Virus record (IMG/VR): IMGVR_UViG_2597490154_000001
Origin: a virus
Lineage: Duplodnaviria; Heunggongvirae; Uroviricota; Caudoviricetes
Length of the DNA: 48,488 nt
Strand: one strand, 5' to 3'
In this document: positions 1 through 48,488 of the stretch, piece after piece
Position numbering within the stretch: the stretch's first letter is position 1
How the letters are laid out: each line of letters starts with the position of its first letter
Translations under genes and position numbers: made by a program
Notes under the pieces: generated by a model
Databases searched by the model: none
What the model was told of the DNA's origin: nothing
Seen by the model: the letters and a program-made list of their open reading frames with translations, nothing else

Positions 1-139
1 GCAAAAACCTATTGATAAGCAAATAATGAGGGCCGCGAGTTCTCTATCTCAATCATCTCAATCAACACCTATATCCTACTGGCTTTCGCTTCGGTTGAGG
101 CGAATCGTCGCATGGATTGACGTGTTTAATGAGGATTAA
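1..139 (+). CDS. possible 3' part of a tail assembly chaperone -1 frameshift extension (gpGT-like); only meaningful if the molecule is circular and the window end joins the window start
   Basis: Slippery heptamer T TTT TTG at 48463-48469, 8 nt before the stop of ORF 48197-48478; the -1 frame stays open across the 48488/1 junction and stops at 137-139, 5 nt before the tape measure start. Confidence 0.3.
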   Translation, partial: QKPIDKQIMRAASSLSQSSQSTPISYWLSLRLRRIVAWIDVFNED

Positions 140-144
140 TACTA

Positions 145-2937
145 ATGGCCAGCAATAAGAACTTTAAGCTGGCTTTTGAAATTGGCGGCAAAGTTGCCGC
201 CTCTCTCCCCAAAAGTTTTACTACAGCTAATCAGGCTGTTGCTAAATTAAATGCCGAGCTTGCTGGATTAACGAAAGAACATGGGGAAATTCAAAAGCTA
301 CAATCTGTAAAAGTAAAGGTTGGACAGACTGCCCTCGAATATCATAAAGCTGCCGCTCGCGTTGAAGAGTTACAGAAGCAAATAAAAAACACGGCCAATC
401 CAACCAGAGCGATGCTTCGTGACTTTGAGAAGGCAAAAACACATTCATCGAATTTACGAGCATCACTACGTTCTCAGCGTGAAGAACTGGCCGCTTTAAA
501 GTCTGCCTATCAGGGAGCTGATACATCTGCCAGAGCTTTGGCCTCAAGAGAGAAAGAGCTTAAAGCCAGCATTGATCGTAATCGTGAGGCTCAGGCCCGT
601 AGCGTTGAGCAGGTTAACCGCTACAGAACGGCTTTGGCTTTAGCCAGAGCAAATGTTCAGCAAGTGAAAAAACAGCAGGAGGAACTTAACCGGGCATTAG
701 AAAAACAACGTATTGATAAAATTAACAGCTATAAAAATGCGTTGGCTGAAGCACGGAAAAATGTTCTTGCAGTAAAACGTGCTCAGGAGGAGTTAAACCG
801 CGCGTTGGAAAGGCAGCGTGAATTGAAGCGAGAGCATCTTGGTGAGGCAAAGAGTCAACTTGTAAGGTCAGGATTACAAACTGGTGCTGTAGCGGCTGGT
901 GCATTTGCTGCTGCTAACAATGCAGCAAATTTCAATCGTGAAAACAAAATGATTGGTCTTACGGCAGATATGAAGCCGGAAGAAGTTCAGGCGATGGGGC
1001 AGGCGATGCTTGTTACCGGAACGGCCACCAACCAGTTTGCATCTGATATTCAGGCCGCTCAGGGTTTTCTTGTCGCTGCTGGGCAGGATTATAAAGAGGC
1101 TCAGGCGAATCTACTAACTATTGGGCGAACAGCTACAGCTACTGGCTCTGATATCCTCGATGTCTCGAAAGCATCATTTACATTAAGTGACTCATTGAAG
1201 ATTGATCCATCTCAAATGAAGTCTGCAATGGGGATTCTGGTTCAGGCAGGGAAAGAGGGAAACTTTGAATTTAAAGATATGGCCAAAAATCTTCCTGTGC
1301 TTGGTGCTCAGTTCCAGGCATTAAAAATGGGAGGTAAAGAAGCCGCCGCGACGATGGGGGCAGCTTTGCAGATAGCTCGCAAAGGTGCTGCAACTTCGGA
1401 TGAGGCTGCTAATAATATGAACAACTTTTTGGCGAAAATACTTTCCCCTGAAACACTAAAAAAAGCAAAGAAAAATTTCGGTGTAGATTTATATAAAATT
1501 GTCACAACAGCGCAGAAAAAAGGGAAGAATCCATTCGAAGCTGCAATGCATTCTGTCATGAAAATGACTAAGAACGGAGATCAGAAGTTACTTGGTGAGC
1601 TATTTGGCGATATGCAGGTTCAGAACTTTGTTCGTCCGATGATTCAAAACTGGAAGGAATACCAGAGAATCAAAGCAACATCTCTTGGAGCTGGAAGTGC
1701 TGTTATTGACCGCGATTTTGCCAACATAACGAAAGATAATGCGGAGCGATTGAAACAATTACGTATTCAGGCTAGCAATGCATCATTAAGTTTTGGTCAG
1801 GCCTTGCAACCTGCTTTAAATGCCGCGCTTAGTGTTTTGGTTCCGCTGATTACAAAAATCAGTGAATTTGTAGCTAACAACCCCAATTTTGTTTCTCAGA
1901 TTGTGATGGCGGCAGGTGCGTTTCTAACCATGAAAAGTGTGGTTATAGCGTGTAGGGTAGCTATGCTGGCTTTATCTGTAGCGACAAAGCTAACCCCTTT
2001 CGGGTGGATTCAGATGGCCATATCAGCCATTGTGGCGTTAGGTATATTGTTGTATCAGAATTGGGATAAAATAAAAGAATGTGCATCAAAAGTTTGGCCT
2101 GCTATTAAGGATTACACTGTTAAGTCTTTTGAGACTATAAAAAACTTTATCTTAAACTTTGATCTCAATGGATGGATTATATCCATGTTTGGTAAAGCAT
2201 GGGATTATCTTTCCAATATAAACTGGAGTTCGGCAGGAGTAAAGATTTACAGTACATTAATTAGTGCTTTTAAATGGATGTCTCCGCTTCCGTTATTAAT
2301 TAAAGCGTTTAAATATGTAAAAAATTATCTTTCTGGTGTTAACTGGAGCGAAACAGGAAAGAAAATCATAGATACACTGGTATCTGTTTTTATGCGTTTT
2401 TCACCAGTTGGACTCTTTATAAGAGCATTCCAATCTGTAACGGCTTATTTATCTGGAATAAACTGGAGTGAGTCAGGTGCAAAAATAATTGAGACGTTAA
2501 TCACTGGGATAAAATCAAAAGCAAATGCTTTAATTAATGAAGTGAAAGGCGTTTTTTCTTCTGTACGTGAGTATTTACCGTTCTCTGACGCGAAAAAAGG
2601 TCCATTCTCACAGCTAACAAAGTCAGGTGGTGCAATAATGACTACTCTGGCATCAGGTGTTAGCAGGAATAACAGCTTACAGAATGCAATAGCAACCAAG
2701 TTCGGGCAATCAAATTTATCACCTCACGGGATATCTGCCGCCGGGACTTCTGGACCTCGCCAGAACGTTAACGCTGTGACTGGTGGAATAACCTATTCAC
2801 CTGTAATCAATCTTCCGGCTGGTTCACCAAAGGAAACTGAGGCGGCAGCTAAAAGAGCATTAGATGCGGGATATTCTGATTTTGAGAAGAAATTGAGTGC
2901 TCATATGTTCCAACAACGGAGATTAAGTTTTGGATGA
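145..2937 (+). CDS. tail tape measure protein
   Basis: 930-aa ORF with coiled-coil-rich N-terminal half, hydrophobic segments and internal ~40-aa repeats; lies between tail chaperone and gpX/gpD-like genes. Confidence 0.85.
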   Translation: MASNKNFKLAFEIGGKVAASLPKSFTTANQAVAKLNAELAGLTKEHGEIQKLQSVKVKVGQTALEYHKAAARVEELQKQIKNTANPTRAMLRDFEKAKTHSSNLRASLRSQREELAALKSAYQGADTSARALASREKELKASIDRNREAQARSVEQVNRYRTALALARANVQQVKKQQEELNRALEKQRIDKINSYKNALAEARKNVLAVKRAQEELNRALERQRELKREHLGEAKSQLVRSGLQTGAVAAGAFAAANNAANFNRENKMIGLTADMKPEEVQAMGQAMLVTGTATNQFASDIQAAQGFLVAAGQDYKEAQANLLTIGRTATATGSDILDVSKASFTLSDSLKIDPSQMKSAMGILVQAGKEGNFEFKDMAKNLPVLGAQFQALKMGGKEAAATMGAALQIARKGAATSDEAANNMNNFLAKILSPETLKKAKKNFGVDLYKIVTTAQKKGKNPFEAAMHSVMKMTKNGDQKLLGELFGDMQVQNFVRPMIQNWKEYQRIKATSLGAGSAVIDRDFANITKDNAERLKQLRIQASNASLSFGQALQPALNAALSVLVPLITKISEFVANNPNFVSQIVMAAGAFLTMKSVVIACRVAMLALSVATKLTPFGWIQMAISAIVALGILLYQNWDKIKECASKVWPAIKDYTVKSFETIKNFILNFDLNGWIISMFGKAWDYLSNINWSSAGVKIYSTLISAFKWMSPLPLLIKAFKYVKNYLSGVNWSETGKKIIDTLVSVFMRFSPVGLFIRAFQSVTAYLSGINWSESGAKIIETLITGIKSKANALINEVKGVFSSVREYLPFSDAKKGPFSQLTKSGGAIMTTLASGVSRNNSLQNAIATKFGQSNLSPHGISAAGTSGPRQNVNAVTGGITYSPVINLPAGSPKETEAAAKRALDAGYSDFEKKLSAHMFQQRRLSFG

Positions 2938-3148
2938 TTATAGAACGGTTCAAGGGGACTCATGGGATAGTATCGCGTTAAAGTTGTATGGTAATGAGTA
3001 CCTGTCTTATCTTCTTATTGATGCTAATACTGAGCACCGCTTTACGGTGCTTTTTTCTGCGGGAATTATTCTTAAAGTTCCTGATGCTCCGGTTATGCCA
3101 ATATCAGTAAATAATTTGCCTCCGTGGAGACGCAATAGTGTTACGTAA
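2930..3148 (+). CDS. tail protein X-like (LysM-like small tail protein)
   Basis: 72-aa ORF (TTG start) resembling P2 gpX by recollection; sits between tape measure and gpD-like gene. Confidence 0.5.
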   Translation: MDDYRTVQGDSWDSIALKLYGNEYLSYLLIDANTEHRFTVLFSAGIILKVPDAPVMPISVNNLPPWRRNSVT

Positions 3149-4139
3149 AACGCTTTTTGATGTTGTATATCAGAATGTAAATATTACCGCTCATATGTCA
3201 CCTGATGTTTTGTCAATGTCTTATACAGATAATGAAGATGGTCAGGTCGATGATATTTCCATTATATTAAAAAATGATGATGGGAAATGGTCTGGAGACT
3301 GGACACCTAAAAAGGGTGATTTTATTGATTTGAGCTTTAAGCCTATAAATCAAATCGTCCTTGAGTGTGGGAAATTCCAGGTGGATGGCATAACTTGCTC
3401 TGGACCACCTTCTGTTGTTGAGGTGACTGCTGTTTCTGTTCCTGTTTCATCAGGCATTAGACGTGATTTAAAAAGTAATGCATGGGAAAAAACAACTCTT
3501 AAAGATATAGCGACTTCTATAGCTAAATTAGCTAACCTTGAACTGTTGTTTCTTATTGATGGTGATAGTAATCCATATTATGCGCGTGAAGATCAAATGG
3601 AGGAAAGCGATTTAAAATTTCTCCATCGACTTTGCCAGGATGAAGGGGTGTCGTTAAAGGTCACTGATAGCCAATTAATAATATTTGCTCAAGAGATGTT
3701 TGAGCAAAAAGATCCTATCGCTACGCTTACGTTAGGTATTGATGAGATAATCAGATATAGCTTTAGCACACAATCTACAGATTTGTATAAAAGTTGCACG
3801 TGCAAATATCGCGTACCTAAAAAAAGAAAGTCGCTTTCGTATACTTGGGTAGATCCATCCGTAGAAGAAGGGGCGAATCTTAAGATAAGAAAACTGGTAG
3901 CTAATTTAGATGAAGCAAAACGTAAGGCAAAGGCTGCTTTGCGGCTTAAAAATAGATATCAAAATACCGGATCTTTAGTTTTGGTTGGAGACACCAGATT
4001 GGTAGCTGGTGTAACTATAAATCTGGACGGATTTGGTTCATTTTCTGGAAAATATCTTATATCGAAAGCTGTGCATTCAATTGGGGCTAGTGGTTATACC
4101 ACCTCGATTGATGTCCGAAGAGTAATTAATGGGTATTAA
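3138..4139 (+). CDS. tail protein D / late control D-like (baseplate hub)
   Basis: 333-aa ORF, GTG start overlapping upstream gene; position and size typical of P2 gpD / Mu gp44 family. Confidence 0.7.
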   Translation: MLRKTLFDVVYQNVNITAHMSPDVLSMSYTDNEDGQVDDISIILKNDDGKWSGDWTPKKGDFIDLSFKPINQIVLECGKFQVDGITCSGPPSVVEVTAVSVPVSSGIRRDLKSNAWEKTTLKDIATSIAKLANLELLFLIDGDSNPYYAREDQMEESDLKFLHRLCQDEGVSLKVTDSQLIIFAQEMFEQKDPIATLTLGIDEIIRYSFSTQSTDLYKSCTCKYRVPKKRKSLSYTWVDPSVEEGANLKIRKLVANLDEAKRKAKAALRLKNRYQNTGSLVLVGDTRLVAGVTINLDGFGSFSGKYLISKAVHSIGASGYTTSIDVRRVINGY

Positions 4140-4141
4140 TT

Positions 4142-4762
4142 ATGAATGATTTAGAAACATTATTACGTCAGACTATAAGAGTTGGCGTTGTTTCTGATAT
4201 TGATGATGGTGATGTTACAGCAAGAGTTACTTTCGATGATCAGGATAACGTCACTTCGGCAAAGTTATCAGTTATTGTGAAAAATACAGATAAGAATGCT
4301 GATTACTGGATGCCAGATATTGGTGAGCAAGTTTTGTGTATCTTTCATCCCGCAGGGCCGCAACAAGGTTTTATTCTTGGTAGTTTTTATGATGAAACAC
4401 AGAAGCCGCCATCTAATACTGTTAATAAACGCGTAATTAGATTTAATAACGGAACTCGTATTGAGATAGACAGAGAATCTAATTTACTCCTTGTTGATGC
4501 TGTCGGAGATGTAACCGTTAAGGCTACAGGAACCGTAACTATTGATGCTCCAGAAACCATCATTACCGGAAATGCTACAGTTGAAGGATTACTAACCTTC
4601 AAAGGTGGAATGAAAGGATCTTCTGCTGGAGGTGTTGCAGCTACAATTTCTGGGAATGTTAAGGTTGTTGGTGGTGATATAGATGTTGATGGGATTAAAT
4701 CTAAAGGCCACCATCACACAGCTCAGGGGGAATACGCTCCGACAACGGAGGCTCAGGCATGA
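4142..4762 (+). CDS. baseplate spike/assembly protein V-like
   Basis: 206-aa ORF with Gly-rich C-terminal region, follows gpD-like gene; P2 gpV / Mu gp45-like order. Confidence 0.7.
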   Translation: MNDLETLLRQTIRVGVVSDIDDGDVTARVTFDDQDNVTSAKLSVIVKNTDKNADYWMPDIGEQVLCIFHPAGPQQGFILGSFYDETQKPPSNTVNKRVIRFNNGTRIEIDRESNLLLVDAVGDVTVKATGTVTIDAPETIITGNATVEGLLTFKGGMKGSSAGGVAATISGNVKVVGGDIDVDGIKSKGHHHTAQGEYAPTTEAQA

Positions 4763-5226
4763 TTGTGGGTATGCTTGGTACAATGCCTTTTGTTGCCTCA
4801 TCAATAGTAGTGAATACGTTCAACAATTTTAAAAGGACGTCAAAGCGTCGTGTAGCGCGCCATGATGTTATTGGGCTTAAACCTGTTCTGGAGGATATAG
4901 GTCCAGATCTGGATGAAGTTAGTTTTAATATGCGGTTGGATACAACACTTGGCATTGTTCCATTGGCTGCGCTTTCATTACTTAGGACGATGCAATCAAT
5001 TCAGGAAGTAAATCCTGTTGTAATTGGTATTCAGTATTTTGGTAATTTTATAATTACAGATATAGAGGAATCATGGACTTATTTCGGTCCAACTGGGAAT
5101 CCGCGAGTGATTATCGTCGGCATTAAATTACAGGAAGTCGGACAGACCTCTCTGAAAGAAGCATTAGTTGATATTGCTGGCAATATAGAGTCAAAAACTA
5201 GAAGTGCGTTAGGTAAATTATTATGA
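4759..5226 (+). CDS. baseplate-module protein, function unknown
   Basis: 155-aa ORF translationally coupled (4-nt overlaps) inside the baseplate gene string. Confidence 0.4.
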   Translation: MIVGMLGTMPFVASSIVVNTFNNFKRTSKRRVARHDVIGLKPVLEDIGPDLDEVSFNMRLDTTLGIVPLAALSLLRTMQSIQEVNPVVIGIQYFGNFIITDIEESWTYFGPTGNPRVIIVGIKLQEVGQTSLKEALVDIAGNIESKTRSALGKLL

Positions 5227-5543
5227 ATAATACGTTTACCATATTATCACCTTCTTACTCGATTGATTGGTCGCCCAAAACAGTTGTAGAAGAAGTTTTG
5301 CAAAATGTCTCTACTATTATTAACACTCAGATTGGCACTGTACCATATGCCAGAAAATTAGGAGTTAATTCAAGTCTTGTTGATAGCCCCAGTCCAATTT
5401 TTATTGCTACAGCAACACGAGAAATAATTCAAAAAATTAGTGAGTTTGAGCCTAGAGCGATTATCCATTCTGTTACTTTTGAAAGAACGGACGTTTCTGA
5501 TGGTTTTATTAGGCCAAAACTTGTGATAGGAGTTAGAGAATGA
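5223..5543 (+). CDS. baseplate wedge protein gpW/gp25-like
   Basis: 106-aa ORF; size, position upstream of J-like gene and sequence pattern resemble P2 gpW family. Confidence 0.65.
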   Translation: MNNTFTILSPSYSIDWSPKTVVEEVLQNVSTIINTQIGTVPYARKLGVNSSLVDSPSPIFIATATREIIQKISEFEPRAIIHSVTFERTDVSDGFIRPKLVIGVRE

Positions 5544-6664
5544 CGTTGCCGCGTGGTGGTTTGCCAGATATTACTTTCGCAGATTCTAACCCGACTGATA
5601 TAACAACTCGTTCAATCAGGGCTTTTGAGAGTATAACAGGTGAAACATTAGCACCTGCTGATCCACGTAGATTATTCATCTTATCATTGTGTGAGATTAT
5701 TATACAGCAAAGAAAAGCTATCGATTTTTCTGCAAAACAAAACCTTCTTACATATGGTGAAGGTGAATATCTCGACCATATAGGCTATCTGACGGATACG
5801 CCTAGGCTGGAAGCTCAATCTGCCTTGACTACATTTGAGTTTAATCTGTCAACAAAATTATCGGGGATATATACAATACCTGCTGGCACTCAAGTTTCAA
5901 CTGGAAATGGTGTTATTTTCCAAACAGATATTTTGTTGGAAATACCTGCTGGGAAAACAGTTGGTACAGTCTCAGGATATGCTGTTATACCTGGTTTATC
6001 TGGGAATGGCTTTTTACCAGGGCAAATAAATGAGTTGGTGACTCCGTTGCCGTATGTTTCCAGCGTAAGGAATGTAACAACATCTAATTCTGGTGCTGAT
6101 ACGGAGTCAGATGATAATTATGCTGAAAGAATAAAACTGTCGCCGGAAAAACTGTCTACAGCAGGGCCGGAGGATTCTTATAAATATTGGACAAGAACAG
6201 CCAATCAGAATATAAAAGATGTGAATGTATATACACCATCGCCCGGAATTGTAGAAATCCGTTCTTTGTTAGAGAACGGAGATATACCTTCTGATGAACT
6301 ATTAGAGCAGATAAATAGCGTTCTCTCTGCAACTAATATTCGACCATTCACAGATAAAGTTCTTGTTAAGAAACCAGAGAGCATTGAATACGATATAATA
6401 ATTAAATACTGGATTAACTCATCGGACAAAAACAGAACAACTTTAATTCAAAGTGAGGTTGAGAAAGCTATTGATGAGTATAAACAATGGCAACGTTCGG
6501 TTATGGGAAGAGATATAAATCCAGATGAAATTATTCAACGTTTAAAAAATGCTGGGGCTAAAAGATTAGAAATATCAAGTCCTGTTTTTACTGTGGTTGG
6601 AGAGACACAGGTCGCCAGAGAGAGAAATATAAATTGCCAGTATGCGGGGTTAGAGGATGGCTGA
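5540..6664 (+). CDS. baseplate J-like protein
   Basis: 374-aa ORF following gpW-like gene; conserved order W-J-I-fibre. Confidence 0.75.
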   Translation: MTLPRGGLPDITFADSNPTDITTRSIRAFESITGETLAPADPRRLFILSLCEIIIQQRKAIDFSAKQNLLTYGEGEYLDHIGYLTDTPRLEAQSALTTFEFNLSTKLSGIYTIPAGTQVSTGNGVIFQTDILLEIPAGKTVGTVSGYAVIPGLSGNGFLPGQINELVTPLPYVSSVRNVTTSNSGADTESDDNYAERIKLSPEKLSTAGPEDSYKYWTRTANQNIKDVNVYTPSPGIVEIRSLLENGDIPSDELLEQINSVLSATNIRPFTDKVLVKKPESIEYDIIIKYWINSSDKNRTTLIQSEVEKAIDEYKQWQRSVMGRDINPDEIIQRLKNAGAKRLEISSPVFTVVGETQVARERNINCQYAGLEDG

Positions 6665-7238
6665 TATCTTTAATGTTAGCTTGTTGGATGTTTTACCTCC
6701 TAACTTAGCTAGCGATCCCAACGTGATAGCTATGTCGAAAGCTATCGATGATGAACTACAAGCAATTAACAATTTAATATATAAGACAGAAATATATAGC
6801 GTTGTTGATAACCTGGATTCAGTTGTCCTCGATCATTTAGCTTGGCAATGGAATGCTGATACATGGAGGGATAGTTGGCCTGTATCGTTAAAGCGTTCTG
6901 TTTTCAAATCAATAATACGAACAAAGCGAATAAAGGGTACAAGGGCAGCGGTTGAAGATGTAGTAAATAGCTTGGGTGGAGAGGTAAACATAATAGAATG
7001 GTTTGAAACATCACCACCTGGCGAACCATATACAGCCTCAATTGTTGCTTCGATTAACTCTTTTGATGGTGCCGTTCCTTCGAAAGAGATGTTGGAAGAT
7101 ACGTTAAGAAGTATCAAGAGCGCAAAGTCGGCAAGAACATTATTTACATTTTCGCAAGCAGCCAATGTTTCTGGTGGTGTCGGTATTGTTGGTGCTTGTC
7201 AGCCTGTGTCTTATATACGATTAATTGGCGAGTGTTAA
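6657..7238 (+). CDS. tail protein I-like
   Basis: 193-aa ORF between J-like gene and tail fibre gene. Confidence 0.55.
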   Translation: MADIFNVSLLDVLPPNLASDPNVIAMSKAIDDELQAINNLIYKTEIYSVVDNLDSVVLDHLAWQWNADTWRDSWPVSLKRSVFKSIIRTKRIKGTRAAVEDVVNSLGGEVNIIEWFETSPPGEPYTASIVASINSFDGAVPSKEMLEDTLRSIKSAKSARTLFTFSQAANVSGGVGIVGACQPVSYIRLIGEC

Positions 7239-7268
7239 TTCGCAATTTGTTTATTCAAGGAATTAAGC

Positions 7269-9677
7269 GTGAGTAAATTATTATTTACGATGACTGACGC
7301 CGGGCGTCAGGAGTTGGTTAATGCCAACAAAACAGGAACAAATAAAGTTGAGATTGTTTCTGTTGGTTTAGGTGGTAGATATTATGTCACGTCAACCTCA
7401 CAAACAAATATAACAAACGAAATAAAACGACTTACCACAATAGGTGGCAAAGTTGTTTCCCCTGATACAATTCATGTAACGGCGAAGGATGATAGTAAAG
7501 ATGAGTATGTTGTCCATACAATAGGATTGTATACAAATAAGGGAACGTTGTTTGCTGTATACTCGCAAGAACAAGCAATAATAAATAAAGCATCATCTAC
7601 TATTGCTTTAATATCAAGTGACATAGCAATCAAGACTCTTGATACTAAAAATATTATATTTGGTGATGTTGAGTTTATTAATCCTCCCGCGACCGAAACT
7701 GTTGTTGGGGTTGCAAGATTTGCTAATGAACAAGAAATTGATGCAGGTACAGATGATTCCCTTGCTGTTTCAGCAAAGCGGCTTAAGCAAGCCATTGTGA
7801 AACATGAGCAATCACGTAATCATCCTGATGCAACTTTAACCTCAAAAGGCTTTGTTCAACTTAGCAGCGCCACCAATAGCACGTCTGAAACGCTTGCTGC
7901 GACGCCTAAGGCTGTTAAGGCAGCATATGACCTGGCTAACGCTAAATACACCGCACAGGACGCGACCACTGCGCGGAAAGGGATAGTTCAGCTCAGTAGC
8001 GCCACCAACAGCACGTCTGAAACGCTTGCGGCAACGCCAAAGGCTGTTAAGGCGGCATATGACCTGGCTAATGGCAAATACACCGCACAGGACGCTACCA
8101 CTGCGCGGAAAGGAATAGTTCAGCTCAGTAGCGCCACCAACAGCACGTCTGAAACGCTTGCGGCAACGCCAAAGGCTGTTAAGGCGGCATATGACCTGGC
8201 TAATGGCAAATACACCGCACAGGACGCTACCACTGCGCGGAAAGGGATAGTTCAGCTCAGTAGCGCCACCAACAGCACATCTGAAACGCTGGCTGCGACG
8301 CCAAAAGCTGTTAAGGCGGTAATGGATGAAACGAACAAGAAAGCGCCCTTAAACAGTCCTGCGCTGACCGGAACGCCAACAACGCCAACTGCGCCAAAAG
8401 GGACTAATAATACTCAGATCGCAAGCACGGCTTATGTGATGGCCGCGATTGCCGCACTTGTAGACTCGTCGCCTGACGCACTGAATACGTTGAACGAGTT
8501 AGCGGCGGCGCTGGGAAACGACCCGAATTTTGCGACCACCATGACTAAAGCGCTTGCGGGTAAGCAACCGAAAGATGCCACTCTGACGGCGCTGGCCGGG
8601 CTTGCTACTGCGGCAGACAAGTTTCCGTATTTTACGGGGAATGATGTCGCCAGCCTGGCAACCCTGACAAAAGTCGGGCGGGATATTCTTGCGAAATCGA
8701 CCGTTGCCGCTGTTATCGAATACCTCGGTTTGCAGGAAACGGTAAATCAGGCTTCTGGCGCATTACAGAAAAACCAGAACGGCGCAGATATTCCAGGAAA
8801 AGATACCTTCACAAAAAATATTGGTGCATGTCGCGCTTTTCACGGTGCTATTAGTACAGGGGCAGGGAACTGGACAACGGCACAATTGATTGAATGGCTG
8901 GATTCTCAAGGGGCATTCAATCACCCATACTGGATGTGCAAATGTTCATGGTCATACGGCAATAATAAAATTATTACCGATACTGGCTGTGGAACTATTC
9001 ATCTTGCAGGTTGCGTTATTGAGGTTATGGGTAATAAAGGTGCCATGACCATCCGTGTAACAACACCAAGCACTTCCAGCGGTGGCGGAATCACTAACGC
9101 TCAATTCACTTATATTAATCATGGTGATGCTTACGCTCCTGGCTGGCGACGAGACTACAACACGAAAAACCTGCAACCTGCATTTGCTTTAGGGCAGACA
9201 GGAAACAGGGTTGCAAATGATAAAGCTGTTGGCTGGAACTGGAATAGCGGTGTTTATGATGCAGACCTAAAAGGCGCATCAACATTAATCCTCCACTTTA
9301 ATATGAATGCGGGGAGTTGCCCTGCTGTACAGTTCCGCGTGAATTACAGAAATGGCGGTATCTTTTATCGTTCAGCGCGTGATGGTTATGGCTTTGAAGC
9401 TAACTGGTCAGAGTTTTACACCACAACACGCAAACCCTCTGCGGGAGATGTTGGTGCATATACGCAGGCAGAATGTAACTCAAGGTTTATTACAGGTATT
9501 CGCCTTGGCGGTCTGTCATCTGTTCAGACATGGAATGGTCCCGGCTGGTCTGACAGGTCAGGTTATGTCGTTACGGGTTCAGTTAACGGAAACCGTGATG
9601 AATTAATTGATACAACTCAGGCAAGGCCAATTCAGTATTGCATTAATGGAACGTGGTATAACGCGGGGAGTATTTAA
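7269..9677 (+). CDS. tail fibre protein (constant N-terminal part fused to currently expressed variable C-terminal part Sv)
   Basis: 802-aa ORF, GTG start with SD; tandem ~44-aa repeats ([19 protein letters not shown] motif); C-terminal third lies inside the invertible segment. Confidence 0.85.
7848..8330. repeat. tandem direct repeats, period 132 bp, about 3.7 copies, inside tail fibre gene
   Basis: Units start at 7848, 7980, 8112, 8244; near-identical DNA and encoded 44-aa units. Confidence 0.9.
8713..8738. other. gix/hix-like recombination crossover site (left), inside tail fibre gene
   Basis: TTATCGAATACC-TC-GGTTTGCAGGAA; reverse complement closely matches the right site and the Mu gix half-site TTCCTGTAAACC as I recall it. 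Confidence 0.7.
8723..8794. repeat. left arm of ~72-bp imperfect inverted repeat bounding the invertible segment
   Basis: Reverse complement of 11717-11788 with 2-3 mismatches; encodes peptide [16 protein letters not shown](N/K)QNGADIP in both fibre variants. Confidence 0.9.
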
Positions 9678-9679
9678 TT

Positions 9680-10213
9680 ATGATGCACTTAAAAAATATT
9701 ACTGCTGGCAACCCTAAAACAAAAGAACAATACCAGCTAACGAAACAATTTAACATCAAATGGCTTTATACAGAGGATGGGAAAAACTGGTATGAGGAAC
9801 AAAAGAACTTTCAGCCTGATACGTTGAAAATGGTCTATGACCACAACAACGTTATTATTTGTATTGAAAAGGATGTTTCAGCAATTAATCCAGAAGGCGC
9901 AAGCGTCGTTGAGGTTCCTGATATTACAGCAAATCGCCGGGCTGATATTTCGGGTAAATGGATGTTCAAAGATGGCGTAGTGATAAAGCGAACTTATACC
10001 GAGGAGGAACAGAGGCAGCAGGCAGAGAATGAAAAGCAAAGCCTGTTGCAACTTGTCAGGGATAAAACCCAGCTATGGGACTCACAGCTACGGCTGGGCA
10101 TCATTTCCGACGAGAATAAACAAAAATTAACCGAGTGGATGCTCTATGCGCAGAAAGTCGAATCTACAGACACCTCCAGCCTGCCAGTAACATTTCCCGA
10201 ACAACCTGAATGA
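9680..10213 (+). CDS. tail fibre assembly protein (Tfa/U-like)
   Basis: 177-aa ORF immediately after fibre gene; N-terminus MMHLKNI shared with inverted paralogue. Confidence 0.8.
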
Positions 10214-10216
10214 GAC

Positions 10217-10241
10217 AAGGCCCGATAGCGGGCCTTAATTT
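10217..10241 (+). terminator. rho-independent terminator between convergent Tfa genes
   Basis: Hairpin AAGGCCCGATAGCGGGCCTT followed by T-rich run. Confidence 0.6.
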
Positions 10242-10769
10242 TTATTCAGGCTTTTGTGGCCATTCAGGATTTGCCGTATCCACACGGCTGACCAGAACAC
10301 TGTAGCGTTCCCATGCTTCCAGTCGTGTGCGTTCCTCGTCTGTTGCCATATTCAGCCTGACAGCGCGTTCCAGCGGCTGGATGACTGATTCAGCTTCGGA
10401 AAACAATGCGGCCTTTTGTGATTCGGCTTGTTGTTGCTGTTCGTCTGCCGTATAAATCCGTTTAACTACAGCTCCATCCTTAAACATCCACTTTCCTGAA
10501 TCATCGGCACGACGATTGGCTGTTATATCTGGAATCTCAACGACACTAAAGCCTTCGGGATTAAGCGTTGAGGCATCTTTGGTTATGGCAACAATAATAT
10601 TATTTTCGTCGTATACAATCTTTATGGTGTCGTCCTGAAAGTTATTTACTTCCTCATACCAGTTTTTACCGTCCTCAGAGTAAAGCCAGACAACTCCGTG
10701 TTTCTTTGTTAATTCATACTGTTCCAGTGTTTTAGCGTTACCCGCTTTTATGTTCTTTAAGTGCATCAT
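10242..10769 (-). CDS. alternative tail fibre assembly protein (U'-like)
   Basis: 175-aa ORF on - strand, paralogue of 9680-10213, inside invertible segment. Confidence 0.8.
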
Positions 10770-10770
10770 A

Positions 10771-11790
10771 TTAAACGCTCGCTACATTATACCAGGTGCC
10801 ATTTATATACTTTTGAACGGGTCTGTAATAAACGCCCGCTATATTATCGGCAGAATTGGACCCTGTATCCTGAACATTAATACCAGTCAATACATGACCT
10901 GACGGGCACTGGAAATTCCATGTTTGCCAGTTATTCACGCCATAATATCGCTGTGAACCAAGTCGAACATCTTTCACATAACGGGAATCAAAGTTACCGT
11001 AATCTGAGGGATTAACACGCCCTGTAATATTTATGGTTTTATTACTTTGAATACTGCCGGAGACAAAGCGCATAACATGGACGTTATTAGCATAAACATC
11101 CAGATACCCGTCGCCATTTTGTTTAAATCCCGTGTCATTATCACCCAAAACAATCGAGTTACCGCCAAGAGCACTGGATGTTCCGATGCCCAGTGCACCA
11201 TTCAATTGACCGCCAGATAATGACAACGCCCCAACCTCAGCAGCAGTCGGTTTAATGTGCGAACTGTAAATTACATATACAGTTCCATCTGTCAGGCCTG
11301 TTGGTTTATTCGCTGTATAAGTTGGTGATGTATGAATCGTTACGCTGGCGTTACTGGTATAATCCCACTGAATATTAACACCTGTGGCGTAATTACCTAT
11401 TTCAACATAAACATCATAGGTATTACCGGATGTATTCACCCATGCAAAATTAGTAAATCCAACCGATGTCCGTCGCCATAATGCACCAGTAATACCTTTT
11501 GGATTCCCATTTCCGGCACGCAGAACCAGCTCAGAGATGCCTGCTTGATGCGAGGAGCCAACGTTATACCCTGCGCCACCAATCAGGCTTATGTAAACCA
11601 CGGAACTGGCTTGTGGCATTGTTACAGTTGCCAGTTTGAACCATCCAGCACCACCACTAAAAGACATGGTTGTTGAATTTGTTGTGCCGATATTACGCAG
11701 GAATAGTTTTTTATCGGGAATATCTGCGCCGTTCTGTTTTTTCTGTAATGCGCCAGAAGCCTGATTTACCGTTTCCTGTAAACCGAGGTT
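10771..11790 (-). CDS. silent alternative tail fibre C-terminal cassette (Sv'-like), expressed only after inversion
   Basis: Reverse frame open from crossover site to stop at 10771 with no stops; ORF track shows internal Met at 11667; shares junction peptide with expressed fibre. Confidence 0.75.
11717..11788. repeat. right arm of inverted repeat bounding the invertible segment
   Basis: Reverse complement of 8723-8794. Confidence 0.9.
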
Positions 11791-11798
11791 TTTGCGAA
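11773..11798. other. gix/hix-like recombination crossover site (right)
   Basis: TTCCTGTAAACC-GA-GGTTTTTGCGAA, two 12-bp half sites around a 2-bp core. Confidence 0.7.
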
Positions 11799-11862
11799 TT
11801 GCCTCTGTGTCGTCTGAACGATATTTTTTCCCGCTTTTAGCAACAATCGCGGTTTAGAAAGT

Positions 11863-12417
11863 ATGCAATATGGTTATGCGAGGGTGTCAACTTTTGACCA
11901 GAATTTGGAATTACAACTGGAGGCGCTCAGGAGTTTAGGATGTGACCGGATTTTTGAAGATAAAATATCCGGTGCTAAATCAAAACGACCAGGACTTGAT
12001 AAGCTACTTAAGGTGTTACGGCCGGGCGATACGGTTATTGTCTGGAAGCTGGACCGAATGGGGCGTTCCCTGATTCATCTTGTTGATTTACTTAACCATT
12101 TTTTATCAAACAACATTGAGTTTATTTCGATTACGGAAGGGATAAAAATTAGCACTTCAATTGGCCGCTTTGCCTACACGATGCTGAGTGCAGTCGCAGA
12201 GATGGAGCGGGAAAATATGATTGAAAGAACGCGTGCAGGATTGGCGGTGGCAAGGGCTAACGGCAGGATAGGAGGACGCCGCTCAAAGCTGGCACCAGAG
12301 CAATGGGAACAGATCGGAAGACTTATTGCGAATGGTGTTTCACGTAAGCGGATAGCGATTATCTTCGATGTTACCTTATCCACGCTTTACCGCAGGTTTC
12401 CGGCTGGGAATCATTGA
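11863..12417 (+). CDS. site-specific DNA invertase, serine recombinase of the Cin/Gin/Pin/Hin family
   Basis: 184-aa ORF; N-terminal YARVSTxDQ catalytic motif, resolvase-like core and C-terminal HTH; high similarity to P1 Cin as I recall it; adjacent to inverted repeats. An internal Fis-dependent enhancer is expected by family knowledge but not located. Confidence 0.95.
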   Translation: MQYGYARVSTFDQNLELQLEALRSLGCDRIFEDKISGAKSKRPGLDKLLKVLRPGDTVIVWKLDRMGRSLIHLVDLLNHFLSNNIEFISITEGIKISTSIGRFAYTMLSAVAEMERENMIERTRAGLAVARANGRIGGRRSKLAPEQWEQIGRLIANGVSRKRIAIIFDVTLSTLYRRFPAGNH

Positions 12418-12546
12418 CTGGAGTTAGGCCAGTAGTATGATGCTCGCAAAACGAGATCCAATTTAGATCCTTTTACTGGTGGATTATCGTTCGATCAGTG
12501 AGAGACTTCGTGCATGACCGAAAGTGTTGTGGTAGAGTTCTCTTAA

Positions 12547-12563
12547 AACCACGTAACGTGGTT
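12547..12563. promoter_or_regulatory. palindromic operator-like site AACCACGTAACGTGGTT in the repA control region
   Basis: Perfect inverted repeat, same ACCAC-N5-GTGGT architecture as the sites in the cI/cro intergenic region. Confidence 0.45.
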
Positions 12564-12605
12564 ATGATTGTGGGTGTCTGGTTGGAAACTGACCAGATAT
12601 GGAAA

Positions 12606-12716
12606 CAAAAAGCCCGCAGATAAATCTGCGGGCTTCTTGCGACATCCACGGAAAACCAACAACAACAATCCATGGGCGCCTCGACAACTCCCATTATACG
12701 TTGGTTTTCCGTGGAC
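12606..12716 (-). ncRNA. candidate CopA-like antisense RNA of the IncFII-type replicon
   Basis: Large stem-loop (CCACGGAAAACCAAC ... GTTGGTTTTCCGTGG, 12647-12715) plus a hairpin at 12610-12634 that on the - strand is followed by a T-run; lies in the repA leader. Confidence 0.45.
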
Positions 12717-12730
12717 GCAAGAGCGAACAT

Positions 12731-13579
12731 ATGGATAGACCAATGCCGTCTCTACGTTCCGCTTACGTTTGTAATTTGTCGCCGGAGTTCCAGCCTCCAA
12801 AGCACCATACGCACAAGCTGCCGCTAGTGTTATCTGATGCTTTACAGCGCATTAATGGTCGTGATCTTACGTGTGAGGTTGCGTTCTACGTTAATCAGCC
12901 GTCAGAGCGGAAGCGCCGGATAAACGAGCATCGTCGTCGGGCGATTAATGCTGTGATTGCTGCGATTTTGCACCATGTAAACATCATTTCTAAGCGGGTT
13001 CTGGCCAGTGCTGAGGCGTTGGCTGATTTTTGCGGCCTGTCTACCGTATCCGAAGCTGGGAACAAGTCTATAACACGCTGTACAAGGGCGTTGTCGCAAC
13101 TGAAAGCGTTAGGTTTTATTGATTATGAACGTCGCTGGGATCGGGTGAATAAACAGTATTGGCCAGCGAAAATAGAGATTCGTGATCAACTGCTGGAAAC
13201 CGTTGGTATTACTGAACAAGCATGGAGACGTGCGGTTAGCCAGAAACTTAATTACTTCAATGCGAAGAATAGCGAACGGCTTAAAAAAGCGATAACGGAG
13301 GCTGATTATAAGCGTATTGTTATGCAGGAGCAGATGGAGAATGTATGGCGTCAGAGGAAGACAGCCAGAGAGATAAAGGCAAAACAGAAAGCAGCGGAGA
13401 GAGCTGCGCGTCTTGTTCAGGAAAAGGGAGAGGCCGAACTTCGTCATCAAATCACTAGAGAGGTTAGCCAGGAATTTGCTGATGGCATGTATCCTGGTGC
13501 TGACCTTGCATATTTACGATCCCTCGTTGAGCAGCGTTATAACAGGTTAAGAAAGACCTGGAAATCACTCCAACATTAA
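12731..13579 (+). CDS. repA: plasmid replication initiator RepA1 (IncFII RepA family)
   Basis: Clear similarity to R100/R1 RepA1 as I recall it (SITRxTRAL...LG(F/L)I.Y block, RRRAI motif); start set at internal ATG 12731 because 12599-12730 covers leader RNA structures. Confidence 0.85.
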   Translation: MDRPMPSLRSAYVCNLSPEFQPPKHHTHKLPLVLSDALQRINGRDLTCEVAFYVNQPSERKRRINEHRRRAINAVIAAILHHVNIISKRVLASAEALADFCGLSTVSEAGNKSITRCTRALSQLKALGFIDYERRWDRVNKQYWPAKIEIRDQLLETVGITEQAWRRAVSQKLNYFNAKNSERLKKAITEADYKRIVMQEQMENVWRQRKTAREIKAKQKAAERAARLVQEKGEAELRHQITREVSQEFADGMYPGADLAYLRSLVEQRYNRLRKTWKSLQH

Positions 13580-13860
13580 CCCACCTGAATGATGAATCCG
13601 GTTTTACCGGAGGATTATCTACGTCGCAATAAAATATCTGTTCAAAAAACAACCTAAATTAATTTTCTCTAAACCTGAACACAGCAAAAATATCGCCTTC
13701 ACAGGCATCGGCTAATAAAGTTATCCACAGTTTTGATATGTATATGCAAATGGTTTTTTATAATAGATGCACTAAACAAATAAATGCAAAATCACTTTCT
13801 TTTATTAAGACTTTCTTTATTTAACTTACACAGGCTTTGCCTGTGAATATGTTCGCCCTT
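13580..13860. other. probable replication origin region (oriR-like) with DnaA box
   Basis: AT-rich non-coding stretch just downstream of repA; TTATCCACA at 13721-13729. Confidence 0.5.
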
Positions 13861-14114
13861 GCAGCGAGCTAAAGCTCGCGCCGGTTCGAGTCGCTACGCT
13901 CAAATATACCTCCTCCGGCACTTGCCGGAGGCATGGAGCAGCCCGATCATCCTTTTCGAAACGGCACGTTTCGAACTATACAAAATCAATTTATATAAGG
14001 CCGAAATAAGGCCTACGGCCGGGCTTTGCAGGAGGAAGGGGCGAGCCTTATCAATAAACGTCGATAAATACGCACACAGTAGCCATCAGAACGCGATAAA
14101 ACGTAAGAAACATC

Positions 14115-14204
14115 ATTTCCTATTAGACATAGAAAACTTGTCTTATACGCAATGTAGTAAATTTCTATTGCCACATAGGAAAAGATTTCCTACCATCGTA
14201 GATA
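14115..14204. repeat. three ~20-bp imperfect direct repeats (ATTTCCTA...CATAG), candidate regulator binding sites
   Basis: Copies at 14115-14136, 14161-14183, 14184-14204, just upstream of HTH gene 14211. Confidence 0.5.
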
Positions 14205-14210
14205 TAATAA

Positions 14211-14510
14211 ATGGAGATGGTTATGGATAAAGATACTGTTTTAAAAATGTTGAATCCGGCTTGTTTAAAAAAAGCGGATGAATGGGAATCTCCTACATGT
14301 GGAGAAGTTCGGGCAGTCATTGGCCTGACTGGAATGAGCGGCTCGCAGTTGGCCAAAAAACTAGGCTTAAAAGATAGTCGCAATGTTCGCAACTGGCAGA
14401 TGTTAAAGGAGTCCACATCCAGATCCAGCATTCCGTATGCAGCCTGGGCGCTGCTGTGTTACTTCGCTGGGTTAGGGTTAATCTTCATTGATAACAAAAC
14501 AGATGTTTGA
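14211..14510 (+). CDS. helix-turn-helix DNA-binding protein
   Basis: 99-aa ORF with central HTH-like segment (GLTGMSGSQLAKKLGL); overlaps the next ORF by 4 nt. Confidence 0.5.
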   Translation: MEMVMDKDTVLKMLNPACLKKADEWESPTCGEVRAVIGLTGMSGSQLAKKLGLKDSRNVRNWQMLKESTSRSSIPYAAWALLCYFAGLGLIFIDNKTDV

Positions 14511-14797
14511 AACATGCAAATATGAGGTTTGTTATGGAACTTGTACGCAAAACACGCAAAGAGTTCTTGGACCTGTATCGCATGGGAGCTTTCACTTGTG
14601 TTGTGGCTACCCAGGACGAAGTGACAAAAAGCTGGCGGCTTTTTGCTCTCAATAAAAAAGGGATTGCCGTTTTCATTGAAAAAGCCCGTGGTGGTATCCG
14701 CGAATGGGCGGGATTGAATTATGTGGCTGATTTTTGCGCAGCTATGGGGATTCGTCGCTGGGAAGTCCATATGCCAGGAGTAAAGTCACAAAAATAG
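14507..14797 (+). CDS. hypothetical protein
   Basis: 96-aa ORF translationally coupled to the upstream HTH gene. Confidence 0.4.
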   Translation: MKHANMRFVMELVRKTRKEFLDLYRMGAFTCVVATQDEVTKSWRLFALNKKGIAVFIEKARGGIREWAGLNYVADFCAAMGIRRWEVHMPGVKSQK

Positions 14798-15041
14798 GGC
14801 TTTCGCGTCGAAAATGAGGCGAAACTGAAAACGAGATTTCATTAACAAATAAGCAACATAAAAAACGGTGGAAAACGCCCAGGAAAACATGATCTTTTGA
14901 GCGGATTTTTTAGATCCGACAATGAACGGTGATCCGGTGGTGCCGATAACGTCCATTATGTTAAATGGCCCCGTTTTTCTTGAAATTATAACTCACAGGT
15001 TATATAGTTAGTGATATAAACTACAGGTTATAGGATTGAGC

Positions 15042-15389
15042 ATGTGGACGGTACTTTTTAGCCAGCGATTTGACGGCTGGCTAAATGAGCAAGAAGACGC
15101 TCTTCAGGAAAAGGTTTTGGCTGATTTGAAAAAGCTACAGGTTTACGGACCTGAGTTACCCAGGCCATATGCCGATACCGTAAAAGGTTCTCGGTACAAA
15201 AATATGAAAGAGCTTCGCGTTCAGTTTTCTGGCCGTCCGATAAGAGCCTTTTATGCGTTCGATCCGATTCGCCGGGCTATCGTTCTTTGTGCAGGAGACA
15301 AAAGTAACGATAAGCGGTTTTATAAAAAACTGGTGCGTATAGCTGAGGATGAGTTTGCAGCACATCTGAACACACTGGAGAGCAAGTAA
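15042..15389 (+). CDS. RelE/HigB-family type II toxin (addiction module killer protein-like)
   Basis: ~115 aa; toxin-first arrangement followed by an HTH antitoxin overlapping at the stop; ORF track start 15036 is TTG, ATG at 15042. Confidence 0.6.
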   Translation: MWTVLFSQRFDGWLNEQEDALQEKVLADLKKLQVYGPELPRPYADTVKGSRYKNMKELRVQFSGRPIRAFYAFDPIRRAIVLCAGDKSNDKRFYKKLVRIAEDEFAAHLNTLESK

Positions 15390-15688
15390 TGAGAACATTA
15401 GATGAGGTGATTGCCAGCCGTTCACCGGAAAGCCAGGCGCGAATTAAAGAAATGGCAGATGAGATGATTCTTGAGGTCGGCTTGCAGATGATGCGTGAAG
15501 AACTCCAGTTATCACAAAAGCAGGTTGCTGAGGCGATGGGTATAAGCCAGCCAGCAGTAACAAAGCTGGAGCAGCGCGGAAATGATTTAAAGCTGGCGAC
15601 ATTAAAGCGTTACGTTGAAGCTATGGGAGGCAAATTAAGCCTGGATGTTGAGCTTCCCACAGGAAAACGAATAGCGTTTAACATCTGA
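15389..15688 (+). CDS. HTH (XRE-family) antitoxin, HigA-like
   Basis: 99-aa ORF with HTH (LSQKQVAEAMGISQPAVTKLE), start overlaps the toxin stop. Confidence 0.6.
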   Translation: MRTLDEVIASRSPESQARIKEMADEMILEVGLQMMREELQLSQKQVAEAMGISQPAVTKLEQRGNDLKLATLKRYVEAMGGKLSLDVELPTGKRIAFNI

Positions 15689-15730
15689 TCAGAACGAATG
15701 ATAAGCCCCTGTTGCAAAGGGGCTTTTTTG

Positions 15731-15851
15731 TGCTCATGGAATTATATAATTATAGATTTATATAAAAAGTGCTTTACAGGTGGGACAATATTTCCTAGTG
15801 TTATACCCGAAACCGAGCGATACCCGCCCTGGTTAAACCGGAGATAACCCG
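15731..15851 (+). promoter_or_regulatory. copy 1 of a triplicated promoter/leader cassette (AT-rich motif, TTTACA -35, conserved ~50-nt leader, SD)
   Basis: Near-identical to 25433-25544 and 32064-32174; ends at the ATG of the downstream gene. Confidence 0.6.
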
Positions 15852-16232
15852 ATGAGCATGATTAAAATCCGCAAAAACGCTTTCCTTAAAATTCAAACTA
15901 TCCTGGCTGGTTCTGTTGGCGTGATTTGCCGTTCTTCTTCAAGCCGCATCGATGACGGCTACGATGATGAGTATCGTGTGTCCTCGTGCGATGAGGCTTT
16001 AACCTGGCTGAAGGAGAATCAGGAACGTGCCCAGGTATATCTGGAAACAGAGAACGGCAATCAGATGCTGCGTATTAGCGGTCGTTATGGATTTGAAACT
16101 ACATTCATGGCCTATTTTAATCAGGCTTACTTTGACAAGGAGCTGGCCTGGTACACTGATCGCATGAGCAAAAGCGAGCCAGCCCCGATTACACCGCCGA
16201 ACAATAAATCATTTTTATTCCTCGTTAAGTAA
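15852..16232 (+). CDS. hypothetical protein driven by cassette copy 1
   Basis: 126-aa ORF with SD GGAG; no recognisable family. Confidence 0.5.
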   Translation: MSMIKIRKNAFLKIQTILAGSVGVICRSSSSRIDDGYDDEYRVSSCDEALTWLKENQERAQVYLETENGNQMLRISGRYGFETTFMAYFNQAYFDKELAWYTDRMSKSEPAPITPPNNKSFLFLVK

Positions 16233-16295
16233 ACACAATGCGTAAAGTGTCATTTTGACACTTTGCGAGTGTTAATATTGTGCGAGGAGGATGCT

Positions 16296-16568
16296 ATGAC
16301 GGGTTATGAATTGAAATTATGGCGTCGTGGGATGAACTGGACGCAGGAGCGAGCCGCCGAAGAATTTGGGATATCGTTGGCTACATATAAGCGATATGAG
16401 AAGGGGGAGCCGCCGAGGGTCATTGAGATGGCCATTCGCGTTCTGTCATTTGACGATATGGTTAAGGATCTTTCACGCCTTGATAAAGACGCGATTCTGT
16501 TAAGGCTGCAAACCCTTGTATGGGAAAAGGTTAAAGTGTCGTCAGAATTGGAACAAGGGATCAAATGA
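16296..16568 (+). CDS. small HTH (XRE-like) DNA-binding protein
   Basis: Strong SD GAGGAGG before ATG 16296; HTH-like WTQERAAEEFGISLATYKRYE; ORF track start 16263 is TTG. Confidence 0.55.
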   Translation: MTGYELKLWRRGMNWTQERAAEEFGISLATYKRYEKGEPPRVIEMAIRVLSFDDMVKDLSRLDKDAILLRLQTLVWEKVKVSSELEQGIK

Positions 16569-16615
16569 TCCTTTACGGATCGTTTTCTGGTGGTGTAATG
16601 TAAGCGCCAGAAAGA

Positions 16616-16640
16616 CAAAAACCGCCTTGCCGGGCGGTTT
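16616..16640 (+). terminator. rho-independent terminator
   Basis: AAAAACCGCCTTGCCGGGCGGTTTT. Confidence 0.7.
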
Positions 16641-17340
16641 TCAGTCTGAAATTTAAATCTTGCTTGGTAGGCTGGATTTAAAAAGACACCTCTTGATTGG
16701 GGCGGCTTTCTTGCGTCTAAAGATAATCAAATCTTTTTGCGCCTGCAACCCCTTTTTTACTGGTGCACGTTTCAGACTCACGCTCGCGTCGTTGTCTTTG
16801 CTACTTCGTTGGGTTCGGTGTTTTTGGGCGAAGTGGCGCGCGGGTATGCGTACAAGGGGAAAGTGTGCTGACGCAAGCCAGGAACAGCGATCTAAACTAA
16901 GTCGAGTCTGAGAAAGGCAGGAGTGCGACAACTCGCCTGTGCTCAATGAGCAGAAGAAGGTATATCAGACGACCAATGGCATGATTGTGGGCCACAGGGC
17001 GCACACGGCAGCGAAGCATTGGAAACGATGTGGAGCTATCTGGTGGCATGAGTTCCGGTACTCGATCTCGAGCTTTTTTTGATGCTTTTGAGAAGGGGCC
17101 GGAACTCCGGTAAAGGGCACCCTGTATGGGGGGAGGGGGGGGTGTGTCTGAAGGGTGGTTATCGGTTATGGTGGAATTATGATGCGTAGAAAAGCGAGTT
17201 TGCTGCAAGCTATTGGGTCCATTATTTCTTTGTTTCCGGCAGTTGATCATTTTCGTCATATGGCGACACGTTCCAGTATGGGCTTGGTGCGTGACGCTGA
17301 CGCTATTCGAAAGGATTTTCAGAAAGTCTCTGGTGTTGAT

Positions 17341-17373
17341 AAGAGAGAAAAGAGTAAGGGGCCGTAGCCCCTT
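17341..17373 (-). terminator. rho-independent terminator of the antirepressor operon
   Basis: Hairpin AAGGGGCCGTAGCCCCTT with T-run on the - strand, directly after the ant stop. Confidence 0.6.
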
Positions 17374-17377
17374 GTAG

Positions 17378-18520
17378 TTATGGTCTGCTTTTCTGTGCCA
17401 GCTTATCAGCACATGTTTTTATCAGATCCTGTAGTGTCCTGGCTGGCAGGTTTGCATCCAGTACGCTGAGTATGCTGTTGTGATCAGCCTGGTCGATTAC
17501 TTTGCCTGTCGGTGGTAGTAGCTTGAGCTGAGGATTCAGGTTTTCGTCAAAACTGATAAGTGCTCTGGCGTTTCTGAGCAGATCAAGAAGTAAGGCTGAT
17601 ATCACATCATCTTTAGTCATTGTTGGTAGATTTAGTGCCGCTTTAGTTTTCTCCGTCGCCTTGTCAAACTCTTTGATTAGTGTCTTGCGGTAGTTTGGTT
17701 CCGTTAATAGCCGATGATGTTCTGTTGCCGTTCGGATAATCTTTGTTTCCTGATACAGTCGGTTGTATAGCATTCGCTCGTATTCTGCCTTTAACACGCT
17801 GCTGATAGCGTTAAAGGCTTCAATGTAGGCCAGCTTGATATCCTTCACGCCTGGACCGTCGATACTTTCCATGAGCAAGGTAAATCCGTCTTTTGTCATG
17901 CGATAGATTGTTATTTCGCGGTCGCTTCCTTCCAGCGGTCGTTGTTCTTTAAAGAAGTGACGCGCCGCAGCCGTGCGAGGAATGCGTAACGCATCGATGG
18001 CCATAACGATGGAATTGTTTGTGGTGCTGAATGCTTGGGCAACATCGGCTGAGGTTGTGAGTGGCTCGTTGTTGCACACCTTAACGTAATACATTGGTTT
18101 AGCGTTGAGCGTATCGACAACCTCACGAGCATTGTTTGGTGAGACGGTTACGGTCGCGGCCGTTTGCGCGTTCTGGTTGAAGTAGCAGTCTTCCAGCCGT
18201 TCGAATACATCCCATGCCTGATCGGTTTCGAGCATTTTAGCGTGACGTGCAGCCCCGCGTTCGGTCCAGAGGATGAGCTTTCTAACGTTATTCGCGATGG
18301 TTTGAAAATCTCTTAAAGAGATTTTCAAACTTTGGAGATCTGTACCTTTTACAACTATGAAATGTTTTCCTTCTGTAAACCGGGACTTATTACGGTGGTG
18401 ATTTCTGTGAAGACATTCGACGCTACAGCCATATAGTTTGGCAAGCAGCTCCGTGGTGATAACGGGGAGCTGGTTATGCAGGATAGGCTGTAGGGTGTTA
18501 ACGGTCGGAAGCGTTTTCAT
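17378..18520 (-). CDS. phage antirepressor (KilA-N/ORF6N-type N-terminus with Ant-like C-terminal part)
   Basis: 380-aa ORF; N-terminal region resembles antirepressor N-domains; start overlaps the upstream small ORF (ATGA). Confidence 0.6.
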   Translation of the reverse strand: MKTLPTVNTLQPILHNQLPVITTELLAKLYGCSVECLHRNHHRNKSRFTEGKHFIVVKGTDLQSLKISLRDFQTIANNVRKLILWTERGAARHAKMLETDQAWDVFERLEDCYFNQNAQTAATVTVSPNNAREVVDTLNAKPMYYVKVCNNEPLTTSADVAQAFSTTNNSIVMAIDALRIPRTAAARHFFKEQRPLEGSDREITIYRMTKDGFTLLMESIDGPGVKDIKLAYIEAFNAISSVLKAEYERMLYNRLYQETKIIRTATEHHRLLTEPNYRKTLIKEFDKATEKTKAALNLPTMTKDDVISALLLDLLRNARALISFDENLNPQLKLLPPTGKVIDQADHNSILSVLDANLPARTLQDLIKTCADKLAQKSRP

Positions 18521-18708
18521 TTTGCACCTCCCATAACTACTTTGGTTACGAGGGAGATTTTTGCGACAGAAACAGCGTTATCGTTGCTGGCGATGCGCAT
18601 AGCTTCGCGCTCGATGATTTCAGCCAGGCGGAATTTATCGGCGTATGAGGCTTTCTTGAGAAGGATCTTTACGAGGTTGACGTAATAGTCATGGGGTAGG
18701 TTTGTCAT
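18517..18708 (-). CDS. small protein translationally coupled to the antirepressor (in the position P1 icd occupies)
   Basis: 63-aa ORF, 4-nt overlap with ant start; preceded by antisense-RNA-like hairpins. Confidence 0.4.
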   Translation of the reverse strand: MTNLPHDYYVNLVKILLKKASYADKFRLAEIIEREAMRIASNDNAVSVAKISLVTKVVMGGAK

Positions 18709-18865
18709 TGTGATGATTCCCTTAAAGGTTAAGGATACTCACCACCGTCAGGTTCCAATCATTGGGTGGTGAGACGTGCAGGGTTGGAACTACCGGACAC
18801 AATGACGAACCGGCGAGTCTTACGACTCCCCCGCACGCCCCACCATAATTTGGGTGTAGCAGTGC

Positions 18866-18960
18866 TTTACGCATAAAAAAACCGCTAACGCGGTATGCGC
18901 CATTGTGTCTACGGGGTTCCAATCCCGACCGTAGATTTTGCTACGGCTAGGAAAGTGTCC
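18866..18960 (-). ncRNA. candidate c4-like antisense RNA with its own terminator
   Basis: Hairpin 18911-18934 displays GGTTCCAATC in the loop; - strand terminator (ACCGCG..CGCGGT then T7) at 18866-18890; complementary elements at 18750-18760 and 18783-18790 in the icd-like leader. Confidence 0.35.
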
Positions 18961-19112
18961 ACCAATGGCGCATTTATGTCAATACGGCGGGATTTTAACA
19001 GAGACAACCACATAGCGTGGGTTTGAAAAACGGAATTTTCTGCTCATTAAGCGCATGATTTGACCAATCAAATTTGTTTGATACTGAATTTTGGGAATAT
19101 CATGTGAATATA

Positions 19113-19219
19113 AGGAACTTTAACGTGAGCGTTGGGAACTTAACGTGATTTATTGTTGAAAAAAGTTGCTTTGCATCCAATTTTTTGGATATGATTTGAA
19201 TGTAGGGAACTTCATTGTA
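19113..19219. promoter_or_regulatory. three direct repeats (GGAACTT(T)AACGTGA-like) around a putative promoter for gene 19282
   Basis: Repeats at 19113-19128, 19134-19148, 19205-19219; -35/-10-like TTGCTT/TATGAT between them. Confidence 0.4.
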
Positions 19220-19281
19220 TTGGATGTGGTTTCTTTTGAGAATGGAAATTGGTAGTGAATTTAATGCAGAGGAGGTAAAAA

Positions 19282-19854
19282 ATGACTGAACTGTCAAAAA
19301 ACTCATGTTTTTCAACAATTCACCTAATGATCATAAAAGAACTTAGGCTAGAAAGAGGTGTGCATCAAGGAGTGCTGGCTCAAGCGGCTGGAAAAACACC
19401 AAACGCATGGACAAAGATAGAGAACGGGCAGTCTGTATTAACGGTTGATGCTCTTTTTGGTGCTTGCTCTGCCCTTAATATTAGTCCAATGAATTTCATG
19501 TTGTTGGTAGAAAAACTGATTCCCGAATTTAATCGCTGTGGTTACTACTTTTTCCCTGGAACAATCGATCAGGATGAGGATAACCTTTTGCCTCTGATGC
19601 TGAGTTACTTCAACAGCAAGGGGTTTGAAGCATTGAGAAATAGGCCATTCGAAAGAGTTAGCATTAGCTCAATGGGATTCTCATTTGGGGGCGGCATCCC
19701 TGTTACTCCAACTGCTGTAATGTATTGTTGCGATGAAGCATATAGAAATTGGGTCGATAACGGCGCTGATATGGATAATCGAGATTATCTGGAGTCATCA
19801 ATAGGTCTTGGACGGTTTTTAATGAGTGAAGAAACAAAAAAACCGTCCTATTGA
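19282..19854 (+). CDS. HTH (XRE-like) N-terminal domain protein with ~110-aa C-terminal domain of unknown function
   Basis: 190-aa ORF with strong SD; stand-alone transcription unit with its own terminator. Confidence 0.55.
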   Translation: MTELSKNSCFSTIHLMIIKELRLERGVHQGVLAQAAGKTPNAWTKIENGQSVLTVDALFGACSALNISPMNFMLLVEKLIPEFNRCGYYFFPGTIDQDEDNLLPLMLSYFNSKGFEALRNRPFERVSISSMGFSFGGGIPVTPTAVMYCCDEAYRNWVDNGADMDNRDYLESSIGLGRFLMSEETKKPSY

Positions 19855-19868
19855 GGACGGTCCTTTCG
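19842..19868 (+). terminator. rho-independent terminator
   Basis: CCGTCCTATTGAGGACGG followed by T-rich tail, overlapping the stop codon. Confidence 0.6.
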
Positions 19869-20252
19869 TGCTGATCGGATTCGCGGTCCTTTCAGCATAA
19901 CGTCGTTGTACTAATACAACCACGCAAGCACAAACAGCAACTACATTCTTACCCAACTGAGGTGAATAGTCCACTATTCATATAAAAAAATTTAGCTCAT
20001 TAGCTCATGCAAAATGAAGGTTTTTAACTTATTTACGTGTAATCTTATGTAATAAAAGCGTTTTTTATTCCTTCATTATGAAGGGTATGACGTGTAATAT
20101 GGCTTGGGGCCTTTCCGCCGATTCGCACCCGGGCACTGACTTTCAGGAAAGGATTATCCACTTGCCGTACCACGCAGGCACAAACAGCGTGCTTGCTCTC
20201 GCGTCATTTTCGTCGGTGGGGATGCCGTGAAACGGCCTGTAAGGGCCACACA

Positions 20253-20375
20253 ATGAAAAAATACTACATGTGTATTTTTATCGTTGTTACTGGGGCTTTG
20301 TTTACGCCACATGGAGAGGGTTGGAAGATTACTGATAACGCTCTGAATGTGACGATAAACATTAGCAGCAAGTAG
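20253..20375 (+). CDS. small hydrophobic protein (40 aa), function unknown
   Basis: MKKYYMCIFIVVTGALF...; SD-like AAGGG 8 nt upstream; own terminator immediately downstream. Confidence 0.35.
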   Translation: MKKYYMCIFIVVTGALFTPHGEGWKITDNALNVTINISSK

Positions 20376-20380
20376 CGATT

Positions 20381-20404
20381 AGGCCCCTTCGGGGGCCTTT
20401 TTTA
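20381..20404 (+). terminator. rho-independent terminator
   Basis: AGGCCCCTTCGGGGGCCT followed by TTTTT. Confidence 0.65.
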
Positions 20405-20625
20405 TGGTTGAATTTAAACGCTGGAGCGCATTAAGCCTTTCAGAACTGCTTCACGTACCCATGCTGGCCTGGTGGATAGCAGGGCAAATAAGCGACCAGC
20501 TTGCAGCCGTTTGAGGTCGGTTAGACGAGTTTTCAGTAACCGTGTATATTGTTGCTCGGACATAACAAATTCCCCTTGTTGTGTCGCTACGGCCAACAGT
20601 TGGCGCTGGAGGCCGTCACCTTCTC

Positions 20626-20874
20626 TTACTTCTGGTTGTATTGAGCCTTGAGTAACTCAAAAGATTTTGTCAGCACTTCTTTCAATGACATATCCATTGA
20701 GCTGGCGAACGTTTTGTACTCGCGTTTAAATTCAGGGTCGACGTTAAACGCCATTTGTGCCCCACCTGATTTGGTTCTGGCTGGCGTTTCAGTCGGGTCG
20801 AAAACCTGCGGTTGTTCGATCGATGGCGGTACGCCTTTGCTGTTCTTCTTTGGTGGTTTTGATGGTGCGGCCAT
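20626..20874 (-). CDS. ParG-like small partition protein (basic, probable ribbon-helix-helix)
   Basis: 82-aa ORF immediately downstream of the ParA-like ATPase. Confidence 0.5.
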   Translation of the reverse strand: MAAPSKPPKKNSKGVPPSIEQPQVFDPTETPARTKSGGAQMAFNVDPEFKREYKTFASSMDMSLKEVLTKSFELLKAQYNQK

Positions 20875-20888
20875 GTGTATCCTCTCTT

Positions 20889-20921
20889 ATATAAATCTAT
20901 AAAACTATAATTATATATTAC
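20889..20921. repeat. AT-rich motif site (TATAAATCTATAA / ATAATTATATA family) between the two par genes
   Basis: Member of a dispersed motif family with at least 8 sites in the window. Confidence 0.6.
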
Positions 20922-21586
20922 GCGGCAGTAGTCAGAGCCTCAAGCTGGTTGATAATCCCCTGAATAACGTCGTCTGCTTTTTTGCGTGGCGCAACGTATG
21001 AGCACTCAATGAGGCTTAAGCCTTTATCCTGAGCTTTGCTCAGAGCTGGCTTGTGGGGAATGTACTTATCGACAACAAAGTATGGCGTATTAGCCAGGTA
21101 CTCTTGGGCTTCAATATAGTCAGCTTCGTTTTCAGCCGCGCCGGAAAACACCATGCAAATTTTCTTGATTGGTACACCCTTTTTAACGATGCCGTGAGCT
21201 GTGTTAACGGTGGTTTCCAGGTCATCGGTAGAGAATCTGGTTGGCAAAATAACCATATCCAGAAATTCAGAGAGCTTCGGTACTGATTCAGATGCGTAGG
21301 CACCGCCATCAACGATAACCAGGTCGTATACTTCTGATTCGATGATTTTCTGGACTTGTGATGGCGTGCCGCACGGCTGCGCCGCGATTGCAGGTTCGAT
21401 ATTGTTGGCCATTCTGCGTTGTACCCAACGCGTTACCGTTCCGTTAAGCACATCCATATCGATCAGGCATACATTCCAGCCAGCCTTTGCATAAGCAACT
21501 GCTAAAGCACGAGCAATGGTTGATTTGGTTACGCCGCCTTTTCCGTTGAAAATACCTACAGATATAGTCATTTGTCGAGACTCCAT
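20918..21586 (-). CDS. ParA/ParF-type partition ATPase (small Walker-type)
   Basis: 222-aa ORF with deviant Walker A GKGGVTKST near the N-terminus. Confidence 0.85.
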   Translation of the reverse strand: MESRQMTISVGIFNGKGGVTKSTIARALAVAYAKAGWNVCLIDMDVLNGTVTRWVQRRMANNIEPAIAAQPCGTPSQVQKIIESEVYDLVIVDGGAYASESVPKLSEFLDMVILPTRFSTDDLETTVNTAHGIVKKGVPIKKICMVFSGAAENEADYIEAQEYLANTPYFVVDKYIPHKPALSKAQDKGLSLIECSYVAPRKKADDVIQGIINQLEALTTAA

Positions 21587-21593
21587 GTGTTTG

Positions 21594-21699
21594 ATTATAT
21601 AATTCTATAAATCTATATTTATAGAATGAGGTAAGCATAACCAACTTTTTGGCGGATGAAAAGTGTTTTATATAATTATATAAATCTATAATCATATAA
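21594..21699. repeat. two AT-rich motif sites upstream of the partition operon (candidate centromere/operator)
   Basis: TATATAATTCTATAAATCTATA at 21594-21627 and TATATAATTATATAAATCTATAA at 21669-21699. Confidence 0.55.
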
Positions 21700-21721
21700 G
21701 CGGGCGTTAGCCCGCTTGCAG

Positions 21722-22096
21722 TCAGAGGTCAGCTATCGTTGATATCAGTTGATTTGCTAGCTGTCGCTGTTTACGTGAGAGGGTTAGAGCAGCTTCTGAG
21801 CGGTCGCTAAGAGGGGTGTTTTCATCGAGAATCATGAGGCATACAGAAATAATAGCCCTGTTATATGCCATCAATGGCTGGCACAGCTTCGATATCGCTG
21901 GCACATCGTATTGTAAGGCCGTTTTGAGGCAGACTTTTTGTTCTGATGCCAGATGAAGGATAGATTCTATCCAGTCGATATCTTTCTCATTATCAATGAG
22001 TTGGCATAACATACACTCAATCGCTATGTTCAACGCTTGGATTTCGATTCCAGCAGTGATCAGAGTTTCGTTTTTATTGGCTGTATGTAATTCCAT
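21722..22096 (-). CDS. hypothetical protein encoded immediately downstream of the CI-like repressor gene
   Basis: 124-aa ORF; operator-like palindrome lies between it and cI. Confidence 0.45.
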   Translation of the reverse strand: MELHTANKNETLITAGIEIQALNIAIECMLCQLIDNEKDIDWIESILHLASEQKVCLKTALQYDVPAISKLCQPLMAYNRAIISVCLMILDENTPLSDRSEAALTLSRKQRQLANQLISTIADL

Positions 22097-22130
22097 GCGT
22101 AGCCTCTTTTATACTTTTTCATGTTGTCAA

Positions 22131-22147
22131 AACCACAAATCGTGGTT
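22131..22147. promoter_or_regulatory. operator-like palindrome AACCACAAATCGTGGTT, also a hairpin
   Basis: Perfect ACCAC-N5-GTGGT palindrome followed by T7. Confidence 0.5.
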
Positions 22148-22188
22148 TTTTTGAGCGTAGAAATGCACGGCTTTCGCCGTGCTGTGTA

Positions 22189-22851
22189 TCATAACCAGTT
22201 GACAACACTAACTACGCGGCCAAGAACTTTATAACGCTTAAATTCCTCGTTATTCAGATGCTTAGTGTTCATTTCAGCATCCCTTTCGGTTGACAGCATA
22301 ACAGCATTGTCACCCGGTATGACTCTACAGTGCCTCAAAACAACCAGGCCATTTCTGTCTTCAAGGGCATAGATCCCCTCATGAATCTCTGTATCGTCTG
22401 TATTAATCAGGACTTGGGAGCCAGGGGATATTGTTGGTGACATTAGCTTTAGCTCATCGTTGCTCTGGAGAACAGACAGAGACGATGGGTTGATGTTCTT
22501 GCTTCGTAGAATCTCCTGTTCTATCGCCAGCACTGGCTTTTCTCCGGCGTGCGATGCTATGTCATTTTTTATAGCTACAAGCCCAGGAATAACAGGTGCG
22601 TTAGTATTCTGGGGTGGGAACGGGTTATCTGTTAAGCACGCGATATAAGGCGCTGATGCTTTCAGGGCGTGCGCGATTTTCTTGATGGCAGGTATAGATG
22701 GTTGTCTTAATCCGGCCTCATAGTTCTGCAAGGTGCTTAAGCCTATTCCAGTGACTTGCTGGAGATCTCCGGCAGTCATGCCGGATTGTTTCCGTAGAGT
22801 CTGAATGCGCAGACCTATTTCTTTCTTGATGTTCTCGTCGTTGCTTTTCAT
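22189..22851 (-). CDS. CI-like prophage repressor (HTH plus S24 LexA-like peptidase domain)
   Basis: 220-aa ORF; N-terminal HTH; C-terminal Ser (LMSPTISPG) and Lys (RYKVLGRVV) motifs typical of autocleaving repressors. Confidence 0.8.
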   Translation of the reverse strand: MKSNDENIKKEIGLRIQTLRKQSGMTAGDLQQVTGIGLSTLQNYEAGLRQPSIPAIKKIAHALKASAPYIACLTDNPFPPQNTNAPVIPGLVAIKNDIASHAGEKPVLAIEQEILRSKNINPSSLSVLQSNDELKLMSPTISPGSQVLINTDDTEIHEGIYALEDRNGLVVLRHCRVIPGDNAVMLSTERDAEMNTKHLNNEEFKRYKVLGRVVSVVNWL

Positions 22852-22887
22852 TTCTCATCAATCGTGAATGGGGGGGTTATTTATACA

Positions 22888-23008
22888 TTACCACATTTAG
22901 TGGTTTTCACACGGTAAGACGAGAGGTAGACCACAAATAGAAGGTTATTTTTTGTTTCCCCATTGAAAAACTCACGATTTGTGGTTTTAATACCACATAT
23001 CGTGGTTT
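22888..23008. promoter_or_regulatory. divergent cI/cro-type promoter-operator region
   Basis: Palindromes ACCACATTTAGTGGTT (22890-22905) and ACCACATATCGTGGTT (22992-23007), plus two degenerate copies. Confidence 0.6.
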
Positions 23009-23024
23009 AACTGGAGTTAGTTAA

Positions 23025-23519
23025 ATGACCTTTCAGGAGTGGGTTGATGAAAATGGAGGCCAAATTGGTGTTGCCAGAAAGTTTGGCTTTACGTCATCAC
23101 TGATTGGTGCCTGGTATCGCTTCGAGAGATTCCCTCGTGCGGATAACCTGACGCTGCTGGTGGCGTATTCGGAAGGCCGGATTAATGTCCAGCAATGGGC
23201 GGCAGATTTTGCCGAACGTCAGCGCCAGCGTAGCGATGGCACATCGGTTCGGCAGAACAAGATCAAAGGGAATCTCCCTGTTAACTGCTTATCAAGGTTG
23301 AAAGCGGTTTTCTCTGAGCTGGGAATGCCTGCGGAGCATTGCAATCTACGCGGTCCGCGATTCATTGCTCGCTGGAAACACTCACACGTAACCGTTTCAG
23401 AGGTTCGTGATGCGATTGCCATGCTGGAGTTTAAGAATAAAGATTCCAGCGATATCGAGCTGATTCATAAGGAGATTAGCAACGCTCGGCGTTCAGCACT
23501 TGGGAGGCTTGAGGAATGA
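23025..23519 (+). CDS. Cro-like HTH regulator, divergent from cI
   Basis: 164-aa ORF; position and N-terminal HTH-like segment. Confidence 0.45.
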   Translation: MTFQEWVDENGGQIGVARKFGFTSSLIGAWYRFERFPRADNLTLLVAYSEGRINVQQWAADFAERQRQRSDGTSVRQNKIKGNLPVNCLSRLKAVFSELGMPAEHCNLRGPRFIARWKHSHVTVSEVRDAIAMLEFKNKDSSDIELIHKEISNARRSALGRLEE

Positions 23520-24031
23520 TGATTCTGGCCTTCTTTGGTGATAATCACCAGATTCAATCGCAGGTGGTGCACTACCTTGATCAAACGATTAAAGGATTTG
23601 TTATCGATCATATTGATAACGATAGTAAACGTCTATCTGTAGAGCAGAAAATTGGAGGTGTGCAGCGACTGGTTGCCAGCCGTAACAGACGTGACACCGT
23701 AACAGTAGTCACGGGGATCACGGAGGTCATGGAGTACCAGATGTTGCTGCATCGTGGAGCTGTTTTCTGCGTTCTTCCTGGCATTCTGCCAGCAATTCTT
23801 GCTCGTGGTTTTGTCCCTATTGATGAGTCGTTTTTATATGTAACTCCAAGCCGTTCCCTTCTGGATTCGGAGGCGAAGCGTCGCATTTATATGCTGCCGG
23901 ACGAGGCATTTTCTGAATGTTACCGCCGTGAAATGAGGTTGGGTAAACGAGATGTGTCTGTTTCTCGTGATGGCAGGTTTTTAAGCAGCCGCACGGTGAA
24001 AAGCACCAGGAATGACGGGGGCCATCAATGA
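23516..24031 (+). CDS. hypothetical protein
   Basis: 171-aa ORF, coupled to neighbours. Confidence 0.4.
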   Translation: MMILAFFGDNHQIQSQVVHYLDQTIKGFVIDHIDNDSKRLSVEQKIGGVQRLVASRNRRDTVTVVTGITEVMEYQMLLHRGAVFCVLPGILPAILARGFVPIDESFLYVTPSRSLLDSEAKRRIYMLPDEAFSECYRREMRLGKRDVSVSRDGRFLSSRTVKSTRNDGGHQ

Positions 24032-24261
24032 GTGGTTATGTTCGCGGTGCTGCGATGCATTGCCAGAATCCCCAATTCTGGCGCTTTCTGACCAGTAAAA
24101 CAGGGAAGAACATTTCAAACAGTTCTGAGGCCTCTGTGATTCTGCGTGAGTTTTGCGGGATCTCATCCCGTAAAGAGCTGGCAAAGAACTACGCGGCCAG
24201 AAGCATGTATGTCCAGTTAATTAACGAGTTCAACCTCTTTATCAATGGTAAGGGGCGCTGA
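24028..24261 (+). CDS. hypothetical protein
   Basis: 77-aa ORF with overlapping start/stop. Confidence 0.3.
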   Translation: MSGYVRGAAMHCQNPQFWRFLTSKTGKNISNSSEASVILREFCGISSRKELAKNYAARSMYVQLINEFNLFINGKGR

Positions 24262-24665
24262 TGAACGGACGTACACCAACGAAGAAAGAGAAACTTTATA
24301 TACAAGCGGTGCTCACTCACGTGGGTTGCATAGCTTGCATTATTGATGGCCGTGAAATTGAGAATCCAGAGCTGTGGACGGAGCTACATCACGATCCTGA
24401 TTACGGCAGCGTTGATGAGAATTGCCACTTCCATAGCTTTGGGTTGTGCGCACCACATCATCGCGGTGTTGTGCCTGGTGGTGGGCGCGTGCCTCCGCAT
24501 ATTGCCGTTCGTCACCCTCCCCTGAGTAATTGTGCTCGCTTTGTTGAGCGTTATGGCACCGATGAATTTTTGTGTGCGCAGACGTGGGAGCTGTTGCCGC
24601 AGTCAGTTAAAGACGAAATTGGGTTTGATCTTAGTCTTGGTGAAGTACCAGGGGATACCAAATGA
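24261..24665 (+). CDS. Cys/His-rich putative zinc-binding protein (possible nuclease or regulator)
   Basis: 134-aa ORF with CxxC ... CxFH ... CxPHH spacing. Confidence 0.35.
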   Translation: MNGRTPTKKEKLYIQAVLTHVGCIACIIDGREIENPELWTELHHDPDYGSVDENCHFHSFGLCAPHHRGVVPGGGRVPPHIAVRHPPLSNCARFVERYGTDEFLCAQTWELLPQSVKDEIGFDLSLGEVPGDTK

Positions 24666-24994
24666 GATATACCGGCTTTCGCAAACCAGCGACCAGGAAA
24701 AGCAAATACGGCAATAAAAAAACTGTTGTCGATGATATCGCTTTTGATAGCAAAAAAGAGGCTGATTACTACTGCGAACTGAAGCTACTGAGAAAAGCTG
24801 GCCGCGTTGTGACGTTTCTTATGCAGGTGCCTTTTCATCTGCCTGGTGGTGTCGTTTATAAACTTGATTTCATGGTGTTTTATGACGATGGGTCGATTGA
24901 TTGTGTCGACACTAAAGGTGTGCGAACAGACGTCTACATCATGAAGAAAAAGCAGGTAGAGGCGCTTTATCCCGTCACGATACGGGAGATCTGA
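24662..24994 (+). CDS. hypothetical early-region protein (DUF1064-like by recollection)
   Basis: 110-aa ORF with KSKYGNKKT motif. Confidence 0.4.
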   Translation: MRYTGFRKPATRKSKYGNKKTVVDDIAFDSKKEADYYCELKLLRKAGRVVTFLMQVPFHLPGGVVYKLDFMVFYDDGSIDCVDTKGVRTDVYIMKKKQVEALYPVTIREI

Positions 24995-24997
24995 ACA

Positions 24998-25375
24998 GTG
25001 AGACGCGATCTGGATAGCTTGTTTGAGCTATGGGCGCTGTGGGTGCGCAATGGCTGCAACGCCCGTAGCGGTTTCGCGTCGATGTTAGAAATGATGATGG
25101 TTACGCGTTGCCAGTTTACCGGAGGGGGCGGCGCACCAAATGACTCACTGGAAACCAGTATCGAGGGAGCGGTGACGGCCCTCACGGTAGTTGATGAGAC
25201 TGCGGCGCTGGTTGTCCGAATTGAATACGGGGCGTGGGAGATTCGGGGCCTCGACATAAATGCACCGCATATTGATAAAGCCCACGCCCTTTCTCTTAGT
25301 CTCAGACAGTATCGCCGGAAGCTGGCAAAAGCCAGGGCGTATGTTGTCGACTATTTGAAAAAGCGAAGAGAGTGA
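24998..25375 (+). CDS. candidate Q-like late antitermination protein
   Basis: 125-aa ORF just upstream of a repeated promoter cassette; LFELWALW motif resembles the small Q-like family as I recall it; weak call. Confidence 0.35.
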   Translation: MRRDLDSLFELWALWVRNGCNARSGFASMLEMMMVTRCQFTGGGGAPNDSLETSIEGAVTALTVVDETAALVVRIEYGAWEIRGLDINAPHIDKAHALSLSLRQYRRKLAKARAYVVDYLKKRRE

Positions 25376-25432
25376 AAGTGTCATTTTGAGCTGTTTTGAT
25401 GGTGTGTAGACATCGGGAACATCGAAAATCTA

Positions 25433-25544
25433 TAAATATATAATTATAGATTTATATAAAAAGTGCTTTACAGGTGGGAAAAAATTTCCTAAGGTTATAC
25501 CCGAAACCGAGCGATACCCGCCCTGGTTAAACCGGAGAAATCTG
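25433..25544 (+). promoter_or_regulatory. copy 2 of the triplicated promoter/leader cassette (candidate late promoter)
   Basis: Identical over ~112 bp to 32064-32174; lies directly after the Q-like gene. Confidence 0.6.
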
Positions 25545-26612
25545 ATGAATAAACAAGTAATTATTTCTGACTGGATCAACAACCCTAACAGCCTGTTAAG
25601 CACTGATACTGGCTACCTATTACGCCATGTTAATGGTCGTATGGTCAAAAGCGATGAGCACGAAACCTTTTTCTTTGTTGAAGACGATGGGCGTATCTAT
25701 GAGGATGGTTACTCTTATGAAGCCCAAACTGGTTGTATCCCTGCGGAGCTGGTGGACGTAACAGAAGATCTGCGTAAAGCATGGCTTGAACAGCAGCAGC
25801 GCGGAGATGATTACGTAAACACCTATCAGGAACGCCAGAACGCGCGTCTTGCCCGATATATTGCTCGTGCAGAAAAAGCCAGAAAAGAAGGTGCGGTAGC
25901 GCATAAGCGAGCGCATGACCTGTTGGATGTGATCCCGTTAGGCCAGCCGATTTTAGTTGACCATTATAGCGCGAAAGGCCATCGCCGCCGTTTGTCTAAA
26001 GCTGATGCGTTATTCAGAAAAGCGTTTGTTGAATGCGAAAGTAAAGCATCACACTACGAGAGCAAAGCCGCAGGTGTTGGTCGTAATGGAATTTCGTCTG
26101 ATGATCCTGATGCGCTATTTAAGTTGCTTCGTAAGCTGCAAGGCTGCATGAAGTCACACGTCAAAATGAAGGCCGCAAATAAGGCCATTCGCAAATACAA
26201 AAAAGACCAATTACAGCAGCTTTCTGCATTAATCGATCTCAGGTTTACAGAAAGCGAAGCCAAAGAGTTACTGGCCGGAGATTTCTGTGGGCGCATCGGA
26301 TTCCCTTCATACGCACTGAGCAACAATAACGCCGAGATCAAACGACTACAGAGCCGTATTAAGGAGCTTGAATCGGTCAAGTCTGTAACAGGAGCACAGC
26401 GCGAAGAATACGACGACTTTTCTATGAAGATAGATCCAGAGGATAACCGCATCCTGTTTTATTTCCCTGGCAAACCAGAGGCAAACATTCGTTCGCTGCT
26501 TAAATCACGCGCCTTTAAGTGGAGTCCAACCCGTAATGCATGGGTTCGCAAGATTACTCCAAATGCCCTGGCTGATGCCCGATATCTGAAAGAATCGCTA
26601 TTGAAAGCCTGA
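25545..26612 (+). CDS. hypothetical protein (355 aa, coiled-coil rich)
   Basis: Driven by cassette copy 2; no confident family assignment. Confidence 0.5.
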   Translation: MNKQVIISDWINNPNSLLSTDTGYLLRHVNGRMVKSDEHETFFFVEDDGRIYEDGYSYEAQTGCIPAELVDVTEDLRKAWLEQQQRGDDYVNTYQERQNARLARYIARAEKARKEGAVAHKRAHDLLDVIPLGQPILVDHYSAKGHRRRLSKADALFRKAFVECESKASHYESKAAGVGRNGISSDDPDALFKLLRKLQGCMKSHVKMKAANKAIRKYKKDQLQQLSALIDLRFTESEAKELLAGDFCGRIGFPSYALSNNNAEIKRLQSRIKELESVKSVTGAQREEYDDFSMKIDPEDNRILFYFPGKPEANIRSLLKSRAFKWSPTRNAWVRKITPNALADARYLKESLLKA

Positions 26613-26644
26613 CAGTAAGCCTACGGCGGGATGTCTCCCGCCGT

Positions 26645-26677
26645 ATATAGAATTATATATTTATATAAATGTATAAG
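26645..26677. repeat. AT-rich motif site
   Basis: TATATAGAATTATATATTTATATAAATGTATAA. Confidence 0.5.
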
Positions 26678-26689
26678 GACGCCTCGACA

Positions 26690-26971
26690 ATGAAACGCAA
26701 AATTATTAACCCCCAAGATGTGATTAATTTCCTGACCGATCACCCATGTTCAAAAGTGGACGTAATCGCGGAGCACATTGGTGTGTCGCAGAACTCTATG
26801 CGTTGCAGACTGAGAAGCATGGTTGCCGAAGGACAGATAACAACCAGGAAAATAAATGGTTGCCTGTACTACTCCGCTAAACCGGAATTGCCATTTGGCA
26901 TGAATCCTAACTCCATGTTGTTTAACACCTTATTAGCCAAAGTTAAGCCGTTGAGAGGGGCTGTGGCATGA
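26690..26971 (+). CDS. small putative winged-helix DNA-binding protein
   Basis: SD AAGGA before ATG 26690; ORF track start 26669 lacks an SD. Confidence 0.4.
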   Translation: MKRKIINPQDVINFLTDHPCSKVDVIAEHIGVSQNSMRCRLRSMVAEGQITTRKINGCLYYSAKPELPFGMNPNSMLFNTLLAKVKPLRGAVA

Positions 26972-27333
26972 GCATCAAAACCCATACCGGAATAATCATC
27001 ACCATTGATGGTGAGAAAAAAGTGAAGTTACGCGAAACGCCGACAACCTGGTGTGTTGGTCCGAAAGAAACATATCGCAAGGAAGATGGCCGTCGTTGTG
27101 GCGCACCACTTTCCCGCCGTCGCCTCCTTTTGAGCACGATAAAACCTATCGGGCAGGTTGAGCAACCAACGACTTTGGTAACGAAGATTTCAGACAAGAG
27201 TCTGGCAAACCTGATCGCTGATGCGGACAAGGTGCTGGAGCGAAACACCCCCGTTGCAGATGAGGAATGGTGGCAGGATTTCCGAGCCGCAATGCTAGAG
27301 CTTCAGGAACGTCGTCGGGAGGAGTTGAAGTGA
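26968..27333 (+). CDS. hypothetical protein
   Basis: 121-aa ORF. Confidence 0.4.
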   Translation: MSIKTHTGIIITIDGEKKVKLRETPTTWCVGPKETYRKEDGRRCGAPLSRRRLLLSTIKPIGQVEQPTTLVTKISDKSLANLIADADKVLERNTPVADEEWWQDFRAAMLELQERRREELK

Positions 27334-27590
27334 GTGGATCAAATTGTCGAATTAATGGCAATCGAATAGAGCCGTGTGCTGCATTGGCAAAGTCTCTTGA
27401 GCACGATGCTGAATGCTCAGTAAGAAAAGGCTTACTGCTATACAAAATCTGGAATGAGAGTTTAACCCGTGGACCTGATTTGGTGATGTTGCGTTCCGGT
27501 GAGTTTTCTAAATCACCTATTCGAGTCTCATTTTGCCCATTCTGTGGTGAAAGTCTGAAAACGTGGGAAGCGGAGGCAACCAGTGAATAA
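27330..27590 (+). CDS. small zinc-ribbon protein
   Basis: GTG start overlapping the upstream stop; C-terminal CPFCGE motif. Confidence 0.3.
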   Translation: MSGSNCRINGNRIEPCAALAKSLEHDAECSVRKGLLLYKIWNESLTRGPDLVMLRSGEFSKSPIRVSFCPFCGESLKTWEAEATSE

Positions 27591-28227
27591 CCGCTTTTAC
27601 ATGATGTGCTTGCGTGAAACTGTGGGTAATAACGCCTCATTCCATTGCCATAACGGCAATGGTTACAGTTCTGATATCGATCGCGCTCATATTTACACGC
27701 TGGAAGAAGCCCAAAAAGCCTGGAATTGTGGGCGAGATATCGATCAGCCTGTTTGTGCCGATAGTGTGGATGCAATGGCTGTGTGGCACGTTGATTGCCA
27801 GTACATCCCTACAGAAAGCCTGATTGAGTCAGATTGCACTGAGTATGTGGCCTACAAAAAAGGTAGCTGGAACGGCAACGATGTTTACTGGCTTCAACAC
27901 GGTGGATTGCCAACAGATGACTTCAGTAAAGCGACCATCTTTAGCTTCGCCAACAAAAACGAACCAGGAATAGTTTGGTTGCCATTTTCCATTGCTGATG
28001 CAGCAAAGCGCCGGACGTTCAATATCAATAACTTTAACCGCAGAACAATGGTTCAGGGCGCAGGTTTGGTCATGCCTGACTGGTTGAAAGAGCAGAACAG
28101 AAGAAAGAAGTCGCGAAGCGGGAAGGTGCGTTGGAATTGTCCGCATTGCGGAAAAATAACCTGGCAGTACAGCCCATATGATTTTGAAGGCTGTCGTGAT
28201 TACAACTGTGAAGGATGGCGAGAATGA
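27583..28227 (+). CDS. cysteine-rich hypothetical protein with C-terminal zinc-ribbon
   Basis: 214-aa ORF; CPHCGK ... C..C near the C-terminus. Confidence 0.45.
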   Translation: MNNRFYMMCLRETVGNNASFHCHNGNGYSSDIDRAHIYTLEEAQKAWNCGRDIDQPVCADSVDAMAVWHVDCQYIPTESLIESDCTEYVAYKKGSWNGNDVYWLQHGGLPTDDFSKATIFSFANKNEPGIVWLPFSIADAAKRRTFNINNFNRRTMVQGAGLVMPDWLKEQNRRKKSRSGKVRWNCPHCGKITWQYSPYDFEGCRDYNCEGWRE

Positions 28228-28937
28228 CAATTGACTATCAGGTACTGCGTGAGGCGGCAGAAAAGGCAACACCAGACGAATGGGTCGCATTTATTTCGAC
28301 GGATACTGGTACTTATGCGGTGCACACGCCCGGTGATGAACGATGTGAAGACGTTATCAAATGGACCGGCTTTGATGGACAGAAAAATGCAGAGAACAAC
28401 GCTCGTTATGTTGCCGCGTTCAACCCAAAGGTTGCACTGGAGCTGCTTGGTGAAATTAAGCGCCTGGAGGACACAAATATTGATGCTATGTGTCGAATTG
28501 CAGAGCTTGAGACTAATCTCGCGGCGCTGGCGGCGGAGAATGAACTGGCTCGTAAGGCAGTTCAGGCATTCTGCGATGTTGTTGGCGACAACACCGAGGT
28601 TATCGCTGAGGAGGTTGGGCGAGATGGCGTTCTGGTTATTTTGGAGGCCATGAAGGCAACAGGAAATATTCCAGCCACCGATGCTTTTCTGGCTGAAATT
28701 CGTGCGGAAGCACGCAACGAGGGGATTAACTATACCGCCAGCCGTCTTGCTGCTGCGTTCAATCACGGATTTATCAATAAGTCTTTGCGTGAAGTTTTCG
28801 ACGTTACACGCATGATTTTGTCAGCGAAAGAAGAGTTGGCTAATGAAGCGCATCCGATTGATGGCCTGTCTGGTGAATATGCAGAGAAATCCCTTGAAGA
28901 ATGGGCGGAACAGATTCGTAAAGGAGGCGACAAGTGA
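28215..28937 (+). CDS. Ead/Ea22-like protein
   Basis: 240-aa ORF; N-terminal region resembles lambdoid Ea22-like proteins by recollection; coiled-coil middle. Confidence 0.4.
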   Translation: MARMTIDYQVLREAAEKATPDEWVAFISTDTGTYAVHTPGDERCEDVIKWTGFDGQKNAENNARYVAAFNPKVALELLGEIKRLEDTNIDAMCRIAELETNLAALAAENELARKAVQAFCDVVGDNTEVIAEEVGRDGVLVILEAMKATGNIPATDAFLAEIRAEARNEGINYTASRLAAAFNHGFINKSLREVFDVTRMILSAKEELANEAHPIDGLSGEYAEKSLEEWAEQIRKGGDK

Positions 28938-29125
28938 GCAATTTAGCGAGGCTACGAGCAGTATTTAGATATTCAGAGCGGGTAATGAAGCACATACAAC
29001 CGAAAACATGGCAGAAACTGGACTCTATGGGAGTTAAGTTGGAGAAGATTACTCAACTTAAGCAGTGGCATATCGGCGAATATTATGGAAGTCCTGGTCG
29101 GGATGTTCGGTTGGTCAAAAGTTAA
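28934..29125 (+). CDS. hypothetical protein
   Basis: 63-aa ORF. Confidence 0.3.
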   Translation: MSNLARLRAVFRYSERVMKHIQPKTWQKLDSMGVKLEKITQLKQWHIGEYYGSPGRDVRLVKS

Positions 29126-29269
29126 GTATTGTTTTTTTATCGATCGATTAACCACATTGTGAAGGTTTTTTTATGGGGAAACCTTGTTTTAGGTGGTAAC
29201 TGGGTGTAGTGTTTCATTTAACGTAGTAAAACTGCGTTAAGCGATTACCGCGTAATTTGTTGCTTTATG

Positions 29270-29302
29270 AAGCCCTGCCTTTTTCGGCGGGGCTTTTTTT
29301 TT
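29270..29302 (+). terminator. strong rho-independent terminator immediately upstream of the lysis genes (tR'-like position)
   Basis: AAGCCCTGCC ... GGCGGGGCTT followed by T9. Confidence 0.75.
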
Positions 29303-29315
29303 AACGAGGATTTCA

Positions 29316-29711
29316 ATGTCAGCAGAACCAATTTCCGGTACGGCCGTTGCTGCTGGTGGCCTGATGGGTGCCAGCGTTTTTGGTATTGCAACTGGTATTG
29401 ATTACGGCGTTGTATTCGGGGCATTTGCTGGCGCTGTTTTCTATGTTGCTACAGCGGTGAATATTAGCCGTCTCAAGCTGATTGGCTATTTCTTTACATC
29501 GTTCATTGTTGGAGTGATTGGAGCGCCGTTAGTTGGCTCATTTCTTGCCAAATGGACCAGCTACAACGATCGTCCTCTTGATGCGCTTGGTGCGGTTATT
29601 GTGGCTGCATTGACAATTAAAATCCTCACGTTCGTAAACAGCCAGGATCTCGGTAGCATCTTTGGAATGCTTTCCCGCTTACGTGGAGGGGGTTCAAATG
29701 GTAAGCAGTGA
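29316..29711 (+). CDS. holin-like membrane protein
   Basis: 131-aa ORF with hydrophobic segments, SD GAGGA; first gene of the lysis cassette. Confidence 0.55.
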   Translation: MSAEPISGTAVAAGGLMGASVFGIATGIDYGVVFGAFAGAVFYVATAVNISRLKLIGYFFTSFIVGVIGAPLVGSFLAKWTSYNDRPLDALGAVIVAALTIKILTFVNSQDLGSIFGMLSRLRGGGSNGKQ

Positions 29712-29994
29712 CCCGTCAGCACTGATTAATGCGGTGCTTTGCACAGTAATAGTAATGGCGCTGATGCTTTATCGACGGAAAGACTCCAGGCATCGTCCAT
29801 TTGTTTCCTTTCTGGCTTATATCTACGTCATTGTATACGCCAATGTTCCCTTCCGTTATGTGTTCGGTCTTTATCAAGAATCCCACTGGCTGGTGGTTAT
29901 TGGAAATCTGATTATCTGCATCGTTGTTCTGTATTTCAGGGGCAATCTGGCGCGGATAGTTGACGCATTAGGGTTTAATCATGACCAAAGATGA
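29698..29994 (+). CDS. second small membrane protein of the lysis cassette (holin/antiholin candidate)
   Basis: ~98 aa from ATG 29698 with SD GGAGGGGG; hydrophobic. Confidence 0.45.
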   Translation: MVSSDPSALINAVLCTVIVMALMLYRRKDSRHRPFVSFLAYIYVIVYANVPFRYVFGLYQESHWLVVIGNLIICIVVLYFRGNLARIVDALGFNHDQR

Positions 29995-30523
29995 GATTTT
30001 TAACAGCATTCTTGGGAAAGAGGGCGGTTATGTTGATCACCCTGACGACAAGGGAGGCCCAACAAAGTGGGGCATTACTCAGAACACTGCCCGTGCTCAT
30101 GGATACCGTGGCGATATGCGCGATTTAACTCGCGAACAGGCACTGGAAATCCTTGAGGCTGATTACTGGTACGGACCACGCTTTGATCAGGTGGCCGCAT
30201 TATCCTCTGATATTGCTGCAGAGCTGTGTGACACGGGGGTGAACATGGGGCCAACAGTGGCGTCAAAAATGCTTCAACGCTGGCTGAATGTGTTCAACCT
30301 GCGCGGGAAGCTGTATCCCGATTTGGATGCAGACGGACGAATCGGTCCACGTACCATTAATGCGCTGCGTGCTTATCTTGGGAATCGGGGAAAAGACGGC
30401 GAACGGGTGATGCTGACGTCGCTGAACTGTACGCAGGGCGAACGCTATCTGGAGTTGGCGGAGAAGCGCGAGGCGAATGAGTCGTTTGTCTACGGCTGGA
30501 TGAAAGAGCGAGTGGTGGTATGA
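29981..30523 (+). CDS. endolysin, GH108-type N-terminal domain with C-terminal peptidoglycan-binding domain
   Basis: 180-aa ORF with N-terminal EGGYVDHPDDKGGPTKWGIT motif. Confidence 0.8.
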   Translation: MTKDEIFNSILGKEGGYVDHPDDKGGPTKWGITQNTARAHGYRGDMRDLTREQALEILEADYWYGPRFDQVAALSSDIAAELCDTGVNMGPTVASKMLQRWLNVFNLRGKLYPDLDADGRIGPRTINALRAYLGNRGKDGERVMLTSLNCTQGERYLELAEKREANESFVYGWMKERVVV

Positions 30524-30798
30524 CTGGTTTGAAGGCCGTTTTGTCATTTATTGGCACAATTATATTGGTTGCATTCGGCGCGTTTGGTTTTGGTCGTATG
30601 AAGGGGCGAGAAAAGGCCGAAGATGAAGCTGAAAAGCAGCGCATTAATGAGAATGCAGCCGCCGTAAAAGCCACTGCGGAGCGGCGTATAGAAGTGACAA
30701 AAGAGGTGGGCAATGTACAGCAGAGTGTTAACCATATGGCTGATGACGATGTTGATCGCGAGCTGCGGGAGTCGTGGAAGCGTCCCGGTGGTGGTTGA
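30520..30798 (+). CDS. i-spanin (Rz-like)
   Basis: 92-aa ORF with N-terminal TM segment and charged coiled-coil; follows endolysin. Confidence 0.65.
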   Translation: MTGLKAVLSFIGTIILVAFGAFGFGRMKGREKAEDEAEKQRINENAAAVKATAERRIEVTKEVGNVQQSVNHMADDDVDRELRESWKRPGGG

Positions 30799-30922
30799 TA
30801 CCGCCTGTGATTGGGTAAAGCCCATCTACCTGACTGATCACGATATCGATGTTATGGACCGCCAGACAAAGAAAGATATTCTGGCTCATAACAGGGCATG
30901 GGAAATCAACTGTCCAAAGTAA
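30713..30922 (+). CDS. o-spanin (Rz1-like lipoprotein) overlapping the i-spanin gene in another frame
   Basis: 69-aa ORF with signal peptide and lipobox-like LIASC. Confidence 0.65.
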   Translation: MYSRVLTIWLMTMLIASCGSRGSVPVVVDTACDWVKPIYLTDHDIDVMDRQTKKDILAHNRAWEINCPK

Positions 30923-30953
30923 TATATATTTCTATAATTATATAAATATATAG
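30920..30953. repeat. AT-rich motif site upstream of the tRNA
   Basis: AATATATATTTCTATAATTATATAAATATATAG. Confidence 0.5.
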
Positions 30954-31090
30954 TTACAACATTCTATGCGCTTTTCTCATTAGCGCACGCATCAACCATG
31001 TTTGTCTGATATGCCGCCGCGCCCAAAAATCCTGAATTTATTGGCTGGGATTTTCGTGCGCGGCGCCACACCAGACAAACAAATCAAATA

Positions 31091-31166
31091 TGGCCCCTTA
31101 GCTCAGTGGTTAGAGCAGGCGACTCATAATCGCACGGTCATCGGTTCAAGTCCGGTAGGGGCCACC
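31091..31166 (+). tRNA. tRNA with CAU anticodon, most like tRNA-Ile2 (lysidine) rather than initiator tRNA-Met
   Basis: Folded by hand: 7-bp acceptor stem GGCCCCT/AGGGGCC, D-stem GCTC/GAGC, anticodon loop CTCATAA, T-loop GGTTCAAGTCC, encoded CCA; G1-C72 pair excludes initiator. Confidence 0.9.
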
Positions 31167-31475
31167 AATTCACTCTCACACATAAAGATAAGCGCGGTGG
31201 AGTTACTTCTTCGTGCTCATCTTTATGTGTGCCTGGTGCACATTTCGGGAAGCCGTTGGTTAGTGAGTACAGGCAGGGCCTGTTATCCGCAAAGGGGTAA
31301 AAGCTGGAGCGGCACGGAACTGTAGCCGTGTTACCAAAACAGCGTTGTCGGGCGATATCCGGCACACAACAGGCAAGGGCATTAATCAGTCTGGTTAGTG
31401 CCCTTTTCGTTGTGTCTGCTGTAGAGCTGGCCAGCGTTATGACTGCCGGAGATAAGCGCCGGAGGCACAACTAAC

Positions 31476-32063
31476 ATGGAGGCAATTGCATTGTTTAATC
31501 TGATTTATGCAGATCCCCCCTGGGAATACAAAGATAAGTGTAAGGATGGGAATCGTGGAGCTGGTTTTAAGTATCCAACGATGAAAGCTGAGGATATTGC
31601 TCGTATTCCTGTCTGGCAGCTTGCTAATCCTGAATCGTGTTTGTTGGCCATGTGGTGGGTTCCGACTCAGCCAGAAGAAGCGTTGCTGGTGGTGAAAGCA
31701 TGGGGATTCAGGCTTATGACCATGAAGGGCTTCACATGGAACAAATGTGGTAGCCGACAACCAGATAAGCTGGTGATGGGGATGGGGCATATGACTCGTG
31801 CAAACAGTGAAGATTGCTTGTTTGCGGTAAAAGGCAAATTGCCGACCCGCCTTGATGCGGGGATCATTCAGTCGTTTACATCGCCTCGTCTGGAGCATTC
31901 TCGGAAGCCTGATGTGGTTCGTGACAAGCTGGTAAGGCTGTTAGGTGATGTTCCTCGTATTGAGCTGTTTGCTCGCGGTGATTTACCTGATGGTTGGCAT
32001 GGCTGGGGCAACCAGTGCAATGGAGGTATCCAGTTGCATGATGCTCTCTGGCAAGTGGCATAG
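31476..32063 (+). CDS. MT-A70 family N6-adenine DNA methyltransferase (orphan)
   Basis: 195-aa ORF with catalytic DPPW motif (IYADPPWEY) near the N-terminus. Confidence 0.8.
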   Translation: MEAIALFNLIYADPPWEYKDKCKDGNRGAGFKYPTMKAEDIARIPVWQLANPESCLLAMWWVPTQPEEALLVVKAWGFRLMTMKGFTWNKCGSRQPDKLVMGMGHMTRANSEDCLFAVKGKLPTRLDAGIIQSFTSPRLEHSRKPDVVRDKLVRLLGDVPRIELFARGDLPDGWHGWGNQCNGGIQLHDALWQVA

Positions 32064-32174
32064 AATTATATAATTATAGATTTATATAAAAAGTGCTTTA
32101 CAGGTGGGAAAAAATTTCCTAAGGTTATACCCGAAACCGAGCGATACCCGCCCTGGTTAAACCGGAGAAATCTG
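32064..32174 (+). promoter_or_regulatory. copy 3 of the triplicated promoter/leader cassette
   Basis: Identical to copy 2 over ~112 bp. Confidence 0.6.
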
Positions 32175-32444
32175 ATGAAAGTACAAGACCGTGAAGTAGT
32201 AAAAAACCTCCTGCAATACCTGACCTCAAAAAACCTGACGGGCAGCGTTGAGTTCCGTGAAGCGTTAAAACATTTCAACGTCACTACGGTTTATCGTTGG
32301 GAAAACAAACATTCTGAAAGACCGTATGTGGTGGATGTTTTTGCGCCTGATATTGAGTGCGGTTTTGAGCGTCATTCGTTCAAGGAGAAACATTCTGCTG
32401 ATTTTTTTTGTGAGGTTGTATGTGCGGCAGGAGATGATGAGTGA
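32175..32444 (+). CDS. hypothetical small protein driven by cassette copy 3
   Basis: 89-aa ORF with SD GGAG. Confidence 0.45.
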   Translation: MKVQDREVVKNLLQYLTSKNLTGSVEFREALKHFNVTTVYRWENKHSERPYVVDVFAPDIECGFERHSFKEKHSADFFCEVVCAAGDDE

Positions 32445-32641
32445 TGCGTATTTCCTTCAAACGTGCGACTGAGCAGCAACGCAAAGAGTTCCTGGCTGAT
32501 GATGTAGCGGCCGTTTATGACCTCATGAAAGAGGTTGTGGAATCAGGGAACTACACGGCGGCAAAGATGCTTAAACTGCAATTCTTGCTGGGCGACCTGA
32601 AATACAAATCCGAAGTTGTCGCCGGACGACGCGAGCATTAA
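32441..32641 (+). CDS. hypothetical small protein
   Basis: 66-aa ORF coupled (ATGA overlap) to the upstream gene; followed by a terminator. Confidence 0.4.
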   Translation: MMRISFKRATEQQRKEFLADDVAAVYDLMKEVVESGNYTAAKMLKLQFLLGDLKYKSEVVAGRREH

Positions 32642-32663
32642 ACCGTAACGATAACGAACAACG

Positions 32664-32690
32664 AGCCTCGGCAATTGCCGGGGCTTTTTT
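32664..32690 (+). terminator. rho-independent terminator
   Basis: AGCCTCGGCAATTGCCGGGGCT followed by T6. Confidence 0.65.
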
Positions 32691-32715
32691 ACATCCAGAC
32701 AAAGGAGAACATGGG

Positions 32716-33015
32716 ATGCCTTCGACAAGCACCAAAAAAGAAATGGCGGTTAGTGATGTGCTTTACGCGCTTTCGACTATATGTGACGGAGCAATGATGA
32801 GGATGAAAGTCCTCCGTGAAGCATACGGAAAAAGTCACGATGAGGCAGCTAAAGAATGCCTGAATGAGATTGTGGACTTCATTGATAACCATCGTTCAGT
32901 TATATCGCGTCAACCGACAGAGTCGTCCATCACGATTAGCGCACCGGTTATCAATATATCAGTAACTGCGGCGTGTAAATCAGCAGCGGAAGATGATCGT
33001 GCTTATGCCGAGTGA
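32716..33015 (+). CDS. hypothetical protein
   Basis: 99-aa ORF. Confidence 0.4.
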   Translation: MPSTSTKKEMAVSDVLYALSTICDGAMMRMKVLREAYGKSHDEAAKECLNEIVDFIDNHRSVISRQPTESSITISAPVINISVTAACKSAAEDDRAYAE

Positions 33016-33205
33016 TTTGTTCTGGTTTCCGCTTCCAATAAGAGATTTGTTGGTATTTCTGGCTGGCGCTTACGTCTGGAGAAAAGCGAAAGATACCTCG
33101 TTATCTTTGAGGTTTGTCTTAGCTATATCGGTAGGAACCGCGCTGGGTACGGCGTATCTCTTGATATTACTGGAGGTATTCATTGAAAAATGGATAGTTT
33201 CATGA
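32993..33205 (+). CDS. small membrane protein
   Basis: 70-aa hydrophobic ORF. Confidence 0.4.
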   Translation: MIVLMPSDLFWFPLPIRDLLVFLAGAYVWRKAKDTSLSLRFVLAISVGTALGTAYLLILLEVFIEKWIVS

Positions 33206-33354
33206 ATGGTCTTGGCATTTTTCTGATGGTTGTGGCTGTGTGTTTTTGTATCTCGCTGGTGGTTATTGCTGGTGTCCTGTGGCGCATCTTAGTGGCGCAG
33301 AGAGCTTTTCGGCTTAAGCGGGAGCAAATGCGCCTTGATTTCTATCGAAAGTAA
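33202..33354 (+). CDS. small membrane protein (50 aa), not in the ORF track
   Basis: ATG overlaps the upstream stop (ATGA); one TM-like segment then basic tail; terminator follows. Confidence 0.35.
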   Translation: MNGLGIFLMVVAVCFCISLVVIAGVLWRILVAQRAFRLKREQMRLDFYRK

Positions 33355-33360
33355 CTCTTA

Positions 33361-33388
33361 CAGCCTCGCGTGTCGCGGGGCTTTTATT
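33361..33388 (+). terminator. rho-independent terminator
   Basis: CAGCCTCGCGTGTCGCGGGGCT followed by TTTTATTTT. Confidence 0.6.
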
Positions 33389-33401
33389 TTCAGGTGATGT
33401 T

Positions 33402-33812
33402 ATGGAAAAGAAAGAAGATAAACCGATTGCCATTGGTGCAGAGTCTGTTCCGTTTAAGTTTGAATTATCCCAACTGGTAACAATGCGTATCAGTGAAGAG
33501 TGGGGAGAAGTTCAAGCCCGTGCTCAGTATGCAAATGGCGAAAACCAGTATTTGATTCACTATCAGGCGGCTGATGGTCGTGCTACCACAGAGTGGTTCG
33601 GTGAATCGATGTTGATTGCGATGGAAGATGATCGTTATCCAGGCTGCCCTGTTTTTGCCTGTGTTGATTTGCCAGAAGGCGCGGTACTTGAAGACGACAA
33701 AGAAGAATGCTCGTCTGATGGCGAACTTGTCATTACTGGAATCGTTGATGGTAAGCCGGAATACTCTCGTATTGAGGTAAATAACGGCCGCATCCGTTTG
33801 ATCCCTGCGTAA
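33402..33812 (+). CDS. hypothetical acidic protein
   Basis: 136-aa ORF. Confidence 0.4.
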   Translation: MEKKEDKPIAIGAESVPFKFELSQLVTMRISEEWGEVQARAQYANGENQYLIHYQAADGRATTEWFGESMLIAMEDDRYPGCPVFACVDLPEGAVLEDDKEECSSDGELVITGIVDGKPEYSRIEVNNGRIRLIPA

Positions 33813-33873
33813 TGCATTACAGCAGCTCTTGTGCTTACCAGGGGCTGCGATAATGCGCAAACCAAAGCTGCCT

Positions 33874-33918
33874 CATTAACTCCAGCTCGCTGTGGAGTTA
33901 ATGCTGGTGGCTTTTTTA
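33874..33918 (+). terminator. hairpin terminator candidate
   Basis: 10-bp stem CATTAACTCC/GGAGTTAATG, then T6 after a short spacer. Confidence 0.45.
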
Positions 33919-34046
33919 TTACTGGAAGGTGGGCGACCGCCGTCAGTTGCGACCTGACGACAGTCATTCATACCCACAGGGTGCCGTGGATACAAACCGA
34001 GGCCCACTTGCTTGCACAAGCGAGGGGATTTTAGCGGATAAACGGC

Positions 34047-34670
34047 ATGACAAAACATCTTAATGTGGTTTCTTTACCACTTTCTGTGTTGATTGGTTAT
34101 GAAAAGAACGCTCGCACACACTCCGTGGAGCAGGTAGATCAGATTGTTGCCAGCATACAGGAGTACGGATGGACTAATCCGATCCTGATAGACGAGAACA
34201 ATGTTGTAATTGCTGGTCATGGTCGAATTGCTGCGGCCACTCAGTTGGGGATGGATGATGTTCCCTGCATTGTTCTGGAAGGGCTAACGGAGAATCAGAA
34301 GAAGGCATATCGTCTGGCCGACAACCGTATTCCGCTGAATGCTGGTTGGGATGAAGAGTTGTTAAGCGCGGAGCTTGCAGATCTTGCGGCCGATGATTTT
34401 GCTCTGGACTCAATTGGTTTTACTCAGCGCGAACTGGATAACTTATTGAGTGCGGCGGTCTACGATGACACAGAGGGTATGGATATCCCATTTGAGAAGG
34501 ATGAGGCCAAATCAGGCGTAAAAGTTCAGTACCTGTCATTTGGAGGTCATAAAATCCCGGCAACGGATGAGGAAGCGGATCGTTTTGACTGCGCGGTGTC
34601 TCGTTATGTTGATGATAATGGCAGCTATATCGGATTTGTATCCGCATTGCTGGCTGGGGAGGTGTGCTGA
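34047..34670 (+). CDS. ParB-like nuclease (ParB N-terminal) domain protein
   Basis: 207-aa ORF with AGHGR motif; paralogue of 37337-37927 (~60% identity in the N-terminal 100 aa). Confidence 0.7.
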   Translation: MTKHLNVVSLPLSVLIGYEKNARTHSVEQVDQIVASIQEYGWTNPILIDENNVVIAGHGRIAAATQLGMDDVPCIVLEGLTENQKKAYRLADNRIPLNAGWDEELLSAELADLAADDFALDSIGFTQRELDNLLSAAVYDDTEGMDIPFEKDEAKSGVKVQYLSFGGHKIPATDEEADRFDCAVSRYVDDNGSYIGFVSALLAGEVC

Positions 34671-36043
34671 TGCTTCACCTCAATTACGACATAACGCACC
34701 TACGCGGCGCGGAATATAACCCGCGTTTTATCGGTGAGGATGATCTTGCGAGGCTGGCGGAAAGCGTCAGGGAGCTGGGGCTTGTGAAGCCATTGATAGT
34801 GCGCGGCGATTTGCTGGTGGCGGGACACCAAAGGACGAAGGCGCTACGTAAATTGGGAATAACGCGTGCTGCGGTGTATGTGTTGCCCTGTGAAACGACG
34901 GTATACGACGAAGTACGGTTTAACCAACTGCATAACGGAACGGATTTTGATAGCGGAGATGAGCGTTGCAGGGTGTCAGGTCTGGAAGATAAGCATGGTT
35001 TTGTTCAGGTATCGGCAAGCCAGATCTCAGGCAATATGCGCGCGAAAATGGCATATGTTCGAAAGAACATAGCGGAACTGGTTATCAAGTATGGTCCGTG
35101 GGGTGGTTGTGTTGCGACTCAGTCTGGTGAGGTTATTCACTGTGCTCAGTATGCATTAGCAGCGAAGATGACGCGCACACCGCTAACGGTGTTTGTGATC
35201 CCTGATGTTGAGAAGGAAAAATACCAAAGTTATCTGAATAAAACTTATGGTGTATTTGAGTATTCTCATCTGGAGAAAACAACATACATCCAGACGTATG
35301 CGCAGCTTATGCGGTTGCGTAATGGTGGCAGCCTGAAATCAAACCTGTATGAGTCGTTGATCCTCCCGATCATTGCCAAGACGCCAAGAGGAATTGATTT
35401 TGGTTCGGGGCAGGGAGACTACGCGCGAATGCTCAGGGCAAAGGGATATAACCTGCATGATCTCGAGCTTTTCCGCCGTAAGGGCGCTGGAAACACTCTG
35501 GATAGGGCCGCAACAAACCGGATGATTGATACGCTGGTGGACGACTTAAAAACGCGAGGGCGTTACGACTACGTGATTTGCGATAGCGTTTTGAACTCGG
35601 TCGATAGTGTCGAGGCTGAATGGTCCGTTCTGACGGTTCTAAAAGGCCTGTGTAAAGCTGGTGGGTCAATATTCTTTTCTGGTCGTAGCCGTGGAGAGCT
35701 GGAAACAGTCCTGAAGCAAACACAAGCGGCGAGTTCCAAAAGCCGGCTTTATTTTATTGATCATAACGGTTTTACCGCGTTGTACCGGAAGGGGCACTGG
35801 TTTTACCAGAAGTTTCACTCTGATGATGAAGTGAAGCAGTTGTGTCGTGTACATGGTTTCAGGATTAAGCGGTCAATATTCAACTGTAAGAGCTGGTATT
35901 TGCACGTCATTAACGATGATTCCCTTAGTTGGGCGAGTCTGGAGAAAGCTGTTCGTTTTGAGTTTGAGTTGCCGTTGCCTGGTGGTTCAACAATCGGACG
36001 ATCTGATGATGTGCTGGCGGCTTTCCGGCCGTTGATTAAGTAG
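34664..36043 (+). CDS. fusion protein: N-terminal ParB-like domain plus C-terminal class I SAM-dependent methyltransferase-like domain
   Basis: 459-aa ORF; AGHQR box; C-terminal GIDFGSGQGD, acidic residue after beta-2, YDYVICDSVL; no DPPY/NPPY or PCQ/ENV DNA-MTase motifs. Confidence 0.6.
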   Translation: MLMLHLNYDITHLRGAEYNPRFIGEDDLARLAESVRELGLVKPLIVRGDLLVAGHQRTKALRKLGITRAAVYVLPCETTVYDEVRFNQLHNGTDFDSGDERCRVSGLEDKHGFVQVSASQISGNMRAKMAYVRKNIAELVIKYGPWGGCVATQSGEVIHCAQYALAAKMTRTPLTVFVIPDVEKEKYQSYLNKTYGVFEYSHLEKTTYIQTYAQLMRLRNGGSLKSNLYESLILPIIAKTPRGIDFGSGQGDYARMLRAKGYNLHDLELFRRKGAGNTLDRAATNRMIDTLVDDLKTRGRYDYVICDSVLNSVDSVEAEWSVLTVLKGLCKAGGSIFFSGRSRGELETVLKQTQAASSKSRLYFIDHNGFTALYRKGHWFYQKFHSDDEVKQLCRVHGFRIKRSIFNCKSWYLHVINDDSLSWASLEKAVRFEFELPLPGGSTIGRSDDVLAAFRPLIK

Positions 36044-36059
36044 TGTGTAGGAGGCGCTG

Positions 36060-36779
36060 GTGGCTGACAGAATTGAGATAAAGATGGATTTTTCTTCTCA
36101 GGATATTCAACGACAACTCCAGCGCCTTGAAGAACGCGAATTGCCGTTCGCAATGGCGCTTGCGGCAACCAGAACGGCAAAGGCTTCTCAGGCTGCGATT
36201 AAGAATGAAATTAATCGGGTATTTGACAGGCCCACGCCGTGGATTCAGAACTCTACTTACGTTTTGGCCGCAAAGAAGAGTGATCCTACAGCCATTGTGT
36301 ATGCTCGTGAATGGGGAGGAACGCCAGCCCCTGTAACGTTGACTCCGCAAATCGAAGGTGGCCAACGACAGTACAAACGCTCAGAAGGGGCGCTAAGGGC
36401 TGGTGGATATTTGCCTAACGGCTGGCAGCTTGCTCCTGGTCCCGGCGCAAAGCTGGACAAATACGGGAATATTTCGCGGGGGCAATTACAGCAGGTCTTA
36501 TCTGGCCTAAGAGTTCAGCGAGATGCGCATCAAAATCGCCGTCAGGGCAAGCCTACGGAGTTTTTTGTTGTTCGACCTGGTACAAGTAACCCGCTTCAAC
36601 CAGGCGTCTGGCAGCGCGTTGGGCGGCGTCCTACGTTGATCCTTACGTTTATCCAGCAACCTAGCTATTCGCAGCGTCTTGATTGGCATGGCGTGGCGCT
36701 GCGTGCTGGTGAGGATGCGTTTGCTGATGAAGTCACAAAGGCTATTGATGACATCCTTTCTAAGACGTTCTCTCGTTAA
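36060..36779 (+). CDS. hypothetical protein (239 aa)
   Basis: Last gene of the ParB-like operon before the AT-rich packaging-proximal intergenic region. Confidence 0.45.
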   Translation: MADRIEIKMDFSSQDIQRQLQRLEERELPFAMALAATRTAKASQAAIKNEINRVFDRPTPWIQNSTYVLAAKKSDPTAIVYAREWGGTPAPVTLTPQIEGGQRQYKRSEGALRAGGYLPNGWQLAPGPGAKLDKYGNISRGQLQQVLSGLRVQRDAHQNRRQGKPTEFFVVRPGTSNPLQPGVWQRVGRRPTLILTFIQQPSYSQRLDWHGVALRAGEDAFADEVTKAIDDILSKTFSR

Positions 36780-37080
36780 TCATCGTGTGGTTGATGGTGT
36801 TGTTATGCAGGGTGTATTCACTGTGTTCTGTAGCGTCGCTCGCTGGCTGTCTGTGGGGGAGCACGAGCATCGTTTCATCGTCCGGCAGAATTGGGTCCTT
36901 CTGGCCAAAAGCGTTGGATGCGGGTCATTCGAACCCCGATGTTCGGCTAGCTAAACGTGAAAAAAGTTAGGTTAAAAGTTGCGGTAAAAGAAATTTACTC
37001 ATCTCATTGAAAAATATCGGGAAAACGTGATTTTTTGCTGTATTTGTGCTGGTAAAAAGAAAGTAGGAAATTTTCTTTTA

Positions 37081-37265
37081 GATCATCAAGATACGCGCAG
37101 ATCTTTAACCAATGTGATGTTGTTCTGATAAAAATCGTTATAAATCATGCAAATACATCCGATCTTTTAACCAAAACACCATCGCAAGATCCTTTTTACT
37201 TATAAAAACTTAATAAAATCAGATAATTATGCTGGTTTGTGTGATTTTTTATGAGTAAAAAGATC
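37081..37265. promoter_or_regulatory. GATC-rich intergenic region with direct repeats GATCTTT(T)AACCAA; candidate late promoter and/or packaging (cos/pac) recognition region
   Basis: Five GATC in 185 bp (37081, 37100, 37161, 37188, 37262); repeats at 37100-37114 and 37161-37177. Confidence 0.35.
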
Positions 37266-37336
37266 GTCATTTTTCTCTTTTAGTATCAATAAGTTAAACA
37301 GTTTTCTTTAACCTGTTGTGTTATGGCGGTTAAAAA

Positions 37337-37927
37337 ATGGCTCTAAAAATCGAATATTTACCAGTCGGTAAGCTGCTCAGATATGCCAAAAATTCACGGA
37401 CTCATTCAGATGAGCAAGTTGAACAGTTGGTGAACAGTATCCGTGAGTTCGGTTTCACTAATCCTGTGCTGATCGATGAAAAGAATGAACTGATTGCGGG
37501 GCATGGGCGGCTTGCAGCAGCCGAAATTCTGGAAATGGATAAAGTTCCGGCGATTCGGTTGAGTAACCTTTCTGAAAAACAGAAGAAGGCGTACAGGATT
37601 GCAGATAACAAGCTGGCCTTAAATGCTGGCTGGGATATGCAGCTTCTGGCCGAAGAAGTCAAAGAGTTAATGGATGATGATTTTGATATTGATCTGCTTG
37701 GGTTTAATGATGCAGAGCTTGACGAAATGTTAAGCGATGAACAGCCGCAGGAAGAAGACGATAATTCTTCCCCTGTTGTTCAAATTAAGTACCTGGCTAT
37801 TGATAAAGAACGTATTCCCGCGACGGATATGGAAATTGCATTGTTGCTGGATGTTTATCGTCAGTACCACGATGCGCATGAAACGCATGAGGGATTTGTT
37901 CAGTATCTTGCTAATGGTTGCAAGTAA
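37337..37927 (+). CDS. ParB-like nuclease domain protein, first gene of the packaging module
   Basis: 196-aa ORF with AGHGR motif; overlaps the small terminase start. Confidence 0.7.
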   Translation: MALKIEYLPVGKLLRYAKNSRTHSDEQVEQLVNSIREFGFTNPVLIDEKNELIAGHGRLAAAEILEMDKVPAIRLSNLSEKQKKAYRIADNKLALNAGWDMQLLAEEVKELMDDDFDIDLLGFNDAELDEMLSDEQPQEEDDNSSPVVQIKYLAIDKERIPATDMEIALLLDVYRQYHDAHETHEGFVQYLANGCK

Positions 37928-38478
37928 TGGCCATCGTCAGTAAGTCAGAGTTTGCCCGCCGGAAAGGTATTTCTCCGGCAATGGTTACGAAGCTCTGTCG
38001 TTCCGGTCGCATTCCAGTGCTGAAAAGCGGCAAGCTGGATTTTGATAAAGCCAGTGCGGCTTATGAAGCGAGCCGACAGGTTGGTCGTGAGGTATCTGCT
38101 GAAAATGGAAAAAGAGGGCATGGGATATCTTCGGAACAACCAGAGTTACCCGCTGATGATGCCGGATTAGCTGGTGGTACTTCCGGTGTTGCGGTGCAAT
38201 TCAACAAGGCTAAGACCGCAGAAAAAATTTATCAGGCAAAGCTGAAACGCCTTGAATTTGAAGAAAAGGAAGGCTCTCTCATCGCTAAAGATACGGTCAG
38301 GGATGATGCATTTCTGGCAGCTAATGAATTGCGTAGCCGCTTATTTAGTATTGCTCCAAGAGCAGCTCCCCGTTGTGAAGGCAAAACAGCCAGGGAGATC
38401 GAACGCATTATTGAAGACGAGATTAATTTTGCGCTTCAGGCGCTCCAGGAATCCCGATTTATTAAGCAGGAAGAATAA
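37918..38478 (+). CDS. terminase small subunit (Nu1-like, N-terminal winged HTH)
   Basis: 186-aa ORF immediately upstream of the large terminase; N-terminus resembles lambda Nu1 as I recall it. Confidence 0.65.
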   Translation: MQVMAIVSKSEFARRKGISPAMVTKLCRSGRIPVLKSGKLDFDKASAAYEASRQVGREVSAENGKRGHGISSEQPELPADDAGLAGGTSGVAVQFNKAKTAEKIYQAKLKRLEFEEKEGSLIAKDTVRDDAFLAANELRSRLFSIAPRAAPRCEGKTAREIERIIEDEINFALQALQESRFIKQEE

Positions 38479-38483
38479 ACCTC

Positions 38484-40340
38484 ATGGGCGAAACAGTATG
38501 GAGCACCGCTTTTTTCCGTGCGCTTCGCCCTAAATCACGGCTAACTGTTTCCGAATGGGCTGATAAGTATCGTCATGTAGCGCAGGGAACGTCTCCAGAG
38601 CCAGGGCCGTGGCGTACAAGCCGAGTGCCATATTTGCGTGAACCAATGGATGTTATTGGTGACGCTGATACAGAAACAGTAGTGATGCAATGTAGCTCGC
38701 AAATTGGTAAATCCGAATTACAGCTAAATGTTATGGGTTACTTTGCAGATCAGGAGCCATCTCCTCAGTTGATGATTTATCCAACGGTAGAGGCGGCTGA
38801 GGCTTTTTCAAAGGAGCGTATTGATCCGACGTTCAAATATTCCCCTGGTTTGAAACACAAGCTGCATGAAGGAAAAGAGGGGCGCGGTGCAGCCAAAAAG
38901 TCCAGCACGACTATACGTATGAAGCATTACGCTGGTGGATATATAGCACTTGTTGGTGCTAATTCCCCAGCAGGTCTTGCATCCAGGCCAATTCGAATAC
39001 TGTTAGCTGATGAGATTGATCGTTACGGTGTGACGCAGGAGGGCGACCCACTAAAACTAGGTATTCAGCGTACTACCAACTTTCATAATCGTAAGAAAGT
39101 TTTTGTTTCTACTCCTGTTTTGGAGGAAACGAGCAAAATCCACAAGTGGTTTAAGCTCTCCGATCAGCGTTACTACCATGTTCCTTGCCCATGTTGTGGC
39201 ACCATGCAGGTGATGAAATGGTCGCAAGTCAGATGGGATAAGAGCGATTCAGGTGAGGCGTTACCGGAAACGGCCAGATATGAGTGCTGTGAGTGCGGCG
39301 GGATTATGCGCGGATCTGGTAAACCAGACGTTGATTGGTTGGCAAAGGGGGTATGGATAGCTGAACATACTGGAGTTAAAGGTATTGTTGGTTTTCATAT
39401 TAACAGTCTTTACTCCCCGTGGGTTGCATTGTCAGAGCTGGTTGAAGAATTTACGGAAGCAACCAGAAACCGCGATAAAAATGGATTAATGGAGTTTATT
39501 AACCTTAAGCTGGGTGAGCCATGGAAAGAGGATGCTAAAGACGATATCGATCCTGAATACTTGTTGCAACGCAGAATAAGGTTTGAAGAGTTTTTACCAG
39601 ATGATGTTTTATTGTTAAGTGCTGGTGTTGACGTACAGGACACGTATTTAGTTTGTGAATTGGTCGGTTGGGGAAAAGGTAAGGAGTCATGGGGGATAGA
39701 ATATAAAATATTCCCAGGTGATCCCGCACAAGATGTTGTCTGGAAACAACTTGATGAATACTTACTCCGTAGCTGGTCATTCCGTGACGGTCGAAAATTA
39801 CAGATTTCTTCTGTTTGTATTGACTCTGGTGGGCATTTTACGACAGAGGTATATCGCTTCACTAAGCTGAGAGAATCAAGGCGAATATACTCTATCAGGG
39901 GGCGTGGTGGGGTAGGTTTACCATTTATAGGAAAGCCAAGTAATAATAACCGTGTGGGTGCTATGTTGTTTAATTTGGGGGTTGATGATGGTAAAGGGAC
40001 CATCATGGCAAGAATTAAACTACATGATCCTGGTCCTGGTTATATGCATTTCCCATTAGATTCTGACAGAGGATATGATACCGAATACTTTAAAGGATTA
40101 TTATCAGAGAAAAAAATATTTGAATATAAAAATGGGCAGACAAAAGAAAAGTGGGTGAAAGTCTACGAGCGTAACGAGCCTCTTGATTGCCGTAACTATG
40201 CAACTGCCGCGATGGAAATTCTGAACCCTAATTTTAACTGGCTTGCCGAACAGGAAATGCGAGGTAATGTGTATGTGCAGAACTCGTCAGGTATACGTAG
40301 AAGACGCCGTAGAGTTATAAGTAAAGGCGTAAACATATAG
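38484..40340 (+). CDS. terminase large subunit (lambda gpA-like)
   Basis: 618-aa ORF; size and position typical of gpA-family terminases. Confidence 0.85.
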   Translation: MGETVWSTAFFRALRPKSRLTVSEWADKYRHVAQGTSPEPGPWRTSRVPYLREPMDVIGDADTETVVMQCSSQIGKSELQLNVMGYFADQEPSPQLMIYPTVEAAEAFSKERIDPTFKYSPGLKHKLHEGKEGRGAAKKSSTTIRMKHYAGGYIALVGANSPAGLASRPIRILLADEIDRYGVTQEGDPLKLGIQRTTNFHNRKKVFVSTPVLEETSKIHKWFKLSDQRYYHVPCPCCGTMQVMKWSQVRWDKSDSGEALPETARYECCECGGIMRGSGKPDVDWLAKGVWIAEHTGVKGIVGFHINSLYSPWVALSELVEEFTEATRNRDKNGLMEFINLKLGEPWKEDAKDDIDPEYLLQRRIRFEEFLPDDVLLLSAGVDVQDTYLVCELVGWGKGKESWGIEYKIFPGDPAQDVVWKQLDEYLLRSWSFRDGRKLQISSVCIDSGGHFTTEVYRFTKLRESRRIYSIRGRGGVGLPFIGKPSNNNRVGAMLFNLGVDDGKGTIMARIKLHDPGPGYMHFPLDSDRGYDTEYFKGLLSEKKIFEYKNGQTKEKWVKVYERNEPLDCRNYATAAMEILNPNFNWLAEQEMRGNVYVQNSSGIRRRRRRVISKGVNI

Positions 40341-40351
40341 AGGAAATATAA

Positions 40352-40591
40352 ATGAACAATGAAGCATTTTCTCTGACTGAAGCCAGAGAGATGTTATCTG
40401 TCTGGCGGGAAGCATATCGCGCTATTGCTATTGGCGGTCAGTCATATAAATTTGGTACGCGGCAGTTAACTCGTGCGGATTTATCAGAAGTCAGAAAAGA
40501 GATGGATTACTGGCGTAATGAAGTAGAAAGATTATCAGCAGGTATACGCCGAGGCCCACGAATTAAACGAGTGGTGATAAGAGATTTATGA
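40352..40591 (+). CDS. head-tail joining protein W-like
   Basis: 79-aa ORF between terminase and portal; C-terminal RRGP like lambda gpW. Confidence 0.6.
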   Translation: MNNEAFSLTEAREMLSVWREAYRAIAIGGQSYKFGTRQLTRADLSEVRKEMDYWRNEVERLSAGIRRGPRIKRVVIRDL

Positions 40592-42162
40592 ATATTCTTG
40601 ATCGAGTTATTGCGCCGTTTTCACCTCAGAGGGCATTAAATCGAGCTTTGGCAAGAAAACGGTTAGAAGCACTTGAAGGTATTAATAACCTTGGATATTC
40701 ACGTCATGGTGCAAGCACTCATAAAAAATCATTAAGGGGTTGGTTTAGTAAAGCTGGTTCTCCTGATGATGATATTGTTAAAAATATAGATAAATTGCGT
40801 GAGCGTTCTCGTGATCTCTTCATGGGAAACCCGCTATCGGTTGGCGCAATAAAAACTATCAGGACAAACGTTGTTGGTTCCGGTTTAAAACTAAATGCGA
40901 ACATTGATGCCGATTTCTTGGGGATGACGCAGGAAGAAGCGCGAGCATGGGAAAAACATGTTGAGCGTGAGTTTAGATTATGGGCTGATTCTCCAAATTG
41001 TGATGCATCAAGAATGTGTACTTTTGGACAATTGCAATCATTGGTTCAAATATCTGCGTTAACATCTGGCGATATATTTGCTGCGCTACCAGTTATTAAG
41101 CGTAAGGGTGTTATATATGATTTGTGCGTCTATTTAATTGAAGGTGATCGTGTTTGCAATCCAGAGGATCGTTTTATACCAAATCTTTACGGTGGCGTAG
41201 AGGTTGGTGAATTTAGCGAGCCTGTGGCGTACTGGGTTGCAAAACATCACCCAGCCGGGACTTCTGGTTTTGTAACCCGCAAGTGGGAACGTATTCCCGC
41301 ATATGGGAGTAAAACAGGAAGAAGAAATATTCTGCATGTCATGCAGGATTTTGAAAGGCCTGGGCAACGCCGTGGCGTTCCTGTCCTTGCTCCTGTAATT
41401 GAAGCATTGAAGCAGTTAGGACGATACACCGATGCTGAATTGGTTGCTGCGGTTGTGTCAGGGATGTTTACTGTCTTTATTAAAACAGACGCTCCTGATG
41501 GGCCAGTCGGTGAATCGGGTATCCCTCAGTACGAGCAGATCGATAACCATGATGATAACACCCAAGAAATGGGGAATGGCTCCATAGTAAGTTTGGGTGA
41601 AGGTGAGTCGATAGATACAGCAAATCCCGGGCGACCAAATACGGCATTTGATGGTTTTGTTGTCGCCATATGCCGTCAAATTGGGGCTGCTTTAGAACTC
41701 CCTTACGAACTCTTGGTAAAGCATTTTACAGCAAGTTATAGCGCAAGCAGGGCCGCATTACTTGAAGCCTGGAAAATGTTCCGTATGCGACGTGACTGGA
41801 TGGTTCAGTCATTTTGCCAACCGATCTATGAGGAATGGTTGGCCGAAGCCGTTGCTAAAGGTCGTGTTATTGCCCCTGGTTTTTTTTATGGGCCTGAATA
41901 TCGCGCTGCATGGAGTGGCGCTCAATGGTATGGCCCATCACAAGGCCAATTAGATCCCCTTAAAGAAGTCAAAGCTGCAAAACTGCGTGTTGAGGAAACA
42001 TTCTCTACCCGTGAAAAGGAAGCGGCTGAAATGTCAGGTCTTAACTGGGAAGAAACCGCACAAATCTGTGGCAGAGAAGAGAATGCTCGCCGTGAGTTGG
42101 GGCTTATTACACCTCCTGTTTCTGAGGTAAATGAACAAAATATGGAGACTGATGATGCCTAA
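40588..42162 (+). CDS. portal protein (lambda gpB-like)
   Basis: 524-aa ORF after W-like gene. Confidence 0.8.
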   Translation: MNILDRVIAPFSPQRALNRALARKRLEALEGINNLGYSRHGASTHKKSLRGWFSKAGSPDDDIVKNIDKLRERSRDLFMGNPLSVGAIKTIRTNVVGSGLKLNANIDADFLGMTQEEARAWEKHVEREFRLWADSPNCDASRMCTFGQLQSLVQISALTSGDIFAALPVIKRKGVIYDLCVYLIEGDRVCNPEDRFIPNLYGGVEVGEFSEPVAYWVAKHHPAGTSGFVTRKWERIPAYGSKTGRRNILHVMQDFERPGQRRGVPVLAPVIEALKQLGRYTDAELVAAVVSGMFTVFIKTDAPDGPVGESGIPQYEQIDNHDDNTQEMGNGSIVSLGEGESIDTANPGRPNTAFDGFVVAICRQIGAALELPYELLVKHFTASYSASRAALLEAWKMFRMRRDWMVQSFCQPIYEEWLAEAVAKGRVIAPGFFYGPEYRAAWSGAQWYGPSQGQLDPLKEVKAAKLRVEETFSTREKEAAEMSGLNWEETAQICGREENARRELGLITPPVSEVNEQNMETDDA

Positions 42163-43219
42163 TTGGTGGGAAATAAAAAATAGCACGGGTGAAGATGACT
42201 CTCCGGCTGAACTTTTAATTTACGGGTATATTGGTGAATTTGATGAGGTTTCTTCTTCTGACATAGTTAATAAATTAAAGGATATTTCATCAAATACTAT
42301 CAGCGTAAAAATTAATAGTTATGGTGGTTCTGTTTTTACTGCTCAAGCTATTCTTTCATCATTAAAGCGTCATAAGGCTAATATTACTGTTTATATTGAT
42401 GGTATTGCTGCATCGGCTGCAACCATTATTGCAATGGCAGGTGATAAAGTTGTTATCCCATCTAATGCTATGATGATGATCCATAATCCGTGGACATTTG
42501 CTGCTGGTGATGCGGATGAACTACGTGATATTGCTGAGATGATGGATAAGGTACGAGATAGTATTTTATCTGCATATAAGGAGAAAACAGGGCTTTCTGA
42601 GGATAAATTAATTGAACTAATGGATCAGGAAACATGGCTAAATGCAGAAGAGGCTGTAGAGCTTGGATTTGCTGACGAAGTTGAAAAACCAATGCGCTTA
42701 TCCGCTTCTATAAAGGAAGGGATGCTTTCGCTCAATGGAATAACTTTTGAAGCATCAAGGTTTTCAAAATTACCTGATTCGCTCGCAAAGTTGCCACAAA
42801 ATAAAAATGAATTATCTACTGAATTAAATGAACAAAATGAGGACGATGTTGTGACTCTTGATGAATTAAAAAATAAACATCCAGAATTATACAATCAGGT
42901 TTTTAATGCTGGTAAAGACGAGGGGGTTAAATCAGAACGCGAGCGCATTGAAACAATCGAGAATAGCGTAATTCCAGGTCATGACGACCTGGTTAAGAAT
43001 GCAAAATTCAAAACGGGAATTTCTGCGGCTGAACTTGCTTTGGAAATTATGAATGCAGAGCGAGCGCGTAACAAAAACTTTCTTAATCAACGGCAAGAAG
43101 ACGCAAATGAGGTGAATAATTCAGTTGATGTTAATCAACCAGAAAACAACGGCGATAAACAAGCTGAAGTAGTAAAAAATGTTATTGGGTCAGTATTTAA
43201 AAATCGCGATAAAAATTAA
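42131..43219 (+). CDS. prohead protease / scaffold (S49 ClpP-like, lambda gpC-like)
   Basis: 362-aa ORF after portal; N-terminal peptidase-like region, acidic coiled-coil C-terminus. Confidence 0.7.
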   Translation: MNKIWRLMMPNWWEIKNSTGEDDSPAELLIYGYIGEFDEVSSSDIVNKLKDISSNTISVKINSYGGSVFTAQAILSSLKRHKANITVYIDGIAASAATIIAMAGDKVVIPSNAMMMIHNPWTFAAGDADELRDIAEMMDKVRDSILSAYKEKTGLSEDKLIELMDQETWLNAEEAVELGFADEVEKPMRLSASIKEGMLSLNGITFEASRFSKLPDSLAKLPQNKNELSTELNEQNEDDVVTLDELKNKHPELYNQVFNAGKDEGVKSERERIETIENSVIPGHDDLVKNAKFKTGISAAELALEIMNAERARNKNFLNQRQEDANEVNNSVDVNQPENNGDKQAEVVKNVIGSVFKNRDKN

Positions 43220-43228
43220 GGTGAGTTT

Positions 43229-43612
43229 ATGCGAGAGTCTTTTTCATTTGAACCAGATAATCTGATTATTTCTGGTGGTATGCCAGCAATTACAACAAGT
43301 ATTAAACTTGCCAGCGGTAAAGTAAATCGAGGTGAGTTGCTTGCTTTTGTCAGTATTGATCAGACAACAAATGTTGTCACTGTGGCACCAATAAATCTCT
43401 CTGGTGAGGGGGTGGCAAAAGAACCGTATTGTATCGCTCAACATAGTATTGATGCGACTGATTCAGCGCAAGTTGGAACAGCATGGCTGACCGGAATGTT
43501 CAATGCACACGCAGTTATCCTTCCTGAATCAGCAAAGATTGCCGATGTATATCTGGCTTGTCGGAAGGTTGGGATATTCCTTAATACCGCACAACAAAAT
43601 CCATCTGCATAA
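43229..43612 (+). CDS. head decoration protein (gpD-like)
   Basis: 127-aa ORF between protease and major capsid gene. Confidence 0.5.
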   Translation: MRESFSFEPDNLIISGGMPAITTSIKLASGKVNRGELLAFVSIDQTTNVVTVAPINLSGEGVAKEPYCIAQHSIDATDSAQVGTAWLTGMFNAHAVILPESAKIADVYLACRKVGIFLNTAQQNPSA

Positions 43613-43632
43613 TATAAAGAGGTCGTATTTTT

Positions 43633-44676
43633 ATGCCGAATATTGATATTTTTGAACGACGTACAATGCTTGAGCCTGTTATTCAGAATTTCAAGGCTCG
43701 TCGTTTTCTTCTTCGTACCTTTTTTCCTGGTGTTCAGACCTTTAATACAAAGAAAGTTGATCTGGATTTTGTTCGCGGTGGCCGTACTATGGCTCCGTTT
43801 GTTGGTAAAGGTTTTGGCTCAAAAACCGTTGAGCGACGCGGCTTTGTAACGAGAACTCTGGAGCCACCACTTGTTGCACCTGATTTGGTAACAACAGCCG
43901 AGCTGCTTTTAAACAGGCTTCCGGGTGAGAATATTTACAACGCAAAATCGCCAGCAGAACGAGCCGCCGAGCAATTAGGTAAAGATTTGCTTGAGCTTGA
44001 TGAAATGGTTAACCGCCGTGAAGAATGGATGTGTGCACAAGTCTTGTTTACGGGGCAGGTTGATATTGTTGGTGAAGGAGTGGATGACACAGTTTATTTT
44101 TGGCCTGAAGAGGAAGGAGATAAACCATATCTTGAACTGACAGGTGATGATTTATGGAGTGCAGCAAACTCAGATCCGTTAGTAAATGTTCGCAACTGGA
44201 AACGTCGGGTATCACTAACTTCAGGTTTTACACCTCGTGTTGCCGTAATGGGCGCAAAAGTTGTTGATGCTTTCGTTAAAAATGAAGCAGTAACTAAATA
44301 TCTTGATAATCGCCGAAAAGAGCTTGGGTATATTGAGCCTAAGGAGTTAGAAGAAGGCGTAACTCATTATGGCAATCTTGAAGGTGTCGATTTTTATGGT
44401 TACGACGAACTTATTCGCAATGATAAAACAGGAAAACCAGAACCATTAGTACCGGAAGATAAGATCCTCTTTGGCTCTCCTGGTCGAGGAACGATGCTGT
44501 ATGGTGCTGTAGAGCTTGTAGATGACGCCGAAAAGACTCTAACGATTGTTGAGTCACCACGAGTTCCAGACACCTGGGTAACTCGTAAGCCGGCTGGCCG
44601 TTATGTTGCCATGAAGTCATCTCCACTGCCTAATCCTGGTGTGGCTGATGCCTATCTGGTGGCTAAGGTGGTTTAA
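43633..44676 (+). CDS. major capsid protein (lambda gpE-like)
   Basis: 347-aa ORF; C-terminal region aligns by eye with lambda gpE as I recall it. Confidence 0.8.
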   Translation: MPNIDIFERRTMLEPVIQNFKARRFLLRTFFPGVQTFNTKKVDLDFVRGGRTMAPFVGKGFGSKTVERRGFVTRTLEPPLVAPDLVTTAELLLNRLPGENIYNAKSPAERAAEQLGKDLLELDEMVNRREEWMCAQVLFTGQVDIVGEGVDDTVYFWPEEEGDKPYLELTGDDLWSAANSDPLVNVRNWKRRVSLTSGFTPRVAVMGAKVVDAFVKNEAVTKYLDNRRKELGYIEPKELEEGVTHYGNLEGVDFYGYDELIRNDKTGKPEPLVPEDKILFGSPGRGTMLYGAVELVDDAEKTLTIVESPRVPDTWVTRKPAGRYVAMKSSPLPNPGVADAYLVAKVV

Positions 44677-45069
44677 ATGGCCAGACTGATTAAAAACATT
44701 GATACGATAAGCCACGGCTCGCTAAAAGCGGGCCGTTTGCTTAATGGGCTAATGGATAACTCCAGAATTGCCGAACTGATTGCGTCAGGACATGCTATTG
44801 CCACCGAAGAGGATGGTGATTTGGCATCGGCTGGGGGCTATGATGCTGCTAAGTTAGCTTTTGAGCATGGATACGCATCTGCTGTTAATGATGCTGTGGA
44901 CGCGGGGTTGATTACGCGAACGGAGGCGGGTAGCTGTGTATTCGAGGTTGAGTTTGAGGATGATGGCGGCAATGAGGAAACGGTTGCTGATGATTCATCT
45001 GAATCTGTAGCTACTTCTGATACCAGTAATGCGAAAAAATCAACGCAAAAAAAAGGTAATAAGAAGTAA
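44677..45069 (+). CDS. head-module protein, possibly FI-like packaging/head completion
   Basis: 130-aa ORF directly after capsid gene; acidic C-terminus. Confidence 0.35.
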   Translation: MARLIKNIDTISHGSLKAGRLLNGLMDNSRIAELIASGHAIATEEDGDLASAGGYDAAKLAFEHGYASAVNDAVDAGLITRTEAGSCVFEVEFEDDGGNEETVADDSSESVATSDTSNAKKSTQKKGNKK

Positions 45070-45413
45070 TGAACTCCTTCAAAGAGGTTATAGCGCAAGA
45101 TATTTCTGCAATATTCCTCAATGAAAAAGAGTTTGCCGATACATATAACATAGACGGCAAGGATATCCTTGCCGTTATTGATACAGACCTTATTCATGAG
45201 CGGAATAAACGCTCATATGCTGAGTTTGCAGAGGGAATAAATCAGGGGCAAATAATATTATTTGTTTCAAGAAAAGATTTTCCTGTTCTCCCTGTCAAAG
45301 ACCAGTCAATGAAAATCAACGGTAAAAATTATATTGTTAATGAAGTATCAGATAATGTTGGTGTATTGGAAATAACTCTCACTGTTAATACTAACAGAGG
45401 AATGCCGATTTGA
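45069..45413 (+). CDS. head-tail connector/completion protein candidate
   Basis: 114-aa ORF coupled to neighbours. Confidence 0.35.
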   Translation: MNSFKEVIAQDISAIFLNEKEFADTYNIDGKDILAVIDTDLIHERNKRSYAEFAEGINQGQIILFVSRKDFPVLPVKDQSMKINGKNYIVNEVSDNVGVLEITLTVNTNRGMPI

Positions 45414-45895
45414 TTAATCTTTTGATAGATGCAATAAAAAATCGGTTGGAACATGAGGTTTCCCATGATTTATTAGTGCAGGGACCTCCTTATGATGAAA
45501 CAGACAGCGATATTAAATTGTTTGTTCCAACAATATTTAAAGGGTACTTGCCTCCTAAATCACAACCATCTCCAGATAAACCGCCAGAATTTCCTCATGT
45601 GATTATCAGGCCCACGGAAGGAGGAATGCAGCCTGAAACGGATGAAGTTAAGGTTAAGTTTCTTCTAGGTGGTTTTTGTGAGGACCATACTGGATATGAA
45701 TGGGTAATGGCTCTTCTTGAAAGGATGATGTTTCATTTTCAGGAGAAGCCTTTACTTGAAGAGAAATTTCTCTTTCAGGGCGATATCAGATGGCGAATGT
45801 TTGATGATCAACCGTATCCATATTGGATAACGGAAGCAACTGGAACGTGGCTAGTATTAAAGCCTCAGAATATTCAGTCTCAGGAGTTTATCTAA
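45410..45895 (+). CDS. neck/tail completion protein candidate
   Basis: 161-aa ORF between head and sheath genes. Confidence 0.35.
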   Translation: MINLLIDAIKNRLEHEVSHDLLVQGPPYDETDSDIKLFVPTIFKGYLPPKSQPSPDKPPEFPHVIIRPTEGGMQPETDEVKVKFLLGGFCEDHTGYEWVMALLERMMFHFQEKPLLEEKFLFQGDIRWRMFDDQPYPYWITEATGTWLVLKPQNIQSQEFI

Positions 45896-46186
45896 ATGGC
45901 TAATAAGAAAAGTAGTAAAGAAGATATAGAAAAGAAGGAAGATGTTGCTCAAACATTTGTATATATAGGACCAACAATCCCTCAACTCTCAATTTTGAAG
46001 CATAAACTATTTAAGAATGGCTTATCTCCAGAGTGTAAAAAATTAATATCACATATTCCTGGTGCAAAGTGTTTGTTTGTGGCAACCAGTGATTTTGCAG
46101 ATGCAGAGAAAAGACTTTCTGATAAAACCAGTGTCGAGTATGTAATGTACTCTAGAGTTTCTTCTTCTATCATGGAGATTAAATAA
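45896..46186 (+). CDS. hypothetical virion-module protein
   Basis: 96-aa ORF immediately upstream of the sheath gene. Confidence 0.3.
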   Translation: MANKKSSKEDIEKKEDVAQTFVYIGPTIPQLSILKHKLFKNGLSPECKKLISHIPGAKCLFVATSDFADAEKRLSDKTSVEYVMYSRVSSSIMEIK

Positions 46187-47649
46187 TGGGATATCGCCAC
46201 GGTATTTATATATCTGAACTGGCTACATCTATAACTCCTCCAGTGCAAGTTAGTGCTGGGTTGATTGTCGCATTTGGTACGGCTCCTGTTAATCAGTTAG
46301 AAGATCCAGCCTCAGCGGTAAATAAACCTATCATTGCTTATACATACGCAGAGGCCGTATCTAAAATAGGATATAGCACAAACTTCGAGAAATATACTTT
46401 AAGCGAAGTAATTAAAGTCGCATTTGGAATATATGGTGTTGCGCCAGTTGTATTTATCAATGTGCTTGATCCAGCAAAGCATAAGAAAGACGTTACTGAT
46501 GAGTTAGTAAAACTTTCTGGCGGGAAAGGTACGCTCTCTAACGATGGTGTCTTATATAAATCTGTTGTTGTGAAAAAAGCAGATGGTGATTCACCTGGGT
46601 TAACGGTTGATACCGATTATGTGCTGGCGCTGGATGATAATGGCTATACGGTCATTACAGCTATTAGCGGAGGAAAAATTACCGAAAAAGACGCTACTCT
46701 TAAGGTTAGTTATACGCATCTTGATCCCGGTGCCGTAACTAAAAATGACATTATCGGTGGTGTGGATTCCAACACTAAAGCCAATACAGGGCTTGAGTTA
46801 CTGTCAGATGTGTATCCCCGCTTCAAGTTAGTTCCTGGACAAGTGATTGCACCTGGATTTAGTTCTGATAGTGAAGTTGGTCAGCTAATGGCGGCTAAAG
46901 CCGCGCTGATTAGTGAATTGTTCAAAGCAGAAGCTATAACGGATGCGCCGACCGATAAATCTACTATCAGTGATTACTCGGCTGTTCCTGAATGGAAACA
47001 GAACAATAATCACATGGCCGCTAACCAGACAGTGTGCTGGCCGATGGTGAAACTTGGTGACAATATTTACCATCACTCAACCCATTTAGCGGCCGCAACA
47101 TGCTTGCTGGATAGTCAGTATGGTGATATTCCATCACGTTCTCCGTCAAATATAAAACTACAGATGGACGGTGCTGTACGTAAAGATGGCAGTGAAGTAT
47201 GGCTTAACATTAGCCAGGCAAACTACTTAAATGGACAGGGGATTGTAACAAGCCTTAATTTTGATGGTTGGAAATCATGGGGAAACCGTAATGCTATTTA
47301 TCCAACATCTACAGACCCCAAAGACGCATTTCGTGTTTGCCGACGTATGTTTAACTGGGTGGGTAATACGTTAATTCTTTCGCATTGGTCAAAAATAGAC
47401 AATCCTGCAAACCGTCGATTAATTGAATCGATTGTTACAAGTGCGAATATTTGGCTTAACGGCCTCACAGGTAATCAGGATATTGCAGGTGGTGTTGTTA
47501 CCTTTGATCAGTCTGAAAACACGATTACGTCATTAATGGACGGGATTGTTAAATTCCATGTAAAAATGACACCATTCTCACCTGCCAGAGATATTGAGTT
47601 CGTCATGGAATATAATCCTGATTATCTGCTGAACTTGTTTTCTGAATAA
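46186..47649 (+). CDS. contractile tail sheath protein
   Basis: 487-aa ORF followed by tube and chaperone genes. Confidence 0.8.
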   Translation: MGYRHGIYISELATSITPPVQVSAGLIVAFGTAPVNQLEDPASAVNKPIIAYTYAEAVSKIGYSTNFEKYTLSEVIKVAFGIYGVAPVVFINVLDPAKHKKDVTDELVKLSGGKGTLSNDGVLYKSVVVKKADGDSPGLTVDTDYVLALDDNGYTVITAISGGKITEKDATLKVSYTHLDPGAVTKNDIIGGVDSNTKANTGLELLSDVYPRFKLVPGQVIAPGFSSDSEVGQLMAAKAALISELFKAEAITDAPTDKSTISDYSAVPEWKQNNNHMAANQTVCWPMVKLGDNIYHHSTHLAAATCLLDSQYGDIPSRSPSNIKLQMDGAVRKDGSEVWLNISQANYLNGQGIVTSLNFDGWKSWGNRNAIYPTSTDPKDAFRVCRRMFNWVGNTLILSHWSKIDNPANRRLIESIVTSANIWLNGLTGNQDIAGGVVTFDQSENTITSLMDGIVKFHVKMTPFSPARDIEFVMEYNPDYLLNLFSE

Positions 47650-47665
47650 ATAATAGGAGGTTGCT

Positions 47666-48187
47666 TTGAGCAATCAAATTCCTGAGAGACTTATTAACTT
47701 TACAGTATACGGTGAGGGAAACCGTATTATCGGTGTTGCTGACGCAAAGCTGCCATCAATTGAGATGATGACAGAAACTGTTAGTGGTGCAGGTATCGCT
47801 GGAGAGCTTGAGAGCGGAACGCTGGGGCATTTCAAACCAATGACTGTCTCTCTTAAATGGCGAACTCTGACCTCTGCTGGTACAAAATTATTTCTATCCT
47901 CATCGCATCAGGTAGATTTTCGCGGTAGCCAGCAGGTTTATGATGCAGGAACAGGAAAATATAAAACGGTTCCTATTCGGGCTTCAATGAAGCTAAATCC
48001 TAAAAAACTGGATTTAGGTTCGCTACAGGTGGCAAAGGCTACTGATTCAGAGAATGAATTTGAAGTTCTCTATATCAAATTATTTATTGATGGGAAAGAA
48101 GTCCTGGAAATTGATAAGTTGAACTTTATTTGTATCTTTGATGGTGAAGATATATTAAAAAGCGTTCGTGATGATTTAGGTTTATAA
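47666..48187 (+). CDS. tail tube protein
   Basis: 173-aa ORF after sheath with SD AGGAGG. Confidence 0.7.
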   Translation: MSNQIPERLINFTVYGEGNRIIGVADAKLPSIEMMTETVSGAGIAGELESGTLGHFKPMTVSLKWRTLTSAGTKLFLSSSHQVDFRGSQQVYDAGTGKYKTVPIRASMKLNPKKLDLGSLQVAKATDSENEFEVLYIKLFIDGKEVLEIDKLNFICIFDGEDILKSVRDDLGL

Positions 48188-48196
48188 GGTGACAAA

Positions 48197-48478
48197 ATGG
48201 AAACCGTTAAATTAAGTAAAGAATATCGTTTTGAAGACTTTGAGCCGGTGACTGAACTCAACCTTGATTTAGACAACCTAAAAGGCAGTGATATTTTAGA
48301 GGTATCGGACTTACTGCAATCTCAAGGGCATGTTTCAGTTCAAACATCACTTGATAATAAAGTCCATGCAGCCTTGGCTGCTCGCTGTATTGGTCGTCCA
48401 ATAGAGTATCTGAATGGATTACCAGCGAAAGACTTTGTTAAAGTTTGTCAAAAGGTACAGAATTTTTTGCTCTCGTAG
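48197..48478 (+). CDS. tail assembly chaperone (gpG-like) with candidate -1 frameshift site near its 3' end
   Basis: 93-aa ORF between tube and (across the junction) tape measure; slippery T TTT TTG at 48463-48469. Confidence 0.5.
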   Translation: METVKLSKEYRFEDFEPVTELNLDLDNLKGSDILEVSDLLQSQGHVSVQTSLDNKVHAALAARCIGRPIEYLNGLPAKDFVKVCQKVQNFLLS

Positions 48479-48488
48479 GTTTTGATGA

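Follow-up and report, generated by a model that had tools for sequence, protein, structure and literature searches.

Results

We report that the stretch of viral DNA analysed here, 48,488 nt long and referred to as the window throughout, is the complete circular phage-plasmid carried by E. coli ATCC 25922. It is a prophage of the myovirus type that is kept as a plasmid with an IncFII-type RepA and a ParA-type partition ATPase. We hold with high confidence that this whole circular molecule was opened by chance inside the -1 extension of its tail assembly chaperone gene, and that the chaperone uses a -1 ribosomal frameshift like that of P2 E/E+E'. The evidence for this reading includes the reading frames at the two ends of the window, the way in which the same DNA is found in other records, and the conservation of both the slippery site and the peptide encoded behind it.

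Reading frames at the two ends of the window

The last genes of the window belong to a tail module on the plus strand. A tail sheath gene (46186..47649, 487 aa; 'phage tail sheath family protein' in RefSeq), whose product gave no match above threshold in Pfam, lies upstream of the tail tube gene (47666..48187, 173 aa; Pfam PF04985 Phage_tube (FII), E = 3.5e-44), and this is followed by a 0-frame tail assembly chaperone gene of 93 aa (48197..48478; gpE/gpG analogue), which starts with ATG at 48197 and ends with TAG at 48476-48478. At the other end of the window, and also on the plus strand, lies the tape measure gene (145..2937, 930 aa; Pfam PF10145 PhageMin_Tail, E = 1e-20; RefSeq 'phage tail tape measure protein'). 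If the two ends are joined, the order is sheath, tube, chaperone, tape measure, and then gpX-like and gpD-like genes. The first four of these had been placed in this order across the junction in an earlier reading made from the letters of the window (the sequence-only reading), and Pfam and RefSeq together uphold it.

Near the end of the chaperone gene, where the 0-frame codons are AAT TTT TTG CTC TCG TAG, the slippery heptamer T TTT TTG (48463..48469, plus strand) stands in the X XXY YYZ phase and encodes ...N-F-L. After a slip of one base at this site the -1 frame reads GCT CTC GTA GGT TTT GAT GA/G, the last of these codons being cut by the window boundary, and then CAA AAA ... GAT TAA. The first part of this extension, which we call E'-like after P2, occupies 48469..48488 and runs off the window end in translation; the remainder occupies 1..139, with a TAA stop at 137-139, and the two parts together give 52 residues (ALVGFDE, then QKPIDKQIMRAASSLSQSSQSTPISYWLSLRLRRIVAWIDVFNED). 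Past the junction the frame is open for 46 codons, with the split codon counted, and the ATG of the tape measure gene at 145 follows 5 nt past the E' stop, with a GAGGA Shine-Dalgarno motif placed within the 3' end of E'. The +1 frame is closed at 48485-48487, directly past the 0-frame stop. The predicted fusion product has 143 aa and would contain the junction peptide ...VQNFLALVGFDEQK...; the predicted tryptic peptide across the slip is VQNFLALVGFDEQKPIDK, and AASSLSQSSQSTPISYWLSLR is an example of a peptide specific to E'. RefSeq gives the 93-aa protein only and leaves the next 154 nt empty, and a near-identical Yersinia phage record does likewise. Translation thus bears out what the sequence-only reading said of the chaperone ORF, of its in-phase heptamer and of the frame that stays open over the junction for 46 codons to a stop at 137-139, 5 nt before the tape measure start; the one figure that needs correction is the distance from heptamer to 0-frame stop, which was given as 8 nt and is 6 nt (two codons).

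The 0-frame product matches Pfam PF10109 Phage_TAC_7, a family described as "tail assembly chaperone proteins E, or 41 or 14", over 78 of 79 profile positions (E = 1.5e-5), with a score of 25.4 bits that is marginal against the gathering cutoff of 25. Its match to PHROG 3140 'tail assembly chaperone' has E = 8.7e-43, and RefSeq names it 'phage tail assembly protein' (WP_000450805.1). When the fused sequence is used, the alignment to PHROG 3140 runs through residue 137, well beyond the slip site, and the extension alone matches PHROG 30074, a family of "unknown function", with E = 1.7e-31. No NCBIfam model matched the chaperone, and no sequence relative of it was found among solved structures. 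As judged from profile matches and gene architecture, we assign the gene to the P2 gpE/Mu gp41 chaperone family, with a conserved predicted -1 frameshift, and PHROG 30074 is in fact the part of the chaperone that lies behind the frameshift.

The window is a complete circular replicon

The window equals NZ_CP117232.1 (pATCC25922_4, annotated circular, 48,488 bp) rotated to start at position 35747 of that record, apart from a single mismatch (window position 28883, A against G). A comparison of the window ends for terminal overlap or repeat found none. Being an exact rotation of a circular record, the window represents the whole of a circular replicon, with ends placed arbitrarily. We joined the last 1,000 and the first 1,000 bases of the window into a 2-kb junction query, and this was contiguous in 5 phage records at 98.2-99.3% identity, in 58 plasmid records, several of them at 100%, and in 70 of the 5,426 complete E. 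coli genomes searched (about 1.3%). In those genomes it had 76 placements on plasmids and none on a chromosome; an origin as an internal piece of a larger chromosome, which the sequence-only reading had named as the observation that would speak against it, thus finds no instance in this set. At least 10 records, which differ from each other in opening position and strand, carry the junction without a break at 100% identity, and several of the matching records of exactly 48,488 bp are independent assemblies of ATCC 25922 / "Seattle 1946" that were opened differently. Among the 60 plasmid records listed, none was the source record opened exactly where the window begins, and the evidence for circularity consists of such sibling records, identical in length and sequence, and not of sequencing reads.

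Near-identical DNA has been deposited as Yersinia phages vB_YpM_39/41/44, with Y. pestis EV76 as host and 98-99% identity over the 2-kb tail region, and as Escherichia phages vB_EcoM-613R2/473R2. In the phage records the junction sits ~11.5 kb from the record start. The element is also found in E. fergusonii, E. albertii and Klebsiella aerogenes.

The gene content is that of a plasmid and of a phage at once. A plasmid replication initiator, RepA, is encoded at 12599..13579 (plus strand; Pfam PF02387 IncFII_repA, E = 5.9e-44; RefSeq repA) and a ParA-type partition ATPase at 20918..21586 (minus strand; Pfam CbiA/ParA/MipZ matches; RefSeq 'ParA family protein'), and the replicon also carries a RelE/ParE toxin with an HTH partner. 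The virion, packaging and lysis set is complete by annotation and Pfam, with terminase, portal, protease, capsid, sheath, tube, tape measure, baseplate, tail fibres, holins and endolysin; by Pfam the large terminase is of the lambda type (gpA) and the portal of the lambda family. Neither an integrase nor a protelomerase is present in the RefSeq annotation of the plasmid, in which the sole recombinase is a 184-aa Resolvase/HTH_7 protein. This small serine recombinase (11863..12417, plus strand; Pfam Resolvase, E = 9.7e-45, and HTH_7) is of the invertase type and is not an integrase. Its gene is adjoined by 83-nt inverted repeats at 8719-8801 and 11710-11792, which are 93%-complementary and flank alternative tail-fibre and fibre-assembly genes. 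Repeats and recombinase together are a host-range switch of the Mu-G/P1-C type, not an integration system.

These results agree with the suggestion, already made in the sequence-only reading, of a circular molecule opened in its tail module and of a prophage in plasmid form that has no integrase: the window is a rotation of a circular record, its junction is contiguous elsewhere, RepA and ParA are encoded, all E. coli placements are on plasmids and no integrase is annotated. The record was linearised at an arbitrary point 10 nt past the chaperone stop. As this point lies inside the -1 extension, it marks no physical end of the DNA and no junction of biological origin.

Conservation of the slippery site

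The window contains TTTTTTG 22 times, and 23.0 occurrences would be expected by chance. A heptamer at chance frequency is unusable as evidence by itself. The larger sample comprised 160 loci, from genomes and viral contigs, which were anchored on the tube protein because the chaperone alignment is too diverged to seed such a scan, and it contained 121 distinct chaperone homologues. A homologue was counted as carrying the signal if the heptamer was in phase and within 90 nt of the stop and if the -1 frame was open from the heptamer. This was the case for 115 of the 121 homologues, compared with 9 of 118 adjacent tube genes taken as control. Among the 115 passing heptamers, 78 are TTTTTTG and 28 are TTTTTTA, the Z base being G or A in 106. 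In four of the six exceptions the 0-frame stop comes later and the heptamer, at "NFL", is at a greater distance from it, and in total about 119 of the 121 distinct homologues have an in-phase heptamer at the same "xFL" site. In the homologue sample the median extension past the 0-frame stop is 53 codons in the -1 frame vs 10 in the +1 frame, and the next long ORF follows at a median distance of 4 nt.

The codons chosen at the xFL site are slippery (NNT-TTT-TTR) in 111 of 112 homologues, where local codon usage would give 7.8, and in hosts with a GC content above 55% they are slippery in 25 of 25, where 0.3 would be expected. Since slippery codons are chosen against codon usage, we conclude that there is selection on the nucleotide sequence itself.

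Heptamer and -1 ORF are also kept in seven diverged phages of Proteobacteria and Firmicutes. The diverged homologues, from Vibrio, Pararheinheimera, Faecalibacterium, Paenibacillus and Acinetobacter phages, are 34-46% identical and have an in-phase T TTT TT(G/C), behind which the -1 frame is open for another 50-60 codons in each phage. In five of the seven loci this frame ends at the annotated start of the tape measure gene or next to it; HFM1 and Rostov 7 have their annotated start a few hundred nt past the -1 stop. From this pattern of conservation we identify the site as a predicted recoding signal of the P2 gpE/gpE+E' (lambda gpG/gpGT) type. The gene had been described as a probable frameshifted tail chaperone from the window itself, and that description is strengthened by its membership in Phage_TAC_7, by a heptamer identical to that of P2 and by the presence of the signal throughout the homologues.

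Conservation of the -1 peptide

The extensions of the diverged phages align with each other and have the common motif T-P-I-x-Y-W-L-S-L-P-L..EL, and the TPIxYWLSL motif of the window extension is common to the Vibrio, Pararheinheimera and Acinetobacter phages. In the stretch that is read in the -1 frame only, a comparison of the window with an 80%-identical relative gave a pN/pS of 0.26, and the other two frames contain stops. Conservation begins at the slip site: a Gly is found at position 4 of the extension in 90 of 116 homologues, and the A-L-V-G-F that comes directly past the slip in the window fits the conserved motif xxxG(L/F). Within the first 20 extension codons, 69 of the 116 homologues have no ATG and 33 have no start codon whatever, while a start codon with an SD-like motif is present in only 13. 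On these counts, independent initiation of the extension is unlikely.

A candidate downstream hairpin

A putative 9-bp hairpin begins 5 nt past the heptamer on the plus strand, with its 5' arm at 48475..48483, its 3' arm at 4..12 and a loop that crosses the junction. The 40-nt segment with the hairpin is more stable than shuffled sequences (z of about -3), which does not hold for an 88-nt segment (z = -1.1). Across 114 homologues, the RNA downstream of the heptamer folds no better than upstream controls (median z -0.03). Given this folding at control level we reject a stimulatory structure as a feature of the family, and it is possible at most that the hairpin is a lineage-specific stimulator of the frameshift that is absent from the rest of the family.

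Discussion

Proposed mechanism

Frameshifts in lambda G/GT and in P2 have been described (PMC5009743, citing Levin 1993, Xu 2004, Xu 2013, Xu 2014), and we infer that ribosomes also slip in the element studied here. Most ribosomes would stop at the TAG at 48476-48478 and release the 93-aa chaperone. A minority would slip back by one base on U UUU UUG, where the P-site tRNA-Phe and the A-site tRNA-Leu would re-pair on UUU UUU; the slipped ribosomes would then read 52 further codons over the origin of the record and stop at 137-139, giving the 143-aa fusion. Sites of the P2 type have been reported to shift 2- to 3-fold more often than that of lambda, for which the product ratio is about 30:1 (PMC5009743). 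In lambda, binding to the tape measure protein falls to the short product and the common N-terminal domain, and recruitment of the tube protein to the -1 domain (PMC5009743). By analogy, the common N-terminal part of the two products would coat the tape measure protein, which is encoded downstream, the C-terminal domain encoded in the -1 frame would recruit the tube protein, and a fixed ratio of the two products would be needed for the correct tail length. Both lambda gpG and gpGT are missing from mature virions (PMC5009743), and mass spectrometry of virions may for this reason miss the fusion product.

Alternative explanations

A second way to join E and E' would be transcriptional slippage, in which RNA polymerase stutters on the T6 run and makes mRNAs with one base fewer or two more. 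The conserved element is indeed a homopolymeric run of T6-T7, which is a type of sequence prone to polymerase slippage, and the third-position T of the preceding codon lengthens this run just as it completes the X XXY YYZ pattern. Sequence data alone do not separate slippage of the ribosome from slippage of the polymerase. Efficient slippage sites of bacterial RNA polymerase usually need runs of about 9, however, and six T are short by this measure. The run is moreover phase-locked as X XXY YYZ, and 106 of the 115 heptamers have G or A as their Z base, so that the A site retains a Leu UUR codon, which is a requirement of tandem tRNA slippage; the homologous events in P2 and lambda have been described as translational frameshifts (PMC5009743). 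We thus regard transcriptional slippage as very unlikely and favor the ribosomal frameshift. We consider it extremely unlikely that there is no recoding at all and that the -1 ORF is a separate small gene, for example one starting at ATG 26-28 with a 37-aa peptide (MRAASS...), or a spacer that is open by chance. A small ORF of its own is indeed annotated over the stretch in the records of XM1, KLER1-1 and Lily, PHROG 30074 forms a family by itself, and by our own estimate an open run of ~52 codons has a chance of roughly 5% at such a composition. A non-coding spacer is nevertheless ruled out by the pN/pS of 0.26. As for a separate gene, ATG 26-28 is preceded by no Shine-Dalgarno motif, and starts in the extension are as scarce among the homologues as described above (ATG missing in 69 of 116, any start in 33, start with SD-like motif in only 13); conservation extends to residues that precede any possible internal start, as with the Gly at position 4 in 90 of 116, and a gene with its own start would not require a heptamer that is held against codon bias.

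The remaining alternative concerns the window rather than the frame: its ends could be physical, as those of a linear virion chromosome, of a linear plasmid or of a fragment of an integrated prophage, and the continuity of the frame over the junction would then be a coincidence. Terminases of the lambda type, to which that of this element belongs, produce linear virion DNA with cos ends, and some relatives of the element have been deposited as phage genomes. Against this stand the exact rotation relative to circular-annotated records, with no terminal repeat, and a junction that is contiguous in dozens of records, phage records included. There are no chromosomal copies, and neither a protelomerase nor an integrase is annotated. 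Any cos site should lie close to the terminase genes, in the region of 37-38 kb and with predicted ends near 36.9-37.3 kb, rather than where the window begins and ends, and the break falls within conserved coding sequence. We regard physical ends as effectively refuted.

Comparison with known systems

Among the closest known counterparts of the frameshift is P2 gpE/gpE+E' of the FETUD operon. Both belong to the PF10109 family and share the order sheath (FI), tube (FII), chaperone, tape measure (T), and both have an identical T TTT TTG in the same phase that ends on an ...FL dipeptide, the annotated P2 site ending ...GFL. The product sizes are also alike (91/142 aa in P2 and 93/143 aa here), and each extension comes to its end where the tape measure gene starts. 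Pairwise BLASTP of the protein sequences gives a best match that lacks significance (E = 0.21), with an aligned stretch of only 13 residues that ends at the slip site. The P2 E' frame overlaps the start of T by 8 nt, whereas the two are 5 nt apart here, and the heptamer is 18 nt from the 0-frame stop in P2 but 6 nt here. The head and packaging genes are lambda-like rather than P2-like, and the replicon is a plasmid while P2 integrates. Lambda gpG/gpGT comes from a siphovirus and has the heptamer G GGA AAG and a different protein family, and a relationship in sequence would not be expected. The relative with the frameshift already annotated is Vibrio phage X29, a 41.6-kb linear record of a Vibrio cholerae phage in which the protein is given as a two-piece joined CDS and as a 'lambda gpGT analog' (YP_009091831.1); this true homologue and the window protein share 45% identity in the 0-frame part, the X29 heptamer is the same and also lies 6 nt from the stop, and the X29 extension aligns with that of the window, TPIPYW motif included. 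The ATCC 25922 plasmid and its phage relatives are without this annotation.

As a replicon, the element resembles phage-plasmids such as P1, N15 and SSU5 in being an extrachromosomal prophage with replication and partition genes and a complete virion module. It differs from the P1, N15 and SSU5 types in its combination of a size of about 48 kb, a contractile tail, lambda-like head genes and an IncFII-type RepA, and no phage of these types was among the megablast and tblastn matches when the tail region was used as query. The well-defined types of phage-plasmid in the literature that we consulted are AB, P1, N15 and SSU5-related. We considered the pSLy3 group as a home for the element and rejected it, because that group belongs to the SSU5 supergroup of roughly 100 kb. 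Yersinia phage HQ103, a plasmid-like "pseudolysogen", was considered as support for the lifestyle and was likewise rejected, being an unrelated 32-kb Peduovirus. Our literature search found no paper on vB_YpM_39/41/44 or on this plasmid group, and in a paper on ETEC phage-plasmids ATCC 25922 is named only as a QC strain. We tentatively suggest that the element could represent a widespread and formally uncharacterised phage-plasmid lineage outside the P1, N15, SSU5 and AB types, with an IncFII-type RepA, a lambda-like head, a contractile tail and an invertible tail-fibre segment, while granting that this proposal may well not hold.

Significance

The frameshift mechanism itself is textbook knowledge from lambda G/GT and P2 E/E+E', and our finding consists of a missing annotation together with a circularity that was correctly deduced. 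A reading frame that runs off the end of a record can expose a circular topology from the letters of that record. The codon-choice result introduces no new principle; it is a clean quantitative confirmation that the recoding signal is strongly conserved across Proteobacteria and Firmicutes. RefSeq (PGAP) and the related phage records leave the 154 nt behind the chaperone gene as "non-coding" and thereby omit the 143-aa protein, and the annotation of other relatives shows an orphan small ORF in its place. This unannotated protein is probably essential for assembly of the tail.

Discussion

The phage-plasmid element represented by the window is a common one: of 5,426 complete E. coli genomes, 70 carry near-identical tail DNA, every time on a plasmid (about 46-52 kb), and such DNA also occurs on plasmids of E. 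fergusonii, E. albertii and Klebsiella aerogenes. Records deposited under phage names contain the element too, namely those of Yersinia phages vB_YpM_39/41/44, whose host is Y. pestis EV76, and partial records of Escherichia phages; a search of the literature found no published description of this group of phage-plasmids. Once rotated, the circular plasmid record NZ_CP117232.1 of E. coli ATCC 25922 differs from the window at a single position, 28883, where the record has G and the window A. A second plasmid record of the same strain, NZ_CP032086.1 (94,204 bp), contains the tail junction twice, which probably reflects artefactual assembly of this 48.5-kb element as a dimer or concatemer.

The databases disagree on how the -1 extension of the tail chaperone gene (window 48479-48488 plus 1-144) should be annotated. 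It is left blank in RefSeq and in the Yersinia phage records, is given as a separate small ORF in phages XM1, KLER1-1 and Lily, and is covered by a joined CDS in Vibrio phage X29. Further loci concerned are L005 (1767-1937), L006 (1818-1943) and L008 (1809-1931). PHROG 30074, the family of 'unknown function' that the extension matches, appears to be simply the frameshift-encoded half of the chaperone. The window junction also splits a hairpin of 9 bp (loop of 8 nt; 48475-48488 plus 1-12), which starts 5 nt past the slippery heptamer; this hairpin is stable locally but is not conserved across the wider chaperone family. A different layout is seen in the relative L109 (IMGVR_UViG_2880355930_000001; tube protein identity 72%), where, in the chaperone region at about 2000-2450, a single unbroken frame encodes the C-terminal part of the chaperone together with the extension (...VQSFFAGVGFD...LFNEDNK*), and the N-terminal part is encoded in a different frame. 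This could reflect homopolymer sequencing errors, or L109 could carry a decayed or hard-wired copy.

Three distinct proteins with a ParB N-terminal domain are encoded directly upstream of the terminase genes, and a methyltransferase domain is fused to one of them; these genes and that of an MT-A70 methyltransferase occupy window 34047-34670, 34664-36043, 37337-37927 and 31476-32063, and possible roles for the four proteins are partition, packaging or anti-restriction. A stretch of roughly 380 nt without any ORF of at least 60 aa (about 36955-37336) lies upstream of ParB-like, small-terminase and terminase genes, and the Yersinia phage records, when mapped by offset from the chaperone gene, have their position 1 at about 36.9 kb in the window. 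As the terminase is of the lambda type, a cos site is likely to lie in this stretch. The single tRNA gene (31092-31167, anticodon CAT; ARAGORN and RefSeq) is called tRNA-Met by ARAGORN but tRNA-Ile by RefSeq, and the latter call would fit a lysidine-modified tRNA-Ile2.

The region at 7269-12417 resembles the invertible tail-fibre segments of the Mu-G / P1-C type. Two inverted repeats of 83 nt each (8719-8801 and 11710-11792; 93% complementarity) are placed one within the tail fibre gene (802 aa) and the other directly upstream of a serine recombinase gene (184 aa, Resolvase and HTH_7). Between them lie two fibre-assembly genes in opposite orientations; the repeats also enclose an alternative C-terminus for the fibre, labelled by RefSeq as a pseudogene 'missing N-terminus'. 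The segment is probably a host range switch.

Follow-up and report, generated by a model that had tools for sequence, protein, structure and literature searches.

An active tail-fibre inversion switch of the Mu/P1 type in the phage-plasmid of Escherichia coli ATCC 25922

Introduction

The G segment of phage Mu and the C segment of phage P1 are invertible tail-fibre segments which have been characterised experimentally. The enzymes of Din-type inversion systems include Gin, Cin, Pin and Hin, which are known to cross-complement. They are small serine recombinases of about 180-200 aa, with a catalytic domain at the N-terminus and a helix-turn-helix at the C-terminus, and they exchange strands at the central dinucleotide of their 26-bp sites. 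Din systems have in cis a recombinational enhancer, whose two Fis sites are separated by about 48 bp and which usually lies in the 5' end of the invertase gene. They depend on Fis and on supercoiling of the DNA. The inverted repeat of Mu has 34 bp. The G(-)-type tip of Mu targets Citrobacter, Shigella sonnei, Erwinia and E. coli C.

We have analysed a module homologous to these two segments in a stretch of 48,488 bp, which we call the window. It is the complete plasmid of E. coli ATCC 25922 and matches NZ_CP149501.1 at 100%. The carrier is a temperate phage-plasmid whose tail is P2-like, and it is no relative of Mu or P1. The neighbouring baseplate genes V, W, J and I are P2-like. A P1-type C4 antisense RNA immunity element is also found in the window. 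In the literature, we have found no paper on the switch of this plasmid, nor on the Yersinia phages vB_YpM_39, vB_YpM_41 and vB_YpM_44, with which it is compared below. Phage HQ103 and the pSLy3 group were also considered and turned out to be unrelated elements.

The module is a complete, active and ordinary inversion switch of the Mu/P1 type, which acts on the receptor-binding tip of the tail fibre. Its mechanism is the textbook one of Gin and Cin, with nothing new. The original prediction, made from the sequence of the window, had already called it a known type of switch, and we agree.

Results

Organization of the segment

The features of the segment are collected in Table 1. The constant N-terminal part of the fibre lies outside the segment, and two alternative C-termini lie inside it, on opposite strands. 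Each of them is closely abutted by its own chaperone gene, and both fusion frames are open. The start of the constant part is a GTG in our list of open reading frames, whereas RefSeq, which annotates the gene as 'tail fiber protein', places it at ATG 7290. This part contains four 44 amino acid Phage_fiber_2 repeats (Pfam PF03406, E = 2.9e-82, 4 stretches). The hairpin between the convergent genes U and U' has a T-run on the plus strand only.

Table 1. Features of the invertible segment and its surroundings, with positions in the window.
Feature	Position	Strand	Description
S, expressed tail fibre	7269-9677	+	802 aa
Sc, constant N-terminal part of S	7269..8724	+	485 aa from GTG 7269
Left gix-like site, 26 bp	8713-8738	+	TTATCGAATACCTCGGTTTGCAGGAA; core TC at 8725-8726
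Left-site halves flanking the core			TTATCGAATACC-TC-GGTTTGCAGGAA
Left repeat arm	8719-8801		Pairs with 11710-11792; 83 nt, 93% complementary (repeat search)
Sv, variable C-terminus now expressed	8727..9677	+	Mu Sv' (G(-)) type by homology
U, fibre-assembly chaperone expressed in this orientation	9680-10213	+	177 aa; Pfam Caudo_TAP, E = 5.6e-37
Terminator-like GC hairpin, centre of the segment	10217..10236	+	Consensus match only
U', silent chaperone	10242-10769	-	175 aa; Pfam Caudo_TAP, E = 1.5e-36
Sv', silent alternative fibre C-terminus	10771..11784	-	338 codons
Right repeat arm	11710-11792		Partner of 8719-8801
Right gix-like site, 26 bp	11798-11773	-	TTCGCAAAAACCTCGGTTTACAGGAA; core at 11786-11785
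Right-site halves flanking the core		-	TTCGCAAAAACC-TC-GGTTTACAGGAA
Serine DNA invertase, Gin/Cin/Hin family	11863-12417	+	184 aa; transcribed away from the segment
Candidate recombinational enhancer	11881..11972		Inside the 5' end of the invertase gene; based on position and alignments

The expressed Sv has 88% amino acid identity with Sv' of Mu over 319 aa. Its chaperone U is 98.9% identical to U' of Mu and 95.5% to U' of P1, and the silent U' is 92.6% identical to U of Mu and 91.4% to U of P1 (blastp). The two chaperone types are 55-59% identical to each other, and each is 91-99% identical to its own counterparts in Mu and P1. The silent Sv' is 84-86% identical to cassettes of the Yersinia phages vB_YpM_39, vB_YpM_5 and vB_YpM_6 (tblastn and blastp), and its C-terminal half has 82% identity with the tip of the P2 H fibre. 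Judged by homology, the expressed cassette is the S'-U' cassette of Mu (G(-) type) and the silent tip is P2-H-like. The name Sv-U is only positional. RefSeq has a partial tail protein, 'missing N-terminus', at the place of the silent cassette. NCBIfam gave no informative names for the fibre and chaperone proteins, and only sub-threshold matches for the invertase.

The original prediction had placed Sv-U in the expressed orientation and a start-less U'-Sv' cassette on the other strand. The position is right, but the naming is reversed relative to homology with Mu and P1. As to the starts, Sv' has no functional start of its own and needs fusion to Sc, but U' is a complete open reading frame with its own ATG. 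The reverse frame is indeed open from the crossover site through Sv', on the minus strand from 11787 to 10771. Inversion had also been expected to fuse the constant N-terminus to the other C-terminus and to exchange the chaperone. When the segment is inverted in silico at the central TC (8725-8726 / 11785-11786), an open and uninterrupted S' of 823 aa is obtained, and both chaperones belong to Caudo_TAP. The predicted inverted repeat does exist, but it is not 72 bp long: We find 73-83 bp, the lower value being that of BLAST (73 nt, 97%, left arm 8722-8794). The arms differ internally only at 8732 and 8774. The left arm, at its full length in Table 1, codes for the common start of Sv and Sv'.

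Crossover sites

The two gix-like sites are found exactly at the coordinates given in the original prediction. They are inverted on one molecule and have the same 2-bp core, TC. The gix sequence of Mu, TTATCCAAAACCTCGGTTTACAGGAA, agrees with each of them at 23 of the 26 positions; this sequence was borne out by alignment, in which the right site was aligned with gixR of Mu. A degenerate gix pattern with at most three mismatches detects only these two sites in the whole 48,488 bp, with 0.05 expected by chance. Extra crossover sites, as in a Min- or shufflon-like system, were sought at the same threshold and none were found beyond these two. Looser matches at 26229 and 47402, with four mismatches each, look like chance. 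The locus differs from the multiple-inversion systems (Min of p15B, R64-type shufflon with Rci) in having two sites, two cassettes and a serine, not a tyrosine, recombinase.

The inner half-site has G and A variants. In related IMG/VR contigs, the variants of the proximal and the distal site are found exchanged, which is the pattern to be expected of bases that travel with the ends of the segment.

Invertase and candidate enhancer

The adjacent gene is an invertase of the Cin/Gin family, as predicted. Its identity is only 54% to Gin and 55% to Cin. It contains the Pfam domains Resolvase (E = 9.7e-45) and HTH_7 (E = 3e-13), and residues 2-181 match the sequence of the Gin crystal structure 3UJ3 (E = 1.6e-61). 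Residues R7, S9, D64, R65 and R68 are the same in this enzyme, Gin and Cin. The region of the catalytic serine was checked for inactivating changes and has none: Ser9 is intact. Positions 104-109 of helix E read AYTMLS in this enzyme, versus FFHVMG in Gin and Cin, so that its regulation may differ. This divergent subfamily, with its altered helix-E interface and low identity to Gin, might perhaps be regulated unlike the classic Fis-dependent enzymes.

We have compared 19 related invertase genes (78-100% amino acid identity). The open reading frame is intact in 18 of them, and stop codons are found only in L029. The closest relatives keep the invertase at the same place, adjoining the outer half-site TTCGCAAAAACC or TTCTCAAAAACC. 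A scan with the sigma-70 consensus found no promoter in the interval from the right site to the start codon of the invertase. A weak match (8/12), TTGCCT-17 nt-TATTTT, may be seen by eye before the gene; we have not counted it as evidence.

The result of the promoter scan would fit a different source of the enzyme: The sites might be functional and the adjacent gene inactive, with a Din-family invertase from a resident prophage acting in trans. The sites are near enough to the canonical gix for this, and many chromosomal prophages of E. coli contain similar fibre junctions (1,591 chromosomal places). We nevertheless consider such action in trans very unlikely, since the local enzyme has lost none of its catalytic residues, its HTH domain is intact, its reading frame is conserved in nearly all the related genes, and so is its place beside the outer half-site in the closest relatives. 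Inversion by the local invertase is the reading we prefer.

A candidate enhancer is found inside the 5' end of the invertase gene, at the same relative place as the annotated cin enhancer of P1 (+19..+90). When Fis sites were scored against a degenerate consensus, a number of weak candidates were obtained, but no decisive pair. It was replaced by a positional comparison with the annotated cin enhancer and by an analysis of synonymous sites. Two conserved blocks are seen, +22..+41 and +76..+110. Two 15-mers, +23..+37 and +71..+85, which are 48 bp apart, line up with gin and with the annotated enhancer of cin at the same positions. In 17 distinct invertase genes of the subfamily, synonymous-codon identity is greatest in the intervals +13..+48 and +73..+120. 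The block formed by codons 7-30 ranks 14th of 156 in synonymous identity, a signal which is not cleanly separable from coding or gene-start constraint. Position and modest synonymous-site conservation are no more than suggestive of a recombinational enhancer in this region.

Both orientations and position of strand exchange

The original prediction depended on the occurrence of both orientations, and both are found in independent complete assemblies of ATCC 25922. Junction searches detect the orientation of the window in CP117232, CP101926 and CP149501, and the flipped one in CP158444, CP037450 and CP081011 (laboratory strain 25POL). The record CP032086 (ATCC 25922) contains two tandem copies of the plasmid, one in each orientation. 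Except for the flipped segment, the 25POL plasmid agrees with the window at every position of the 9,001 bp compared. The flipped copies in CP081011 and CP032086 (its second copy) are identical to the product of the in-silico inversion, with no mismatches in 9,001 and 8,001 bp, respectively.

These two independent flipped copies also locate the exchange. The arm polymorphisms at 8721 and 8732 bound it to 8722-8731, a stretch of 10 bp which has the gix core at its centre and includes the predicted core dinucleotide. An exchange modelled outside this interval gives 2-10 mismatches to the natural flipped copies; the exchange is thereby resolved to 10 bp but not to the 2 bp of the core. Natural polymorphisms of the arms thus place strand exchange within 10 bp without any experiment. 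The exchange fell outside the approximately 62 bp of near-identical repeat found further in. Its confinement to the surroundings of the core indicates an active, site-specific switch.

RecA-dependent homologous recombination between the inverted repeats, instead of site-specific exchange, is even less probable than an invertase acting in trans. The repeats are long enough for occasional homologous exchange, but a crossover in the approximately 62 bp on the inner side of 8732 would be recognizable by 2-4 diagnostic mismatches, none of which are seen. Least probable of all is that the two orientations are assembly artefacts, or ancient lineage differences of a switch now frozen: CP037450 has many frameshifts and CP032086 is a 94-kb linear 'dimer', but at least six independent records, from ATCC 25922 or laboratory strains with an identical plasmid, show both orientations with otherwise identical sequence, an artefact would not exchange the 8732/11779 polymorphism in exactly reciprocal fashion, and the invertase is intact.

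Discussion

In our opinion, site-specific inversion of the Din type (Gin/Cin/Hin/Pin) very probably selects the receptor-binding C-terminus of the fibre, together with its chaperone, in this temperate phage-plasmid. The invertase would bind both inverted sites. By analogy, its Ser9 would cleave at the central TC, the strands would be exchanged and the 3,058 bp between the cores would be flipped. In the orientation of the window, late transcription from upstream is expected to read Sc-Sv, with a tip of the Mu S' type, followed by U. In the flipped orientation it would read Sc-Sv', with the P2-H-like tip, followed by U'. A population of lysogens may in this way produce virions with two host ranges. 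The catalytic mechanism, the need for Fis and an enhancer, and the effect on host range would be those described in the literature on Mu, P1 and Hin.

ATCC 25922 is a common laboratory strain and the quality-control standard in antimicrobial susceptibility testing. Its 48.5-kb 'cryptic plasmid' is a phage-plasmid, one segment of which flips actively. This explains structural differences among reference assemblies of this strain, including the 'dimer' mentioned above, which is mis-joined. The switch consists of a Mu-type G cassette grafted on the P2-type fibre of a plasmid-replicating phage. Its alternative tips are shared with phages infecting Yersinia pestis, a further example of tail-fibre modules which move horizontally.

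The two orientations might even give this phage-plasmid a host range covering different genera, a tentative suggestion which we regard as rather doubtful. The Sv'/U' state, with the P2-H-like tip, is the state of near-identical phages plaque-isolated on Y. pestis EV76: vB_YpM_39, isolated on this strain, carries the Sv'-type orientation. The orientation of the window carries the G(-)-type tip, whose targets in Mu are given above. If the suggestion were true, the plasmid of a ubiquitous quality-control strain of E. coli would be an inducible phage, moving a plasmid replicon between E. coli and Yersinia according to the state of its switch.

Comparison with known systems

In organization, the module corresponds closely to the G segment of Mu with Gin. 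Both have the order Sc, gix, Sv-U and U'-Sv', gix and an outward-reading invertase, with a segment of about 3 kb, and the gix sites are similar, with an identical TC core. The differences from Mu are several. The silent Sv' has only 51% identity with Mu S over the last 84 aa and resembles P2 H instead. The constant part is a P2-H-type fibre with 44 amino acid repeats. The inverted repeat is longer than that of Mu and the invertase is distant from Gin. Mu is a transposable phage, whereas the carrier replicates as a plasmid and its tail is P2-like.

The C segment of P1 and P7, with Cin, is also carried by a phage-plasmid and has the same S/U and S'/U' logic. The identity of U and U' with those of P1 is 91-95%, and the enhancer of P1 is inside the 5' end of cin, where our candidate has an equivalent position. 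On the other hand, the segment of P1 has 4.2 kb with long inverted repeats, and cin is on the other side and reads toward the segment, whereas the invertase described here reads outward. The invertase is distant from Cin, as it is from Gin. The rest of the genome is unrelated to P1 in size and tail module, having 48.5 kb and P2-like baseplate genes.

The Yersinia phages vB_YpM_39, vB_YpM_41 and vB_YpM_44 (GenBank OR545053-55) have the same phage-plasmid backbone and invertase. Almost every gene in these records bears the annotation hypothetical. The sequence of vB_YpM_39 aligns with 94% of the window, with 96-99% identity, and the invertase of vB_YpM_44 is 98% identical to that of the window. 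These two, the ones we have examined, have the same switch architecture. They differ from the window in that the homologous segment of vB_YpM_39 is flipped, so that the Sv'-type fibre is expressed, and vB_YpM_44 has another expressed Sv cassette.

Finally, the constant part and the Sv' tip resemble H in the H/G pair of P2, and the 82% identity of the C-terminal half of Sv' extends to fibre proteins of the P2 group. The fibre of P2 is fixed, with no invertase, whereas in the phage-plasmid of ATCC 25922 a P2-type fibre is made switchable by a Mu-type cassette.

Organization of the invertible segment

The segment is bounded by two gix-like sites, 26-bp recombination sites of Din-type serine invertases, with two 12-bp half-sites flanking a central TC. 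Read on both strands, they fall exactly where the original prediction had placed them. Of the 26 positions of Mu gix, whose sequence an alignment confirmed, each site shares 23. When up to three mismatches to a degenerate gix pattern are allowed, these two alone turn up in the 48,488 bp of the window, while shuffles lead us to expect 0.05. Both are found at the outer ends of an inverted repeat. Its predicted length, 72 bp, is close to the 73 nt given by BLAST, a repeat finder extends it to 83 nt. Differences between the arms inside the repeat are limited to 8732 (G/A) and 8774 (C/A).

Features of the invertible segment and of the plasmid which carries it
Feature	Position	Strand	Remarks
S, tail fibre, 802 aa	7269-9677	+	Four Phage_fiber_2 repeats, E = 2.9e-82
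Tandem repeat in constant part of S	7854-8319	+	132 bp, 3.5 copies, 94% match; encodes 44-aa Phage_fiber_2 repeats
Left gix-like site	8713-8738	+	TTATCGAATACCTCGGTTTGCAGGAA
Inverted repeat (repeat finder)	8719-8801, 11710-11792		83 nt, 93%
Inverted repeat (BLAST)	8722-8794		73 nt, 97%
U, chaperone, 177 aa	9680-10213	+	Caudo_TAP, E = 5.6e-37
GC-rich hairpin	10217-10236		Between convergent U and U'
U', chaperone, 175 aa	10242-10769	-	Caudo_TAP, E = 1.5e-36
Sv'	11787-10771	-	Open reading frame, in phase with Sc
Right gix-like site	11798-11773	-	TTCGCAAAAACCTCGGTTTACAGGAA
Invertase, 184 aa	11863-12417	+	Resolvase and HTH_7
Invertase residues 104-109	12172-12189		Helix E
Stretch at annotated 5' end of repA (IncFII-type)	12599-12800		
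Hairpin	12606-12639		Inside annotated repA 5' end
Perfect 16-nt inverted repeat	12645-12660, 12700-12715		Inside annotated repA 5' end
Possible antirepressor control module	17378-18947	-	
ORF6N (Ant-like) gene	17378-18520		
C4 antisense RNA, P1/P7-type	18762-18850		Rfam, 77.8 bits
isrK-like RNA	18875-18947		Rfam
ryfA-like sRNA	20105-20403	+	Full-length match, 134.7 bits
tRNA-Met (CAT)	31092-31167	+	

When the 3,058 bp between the TC cores are inverted in silico, an uninterrupted 823-aa S protein with a new C-terminus is obtained, and U' begins one base past its stop codon. This is the predicted outcome: Inversion fuses the constant N-terminus of the fibre (Sc) to a different C-terminus and exchanges the chaperone. 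The silent U'-Sv' cassette had been described as lacking a start, which is true of Sv' only: U' has its own ATG. The names Sv-U and U'-Sv' are adequate as positional labels, by homology the expressed cassette corresponds to the "prime" cassette of Mu and P1. In fact, identity is 98.9% between the expressed U and Mu U', 88% between the expressed Sv and Mu Sv', and 92.6% between the silent U' and Mu U. The silent Sv' does not correspond to Mu S. It is closer to cassettes of the Yersinia phages vB_YpM_39, vB_YpM_5 and vB_YpM_6 (84-86% identity), and its C-terminal half to a P2-group phage fibre tip (82%).

The hairpin between the chaperone genes has a T-run on the + strand only, so the two states of the switch may differ in how strongly transcription terminates after the chaperone gene.

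Both orientations are found in public assemblies

NZ_CP149501.1, a complete circular plasmid of 48,488 bp from E. coli "FDA strain Seattle 1946" (ATCC 25922), matches the window at 100% identity. Two 800-bp queries over the left junction, one as found and one as predicted after inversion, were run against all complete E. coli assemblies.

Orientation of the segment in E. coli assemblies
Orientation	Match	Assemblies
As in the window	100%	CP117232 (ATCC 25922), CP101926 (Seattle 1946), CP149501, CP066145, JBRUTH010000002
Flipped	100%	CP158444 (ATCC 25922), CP081011 (laboratory strain 25POL)
Flipped	99.1%	CP037450 (ATCC 25922)
Both		CP032086 (ATCC 25922)

The last case, NZ_CP032086.1 (pL25922_3), is a linear record of 94,204 bp in which the plasmid occurs twice in tandem, once per orientation. 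A concatemer or the assembly of a mixed population is the probable origin. A single orientation in all data would have spoken against a switch: Both are present among assemblies of one strain. That flipping in ATCC 25922 is already visible in public assemblies is a useful addition.

The flipped copies in CP081011 and CP032086 coincide with the in-silico product without mismatches over 9,001 and 8,001 bp, while crossovers modelled at other positions give 2-10 mismatches. Therefore, the exchange must have fallen within 8722-8731 (ACCTCGGTTT), a 10-bp interval that includes the predicted TC core, as site-specific recombination predicts. Homologous recombination between the repeat arms might also invert the segment, and roughly 62 bp of near-identical repeat are available further in, but the exchange did not fall there. 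Flipped records might also be assembly artefacts, an explanation which is at odds with an exchange confined to these 10 bp and a perfect match to the prediction. In related IMG/VR contigs, the inner half-site variants G and A have changed places between proximal and distal sites, as expected if inner half-sites travel with the segment ends. Anatomy, orientations and site of exchange all support site-specific inversion as a switch of the fibre tip, as originally proposed.

The invertase and a candidate enhancer

The adjacent gene does code for an invertase of the Cin/Gin family: It matches the Gin crystal-structure sequence (E = 1.6e-61) and shares 54% of its residues with Mu Gin and 55% with P1 Cin. 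No inactivating change is found in the catalytic serine region, S9 is conserved together with R7, D64, R65 and R68. By analogy with the Mu, P1 and Hin systems, this enzyme would pair the two sites, use Ser9 to cleave at the TC core, and invert the segment by strand rotation, presumably with dependence on Fis. Transcription entering from the late tail operon would then yield Sc-Sv and U, or Sc-Sv' and U', with an effect on host range. Residues 104-109 are AYTMLS, compared with FFHVMG in Gin and Cin. In Gin and Hin, Fis-independent hyperactive mutations map to this region, and the difference may affect regulation.

The invertase gene can be aligned gap-free to cin over +19..+90, the annotated P1 enhancer. 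Its 15-mers at +23..+37 and +71..+85, spaced by 48 bp, coincide in position with those of gin and cin. We have compared synonymous codons in 17 distinct, mutually related genes of the subfamily from IMG/VR (78-100% amino acid identity). Synonymous identity peaks at +13..+48 and +73..+120 (0.75-0.80, compared with about 0.5 elsewhere) and drops in between. Codons 7-30, taken as a block, have rank 14 of 156. The pattern is compatible with a bipartite cis element, a candidate enhancer, but the relatedness of the genes and the position at a gene start may also account for it. A consensus scan found no sigma-70 consensus promoter for the invertase.

The subfamily is found in about 20 IMG/VR viral contigs, one of 103,445 bp. 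Most contigs with about 82% invertase identity have no match to the same gix pattern, so their recombination sites may be different.

The phage-plasmid and its relatives

The baseplate and tail genes of the plasmid are P2-like, and it also has an IncFII-type RepA, ParA, a RelE/HigB-type toxin gene with an adjoining helix-turn-helix gene, and a P1-type C4 antisense RNA adjoining an ORF6N (Ant-like) gene: It is therefore a phage-plasmid. Phages vB_YpM_39, vB_YpM_41 and vB_YpM_44, each circular and of 49 kb, belong to the same family; vB_YpM_39 spans 94% of the window with 96-99% identity. They were isolated on Yersinia pestis EV76, so the family produces infectious particles. The Sv'-type orientation is carried by vB_YpM_39, an indirect hint of a host-range effect. 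This phage is 96 nt shorter at the fibre tandem repeat, which indicates that the array is variable within the family.

Since C4 and isrK-like RNAs lie upstream of the ORF6N gene, this 48.5-kb element appears, from its sequence, to use an antirepressor control module of the P1 immI type. A ryfA-like sRNA and a tRNA-Met gene are also present. Two hairpin-forming sequences lie inside the annotated 5' end of repA. RepA may actually begin downstream of the annotated start, and the sequence here might serve as a leader or in copy control.

Comparison with known switches

No published description of the switch in the ATCC 25922 plasmid was found in our literature search, and RefSeq labels it only as "recombinase family protein" and a partial tail protein. 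As predicted, it is of a known type: It belongs to the class of the Din invertases and of the Mu G and P1 C segments, and all defining features testable here are present apart from the enhancer, which is a candidate. It differs from the classic examples in several respects. It resides on a phage-plasmid whose tail is P2-like, the invertase forms a separate subfamily which is also found in a 103-kb contig, the length of the inverted repeat is different, and a tip of the Mu S' type is paired with one of the P2 H type.

Follow-up and report, generated by a model that had tools for sequence, protein, structure and literature searches.

A CI-type operator motif at the predicted repA promoter of an IncFII-type phage-plasmid: a candidate link between phage immunity and plasmid replication

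The switch of a phage-plasmid between low-copy inheritance and high-copy lytic replication is, to our knowledge, understood for few models only (P1 and N15). The phage-plasmid considered here raises the question of whether such a switch could act directly on an IncFII-type replicon: its replication gene repA is preceded by a perfect palindrome, AACCACGTAACGTGGTT, termed Orep below, for which a preliminary description had proposed that the lysogeny repressor or Cro gates replication. As we infer from motif identity, phylogenetic footprinting and position, gating of repA by CI or by the Cro-like protein would be the best explanation of this element. The features on which the argument depends are collected in Table 1.

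Table 1. Positions of the replication-control and immunity features discussed in the text
Feature	Position	Strand	Remarks
Promoter P1	12414..12441	+	TTGACT-16-TATGAT; promoter scan, 10/12 matches; at the end of the invertase gene
Promoter P2 (predicted)	12530..12538	+	Extended -10 TGgTAGAGT; predicted start near 12545; read from conservation and alignment
Orep, candidate CI/Cro operator	12547..12563	.	Perfect 17-bp palindrome, AACCACG-TAA-CGTGGTT
CopA-like antisense RNA gene (predicted)	12603..12725	-	Long hairpin 12644-12716 and intrinsic terminator 12606-12639
repA	12743..13579	+	IncFII-family initiator, 278 aa; Pfam IncFII_repA
DnaA-box-like sequence	13721..13729	+	TTATCCACA; in the presumed oriR downstream of repA, by analogy with IncFII organisation
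ORF6N/Rha antirepressor-like gene	17378-18708		Downstream of the c4 RNA and orf63; Pfam ORF6N, Phage_pRha
c4-type antisense RNA, isrK-like RNA, a1/b1 target elements	18762..18960	-	Ahead of orf63 and the antirepressor-like gene
One-mismatch operator	19007..19021	.	ACCACatagcGTGGG; upstream of the c4/ant operon; 18.9 bits vs 13.0 background
OL-like operator	22132..22146	.	ACCACaaatcGTGGT; between the 3' end of cI and the orf124-parA operon
cI-like repressor gene	22189..22851	-	XRE-type HTH, Pfam HTH_3 4.6e-11; C-terminal domain without recognisable S24 motif
OR-like operator cluster	22890..23006	.	Between cI and the cro-like gene; cluster in all relatives
Cro-like gene	23025..23519	+	164 aa; divergent from cI; N-terminus resembles a Cro/YdaS-type HTH by eye

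The stretch of DNA analysed (the window, 48,488 bp) is the complete circular plasmid of E. coli ATCC 25922 (FDA strain Seattle 1946), a strain that most clinical laboratories keep, and is identical to that plasmid in sequence; window positions equal positions in NZ_CP149501.1 minus 10,733. It carries a full myovirus virion module, lysis genes and an invertible tail-fibre segment with a Hin-type invertase, together with an IncFII-family repA, a ParA system, a toxin–antitoxin pair and a divergent cI/cro-like pair. PLSDB contains about 60 near-identical plasmids, and the replicon was found in 70 of 5,426 complete E. coli genomes, plasmid-borne in every case. The family also occurs in Salmonella, Citrobacter, Klebsiella and Yokenella and, with other virion modules, in Serratia. 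Three phages that plate on Yersinia pestis (vB_YpM_39/41/44) are 98–99% identical to it across the 2.1-kb hin–repA region searched, which suggests that the phage-plasmid yields infectious particles. Because two Serratia plasmids and one IMG/VR contig combine the same repA–parA–cI–cro backbone with very different, unrelated virion modules, this backbone appears to move between phage types as a cassette. The backbone shared by Serratia pJSRIV006_2 (L006) and S. marcescens YL4 p2 (L149) reads repA–parA–cI–cro–Ref–DUF1064, and their virion modules are in one case lambda-like siphoviral and in the other a P2-like myovirus; the P2-like plasmid is the S. marcescens element with blaTEM-1. A search of genome contigs with RepA returned first nothing and then p1C44-type plasmids and one unrelated match only, and a metagenome scan with TAGAGTTCTNTTAAA, too unspecific a query, gave among the matches listed no locus with the replicon. 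The literature searched contained no description of this phage-plasmid family, nor of CI–repA coupling in it; vB_YpM_HQ103 (an unrelated 32-kb phage) and pSLy3 (a 114-kb plasmid) were considered as literature on the family and rejected.

The motif ACCAC-N5-GTGGT has exactly four matches in the window (at 12548, 22132, 22890 and 22992), compared with 0.06 expected, and four were reached in none of 100 shuffles; by our own arithmetic, the expectation of one chance site in the ~325-bp hin–repA spacer is ~4e-4. A weight matrix trained on immunity-region sites of the Salmonella, C. amalonaticus and K. aerogenes relatives only gave the repA site 29.6 bits, rank 2 of 48,468 positions, the other top scores being 32.0 (22132), 28.5 (22992), 25.9 (22890), 24.2 (22971) and 18.9 (19007), followed by 13.0. 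As judged by sequence, the repA site equals the immunity-region sites in operator quality, and the architecture that the preliminary description had seen in common between this palindrome and the sites in the cI–cro interval and downstream of cI is borne out by the four exact matches and by the matrix rank. Its description as a palindrome ~180 bp upstream of repA likewise holds: the distance is 180 bp to the conserved repA start. The palindrome begins 9 nt past an invariant TGnTAGAGT, lies 40 nt upstream of the antisense-RNA terminator and can form a hairpin (-8.2 kcal/mol) where the predicted P2 transcript begins. Two further roles were considered for it. A Hin/Pin recombination (hix-type) site was rejected: the AAACC/GGTTT arms are 9 bp apart, not 2, the other three copies lie 10 kb away in the immunity region, and a scan for inverted repeats around the invertible segment did not implicate the palindrome. 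RepA autoregulation is unlikely, as the motif is absent downstream of repA, where the presumed oriR and the DnaA box lie.

RepA is of the IncFII type, as had been stated (PF02387, E = 3.3e-44, spanning residues 5–271 of 278), and the start adopted here is conserved and is the one annotated in the Salmonella relatives. RefSeq/PGAP places the start at 12599 (326 aa), which yields an in-frame extension overlapping the antisense-RNA gene; this extension (12599–12742) is unconserved, with the ATG missing in Salmonella and frame-shifting indels in relatives. Upstream, the TGnTAGAGT of promoter P2 went undetected in a standard -35/-10 scan and is invariant in 6/6 aligned phage-plasmid replicons, including the Serratia type, in which RepA is only ~30% identical. 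MAFFT aligns it with TGcTAGATT of a classical IncFII plasmid, downstream of copB, and with TGaTAGATT of p1C44. In the classical plasmid, the copB stop is followed by a perfect palindrome, AAAGTAAAGaCTTTACTTT, then by TGcTAGATT and then by the leader; from knowledge of R1, we take AAAGTAAAGaCTTTACTTT to be the CopB operator over the -35, and TGcTAGATT is presumably the PrepA -10. Because TGcTAGATT aligns with TGnTAGAGT, promoter P2 is read as a PrepA homologue, which it looks like, and the palindrome would then lie at about +3 to +17. The palindrome had been said to occupy the position of the CopB-controlled repA promoter of classical IncFII replicons. The promoter part of that statement is supported by the alignment of the conserved -10 with the IncFII element downstream of copB, but the site sits at about +3 to +17 and not over the -35, where the CopB-operator-like palindrome sits. 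That no copB gene is present agrees with a tblastn search with R100-type CopB across the window, in which nothing was better than E = 1.5, and the hin–repA gap measures only 325 bp.

Promoter P1, the presumed counterpart of PcopB, is kept in the Salmonella, Citrobacter and Serratia lineages, and its -35 is replaced in Yokenella. The TATGAT at 12563–12568 was rejected as a repA -10 since it is unconserved, the relatives reading TATGAA, TAAGTA, TTTGGT and TTTGAG. Directly downstream of promoter P1, at 12460–12480, two GATC(C) motifs 11–13 nt apart are kept in every phage-plasmid lineage (seen at aligned positions in loci L003, L004, L006, L014 and L017), and repA of p1C44 and of IncK2/Z likewise has GATC clusters in front of it, a pattern that hints at Dam/SeqA sensitivity of the upstream promoter. 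The minus-strand segment 12725–12603 lies where a CopA-like antisense RNA would be expected and has the matching shape, with a predicted fold of -68 kcal/mol (z = -9.3) and, in the Yokenella lineage, a terminator stem altered by a compensatory change. Rfam assigned this RNA to no CopA or other curated family, and returned only sub-threshold hairpin-plus-terminator look-alikes, e.g. Thr_leader. A Tap homologue was sought and none was found; a candidate Tap-like ORF from 12672 varies by lineage in its frame relative to repA, and its ATG is missing in the Serratia type.

The rep control regions fall into three lineages (E. coli, Salmonella/C. freundii and Yokenella/C. amalonaticus), which are 68–75% identical, 55% of the columns being invariant. 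All three share the block TTTAAAACCACG....GTGGTTA without change, while its spacer reads TAAC, TTGT or ATGT. The arms and flanks of the repA site are thus invariant and 4/5 spacer positions are variable, a pattern of half-sites under purifying selection and a free spacer. In the same genomes, cI is closely followed by an exact site and separated from cro by an interval with three more sites, and because these genomes keep all of them, the repA, OL and OR sites behave as one regulon. CI homologues of 60–65% identity were found in Salmonella, Citrobacter freundii, C. amalonaticus, Klebsiella aerogenes and Yokenella, only in relatives of the phage-plasmid; indeed, all CI homologues at E<=1e-10 belong to the phage-plasmid family, and the half-sites are unchanged among them. 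The CI of Serratia is 33% identical, yet it keeps the recognition-helix stretch STLQNYE(A/S)G. In Serratia, the operators lack symmetry, GTGGTT being the strong half, and the repA site is built likewise, with ACCCCgaaatGTGGT following TGcTAGAGT and GTGGTT at an identical distance from the -10; in S. marcescens p2, 14 nt of the repA site (CGAAATGTGGTTTT) recur in the site downstream of cI. Because the Serratia repA site follows this asymmetric style, the repA site appears to track the local flavour of the immunity operators. No relatives with a different repressor specificity were found, all lineages sharing one operator specificity, and the tracking in Serratia is the nearest available approach to repressor/operator covariation at the level of these alignments.

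In the immunity region of the window, Pfam and PDB sequence searches with CI matched nothing of the S24/LexA type in its C-terminal domain, the PDB matches being to the HTH only, and the catalytic-serine position is Leu or a gap in three aligned homologues. These features suggest that CI is a non-self-cleaving repressor. The Cro-like protein gave no family match and belongs to phrog_7452, where its function is unassigned. The OR-like cluster comprises two exact sites (22890–22904 and 22992–23006), one site with 2 mismatches (22971–22985) and a half site (22930–22944); a putative TTGAAA-17-TTTAAT promoter in the cI–cro spacer was unconfirmed by the promoter scan. The OL-like site is exact in all relatives, with varying spacers, and in C. 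amalonaticus it reads ACCACgttacGTGGT, the E. coli repA site in reverse complement. The window copy, the best-scoring one, lies just past the hairpin that trails cI and directly upstream of the orf124–parA–orf82 operon (cf. 21722–22096, minus strand); it could be a looping partner for the OR cluster 750–870 bp off, or mediate CI control of the partition operon.

CI-type sites appear to be dispersed, as shown by the one-mismatch copy on the predicted promoter of the c4/ant operon, where it covers, in our own reading, the -35 region of a minus-strand extended -10, TGTTAAAAT. Rfam identified C4 (RF01695) at 18762–18850 on the minus strand with 77.8 bits (gathering threshold 45) and isrK (RF01394) with 67.7 bits (gathering threshold 50), and c4-a1b1 scored 38 bits, below gathering. 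The whole P1 immI-like module at 18762–18960 is unannotated in the RefSeq record. Because CI is without an S24 signature and a c4/ant module is present, induction would probably be antirepressor-mediated, not via direct RecA-stimulated CI cleavage; a search with the 20-mer LexA consensus at <=3 mismatches found no LexA box. Divergent from the c4/ant operon is a second HTH_3 regulator gene (19282–19854), upstream of which the direct repeats GGAACTTTAACGTGA, GGAACTTAACGTGA and GGAACTTCATTGTA occur at 19100–19230. These repeats may be the operator set of that HTH_3 regulator itself.

We judge it rather probable that the palindrome is a CI operator, very likely also bound by the Cro-like protein, at a PrepA-like promoter P2, with CI functionally replacing CopB and the antisense RNA exerting the main control. 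Several other readings deserve consideration. A phage protein might bind the site with another purpose, be it a Cro-only shut-off in lytic growth, a looping anchor for CI, or regulation by orf124 or orf82 in the manner of pSM19035 omega. A motif copy does lie directly upstream of the operon that encodes orf124, ParA and the small ParB-like orf82, and RepA, ParA, orf82, CI, the Cro-like protein and orf170 form a backbone that is inherited as a unit even where, as in the Serratia elements, the virion genes are unrelated, so the binder is unassignable by co-occurrence alone. We nevertheless consider this reading unlikely, given that three to four sites between divergent cI and cro genes are the classical CI/Cro arrangement, and that conservation of the CI recognition helix coincides exactly with that of the GTGGT half-site. 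Moreover, neither orf124 nor orf82 has a recognisable DNA-binding domain, and a tblastn search of the Serratia plasmids with orf124 returned nothing.

The palindrome might instead be an inherited IncFII leader hairpin that acts as RNA, for example as a transcript-stabilising 5' stem-loop or leader structure, its match to the CI motif being without consequence. Non-phage replicons do have a hairpin of this kind: in a classical IncFII plasmid, GCCAC-gccataag-GTGGC precedes the CopA terminator by 36 nt, p1C44 and a Pantoea plasmid carry ACCAC-gccaaaag-GTGGT, and IncK2/Z has GGATGC-gccataag-GCATTC, a compensated stem with the loop conserved, all of which recalls the window palindrome with its 40-nt distance from the antisense terminator and its -8.2 kcal/mol fold at the predicted 5' end. 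The p1C44 type is the closest non-phage replicon (RepA 37–38% identical). As an observation in its own right, the leaders of R100-type, p1C44-type and IncK2/Z plasmids share a hairpin with the loop GCCAWAAG and compensated stems upstream of the antisense terminator (L022, 313–333; L007, 33722–33739, minus strand; L019, 9802–9819; L021, ~1488–1507); the loop includes CGCCA, which is also found beside the repA start in IncK2/Z and p1C44 and could pair with the UUGGCG target loop.

In the phage-plasmids, by contrast, the loop GCCAWAAG is absent, the loop is variable and exactly 5 nt long, which is the operator spacing, and the arms are without any compensatory or G–U changes. The Serratia type, in which the left arm has decayed so that no hairpin forms, still has an invariant GTGGTT at the same distance from the -10. 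MAFFT furthermore puts the N8 hairpins and the N5 palindrome in different columns, and the expectation that arms and spacing would together fit the CI motif by chance within the 325-bp spacer is the ~4e-4 given above. A purely RNA-level role is, on this evidence, quite improbable. Because the non-phage relatives carry RCCAC-N8-GTGGY in the same leader, the palindrome may nonetheless descend from an ancestral element by exaptation, and an additional function as a 5' RNA hairpin is conceivable. The likeliest synthesis would be such an exaptation, in which the ancestral RCCAC...GTGGY RNA hairpin was re-spaced to an N5 protein operator. A functionless chance occurrence, which has the shortness of the motif and nothing else in its favour, can be dismissed as extremely improbable in view of the 0.06 sites expected per window, the 0/100 shuffles that reach four and the exact retention of the arms in lineages only 68–75% identical.

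If Orep is a CI operator, the following circuit may be envisaged. The main determinant of replication frequency would be the CopA-like antisense RNA, through its action on the repA leader. As long as the phage-plasmid persists as a plasmid-prophage, CI on Orep would keep promoter P2 shut and might partly roadblock transcripts from promoter P1, so that repA would be expressed from promoter P1 only, at a basal and antisense-controlled level. When CI is absent, either just after infection or upon inactivation (probably via the c4/ant antirepressor), promoter P2 would fire and raise the RepA supply, leading to fast establishment or lytic-mode replication, and the CI of a resident prophage would block replication of a superinfecting homoimmune genome. 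RepA may also drive lytic replication, because the early region contains no other recognisable replication initiator, helicase or loader; many of its ORFs are of unassigned function, and one encodes a DUF3560 protein with a weak match to a PHROG labelled 'primase'. It is conceivable, though doubtful, that a single repA–parA–cI–cro backbone provides one replicon for maintenance and lysis, switched by a single CI operator that was re-spaced from the IncFII hairpin RCCAC-N8-GTGGY at copB loss.

Two shorter circular records, both with replicon and virion genes, belong beside this circuit. One is NZ_CP172156.1 (38,999 bp). The other, pCREC-544_3 (NZ_CP024829.1, L023; 32,182 bp), is without cI, cro, parA, the early genes and lysis genes, which makes it a natural cI-less derivative unless it is an assembly artefact. 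If the record is genuine, CI would be auxiliary at most and not essential, like CopB, because this plasmid is without cI. Should CI or Cro gating of repA be true, the textbook CopA/CopB circuit would have been rewired, with a phage immunity repressor in CopB's place. Such coupling would explain how immunity could block the establishment of a superinfecting relative, and it predicts copy-number jumps, hence cargo gene-dosage effects, upon repressor inactivation.

Elements of this arrangement are familiar from other systems. In lambda, CI and Cro block O–P transcription (lambda-dv), and immunity thereby extends to replication of the superinfecting genome; the lambda replication genes lie inside the PR operon, whereas repA here has a separate promoter 10 kb from the immunity region with its own putative operator. 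The C1 regulon of phage P1 consists of dispersed operators, including those of the immI c4–icd–ant operon and of the lytic replicon repL. The likeness to phage P1 lies in the dispersed repressor sites around the plasmid-prophage, in a c4/antirepressor module under a repressor-controlled promoter and in a repressor set over a replication function, each of them predicted here. C1 of P1 acts on repL, a lytic replicon distinct from the plasmid replicon, which it does not control, and the C1 operators are 17-mers without symmetry; in the present phage-plasmid, both tasks appear to fall to one IncFII-type replicon, and the candidate operators are palindromic.

The hardware is that of R1/R100: the RepA family is the same, and a leader antisense RNA and two tandem promoters are predicted here as well, the downstream one having a homologous extended -10 (TGcTAGATT vs TGgTAGAGT) and being presumably repressor-controlled. 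In R1, PrepA is ~90% repressed at steady state, and pre-existing or excess CopB blocks establishment (PMC5717011). Derepression is likewise predicted here when the repressor is missing, on entry into a new cell or at low copy number. The two systems differ in that the phage-plasmid has no copB and no AAAGTAAAGaCTTTACTTT over the -35, the putative operator lying at the predicted transcription start instead, in that the presumed repressor is a phage immunity repressor encoded 9.6 kb away, and in that neither a Tap homologue nor an Rfam CopA match was found.

The closest parallel in regulatory logic is found in N15. The RepA initiator of N15 is large, multifunctional and unrelated to its IncFII namesake, the N15 prophage is linear, and we know of no CopA-type antisense control in its replicon. 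The likeness is functional, not familial: RepA here belongs to the IncFII family, and the CI family was found only in this phage-plasmid group. The N15 repressor CB binds three OR sites and two OL sites that overlap the repA promoter, resulting in copy-number control (PMC4488713). The CB-like logic of N15 and phiKO2, an immunity-repressor-type operator motif at the promoter of a replication gene, would recur here with one site in place of the two OL sites of N15, and binding has been demonstrated in N15, whereas here it is predicted from the motif. N15 also has a separate antirepressor immunity region under a small processed RNA, which parallels the c4/ant module described above. Coupling of repressor and replication is thus already known from N15, and what would be new here is the IncFII-type replicon: in its predicted form, the circuit combines the logic of N15 with the hardware of R1/R100 minus CopB.

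Follow-up and report, generated by a model that had tools for sequence, protein, structure and literature searches.

Genes and features of the slot

The window, which is the whole 48,488-bp stretch of DNA analyzed here, is a complete phage-plasmid from E. coli. Its sequence matches pATCC25922_4 at 100% identity and the Yersinia phages vB_YpM_39/41/44 at about 98%. The element was found in 71 of 5,426 complete E. coli genomes (about 1.3%), including the reference strain ATCC 25922, and all 71 copies retain both genes considered here, namely those encoding a 126-aa protein (ORF126) and a 90-aa HTH protein (HTH90). A literature search on the accessions, the phage names and this phage-plasmid family found nothing relevant. 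The features of the locus are as follows.

15703..15725, plus strand: intrinsic terminator of the higB/higA-like toxin-antitoxin genes (terminator scan), the left edge of the cargo slot
15737..15863, plus strand: promoter cassette copy 1 (repeat family D2 and alignment)
15741..15766, no strand: tandem 8-bp iterons (TATAKAWW; pattern scan), one of eight intergenic arrays in the element
15773-15778, plus strand: cassette copy 1 -35 element TTTACA (sequence reading)
15796-15801, plus strand: cassette copy 1 -10 element TAGTGT (sequence reading), matching the consensus at 3/6 positions
15852..16232, plus strand: ORF126, 126 aa, phrog_8090 (ORF list, PHROG match, homologues and AF2 model)
16241..16267, no strand: palindrome CGTAAAGTGTCA-TTT-TGACACTTTGCG, 27 nt, candidate HTH90 operator
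16270..16278, plus strand: extended -10 element TGTTAATAT in the predicted promoter of the HTH gene itself (sequence reading)
16284-16290, plus strand: HTH90 SD sequence GAGGAGG, 5 nt upstream of the ATG
16296..16568, plus strand: HTH90, 90-aa XRE/HTH_3 protein, phrog_6962 (Pfam, PHROG, RefSeq annotation and homologues)
16505..17150, no strand: ultra-conserved non-coding block (five-lineage alignment), starting within the 3' end of the HTH gene
16616..16643, no strand: GC-rich hairpin terminator, bidirectional (called on the minus strand by the terminator scan; both strands folded)

A Gp49/HigB-like toxin and an HTH antitoxin are encoded immediately upstream of the slot, with an IncFII RepA farther upstream, and an ORF6N/Rha antirepressor is encoded downstream of HTH90. 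An earlier note on this DNA had recognized the adjacent toxin-antitoxin pair and had placed the locus in an accessory region between the replicon and the antirepressor; both points were borne out, and the slot proved to be truly variable among lineages. Upstream of the HTH gene it contains the cassette and ORF126 in E. coli, Salmonella and K. aerogenes, while in Yokenella (L023/L032) HicAB and a minus-strand 103-aa gene replace ORF126. The order in Citrobacter (L031) is HigA, terminator, iterons, palindrome and HTH, with no promoter, leader or ORF126. The Salmonella, Yokenella and Citrobacter lineages have a hairpin equivalent to that at 15703..15725 ahead of the slot. Pfam and PADLOC gave no assignment for the slot neighbors (141-aa TM, 103-aa, 214-aa and 264-aa proteins), and we therefore did not label the slot a defence or anti-defence island.

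On the right, the hairpin at 16616..16643 agrees with the terminator that had been proposed to follow the HTH gene, except that it is bidirectional and is weaker on the plus strand (4 U only) than on the minus strand. It ends the HTH unit and, from the opposite side, transcription coming from the antirepressor. The non-coding block at 16505..17150 shows 88.5% nucleotide identity to Salmonella, has no conserved ORF and contains some compensatory pairs; no Rfam family was matched over 15690-17400. The block bounds the proposed module without belonging to it.

The HTH gene and its palindrome

The description of HTH90 as a 90-aa HTH protein with a strong SD sequence holds, the Pfam match being to HTH_3 (5.8e-7). 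Its Pfam matches are generic only (HTH_3/HTH_31). The best matches among PDB sequences were the MqsA and HipB antitoxins at non-significant E-values of 0.06-0.2, NCBIfam gave a sub-threshold match to the MqsA family, and no Aca chain matched among the PDB sequences searched at E<=1. Relatives with 42-57% identity occur in more than 1,800 enterobacterial plasmids, where they are located not behind small orphan genes but just upstream of restriction-endonuclease-like (Mrr_cat) or ATPase (AAA_15/21) genes. In the window, no co-transcribed effector gene follows HTH90; the terminator and the non-coding block come next.

The palindrome at 16241..16267 is the only HTH-type palindrome in the whole 48.5-kb window. 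Its symmetry is maintained in six lineages, with 91% of cells paired and both partners altered in 4 of 15 pairs. A TGnTA core, at a fixed distance from the palindrome, is invariant in six lineages, including two that lack ORF126; the HTH gene keeps both the palindrome and the -10 element in these Citrobacter and Yokenella lineages. At the sequence level, HTH90 thus has the feature of a small XRE-type HTH protein with a palindrome overlapping its own promoter, and we consider that it probably binds the palindrome as a dimer and represses its own gene. The left operator half recurs as an exact 15-mer at 25375-25389, 40 bp ahead of cassette copy 2. This half-site was set aside as a second HTH90 site and was not used as evidence because it is not conserved in Salmonella.

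The two genes had been described as an operon. They lie on the same strand with a 63-bp gap, between them is the conserved extended -10 element, and the HTH gene, with its own conserved palindrome and predicted promoter, is found elsewhere without ORF126. In RNA form, the palindrome could fold into a hairpin (-20 kcal/mol, z = -2.9; no U-tract) where the ORF126 message ends. The short gap, the shared strand and the absence of a U-tract after the hairpin allow co-transcription in E. coli. The joint presence of the two genes in all 71 E. coli copies likewise weighs against treating them as separate units. Insertions between the palindrome and the HTH coding sequence were observed in E. coli p48 (567 bp) and phage YpM41 (323 bp). 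That of p48 falls between the palindrome with its -10 element and the HTH SD sequence, which is awkward for a simple own-promoter model.

The promoter cassette and ORF126

The cassette of about 127 nt upstream of ORF126, whose existence the earlier note had reported, is present in three copies (15737-15863, 25431-25557 and 32061-32187; repeat family D2, aligned), which are near-identical over about 117 nt, up to and including the start codon. Copy 2 precedes an operon running from DUF3560/primase-like genes to holin/lysin (replication/lysis), and copy 3 precedes the small-ORF/ParB-like/terminase/structural (late) operon. Salmonella pAR-0407-1 carries three cassettes at the same three positions, homogenized within that genome and unlike the E. 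coli type. In copy 1, the -35 and -10 elements are separated by 17 nt containing a GGA..TCC dyad, and a conserved leader of about 50 nt with an SD sequence GGAG (15840-15843) leads to the ATG. The promoter had been regarded as strong, a claim that was not sustained, as the -10 element TAGTGT is a poor match and the sigma-70 scan did not call copy 1. We also asked whether the C4 or IsrK antisense RNA of the element targets the leader, and rejected this because the duplex energies were no better than those of shuffled sequences.

Iteron arrays were found by the pattern scan only at 15741, 20886, 21594, 21667, 25427, 26644, 30921 and 32059, all of them intergenic; three flank parA, three lie within the cassettes and two are elsewhere. 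The par promoter shares the cassette layout (array, -35, 17 nt, -10), and Citrobacter, which lacks the promoter and ORF126, retains the array. Beside parA is encoded an 82-aa protein, which had no Pfam or PDB match and for which a single-sequence AF2 model shows a disordered 46-residue N-tail followed by two helices.

Omega of pSM19035 and ParG of TP228 are ribbon-helix-helix partition proteins that bind short tandem iterons in several promoters. The phage-plasmid resembles these systems in having 8-bp tandem iterons directly upstream of the -35 element in several promoters and around the parA promoter, and in encoding a small protein with a predicted disordered N-tail beside a small ParA. It differs in what the additional iteron promoters serve, namely phage lytic operons and a cargo gene. 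Judged from these sequence features, the 82-aa protein is the likeliest candidate for a ParG/omega-like iteron binder, and is a candidate only.

ORF126 is a real gene, as the earlier note had held: homologues share 64-71% identity, with a dN of 0.26 against a saturated dS. The AF2 model (pLDDT 77) places an alpha/beta domain at residues ~5-107, and the disordered tail behind it ends in a hydrophobic LFLVK motif. The sequence and structure searches that the earlier note had proposed found no characterized relative: searches of Pfam, NCBIfam, PADLOC and PHROGs returned only an unannotated PHROG, the fold search against PDB and BFVD gave no match, and neither did the profile against PDB sequences. 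We rejected the idea of a DNA mimic, since ORF126 contains 16 acidic and 16 basic residues (counted from the sequence) and is therefore not an acidic protein.

The profile search with ORF126 yielded 38 cluster representatives at E<=1e-3, counted as one representative per 50%-identity cluster. This 'IRKNAxKKI' family, to which ORF126 is assigned concordantly by the profile search, the alignment and hmmsearch on the loci, corresponds to an N-terminal domain of about 100 aa in which R7, N9, I14, W52 and L53 are invariant and D35, G77, Y79, F81 and F85 are near-invariant. ORF126 is accordingly a member of an undescribed alpha/beta domain family without a catalytic signature. Its relatives are found in Vibrio and Pontibacterium phage-plasmids, in Vibrio phages and in a conjugative-type plasmid, beside rep, par or replication genes, and no HTH90-type partner accompanied the distant homologues at the loci examined.

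Four distant relatives carry a C-terminal LPD25, with scores at or just below the gathering score. LPD25 is a domain of polyvalent proteins of conjugative elements, which have been proposed to be early-invasion effectors, and several LPDs also occur solo in phages and plasmids (Iyer et al. 2017, PMC5512222). The ORF126-type N-domain behaves similarly, being fused to LPD25 in those four homologues and solo in phages and plasmids, but no Pfam model, LPD or otherwise, matches this N-domain. LPD25 is a domain without known function. ORF126 diverges fast: amino acid identity between E. coli and Salmonella is 66%, compared with 85-96% for RepA, HigBA and ParA.

Interpretation of the locus

The earlier note had likened the locus to acr-aca operons, in which HTH proteins of the Aca1/Aca2 type repress anti-CRISPR promoters (PMC6765145, PMC13551039). 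A true operon of this type, in which ORF126 inhibits a host defence and an Aca-like HTH90 shuts the cassette off after entry, seems improbable to us. Part of the likeness stands: a small orphan gene directly precedes a same-strand small HTH gene with a strong SD sequence, an inverted repeat is nearby, the region of the mobile element is variable, ORF126 evolves fast, and some of its distant relatives carry LPD25 fusions. The intergenic hairpin alone is not incompatible with such an operon either, because Aca-associated RNA motifs have been predicted between the genes inside acr-aca operons (PMC13551039). However, what defines these operons is an HTH protein that shuts down the upstream gene's promoter by way of inverted repeats located within it, and here the inverted repeat lies at the HTH gene's own promoter; in cassette copy 1 there is no HTH-type inverted repeat, even when up to 3 mismatches are allowed. 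The upstream promoter is a thrice-repeated, element-wide cassette that also drives two large lytic operons, and the HTH gene persists, together with palindrome and -10 element, in two lineages without ORF126. Moreover, relatives of ORF126 lack HTH partners, relatives of HTH90 precede Mrr-like endonuclease and AAA ATPase genes, and HTH90 matched neither solved Aca proteins (PDB, E<=1) nor any PADLOC model. The reading as a two-gene acr-aca-like operon therefore holds only superficially, and HTH90 is probably a separate, self-regulated backbone gene and not an anti-CRISPR-style partner of ORF126. It resembles the controller (C) proteins of R-M systems and plasmid XRE regulators, with which it shares the 80-90-aa size class and an upstream palindrome overlapping its own promoter; pOXA-48-type IncL plasmids have an HTH protein at the head of their Mrr_cat 'restriction endonuclease' operon, to which HTH90 is 42% identical over 84 residues. 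Unlike C proteins, HTH90 has a terminator and a non-coding block behind it in place of an endonuclease gene, and it had no match to the C-box family or to the PADLOC control proteins.

The gene order and sizes, and an XRE-type HTH weakly similar to the HTH domains of MqsA and HipB, would also fit a toxin-first type II toxin-antitoxin pair in the style of HigBA or MqsRA, situated beside the higBA-like pair. The candidate palindromic operator, the location in the maintenance region and the (non-significant or sub-threshold) antitoxin matches point the same way. We nevertheless regard this as very unlikely: pairing is not obligate, since some lineages have the HTH gene on its own and homologues of ORF126 lack it as a partner, and the 567- and 323-bp insertions between the genes are tolerated. 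The candidate operator is intergenic, following the putative toxin gene, and is not part of a shared promoter, while ORF126 has its own cassette promoter and no toxin family or fold. ORF126 might instead be an accessory factor of the lytic cycle or of maintenance, acting in RepA/ParA-dependent replication, partition or the replisome and having no role in defence. This is unlikely, although less so than the operon or toxin readings. ORF126 has its cassette in common with the replication/lysis operon, in unrelated elements its homologues adjoin IncFII repA, parA/parB or phage replication-initiation genes, and a domain without an enzymatic motif and with a docking-like C-terminal tail would suit such a factor. 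Arguing against it are the absence of ORF126 from the Citrobacter and Yokenella lineages of the same backbone, a divergence that far exceeds the values for RepA and ParA, and the fact that no neighbor is consistent across its contexts.

The explanation that we favor, with moderate confidence and from sequence features, is that a polymorphic cargo slot within the maintenance/immunity arm of the phage-plasmid houses two transcription units that are separable from each other. The first unit would consist of cassette copy 1 and ORF126, the cassette supplying the iterons, a promoter of sigma-70 type whose -10 element is weak, and a leader carrying an SD sequence. Because the same cassette heads the replication/lysis and the late/structural operons, ORF126 would be produced whenever the lytic or entry programme is switched on. 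The cassette may be governed by an iteron-binding protein, for which the ParG/omega-like protein beside parA is the likeliest candidate because the same iterons bracket the par promoter. ORF126 itself would be dispensable cargo with a flexible, docking-type C-terminal tail, most likely binding another protein during establishment or lytic growth. Counter-defence or establishment, suggested by genomic context and by the domain fusion in distant relatives, is the single most likely category for its role, although a tentative one to which we give well under half of our confidence.

The second unit would be HTH90, a backbone XRE repressor transcribed from its own extended -10 promoter directly downstream of the 27-nt palindrome. 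Read-through from the cassette into the HTH gene would be possible, given that the palindrome also forms a hairpin at the end of the ORF126 message, without being required. Control of cassette copy 1 by HTH90 is not predicted. A bolder extension of these ideas, which we think quite improbable, is that the ORF126 domain is a new counter-defence or establishment module of phage-plasmids, Vibrio phages and conjugative plasmids, sometimes fused to LPD25, and is activated here with the whole lytic programme through the partition iteron-binding protein. The ParG-like protein, and not the HTH protein, would then be the true 'Aca-like' regulator (cf. the RHH protein Aca14), and partition would be coupled to lytic and anti-defence control.

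Overall, the locus is an ordinary cargo gene beside a probable XRE autoregulator. Should ORF126 turn out to act in anti-defence or in establishment, it would stand for a new protein family without a fold relative, spanning enterobacterial phage-plasmids, marine Vibrio phages and plasmids. The arrangement of a small gene followed by an HTH gene is insufficient for calling a locus acr-aca-like; in the present case, HTH90 is probably a backbone protein that regulates its own gene, and ORF126 is an exchangeable insertion driven by a promoter cassette used across the element. The cassette and iteron layout, together with the adjacent 600-bp conserved block, are probably the more informative leads on regulation in this phage-plasmid family.

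Gene map and promoter cassette

The sequence is a complete circular phage-plasmid of 48,488 bp. pATCC25922_4, a plasmid of E. coli ATCC 25922, and several other 48,488-bp plasmids were 100% identical across the locus, and Yersinia phages vB_YpM_39, vB_YpM_41 and vB_YpM_44 showed ~98% identity to the window. The element was present in 71 of 5,426 complete E. coli genomes, and each time it carried both ORF126, encoding a 126-aa protein, and HTH90, encoding a 90-aa HTH protein. All sequence features listed in the earlier note (cassette copy 1, ORF126, an HTH gene with a strong SD and a terminator) were found in the window.

Features of the phage-plasmid
12599-13579: IncFII RepA, then two small ORFs
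15036-15688: Gp49/HigB-like toxin and HTH antitoxin, directly preceding the locus
15737-15863, 25431-25557, 32061-32187: three copies of the cassette (repeat family D2, ~127 nt)
15741-15766, 25427-25460, 32059-32090: iteron arrays, one per cassette copy
15852-16232: ORF126
16241-16267: palindrome CGTAAAGTGTCA-TTT-TGACACTTTGCG (12+3+12 nt), between ORF126 and HTH90
16270-16278: extended -10 TGTTAATAT, two bases past the palindrome
16296: ATG of HTH90 (annotated 90 aa), SD GAGGAGG 5 nt upstream
16505-17150: ultra-conserved non-coding block (~600-650 bp), beginning within the HTH gene 3' end and including a bidirectional terminator
16616-16643: GC-rich 10-bp hairpin, called by the scan on the minus strand with a good T-run there; only four U on the plus strand
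After the locus: a non-coding stretch, then the ORF6N/Rha antirepressor operon (minus strand)
18762-18850 (-), 18875-18947 (-): C4 antisense RNA / IsrK (Rfam, above gathering score)
20105-20403 (+): ryfA RNA (Rfam, above gathering score)
After ryfA: small ParA and an 82-aa protein, then a CI-like repressor
20626-20874 (-): 82-aa ParG-like protein, adjoining parA
20886-20917, 21594-21627, 21667-21698: iteron arrays flanking parA, one downstream and two bracketing the par promoter
26644-26675, 30921-30954: further iteron arrays
31092-31164 (+): tRNA (Rfam, above gathering score)
Onward: rightward early operon, replication/lysis genes, MT-A70 methylase, late/structural genes

Together with a 63-aa ORF and the ORF6N/Rha antirepressor, which they precede, C4 and IsrK make up a P1 immI-like module.

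The three cassette copies are near-identical over ~117 nt, including the ATG at which ORF126 starts, preceded by the SD GGAG. Copy 2 heads the operon running from DUF3560/primase-like to lysis genes, and copy 3 heads the late operon. The strong promoter described in the earlier note is not supported: copy 1 carries TTTACA-17 nt-TAGTGT, with a weak -10, and the cassette promoter was not called by the sigma-70 scan. The spacer dyad and the -10 set copy 1 apart from copies 2 and 3, whose -10 is TAAGGT; the Salmonella -10 is TATGGT. In Salmonella pAR-0407-1, three copies (17641, 26771 and 35044) occupy positions matching those of the window and are nearly identical within that genome, unlike the E. 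coli type; this indicates, at the level of sequence comparison, that promoter and leader are under concerted evolution. The leader of ~50 nt is near-constant, with about six positions differing between Salmonella and the window as read by eye, whereas synonymous sites in coding DNA have reached saturation.

Each cassette starts with four tandem 8-bp units (TATAKAWW) directly upstream of the -35. Such arrays occur at only eight sites in the element, all intergenic, and the CI/early-operon intergenic region has operators of another type. The par promoter and the cassette share one layout (array, 6 nt, -35, 17-nt spacer with dyad, -10). The arrays around parA and in each cassette, together with this shared architecture, suggest that a single protein binding the iterons, perhaps the 82-aa ParG-like one, controls both the partition and lytic operons. 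The 82-aa protein beside parA is the obvious candidate; database searches gave no match, and its AlphaFold2 model (a disordered N-tail and two helices) would be compatible with a ParG/omega-type protein. Through such a regulator, ORF126 would be expressed alongside the lytic or entry programme.

ORF126 and its family

Frame and length are conserved in ORF126 homologues of 64-71% identity, dN is 0.26 with saturated dS, and AlphaFold2 gave a confident α-β-β-α-β-β-β-α domain (mean pLDDT 77, core ~90) with a disordered tail of ~18 residues; ORF126 is therefore a real gene. When 1.8 billion cluster representatives were searched with a profile, 38 relatives emerged, a previously undescribed family. 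Its ~100-aa domain (motif IRKNAxKKI...GII...DDS...WL...G.Y.F..F) leads into a linker of variable sequence, and the proteins end in a short hydrophobic motif. Members occur in 30-45-kb phage-plasmid-like contigs of Vibrio, Photobacterium and Pontibacterium (beside IncFII repA, beside parA or behind a Rha antirepressor), in isolated Vibrio phages (between replication genes and an MT-A70 methylase) and on a ParAB/TraM/primase plasmid. In four distant members the C-terminus matches LPD25, with scores close to the gathering threshold. LPD25, whose function is unknown, comes from the polyvalent proteins encoded by conjugative elements, for which an early-invasion role has been proposed (PMC5512222).

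Between E. coli and Salmonella, ORF126 shares 66% identity, close to CI (65%) and Ant (53%), with ParA at 96%, the ParG-like protein at 93%, HigA/HigB at 89-90% and RepA at 85%. The divergence of ORF126 thus resembles that of immunity genes and far exceeds that of maintenance genes. These properties fit a dispensable, fast-evolving accessory protein acting through binding, and would be consistent with a part in counter-defence or establishment.

HTH90 and the adjoining non-coding block

HTH90 contains an HTH_3 domain (Pfam E = 5.8e-7), and the palindrome preceding it is the sole site of its kind within the window. We aligned the region of the palindrome and extended -10 across six lineages: Salmonella, Yokenella, Citrobacter, K. 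aerogenes and two E. coli variants. The core GTGTCA-N3-TGACAC and TGnTA were conserved at fixed spacing; in the outer parts, 4 of 15 positions carried changes on both arms, and pairing held in 91% of cells. Palindrome and extended -10 accompany the HTH gene even in lineages lacking ORF126, so this gene appears to be independent of the cassette, contrary to the earlier note. A 47-kb element of Citrobacter amalonaticus without ORF126 has HigA, a terminator, an iteron array, the palindrome and the HTH gene in order, and in Yokenella and a related contig HicAB is the toxin-antitoxin pair, with the ORF126 slot taken by a 103-aa gene on the minus strand. In p48 of E. coli strain 1428, a 567-bp insertion (L002, ~3538-4104) between the -10 and the HTH SD encodes, on the minus strand, a 141-aa protein that has an N-terminal membrane helix and matches no family. 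In vB_YpM_41, a 323-bp MITE-like insertion (L003, ~3597-3919) with 22-bp terminal inverted repeats (GGGGTTCCGTGGGAATTTCTGC) lies exactly at the HTH start codon. Because the HTH unit persists without ORF126 and insertions split the two, they appear to be adjacent modules and not an obligate pair. The RNA hairpin between the genes is stable (-20 kcal/mol, z = -2.9) yet has no U-tract, and co-transcription by read-through is possible in E. coli.

An exact 15-nt copy of the palindrome left half and spacer (AAAGTGTCATTTTGA) was observed at 25375-25389, directly past the last early-operon gene, with cassette copy 2 beginning ~40 bp further on; the equivalent Salmonella position lacked it.

The block at 16505-17150 was the largest surprise of the analysis. 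It retains 88-99% nucleotide identity over five lineages (E. coli, Salmonella, Yokenella, Citrobacter and K. aerogenes), in which the flanking genes share merely 53-72% amino acid identity, and it is restricted to this phage-plasmid family. We found no reading frame conserved across the five lineages and no Rfam match. RNAalifold predicted 149 pairs, five with compensatory changes, and three of these follow one another within a single hairpin. The block, which lies just outside the two-gene claim, may represent a structured RNA or a site acting in cis, and it merits separate study.

Relation to known regulatory systems

Aca proteins are defined by repression of the acr promoter via sites inside that promoter (PMC6765145, PMC13551039). 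We looked for such promoter-internal sites at ORF126 and found none, and the acr-aca-like reading of the earlier note is not borne out. The nearest solved sequences to HTH90 were MqsA and HipB, at non-significant E values of 0.06-0.2, and no Aca protein was among these matches. A toxin-antitoxin reading of ORF126/HTH90 conflicts with the non-obligate pairing and the operator position.

Outside the phage-plasmid family, relatives of HTH90 (42-57% identity) occur on >1,800 enterobacterial plasmids, mostly conjugative. On pOXA-48-type IncL plasmids (L029, 4543-6556), the HTH gene stands immediately before an Mrr_cat 'restriction endonuclease' gene, with which it overlaps, in an array of co-directional genes; on other contigs, a 150-aa gene lies between the two. 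Elsewhere, the relative precedes an AAA_15/AAA_21 ATPase and a 290-aa protein, or is divergent from a Schlafen-type helicase gene. The co-directional arrays at L029, L027 (3501-6216) and L025 (2752-5289), on conjugative or ParM plasmids, contain an Mrr_cat gene or the ATPase with the 290-aa protein; they may represent defence-like operons under HTH control within the maintenance regions of plasmids. No ORF126 relative was found in those contexts. Given these neighbours and the lack of an Aca match, HTH90 is probably a common plasmid XRE regulator, nearer to a controller protein heading defence-like operons than to Aca.

In general terms the HTH unit belongs with autoregulated XRE or controller-like regulators, and the cassette, judged by its sequence, matches iteron control of the omega/ParG kind. 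The locus combines a cargo gene from an undescribed family with a neighbouring backbone gene that is probably an autoregulator.

Follow-up and report, generated by a model that had tools for sequence, protein, structure and literature searches.

Organization of the locus

The genes described here lie on the - strand of a 48.5-kb IncFII-RepA phage-plasmid, whose whole sequence is referred to as the window. An antirepressor-type gene is preceded by a small ORF, and upstream of both lie two RNA elements and a putative promoter. The features are as follows.

18954-18982, - strand: putative promoter (-35 TTGACA at 18982-18977, 17-nt spacer, weak -10 GACACT at 18959-18954)
18875-18947, - strand: IsrK-like short RNA (Rfam isrK), equivalent to the a1/b1 leader of C4
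18947-18928, - strand: IsrK hairpin 1
18927-18924 / 18915-18912, - strand: 4-bp stem of IsrK hairpin 2, whose loop AUUGGAAC holds a1
18922-18916, - strand: site a1, UUGGAAC, in the loop of hairpin 2
18909-18901, - strand: site b1, GACACAAUG
18894-18881, - strand: stem of an intrinsic terminator found by terminator scan, with its U-run (6-7 U) at 18880-18875
18762-18850, - strand: C4 antisense RNA (Rfam match), between the two hairpins of an earlier note on this DNA
18845-18829 / 18783-18767, - strand: C4 closing stem
18828-18815, - strand: C4 hairpin I
18814-18792, - strand: C4 hairpin II, with b' in its loop
18806-18798, - strand: site b', GUCAUUGUG, in the loop of hairpin II
18790-18784, - strand: site a', GUUCCAA, single-stranded
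18738-18773, - strand: a2 hairpin from fold prediction, 9-bp stem 18773-18765 / 18746-18738
18758-18752, - strand: site a2, UUGGAAC, in the a2 hairpin loop
18704-18723, - strand: small-ORF initiation region, SD AAGGGA at 18723-18718 and then b2
18712-18704, - strand: site b2, CACAAUGAC, spanning the AUG at 18708-18706
18517-18708, - strand: 63-aa ORF, in the position of P1 icd
17378-18520, - strand: antirepressor-type protein of 380 aa (ORF6N at residues 12-96, Rha at 155-239)
17356-17373, - strand: terminator-like hairpin that ends the operon 5 nt beyond the stop codon (7-bp stem, 5 of its pairs GC; T-rich tail)

The 380-aa protein matches the Pfam families ORF6N (2e-17) and Phage_pRha (4e-12) as well as anti-repressor families of PHROG (best 7e-54), and it is 48% identical to Gifsy-1 AnrP/STM2616 over 153 aa. 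The 63-aa ORF has no match in Pfam and a strong one to phrog_7886 (E = 2e-46). Its 39 homologues in the Enterobacterales are mostly exactly 63 aa long, their substitutions at codon positions 1/2/3 (4/4/19, 18/8/37 and 16/10/31) favour the third position, and the GGAGGTGCnAAATGA junction persists in homologues whose proteins are as little as 71% identical. Judged by its sequence, it is a real, conserved coding gene. The antirepressor AUG overlaps the stop codon of this ORF (ATGA at 18520-18517) and GGAGG lies 6 nt 5' of that second AUG, a geometry of translational coupling between the two genes, as the earlier note had proposed.

Two RNA elements upstream of the small ORF

The RefSeq annotation lists no RNA genes in the region. 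Rfam, however, returned adjoining matches to isrK and C4 on the - strand, both above their gathering thresholds. The isrK match (RF01394, 18947-18875) scored 67.7 bits against a cut-off of 50, and the two hairpins and the intrinsic terminator of this family are all present. The c4-a1b1 motif (RF03163) matched the same nucleotides with 38 bits, below its cut-off of 46.7 (it scores 51 in P1 and 48.1 in Gifsy-1); as isrK takes in the same stretch, we count the element as homologous to c4-a1b1 all the same. As to the activation of an antirepressor by IsrK through an orf45 frame that overlaps the next RNA, the equivalent frame here (AUG at 18846) stops after 8 codons.

All 46 homologues share the TTGAC of the -35 hexamer, which lines up with the -35 of P1c4/P51b, a promoter annotated in P1. 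A generic sigma-70 scan did not report the module promoter at 18954-18982, and the -10 hexamer and the start site at G18947 are putative assignments from the sequence. Repeats are present in 18983-19281, 5' of the promoter.

The C4 match (RF01695) is full-length, covering model positions 1-87, and scored 77.8 bits against a cut-off of 45. The tRNA-like fold has an MFE of -46.6 kcal/mol (z = -5.7) that 0 of 200 shuffles reached. As in other members of the family, a closing stem surrounds two hairpins and shows compensatory changes: pairing in the closing stem reaches 99.6%, 5 of its pairs being doubly changed, and all 5 pairs of hairpin I are doubly changed. Both a' and b' are complementary to one upstream and one downstream site. 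The sequence AUUAU/GG at the 5' junction of C4 (marked by the slash) is conserved with P1, and from homology to the 77-nt C4 annotated in P1 we predict a mature RNA of about 80 nt, 18844-18765.

The earlier note had described a hairpin with its own terminator on the - strand (18866-18960), a second hairpin with the same loop (18738-18773) and, between them, a complementary element, GUUCCAAC at 18790-18783. All three are present in the sequence where that note placed them, and the Rfam scores, the site-level shuffles and the covariation described below set them apart from chance. The window contains two copies of the 10-mer GATTGGAACC and no more (18924-18915 and 18760-18751), on the same strand and 164 nt apart, and the two identical GAUUGGAACC loops correspond to the target sites a1 and a2. 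The element between them, given in that note as GTTGGAAC, is a'. The logic of the module was thus recognised, but the antisense and target roles were inverted: the RNA taken as the c4 equivalent, 18866-18960, carries motifs in the same sense as the leader and belongs to isrK in Rfam, and the true C4 is 18850-18762. The tRNA-like C4 fold that encloses the complementary element and the second set of sites (b1, b' and b2) had been overlooked.

Predicted pairings between C4 and its target sites

The complementarity of a' to a1 and a2 extends over 7 nt and that of b' to b1 and b2 over 9 nt, b2 being a perfect 9-nt complement of b'. Predicted pairing of both C4 sites was stronger with the IsrK sites (a' -14.0 and b' -18.1 kcal/mol, each reached by 0 of 500 shuffles) than with the leader sites (b' -13.2 kcal/mol, reached by 5 of 500; a' -8.8, reached by 19 of 500). 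IsrK paired with the leader no better than shuffled sequences did (122 of 500 reached the same energy). Since the whole-molecule duplexes of C4 with IsrK and with the leader were marginal against shuffles (z = -2.1 and -1.5), significance was taken from the site-level duplexes and from comparative tests. Nucleotides 18773-18765 serve both as the 5' arm of the a2 hairpin and as the 3' strand of the closing stem in C4, and the two structures are therefore mutually exclusive.

Covariation across homologous modules

For the comparative analysis we used an alignment of 46 homologous modules. The a1:a' helix was paired in 100% of cells (46 sequences), as was IsrK hairpin 1, and in each 5 of the 7 pairs were changed on both sides; a':a2 was 90.2% paired, and again 5 of its 7 pairs were doubly changed. 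When the partner was shifted by 1-3 columns, a-site pairing fell to 29-47%. A complement of a' was found in both a1 and a2 of every sequence except L027, and an apparent failure of this rule in P1 proved to be an alignment artefact. The a2 hairpin helix was 89.9% paired with 3 doubly changed pairs, and alignment column 260 covaried both with column 182, in the C4 stem, and with column 292, in the hairpin arm.

Column-based counts were poor for the b sites (58.8% paired for b1:b' and 49.4% for b':b2) because these sites shift position between subgroups, and the evidence on them rests on per-sequence extraction instead. Among close relatives the bases that flank the AUG change along with b' and b1, as in CACAAUG/CAUUGUG, CACCAUG/CAUGGUG and CAUCAUG/CAUGAUG. 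Altogether 9 types of a' and 16 b' loops were found in 22 combinations; vB_YpM_41, for instance, is of the GGCGU/CAUCAUG type. Cognate duplexes were more stable than non-cognate ones at the IsrK sites (a' -14.75 vs -8.21 kcal/mol; b' -9.66 vs -5.65) and at the leader sites (b' -9.65 vs -6.40; a' -9.73 vs -7.22). A ranking by whether the own probe was best was uninformative, since many sequences share one type.

Comparison with known systems

The type of immunity module to which the locus belongs is known from phages; the present copy was without prior annotation. By alignment, its RNA part is homologous to the c4 leader of P1 and P7 and to the isrK locus of Gifsy-1. Homology to P1/P7 immI extends throughout the leader (-35, a1 hairpin, b1, terminator-like hairpin, C4, a2 hairpin and b2), and the order found here is also that of the P1 GenBank annotation (a1, b1, C4 of 77 nt, a2, b2), which carries the remark 'repression of icd ant translation'. 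In both systems antisense RNA and target arise from one transcript, and the stop codon of the small ORF overlaps the antirepressor start by 4 nt (icd/ant1 in P1). They differ in the specificity sequences (UUGGAAC/CACAAUG here, UUGACAG/GUUAGUG in P1), in b2, which covers the start codon here and the SD in P1, and in the host element, which is not P1-like. The P1 immI promoter is under the C1 operator Op51, of which no equivalent was recognised here. The proteins are unrelated as well: BLASTP of the 63-aa ORF against P1 Icd gave no alignment with E <= 100, the best hit of the 380-aa protein against Ant1 had E = 6.1, and the ORF6N + Rha antirepressor is not related to Ant1/Ant2. The parallel with P1 immI that the earlier note had drawn therefore holds for the leader, from the -35 to the small-ORF start, for the coupled small ORF and for the antirepressor assignment by PHROG, and not for kinship with Icd and Ant1. 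We consider it probable that this is an immI module of the P1 type that controls an antirepressor.

In P4 immunity the CI RNA acts with seqA and seqC through premature termination of transcription and controls replication genes. As described, P4 resembles the present system in that a small RNA is processed from the same transcript as its targets, with target copies on both sides.

The isrK - orf45 - anrP locus of Salmonella prophage Gifsy-1 (Hershko-Shalev et al. 2016, PMC4825925) has, as here, isrK and C4 matches side by side upstream of an antirepressor gene, a homologous N-terminal antirepressor domain and an ATGA coupling junction. There the coupling ORF, orf45 (45 codons), runs through C4 and b2 lies on the SD of anrP. 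Here C4 is followed first by a separate conserved 63-aa ORF, whose AUG is overlapped by b2, and only then by the antirepressor gene; the antirepressor is extended by a Rha domain and a long C-terminal portion, and no Q-like antiterminator lies upstream. IsrK supplied in trans raised an anrP translational fusion 139-fold, and with the a1 mutation G28A in cis basal expression went up from 4 to 93 units; the authors explain their results by alternative cis structures and by orf45 being read through C4 (PMC4825925). The pairs mutated in that study, G28-C162 and G31-C159 (PMC4825925), map onto a1:a'. STnc1160, highly transcribed in lysogens, is a stable processed Salmonella RNA over the position of C4 (PMC4825925). 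APSE phages carry a pair of c4 and isrK ncRNAs beside genes for BRO-domain (antirepressor-like) proteins (PMC7313666); that study annotated both RNAs only and did not tie IsrK to the a1/b1 sites. None of the papers that we consulted equates IsrK with the a1/b1 sites of P1.

Proposed mechanism and alternative explanations

We propose that one promoter (about 18982-18954) would start transcription at about 18947, and that most transcripts probably end at the intrinsic terminator (18894-18875), giving an IsrK-like RNA of ~73 nt that displays a1 and b1. A read-through transcript would hold C4, which by homology with P1 may be excised, presumably with RNase P, as a stable RNA of ~80 nt (18844-18765). 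Processed C4 would then pair with the leader twice, through a' (GUUCCAA) with a2 (UUGGAAC) and through b' with b2 over the start codon of the 63-aa ORF, and so could repress in trans by stopping initiation of the small ORF; since the stop codon of that ORF overlaps the antirepressor AUG, the antirepressor would go untranslated and lysogeny would be kept. Because the IsrK-like RNA presents both of these sites and is predicted to pair more strongly, it may compete for C4, whether as part of the precursor (in cis) or as the free short RNA (in trans), and this competition would set the threshold at which the antirepressor is expressed. Both short pairs of sites would be exchangeable and act as a specificity code, so that related elements would be heteroimmune. 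We think this mechanism the most likely one. Not every Gifsy-1 result agrees with IsrK as a competitor, since a pure sponge predicts the opposite of the G28A effect. A bolder reading, tentative and somewhat less likely than not, takes the module as a three-RNA circuit from one transcript. In it a decoy defined by the terminator (IsrK, with a1 and b1) would outcompete the mRNA (a2 and b2) for the antisense RNA C4, and the balance between termination and read-through would decide whether the antirepressor is expressed; the two independently exchangeable sites would form a combinatorial immunity code, b2 would have shifted in this lineage to the AUG of a 63-aa gene that was newly inserted, and IsrK would be the a1/b1 device of P1.

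A purely cis, riboswitch-like control of the kind put forward for Gifsy-1, in which a helix of a1/b1 with a'/b' locks the mRNA and the short IsrK opens it in trans with no processed C4, would accommodate several observations. In the MFE fold of the full leader, a1/b1 are paired with a'/b'; for Gifsy-1, native gels and compensatory mutations speak for such a helix (PMC4825925); and the mutually exclusive a2 hairpin and C4 closing stem both covary. This reading nonetheless leaves the covariation of a2/b2 with a'/b' unexplained; in the window the helix misses the SD and the AUG of the 63-aa ORF, the latter being covered by b':b2, and the orf45 frame that the Gifsy-1 model needs is closed after its 8 codons. 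The Gifsy-1 double mutants, moreover, regained partial repression only (224 and 327 units vs 4), as expected if a' must match a2 too, and the C4 of P1 is a processed 77-nt RNA, as STnc1160 is a stable species. We therefore think cis control by itself unlikely. Another alternative is a P4-like scheme in which C4 acts on a1/b1 and a2 mainly to alter termination and read-through, not translation. That b1 ends 6 nt 5' of the terminator stem would suit it, and the Gifsy-1 authors regard IsrK as structurally like SeqA of P4, suggest that STnc1160 could modulate termination, and found a transcriptional fusion raised 8-fold with IsrK in trans (PMC4825925). Yet the translational effect in Gifsy-1 (139-fold) was far larger than this, the terminator scan found none 3' of a2, and b2 coincides exactly with the start codon here and, in P1, Gifsy-1 and the other relatives, with the SD or the bases directly 5' of it, which points to translation initiation. 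We hold transcription as the main level of control to be likewise unlikely; it could operate alongside a mainly translational mechanism.

The assignment made in the earlier note, in which the terminator-bearing RNA 18866-18960 is itself a c4-like antisense repressor of the small-ORF leader, draws on its forming a separate unit of transcription, complete with hairpins and terminator, and on its loop being complementary to one downstream element, GUUCCAAC. That element, however, sits within the C4 RNA. The motifs of 18866-18960 are identical, not complementary, to a2 and b2, its pairing with the leader is the one matched by so many shuffles, and its Rfam class is isrK, the 'targets of C4'. Its Gifsy-1 homologue activates the antirepressor, by the 139-fold already cited (PMC4825925). 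Such a repressor role is very improbable.

The 220-aa HTH protein and a possible second layer of immunity

The earlier note had taken the module to imply a second immunity layer in addition to an SOS-cleavable CI-like repressor. Besides the 220-aa HTH protein, the window encodes an HTH protein of 190 aa (19282-19854). We examined the 220-aa HTH protein (22189-22851) with permissive Pfam, NCBIfam and PDB sequence searches, BLASTP against LexA and a LexA-box pattern. The only trace of such a repressor was a sub-threshold match to Peptidase_S24 (E = 0.028). BLASTP detected no similarity to the LexA sequence used for comparison, and no LexA-box pattern was found near either regulatory region. The sequence thus gives no support to an SOS-cleavable CI-like repressor. 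Judged by eye, its catalytic Ser and Lys positions look substituted. That the module forms a second immunity layer is plausible.

Significance and distribution of the module

The analysis assigns a function to a 300-nt stretch, so far unannotated, of a plasmid that the widely used E. coli strain Seattle 1946 and many clinical isolates carry. The RNA cassette of P1 immI appears to be a portable regulator that has been joined to unrelated antirepressor genes. Stx phages, Gifsy-type prophages and phage-plasmids all have it, and 260 phage and 259 plasmid records match. The comparative data also join the work on Salmonella IsrK to that on P1 c4, in that the IsrK helix tested there corresponds to a1:a' and 'orf45' to a frame through C4. 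The two-site code predicts which of the related elements would be immune to each other. Finally, what the databases call an 'ash family protein' at this locus is the translation of an RNA gene, and these entries should be corrected.

RNA elements of the module

Two copies of the 10-mer GAUUGGAACC, and no others, are present in the window, both on the - strand (18924-18915 and 18760-18751). The features and coordinates given in the earlier note proved accurate. The upstream copy sits in the loop of a short hairpin, with an intrinsic terminator after it (stem 18894-18881, U-run 18880-18875), and the other copy forms the loop of a hairpin with a 9-bp stem (18773-18738). The complementary element GUUCCAAC lies at 18790-18783 (- strand), and a 63-aa ORF (18708-18517) and a 380-aa ORF (18520-17378) overlap as ATGA, with GGAGG 6 nt before the second AUG. 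That note took the upstream RNA (18866-18960) for a c4-like antisense repressor. This assignment failed: the RNA shares the sense of the mRNA sites and therefore cannot be an antisense repressor of the leader, with which it pairs no better than shuffled sequences do (122/500). Rfam instead returned two adjoining above-threshold matches, isrK and C4 antisense RNA, the latter lying between the two hairpins and containing the complementary element. The isrK bases 18947-18875 also match the Rfam model 'a1, b1 targets of C4' at 38 bits, below that model's cut-off. The predicted C4 fold is a 17-bp closing stem around two hairpins (-46.6 kcal/mol, z = -5.7). No annotation of the RNA module was found in this copy. 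Names of the pairing sites follow P1 usage, as verified in the GenBank annotation of P1.

RNA matches and pairing sites of the module
18947-18875, - strand: isrK (Rfam), 67.7 bits, cut-off 50
18922-18916, - strand: a1, UUGGAAC, loop of IsrK hairpin 2
18909-18901, - strand: b1, GACACAAUG, in IsrK just 5' of the terminator
18850-18762, - strand: C4 antisense RNA (Rfam), 77.8 bits, cut-off 45
18806-18798, - strand: b', GUCAUUGUG, loop of C4 hairpin II
18790-18784, - strand: a', GUUCCAA, single-stranded C4 segment
18758-18752, - strand: a2, UUGGAAC, loop of the hairpin 3' of C4
18712-18704, - strand: b2, CACAAUGAC, spanning the AUG of the 63-aa ORF

GCGCAU, on the 5' side of the terminator stem (18900-18895), is complementary to AUGCGU just past the U-run (18874-18869); in read-through transcripts the two can form an extended helix around the terminator (18869-18900). 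Equivalents seem to be present in relatives.

Comparative analysis of the RNA-RNA pairings

The two proteins were used to fetch 93 IMG/VR loci, in 87 of which nhmmer found the RNA module, and 44 of the 45 distinct module versions were aligned with Gifsy-1 and P1 (alignment A2, 46 rows). In A2, all cells of a1:a' (100%) hold standard pairs, and both sides have changed in 5 of the 7 pairs (one column reads AU 22, GC 22, CG 2); a':a2 is 90.2% paired, again with 5/7 pairs doubly changed. Shifting the partner by 1-3 columns reduced overall pairing to 29-47%. Nine a' types and 16 b' loops were seen in 22 combinations, and a1 and a2 both contain the complement of a' in all sequences but one. That exception, IMG/VR locus L027:639-989, is an apparent recombinant: its a' (ACGCC type) matches a1 but not a2, which is of the GGAAC type, and its b' is a better match to b1 than to b2. 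Its C4 is not expected to repress the gene downstream of it.

The b sites were read per sequence because their position shifts between subgroups, and b1, b' and b2 were found to vary together. Mean duplex energies were stronger for cognate than for non-cognate partners in all four site pairings.

The b sites of the window and four IMG/VR loci (b1; b'; b2)
Window: ACACAAUG; CAUUGUGU; CACAAUGAC
L004: UCAUCAUGG; CCAUGGUGA; UCACCAUGA
L005: UCAUCAUG; UCAUGAUGA; UCAUCAUGA
L080: UCGAAAC; GUUUCGA; UCGAAAC
L070: GUACGGA (as UUUACGGAG); UCCGUAC; GUACGGA

Mean duplex energies, kcal/mol (cognate; non-cognate)
a' x IsrK: -14.75; -8.21
b' x IsrK: -9.66; -5.65
b' x leader: -9.65; -6.40
a' x leader: -9.73; -7.22

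The plasmid (see below) differs from close relatives mostly at the pairing sites. Compared with vB_YpM_41, the stretch 18990-18700 shows 53 differences, only 7 of which lie outside the annotated elements, here taken as the six pairing sites, hairpin I, the loop of a2 and the Shine-Dalgarno (SD) region. One strand serves two helices, as the 5' arm of the a2 hairpin also forms the 3' side of the closing stem of C4. Covariation of the shared column with each of its two partners suggests that both folds are maintained.

Comparison with P1 and Gifsy-1

The suggested likeness to P1 immI holds for the RNA but not for the proteins. The P1 leader is alignable throughout, starting at the -35 of its P1c4 (P51b) promoter and taking in the a1 hairpin, terminator-like hairpin, C4 and a2 hairpin up to the small-ORF start, and P1 itself matches C4, c4-a1b1 and, weakly, isrK in Rfam. 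The proteins of the module are not those of P1: neither the 63-aa ORF nor the 380-aa protein shows similarity to its P1 counterpart (Icd and Ant1, respectively). In P1, b2 covers the SD, and in the window the 63-aa ORF start codon.

Gifsy-1 carries the same IsrK and C4 pair directly upstream of anrP, with b2 on the SD of the antirepressor gene. Its helix pairs G28-C162 and G31-C159 (numbered from the IsrK start), which have been mutated (PMC4825925), are a1:a' pairs. Its orf45 (45 codons; L098:34076-34214) coincides exactly with the frame that runs through the C4 homologue, and it ends in an ATGA overlap with anrP. In the window, a UAA in the loop of hairpin I closes the corresponding frame after 8 codons. 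The published remark that the nucleotide but not the protein sequence of orf45 is conserved fits an RNA gene. A stable processed RNA, STnc1160, lies at the C4 position (PMC4825925), and its expression is high in lysogens.

The small ORF and the antirepressor

The 63-aa ORF has 39 homologues across Enterobacterales, mostly of exactly 63 aa, with substitutions mainly at third codon positions and a conserved GGAGGTGCnAAATGA junction with the antirepressor; it is a real gene, and its coupling geometry is conserved. The 380-aa protein has ORF6N and Rha domains, matches PHROG antirepressor families and is 48% identical to Gifsy-1 AnrP in its N-terminal domain. While b2 lies on the small-ORF start codon in the window's subgroup, it is just 5' of the SD in a divergent member of the 63-aa group (L015), and directly 5' of the antirepressor gene SD in loci without the small ORF.

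Some gene callers stretch the 63-aa ORF upstream to 95 aa under the name 'ash family protein' (L002:4225-4512, equivalent to about 18804-18517 of the window; proteins P0001, P0003 and P0008). Pfam PF10554 (Phage_ASH) is matched by residues 2-39, which are encoded by the 3' half of C4 and by the a2 hairpin; at this locus at least, the family name has been given to a translated RNA gene.

Proposed mechanism

The P1 mechanism is the best-supported reading of the module. C4 would be co-transcribed with its target and then processed, and would bind a2 and b2, blocking initiation of the small ORF and, via translational coupling, synthesis of the antirepressor; the transcript ends, processing, action in trans and protein target are what we infer here. 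The IsrK-like RNA may act as a competitor for C4, since its two sites are close together, with nearly continuous pairing in the predicted cis fold, and have stronger predicted energies (-14.0 and -18.1) than those of the leader (-8.8 and -13.2). Such a role also fits the 139-fold translational activation by IsrK in trans in Gifsy-1 and the inability of IsrK-G28A or G31A to activate (PMC4825925). A pure sponge, however, does not fit the raised basal expression caused by G28A in cis (PMC4825925), and a1/b1 may therefore act as decoy, folding partner or terminator modulator.

The C4 RNA was reportedly published by Citron and Schuster. IsrK (PMC4825925), the Rfam models (PMC2864571) and the co-occurrence of C4 and IsrK RNAs near BRO or antirepressor genes (PMC7313666) have been published, and the module is widespread, with matches in 260 phage and 259 plasmid records. 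This copy is a modest variation: it carries unrelated proteins as cargo, its b2 covers the start codon of a distinct 63-aa gene, and it has a specificity code of its own.

The replicon and its other regulatory regions

We consider the window a phage-plasmid because complete circular E. coli plasmids, e.g. pEcFELIX377.1 of strain Seattle 1946, have the identical sequence, and Yersinia phages vB_YpM_39/41/44 are 94% identical to it in the module region. It encodes an IncFII-type RepA, ParA and a resolvase, and also carries a tRNA gene (31092-31164, +, 65.7 bits). Within a full-length ryfA RNA match (20105-20403, +, 134.7 bits, cut-off 80) lies a short ORF for a hydrophobic product (20193-20375), and this may be a type I toxin-antitoxin-like maintenance locus. 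At 15036-15688 (+), a Gp49/RelE-like toxin ORF (15036-15389; RelE/ParE family toxin in RefSeq) precedes an HTH antitoxin-like ORF (15389-15688).

A second regulatory region is present, with a CI-like 220-aa HTH protein (22189-22851, -). The proposal that this repressor is SOS-cleavable was not borne out: Peptidase_S24 matched its C-terminal part only below threshold (E = 0.028), BLASTP found no similarity to LexA, and CTGT-N8-ACAG has a single match in the window, at 45382. On visual inspection, substitutions seem to be present where Ser and Lys usually stand. The protein may be a non-cleavable repressor with antirepressor-dependent induction.

Between the module promoter and a divergent 190-aa HTH gene (19282-19854), the intergenic region 18983-19281 holds an imperfect 51-nt direct repeat (19070-19120 / 19162-19212) and three of the seven window copies of AAGTTCC; these elements may be operators for the module promoter.

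Follow-up and report, generated by a model that had tools for sequence, protein, structure and literature searches.

Dispersed arrays of an 8-bp AT-rich unit, candidate binding sites of a ribbon-helix-helix partition protein, in an Escherichia coli phage-plasmid

The DNA analysed here, referred to as the window, is a complete circular 48,488-bp phage-plasmid of Escherichia coli, of which a tested 4 kb is 100% identical to several circular E. coli plasmids, including pEcFELIX377.1 of strain Seattle 1946. Its structural genes specify a head and tail of the myovirus type, with an invertible tail-fibre segment. In addition to an IncFII-type repA and a CI-like repressor gene, the element carries a HigBA-like toxin-antitoxin pair, an antirepressor of the Ant/Rha type and a gene for a small ParA followed by a gene for an 82-aa protein; several small proteins of the window have no assigned function. 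The Yersinia pestis phages vB_YpM_39/41/44 are close relatives (97%), and the paper on phage vB_YpM_HQ103 makes no mention of partition genes. A 32-kb plasmid match is merely a deleted derivative. The phage-plasmid family with this par module is common: among 5,426 complete E. coli genomes, 70 contain the module, nearly always plasmid-borne, and it is also present on 61 PLSDB plasmids. Neither swaps of the par module nor par-less relatives that retain the promoter cassettes described below were found in PLSDB or INPHARED.

The ParA protein matches the Pfam families CbiA (1.7e-12), ParA and MipZ as well as phrog_164, corresponds to a 654-nt ParA gene in RefSeq, and possesses neither a helix-turn-helix (HTH) nor an N-terminal DNA-binding domain. 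Its similarity to ParF (4dzz) is weak and covers residues 6-118 (E = 3e-4). In the AF2 model of the 82-aa protein (monomer), residues 1-45 are of low confidence and lack secondary structure, and two helices follow at residues 46-58 and about 61/63-79/80. Among the top 50 PDB matches listed by Foldseek for this protein, most are named ribbon-helix-helix (RHH) proteins, the best of them with a TM-to-target of about 0.8, and ParG (1p94) stands at rank 8. By sequence the protein belongs to phrog_6024, and it matches no Pfam family at E <= 0.01, ParG (PF09274) included. Word-indexed protein searches returned relatives that were all at least 80% identical, and a scan of genome contigs with ParA yielded two loci only, both irrelevant; an exhaustive HMMER search with the 82-aa protein gave about 45 homologues of 62-92 aa. 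Within this family (A1) Pfam matches are to RHH_10 (16 of 45), Antitox_RHH (12), 56B_RHH (3) and, in a single member, ParG (1 of 45, E = 0.018). The family alignment consists of a basic N-terminal motif KG-PP, a variable linker and the C-terminal block LNFxVxxEFxRExKxFAxxxDMSMxELLxxxFE. ParA and the 82-aa protein together have a type Ib (ParF/ParG-like) layout, and the 82-aa protein is not a sequence member of Pfam ParG. The names ParF and ParG, which a preliminary description of this DNA had applied to the pair, are consequently appropriate for its architecture but not for the sequences. A Pfam scan of 29 other proteins of the window brought up no additional RHH protein.

Eight arrays of short AT-rich units lie between 15.7 and 32.1 kb, all of them intergenic (Table 1). 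The unit is 8 bp long and consists of an invariant TATA plus four mostly A/T bases, repeated in tandem; in the direction of the downstream gene its consensus reads TATA[T/G]A[A/T]T, with TATATAA(A/G/T) as the usual form of the unit nearest the gene. This 8-bp periodic tandem array replaces the element of about 30 bp that the preliminary description had regarded as the common structure. The sequence TATAAATCTATA with up to two mismatches has 42 matches in the window versus 5.4 expected (maximum 12 in 100 shuffles), and these 42 matches cluster at the eight loci. A strict test, which asks for a run of three or more TATA boxes exactly 8 bp apart, recovers the eight loci only, compared to an average of 0.01 in first-order Markov random sequences. 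Likewise, a position weight matrix (PWM) of three tandem units reaches 22 bits or more at the same eight loci only, where the actual scores are 29-35 bits, while its maximum over 20 random windows is 13.8 bits. All sites that had been listed before are present, and where "eight or more" had been proposed, both the strict test and the PWM return exactly eight. As the units are close to palindromes, the two strands of an array differ by about 4 bits only, a weak polarity that is common to all loci. An orientation of each site toward its downstream gene, as previously described, holds for seven of the eight loci; the exception is the site at the tRNA, which scores better on the minus strand (33.6 versus 29.0 bits) and is hence inverted relative to the tRNA. 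A simple promoter scan found no gene-strand sigma70 promoter within the arrays, and neither the strict test nor the PWM found an array near repA. The coding DNA of one unrelated AT-rich phage contig contains a single copy of the exact array 21-mer, which was judged a chance match.

Table 1. Arrays, predicted promoter and selected genes of the window, in order of position.
Feature	Position	Strand	Strict-test span	Remarks
IncFII-type RepA (repA)	12599-13579
Array, promoter cassette 1	15743-15766	+	15743-62	three units at about -42 to -66; -35 at 15773-78, -10 at 15796-801
82-aa protein	20626-20874	-		ParG-like candidate centromere-binding protein/regulator; disordered N-terminal tail, C-terminal ribbon-helix-helix
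Array between parA stop and RHH gene start	20890-20917	-	20890-917	four units TATATAAT TATAGTTT TATAGATT TATATAAG, then RBS
ParA	20918-21571	-		small Walker type, 217 aa, type Ib, ParF-like; start ATG at 21571 after GGAG
Array B	21594-21625	-	21598-617	three to four units directly downstream of the predicted par -10, then RBS (GGAG) and CTCGACAAATG, the parA start
Predicted sigma70-type par promoter	21634-21662	-		read from sequence; -35 TTTTCA (21662-21657), 17-bp spacer, -10 TATGCT (21639-21634)
Array A	21667-21698	-	21671-98	four units, with the terminator hairpin of the upstream gene just before them and the par -35 directly downstream
CI-like repressor	22189-22851	-
Array, promoter cassette 2	25431-25460	+	25437-56	three units and one offset unit; -35 at 25467-72, -10 at 25490-95; precedes the DUF3560 gene
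Array at the wHTH gene	26646-26675	+	26646-75 (two overlapping registers)	four units, flanked by the hairpin that follows the DUF3560 gene and by the RBS/CCTCGACAATG start of gene 26690-26971
Array at the tRNA	30923-30952	-	30925-52	at least four units between the last lysis gene and tRNA-Met
Array, promoter cassette 3	32067-32090	+	32067-86	three units; -35 at 32097-102, -10 at 32120-25; heads a long rightward operon

Three of the arrays belong to the par region. On the minus strand the order of elements is hairpin, array A, 4 nt, -35, a 17-nt spacer, -10, about 8 nt, array B, GGAG and CTCGACAAATG, which places array A at about -37 to -68 and array B at about +2 to +33 of the predicted promoter. 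The third array fills the gap of 43 bp between parA and the RHH gene; it is kept in the relatives L004, L016 and L017, and an analogous array occurs in L024 at 10628-10657. The position of array B is occupied in all lineages compared. The promoter hexamers recur with equal spacing in L004, L016 and L017 and in a Serratia element (TTTACA-17-TAATCT), and comparison of L004, L016 and L017 reveals that the arrays are conserved while the promoter spacer between array A and array B diverges.

The five remaining arrays are dispersed over phage promoters and genes. Three of them precede predicted sigma70-type promoters in cassettes that are 127-nt duplicates of each other (83-96% identical), with a core of TTTACA-17-TAAGGT/TAGTGT, an inverted repeat in the spacer and the array 6 nt upstream of the -35. 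The fourth stands in front of the wHTH gene, whose start context CCTCGACAATG resembles the parA start; this site and array B also share a downstream RBS-CTCGACAA(A)TG context, and an equivalent "array-RBS-CCTCGACAATG" is found in Serratia and in L018, L020, L021 and L023. The fifth, at the tRNA, is conserved in Salmonella (L004, 33621-59).

Four of the eight arrays, then, occupy the UP-element position of sigma70-like promoters (about -40 to -66), and the arrays as a whole have an A+T content of about 95% with many TpA steps. Both features would suit a generic AT-rich promoter architecture, in which the arrays are UP elements contacted by RNA polymerase alpha or nucleation sites for H-NS, IHF or Fis; H-NS favours TpA steps and A+T-rich DNA. 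We nevertheless regard such an architecture as rather improbable. Each of the remaining four arrays either follows a promoter or occupies intergenic DNA next to an RBS, and the divergence of the par promoter spacer between conserved arrays speaks against it as well. Furthermore, the Serratia element has one cassette-type promoter core without an array, which indicates that the array is a separable module and not simply part of the promoter. A strict 8-bp period with units that change in concert from lineage to lineage is also unexpected for host factors in related Enterobacterial hosts, and in GC-rich elements (see below) the units contain conserved G/C.

Strings of TATAAATA and TATAAAT within the arrays recall the late promoter of phage T4 (TATAAATA), and two arrays border directly on an RBS and lack a separate sigma70 promoter, as if the arrays themselves were promoters for a phage-specific factor or a phage RNA polymerase. 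This is highly improbable, since no sigma-like or RNA-polymerase gene is present in the RefSeq annotation or in the Pfam scans, and four arrays stand upstream of good sigma70 -35/-10 pairs instead of replacing them. One array points away from its downstream gene, and the units of other lineages, such as CTTTAAAT and ATTTAGCG, are unlike such promoters although the architecture is equal.

A comparison across lineages by k-mer and PWM scans provides the strongest insight into what the arrays have in common. The motif search over related genomes that had been suggested earlier finds that dispersed 8-bp arrays recur, with lineage-specific units. The layout terminator, array A, promoter, array B, RBS, parA and RHH gene is present in Salmonella, in Serratia and in six IMG/VR lineages (ParA 39-55% identical); relatives whose RHH proteins are 26-46% identical keep the architecture, while the unit differs (TTTAAATA, CTTTAAAT, GCTATAAA). 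Each lineage repeats its par-proximal unit elsewhere, at 5-8 dispersed sites per sequence of 18-48 kb. The Serratia element pJSRIV006_2 has a siphovirus-type structural module but a regulatory backbone like that of the window, with an RHH protein that is 38-40% identical. Its par region reads terminator, array, TTTACA-17-TAATCT, array, RBS and CCTCGACAAATG-parA, and elsewhere it possesses three array-preceded cassettes and one "array-RBS-CCTCGACAATG" site, all built from TTTAAATA/TTTA-AATA units. Arrays with a TATA period are absent from the Serratia element and arrays with a TAAA period are absent from the window (0 in both).

Among the IMG/VR lineages, L018, L019, L022 and L023 combine the array GATATAAATATATCTTTATATC with the RHH strand QLLLRLD, L021 combines TATAAATATATATTTATATAAAAATATAAAA with QLLLQLD, L020 has four clean direct repeats of CTTTAAAT with LMNFNVD, and L024, with GC-rich flanks, has GCTATAAA/CCATAAAG with KLVNFRWPP. 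Window k-mers form no clusters in L003 and L020, and L020 k-mers form none in the window, L018, L021, L023 or L024. The TATA-type arrays of the window, however, cross-match those of L018, L021 and L023 despite different RHH beta-strands (QMAFNVD versus QLLLRLD), and no simple residue-to-base code that links beta-strands to units is evident.

Since par-proximal and dispersed units change together between lineages, we interpret all eight sites as being read by one lineage-specific factor. A single reader encoded by the element itself is well supported by this pattern, in which the covariation rests on about seven Enterobacterial lineages and is confounded by phylogeny. The same pattern bears on the view that the arrays are non-functional relics of duplication. 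Three of them do reside in the 83-96% identical cassettes, and the common context downstream of array B and the site at the wHTH gene could be understood in the same way. Yet arrays are kept at homologous positions where the flanking DNA is about 71% identical or unalignable, and they are replaced in concert by other units in other lineages, which requires selection by a shared reader; an origin as mere relics is accordingly extremely improbable.

The identity of the reader is a separate question. The preliminary description had proposed one regulator and named the ParG-like protein as a candidate, and the concerted change of the units, the RHH fold and the neighbouring ParA all agree with this; in our analysis the 82-aa RHH protein is likewise the best candidate. 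In place of this protein the reader could be another regulator of the element, such as the wHTH protein (26690-26971), the 125-aa protein p125 (24998-25375) or a small protein, with the RHH protein binding elsewhere or to a subset of the arrays. The window indeed encodes many small proteins of no assigned function. Salmonella and two IMG/VR relatives, all with arrays of the TATA type, have a ParA and an RHH protein that are 93-96% identical (L004 and L017 compared), while CI, the 124-aa p124, the Cro-like Cro164 and p171 drop to 52-75%. The proteins p125, Ref and DUF1064, on the other hand, equal ParA and the RHH protein in conservation in L004 (92-93%) and fall only somewhat below them in L017 (79-89%), so that the divergence argument does not separate them from the RHH protein as readers. 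In addition, the L023 site forms a perfect palindrome of 22 bp, GATATAAATATATATTTATATC, and would thus be readable by a dimeric HTH protein as well. We still consider another regulator unlikely. In type Ib par operons the RHH protein controls its own operon through repeats that precede parA, and the dispersed arrays are of like kind to the par-proximal ones; tandem units every 8 bp, some direct and some inverted, suit RHH proteins better than HTH dimers; and Serratia has a different gene where the window has the wHTH gene. GC-rich backbones that have dispersed arrays, moreover, show no tblastx similarity to the wHTH protein or p125 in the 20 kb examined.

A separate palindrome family, ACCAC-N7-GTGGT or (A/T)ACCAC-N5-GTGGTT, has nine matches in the window with up to two mismatches, versus 1.5 expected. 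Three copies lie between cI and cro, and single copies occur upstream of repA, near C4/isrK/ant and downstream of cI. These palindromes are likely the operators of CI and Cro. As they differ from the AT-rich arrays, CI and Cro are poor candidates for binding the latter, and we rejected them as unlikely array binders.

The pairing of 8-bp arrays with a ParA/RHH pair extends beyond the relatives with AT-rich units. Remote homologues of the RHH protein adjoin 212-221-aa ParA proteins on viral contigs of 58-60% GC and 8.5-116 kb. Just upstream of parA, these GC-rich contigs have arrays with an 8-bp period, such as ATTTAGCG ATTTAACG ACATAGGG ATTTCGCG in one case and GAATTCGC ATCGTAGC GAATTAGC in another; units of GC-rich elements contain G/C (GCTATAAA, ATTTAGCG, GAATTNGC), and the period is still 8 bp. 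Dispersed copies of the unit are found at least in the ATTTAGCG lineages L049, L050 and L052, and L050 has four strict two-unit matches versus 0.02 expected, in addition to looser clusters. By tblastx over about 20 kb the GC-rich backbones share with the window only ParA and a generic ParB/Srx-domain protein; the RHH gene beside ParA is too diverged for tblastx. As the backbones are otherwise unrelated, the dispersed 8-bp arrays travel with the ParA/RHH pair and not with any one phage backbone. In Erwinia phage LS-2018a, a related ParA/RHH pair lies on an iteron-type backbone with no obvious 8-bp array.

Among known systems, the arrays are best read as most similar to omega/parS of pSM19035 and to ParG with parH/OF of TP228, and as similar to N15 by function. 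In TP228, a type Ib system of E. coli/Salmonella, one ParG dimer binds each tetramer box, the boxes being direct and inverted and separated by 4-bp AT-rich spacers. Two box clusters lie upstream of parFG, one of them overlapping the promoter, the operator doubles as centromere, and at least eight boxes are needed for efficient centromere activity. The phage-plasmid shares with TP228 a small ParA followed by a protein of about 80 aa with a flexible N-terminal tail and a C-terminal RHH domain, as well as the 8-bp period, which matches the ParG geometry of tetramer boxes plus 4-bp spacers. By contrast, TP228 has its 12+8 boxes in one place with none dispersed, its box is ACTC and not TATA, and the protein described here falls outside Pfam ParG, with a ParA that is only remotely ParF-like.

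In pSM19035 of Streptococcus pyogenes the RHH protein omega serves as ParB, and six parS arrays overlap the promoters of copS, delta and omega, where they act as operator and as centromere; their short contiguous repeats are in part direct and in part inverted, one omega dimer binds each repeat, and at least four contiguous repeats are required for omega to activate its ParA. The delta/omega/parS system resembles the present one in the combination of an RHH protein with a small ParA and in the separate repeat arrays at promoters of different operons. The unit is nonetheless 8 bp here as opposed to the 7-bp WATCACW, the arrays have 3-4 units as opposed to 7-10, the host is Gram-negative and the replicon a phage-plasmid whose phage promoter cassettes are among the candidate targets, and there is no detectable sequence relationship to the omega system. 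The lack of an array near repA likewise differs from the control of copS by omega. With just three to four units, the arrays are short in comparison to the requirements of TP228 and omega, a feature that runs counter to a reading by the RHH protein. MetJ, Arc and CopG share the RHH fold (Foldseek match), and dimers of MetJ bind tandem 8-bp metboxes cooperatively; these proteins are, however, repressors of chromosomal or phage origin, and they have neither a ParA as partner nor a disordered tail that activates one.

The linear phage-plasmid N15 had been offered as a parallel before. It has a type Ia SopA/SopB system with an HTH ParB and four dispersed palindromes of about 16 bp (IR1-4), and Ravin, Rech and Lane (2008) report an effect of its partition system on late gene expression. 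The parallel is valid in functional terms, with candidate partition sites scattered over a phage-plasmid genome (here from 15.7 to 32.1 kb and recognised by sequence), but it is not one of homology: N15 employs SopB and four palindromic sites, whereas the partition pair of the window is ParA/RHH, of type Ib, and the candidate sites are tandem arrays of 8-bp units, with one array on either side of the par promoter.

Taken together, we think it probable, though by no means certain, that the partner of ParA, the 82-aa RHH protein, binds as dimers to all eight arrays. Binding, its cooperativity, its sense (repression or activation) and centromere activity are what we infer from these comparisons, and the arrays may act as operators, as centromeres or as both. 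One RHH dimer would occupy each 8-bp unit, and dimers would coat 24-32 bp cooperatively, in the manner of ParG on parH/OF and of omega on parS. Arrays A and B around the par promoter, along with the array between parA and the RHH gene, would mediate autorepression; the same par arrays could also form the partition complex, in which the disordered but conserved N-terminal tail would recruit and stimulate ParA. The five other arrays would bring the RHH protein to the UP-element position of the three cassettes, to the leader of the wHTH gene and to the junction of the lysis genes and the tRNA. At the cassettes, the protein might either occlude the UP-element position or recruit polymerase. The partition protein would thereby become a small global regulator, and/or the dispersed arrays would provide extra centromeres.

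Partition systems of this class are known as such; what would be new, and is partly supported by the sequence comparisons, is a phage-plasmid in which a type Ib RHH partition protein has a regulon of dispersed repeats associated with promoters. More tentatively, and with the odds against it, the RHH protein might be a master coupler in a widespread phage-plasmid superfamily that ranges from 45-kb enterobacterial to GC-rich elements of about 110 kb. Rapidly co-evolving 8-bp "bar-code" arrays at the par promoter and at lytic or late promoter cassettes, coated by the protein, would in that case tie phage expression to the status of the partition complex, and the units would define partition and immunity incompatibility groups. 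If read by their RHH proteins, the lineage-specific arrays would be a probable basis of incompatibility among related elements, and together with these proteins they would constitute natural orthogonal repeat/protein pairs for studies of RHH specificity. Outside P1 and N15, little is known of how phage-plasmids bring plasmid maintenance into step with the lysis-lysogeny programme. If the present interpretation is true, the dispersed regulon of a type Ib RHH partition protein would be a simple link between the phage and the plasmid life styles.

The three promoter cassettes of the window (mutual identity 83-96%) are built to one plan, in which an array of tandem 8-bp units is followed by 6 nt, TTTACA, a 17-nt spacer, the -10 element and a conserved leader of ~45 nt that ends in the RBS. 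The spacer of each contains the inverted repeat GGGAAAAAATTTCC. Cassettes of the same design occur in the Serratia plasmid pJSRIV006_2 (L003), with TAGGA-N7-TCCTA in the spacer, and a fourth cassette core in this plasmid (16266-16298) lacks the array. The spacer repeat appears to be where a second regulator binds or acts. A candidate for its reader is the 125-aa protein encoded directly before cassette 2, which is kept in all Enterobacterial lineages (50-93%), has no match in Pfam and presumably resembles the lambdoid Q-type antiterminators.

A second shared element is the context of the translation start, (T/C)CTCGACAA(A)TG, which is found in the window at parA (21569-21579) and at the gene after the array at 26646-75 (26682-26692), and in L003 at 22097-22107 and 27720-27730. 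As it is kept at parA and at whichever unrelated gene comes after the corresponding array in every lineage examined (the window, L003 and the IMG/VR relatives L018, L020, L021 and L023), we take it to suggest a post-transcriptional or operator element common to both genes.

The array core also recurs, identical over 21 nt, within a coding region of a viral contig that is AT-rich and unrelated (L032 5509-5529, L045 888-908). We rejected it as a true array and judged it a chance match, because the contig has neither a homologue of the ParA/RHH pair nor any further array. In distant GC-rich elements with dispersed arrays, only ParA and the ParB/Srx proteins match the window in tblastx over the ~20 kb examined; the window itself encodes two stand-alone ParB/Srx N-terminal-domain paralogues, and in a third protein this domain is joined to a longer C-terminal region.

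Other repeats were noted along the window. Downstream of the array at 30923-52 and directly upstream of tRNA-Met (31092-31167) lies an inverted repeat (30999-31081) with 34-nt arms, 85% complementary, and a 15-nt loop. Within the tail-fibre gene, three copies of a 132-bp repeat stand in tandem (7845-8319). An 83-nt inverted repeat (8719-8801 / 11710-11792; 93%) bounds a stretch with alternative genes for tail fibres and their assembly. This stretch, adjoined by a Hin-type invertase gene (11863-12417), is an invertible host-range segment.

Features of the window
Feature	Position	Strand	Remarks
Palindrome	12547-12563		upstream of repA
Palindrome	19006-19022		near C4/isrK/ant region
Palindrome	22131-22147		downstream of cI
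Palindromes (3)	22889-22905, 22970-22986, 22991-23007		cI-cro intergenic region
Cassette 1	15737-15863		127 nt
Cassette 2	25431-25557		127 nt
Cassette 3	32061-32187		127 nt
125-aa protein gene	24998-25375		phrog_5285; directly before cassette 2
ParB/Srx proteins (3)	34047-34670, 34664-36043, 37337-37927
C4 antisense RNA	18762-18850	-	Rfam, 77.8 bits
isrK	18875-18947	-	Rfam, 67.7 bits
ryfA	20105-20403	+	Rfam, 134.7 bits

All three RNA matches score above the Rfam gathering threshold. Those to C4 and isrK lie immediately upstream of an Ant-like gene (17378-18520), a placement which resembles the immI antirepressor control of P1/P7. The palindrome (A/T)ACCAC-N5-GTGGTT has nine matches in the window against 1.5 expected. 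These palindromes are probably CI/Cro operators, and replication and the antirepressor would therefore also be under the immunity repressor.
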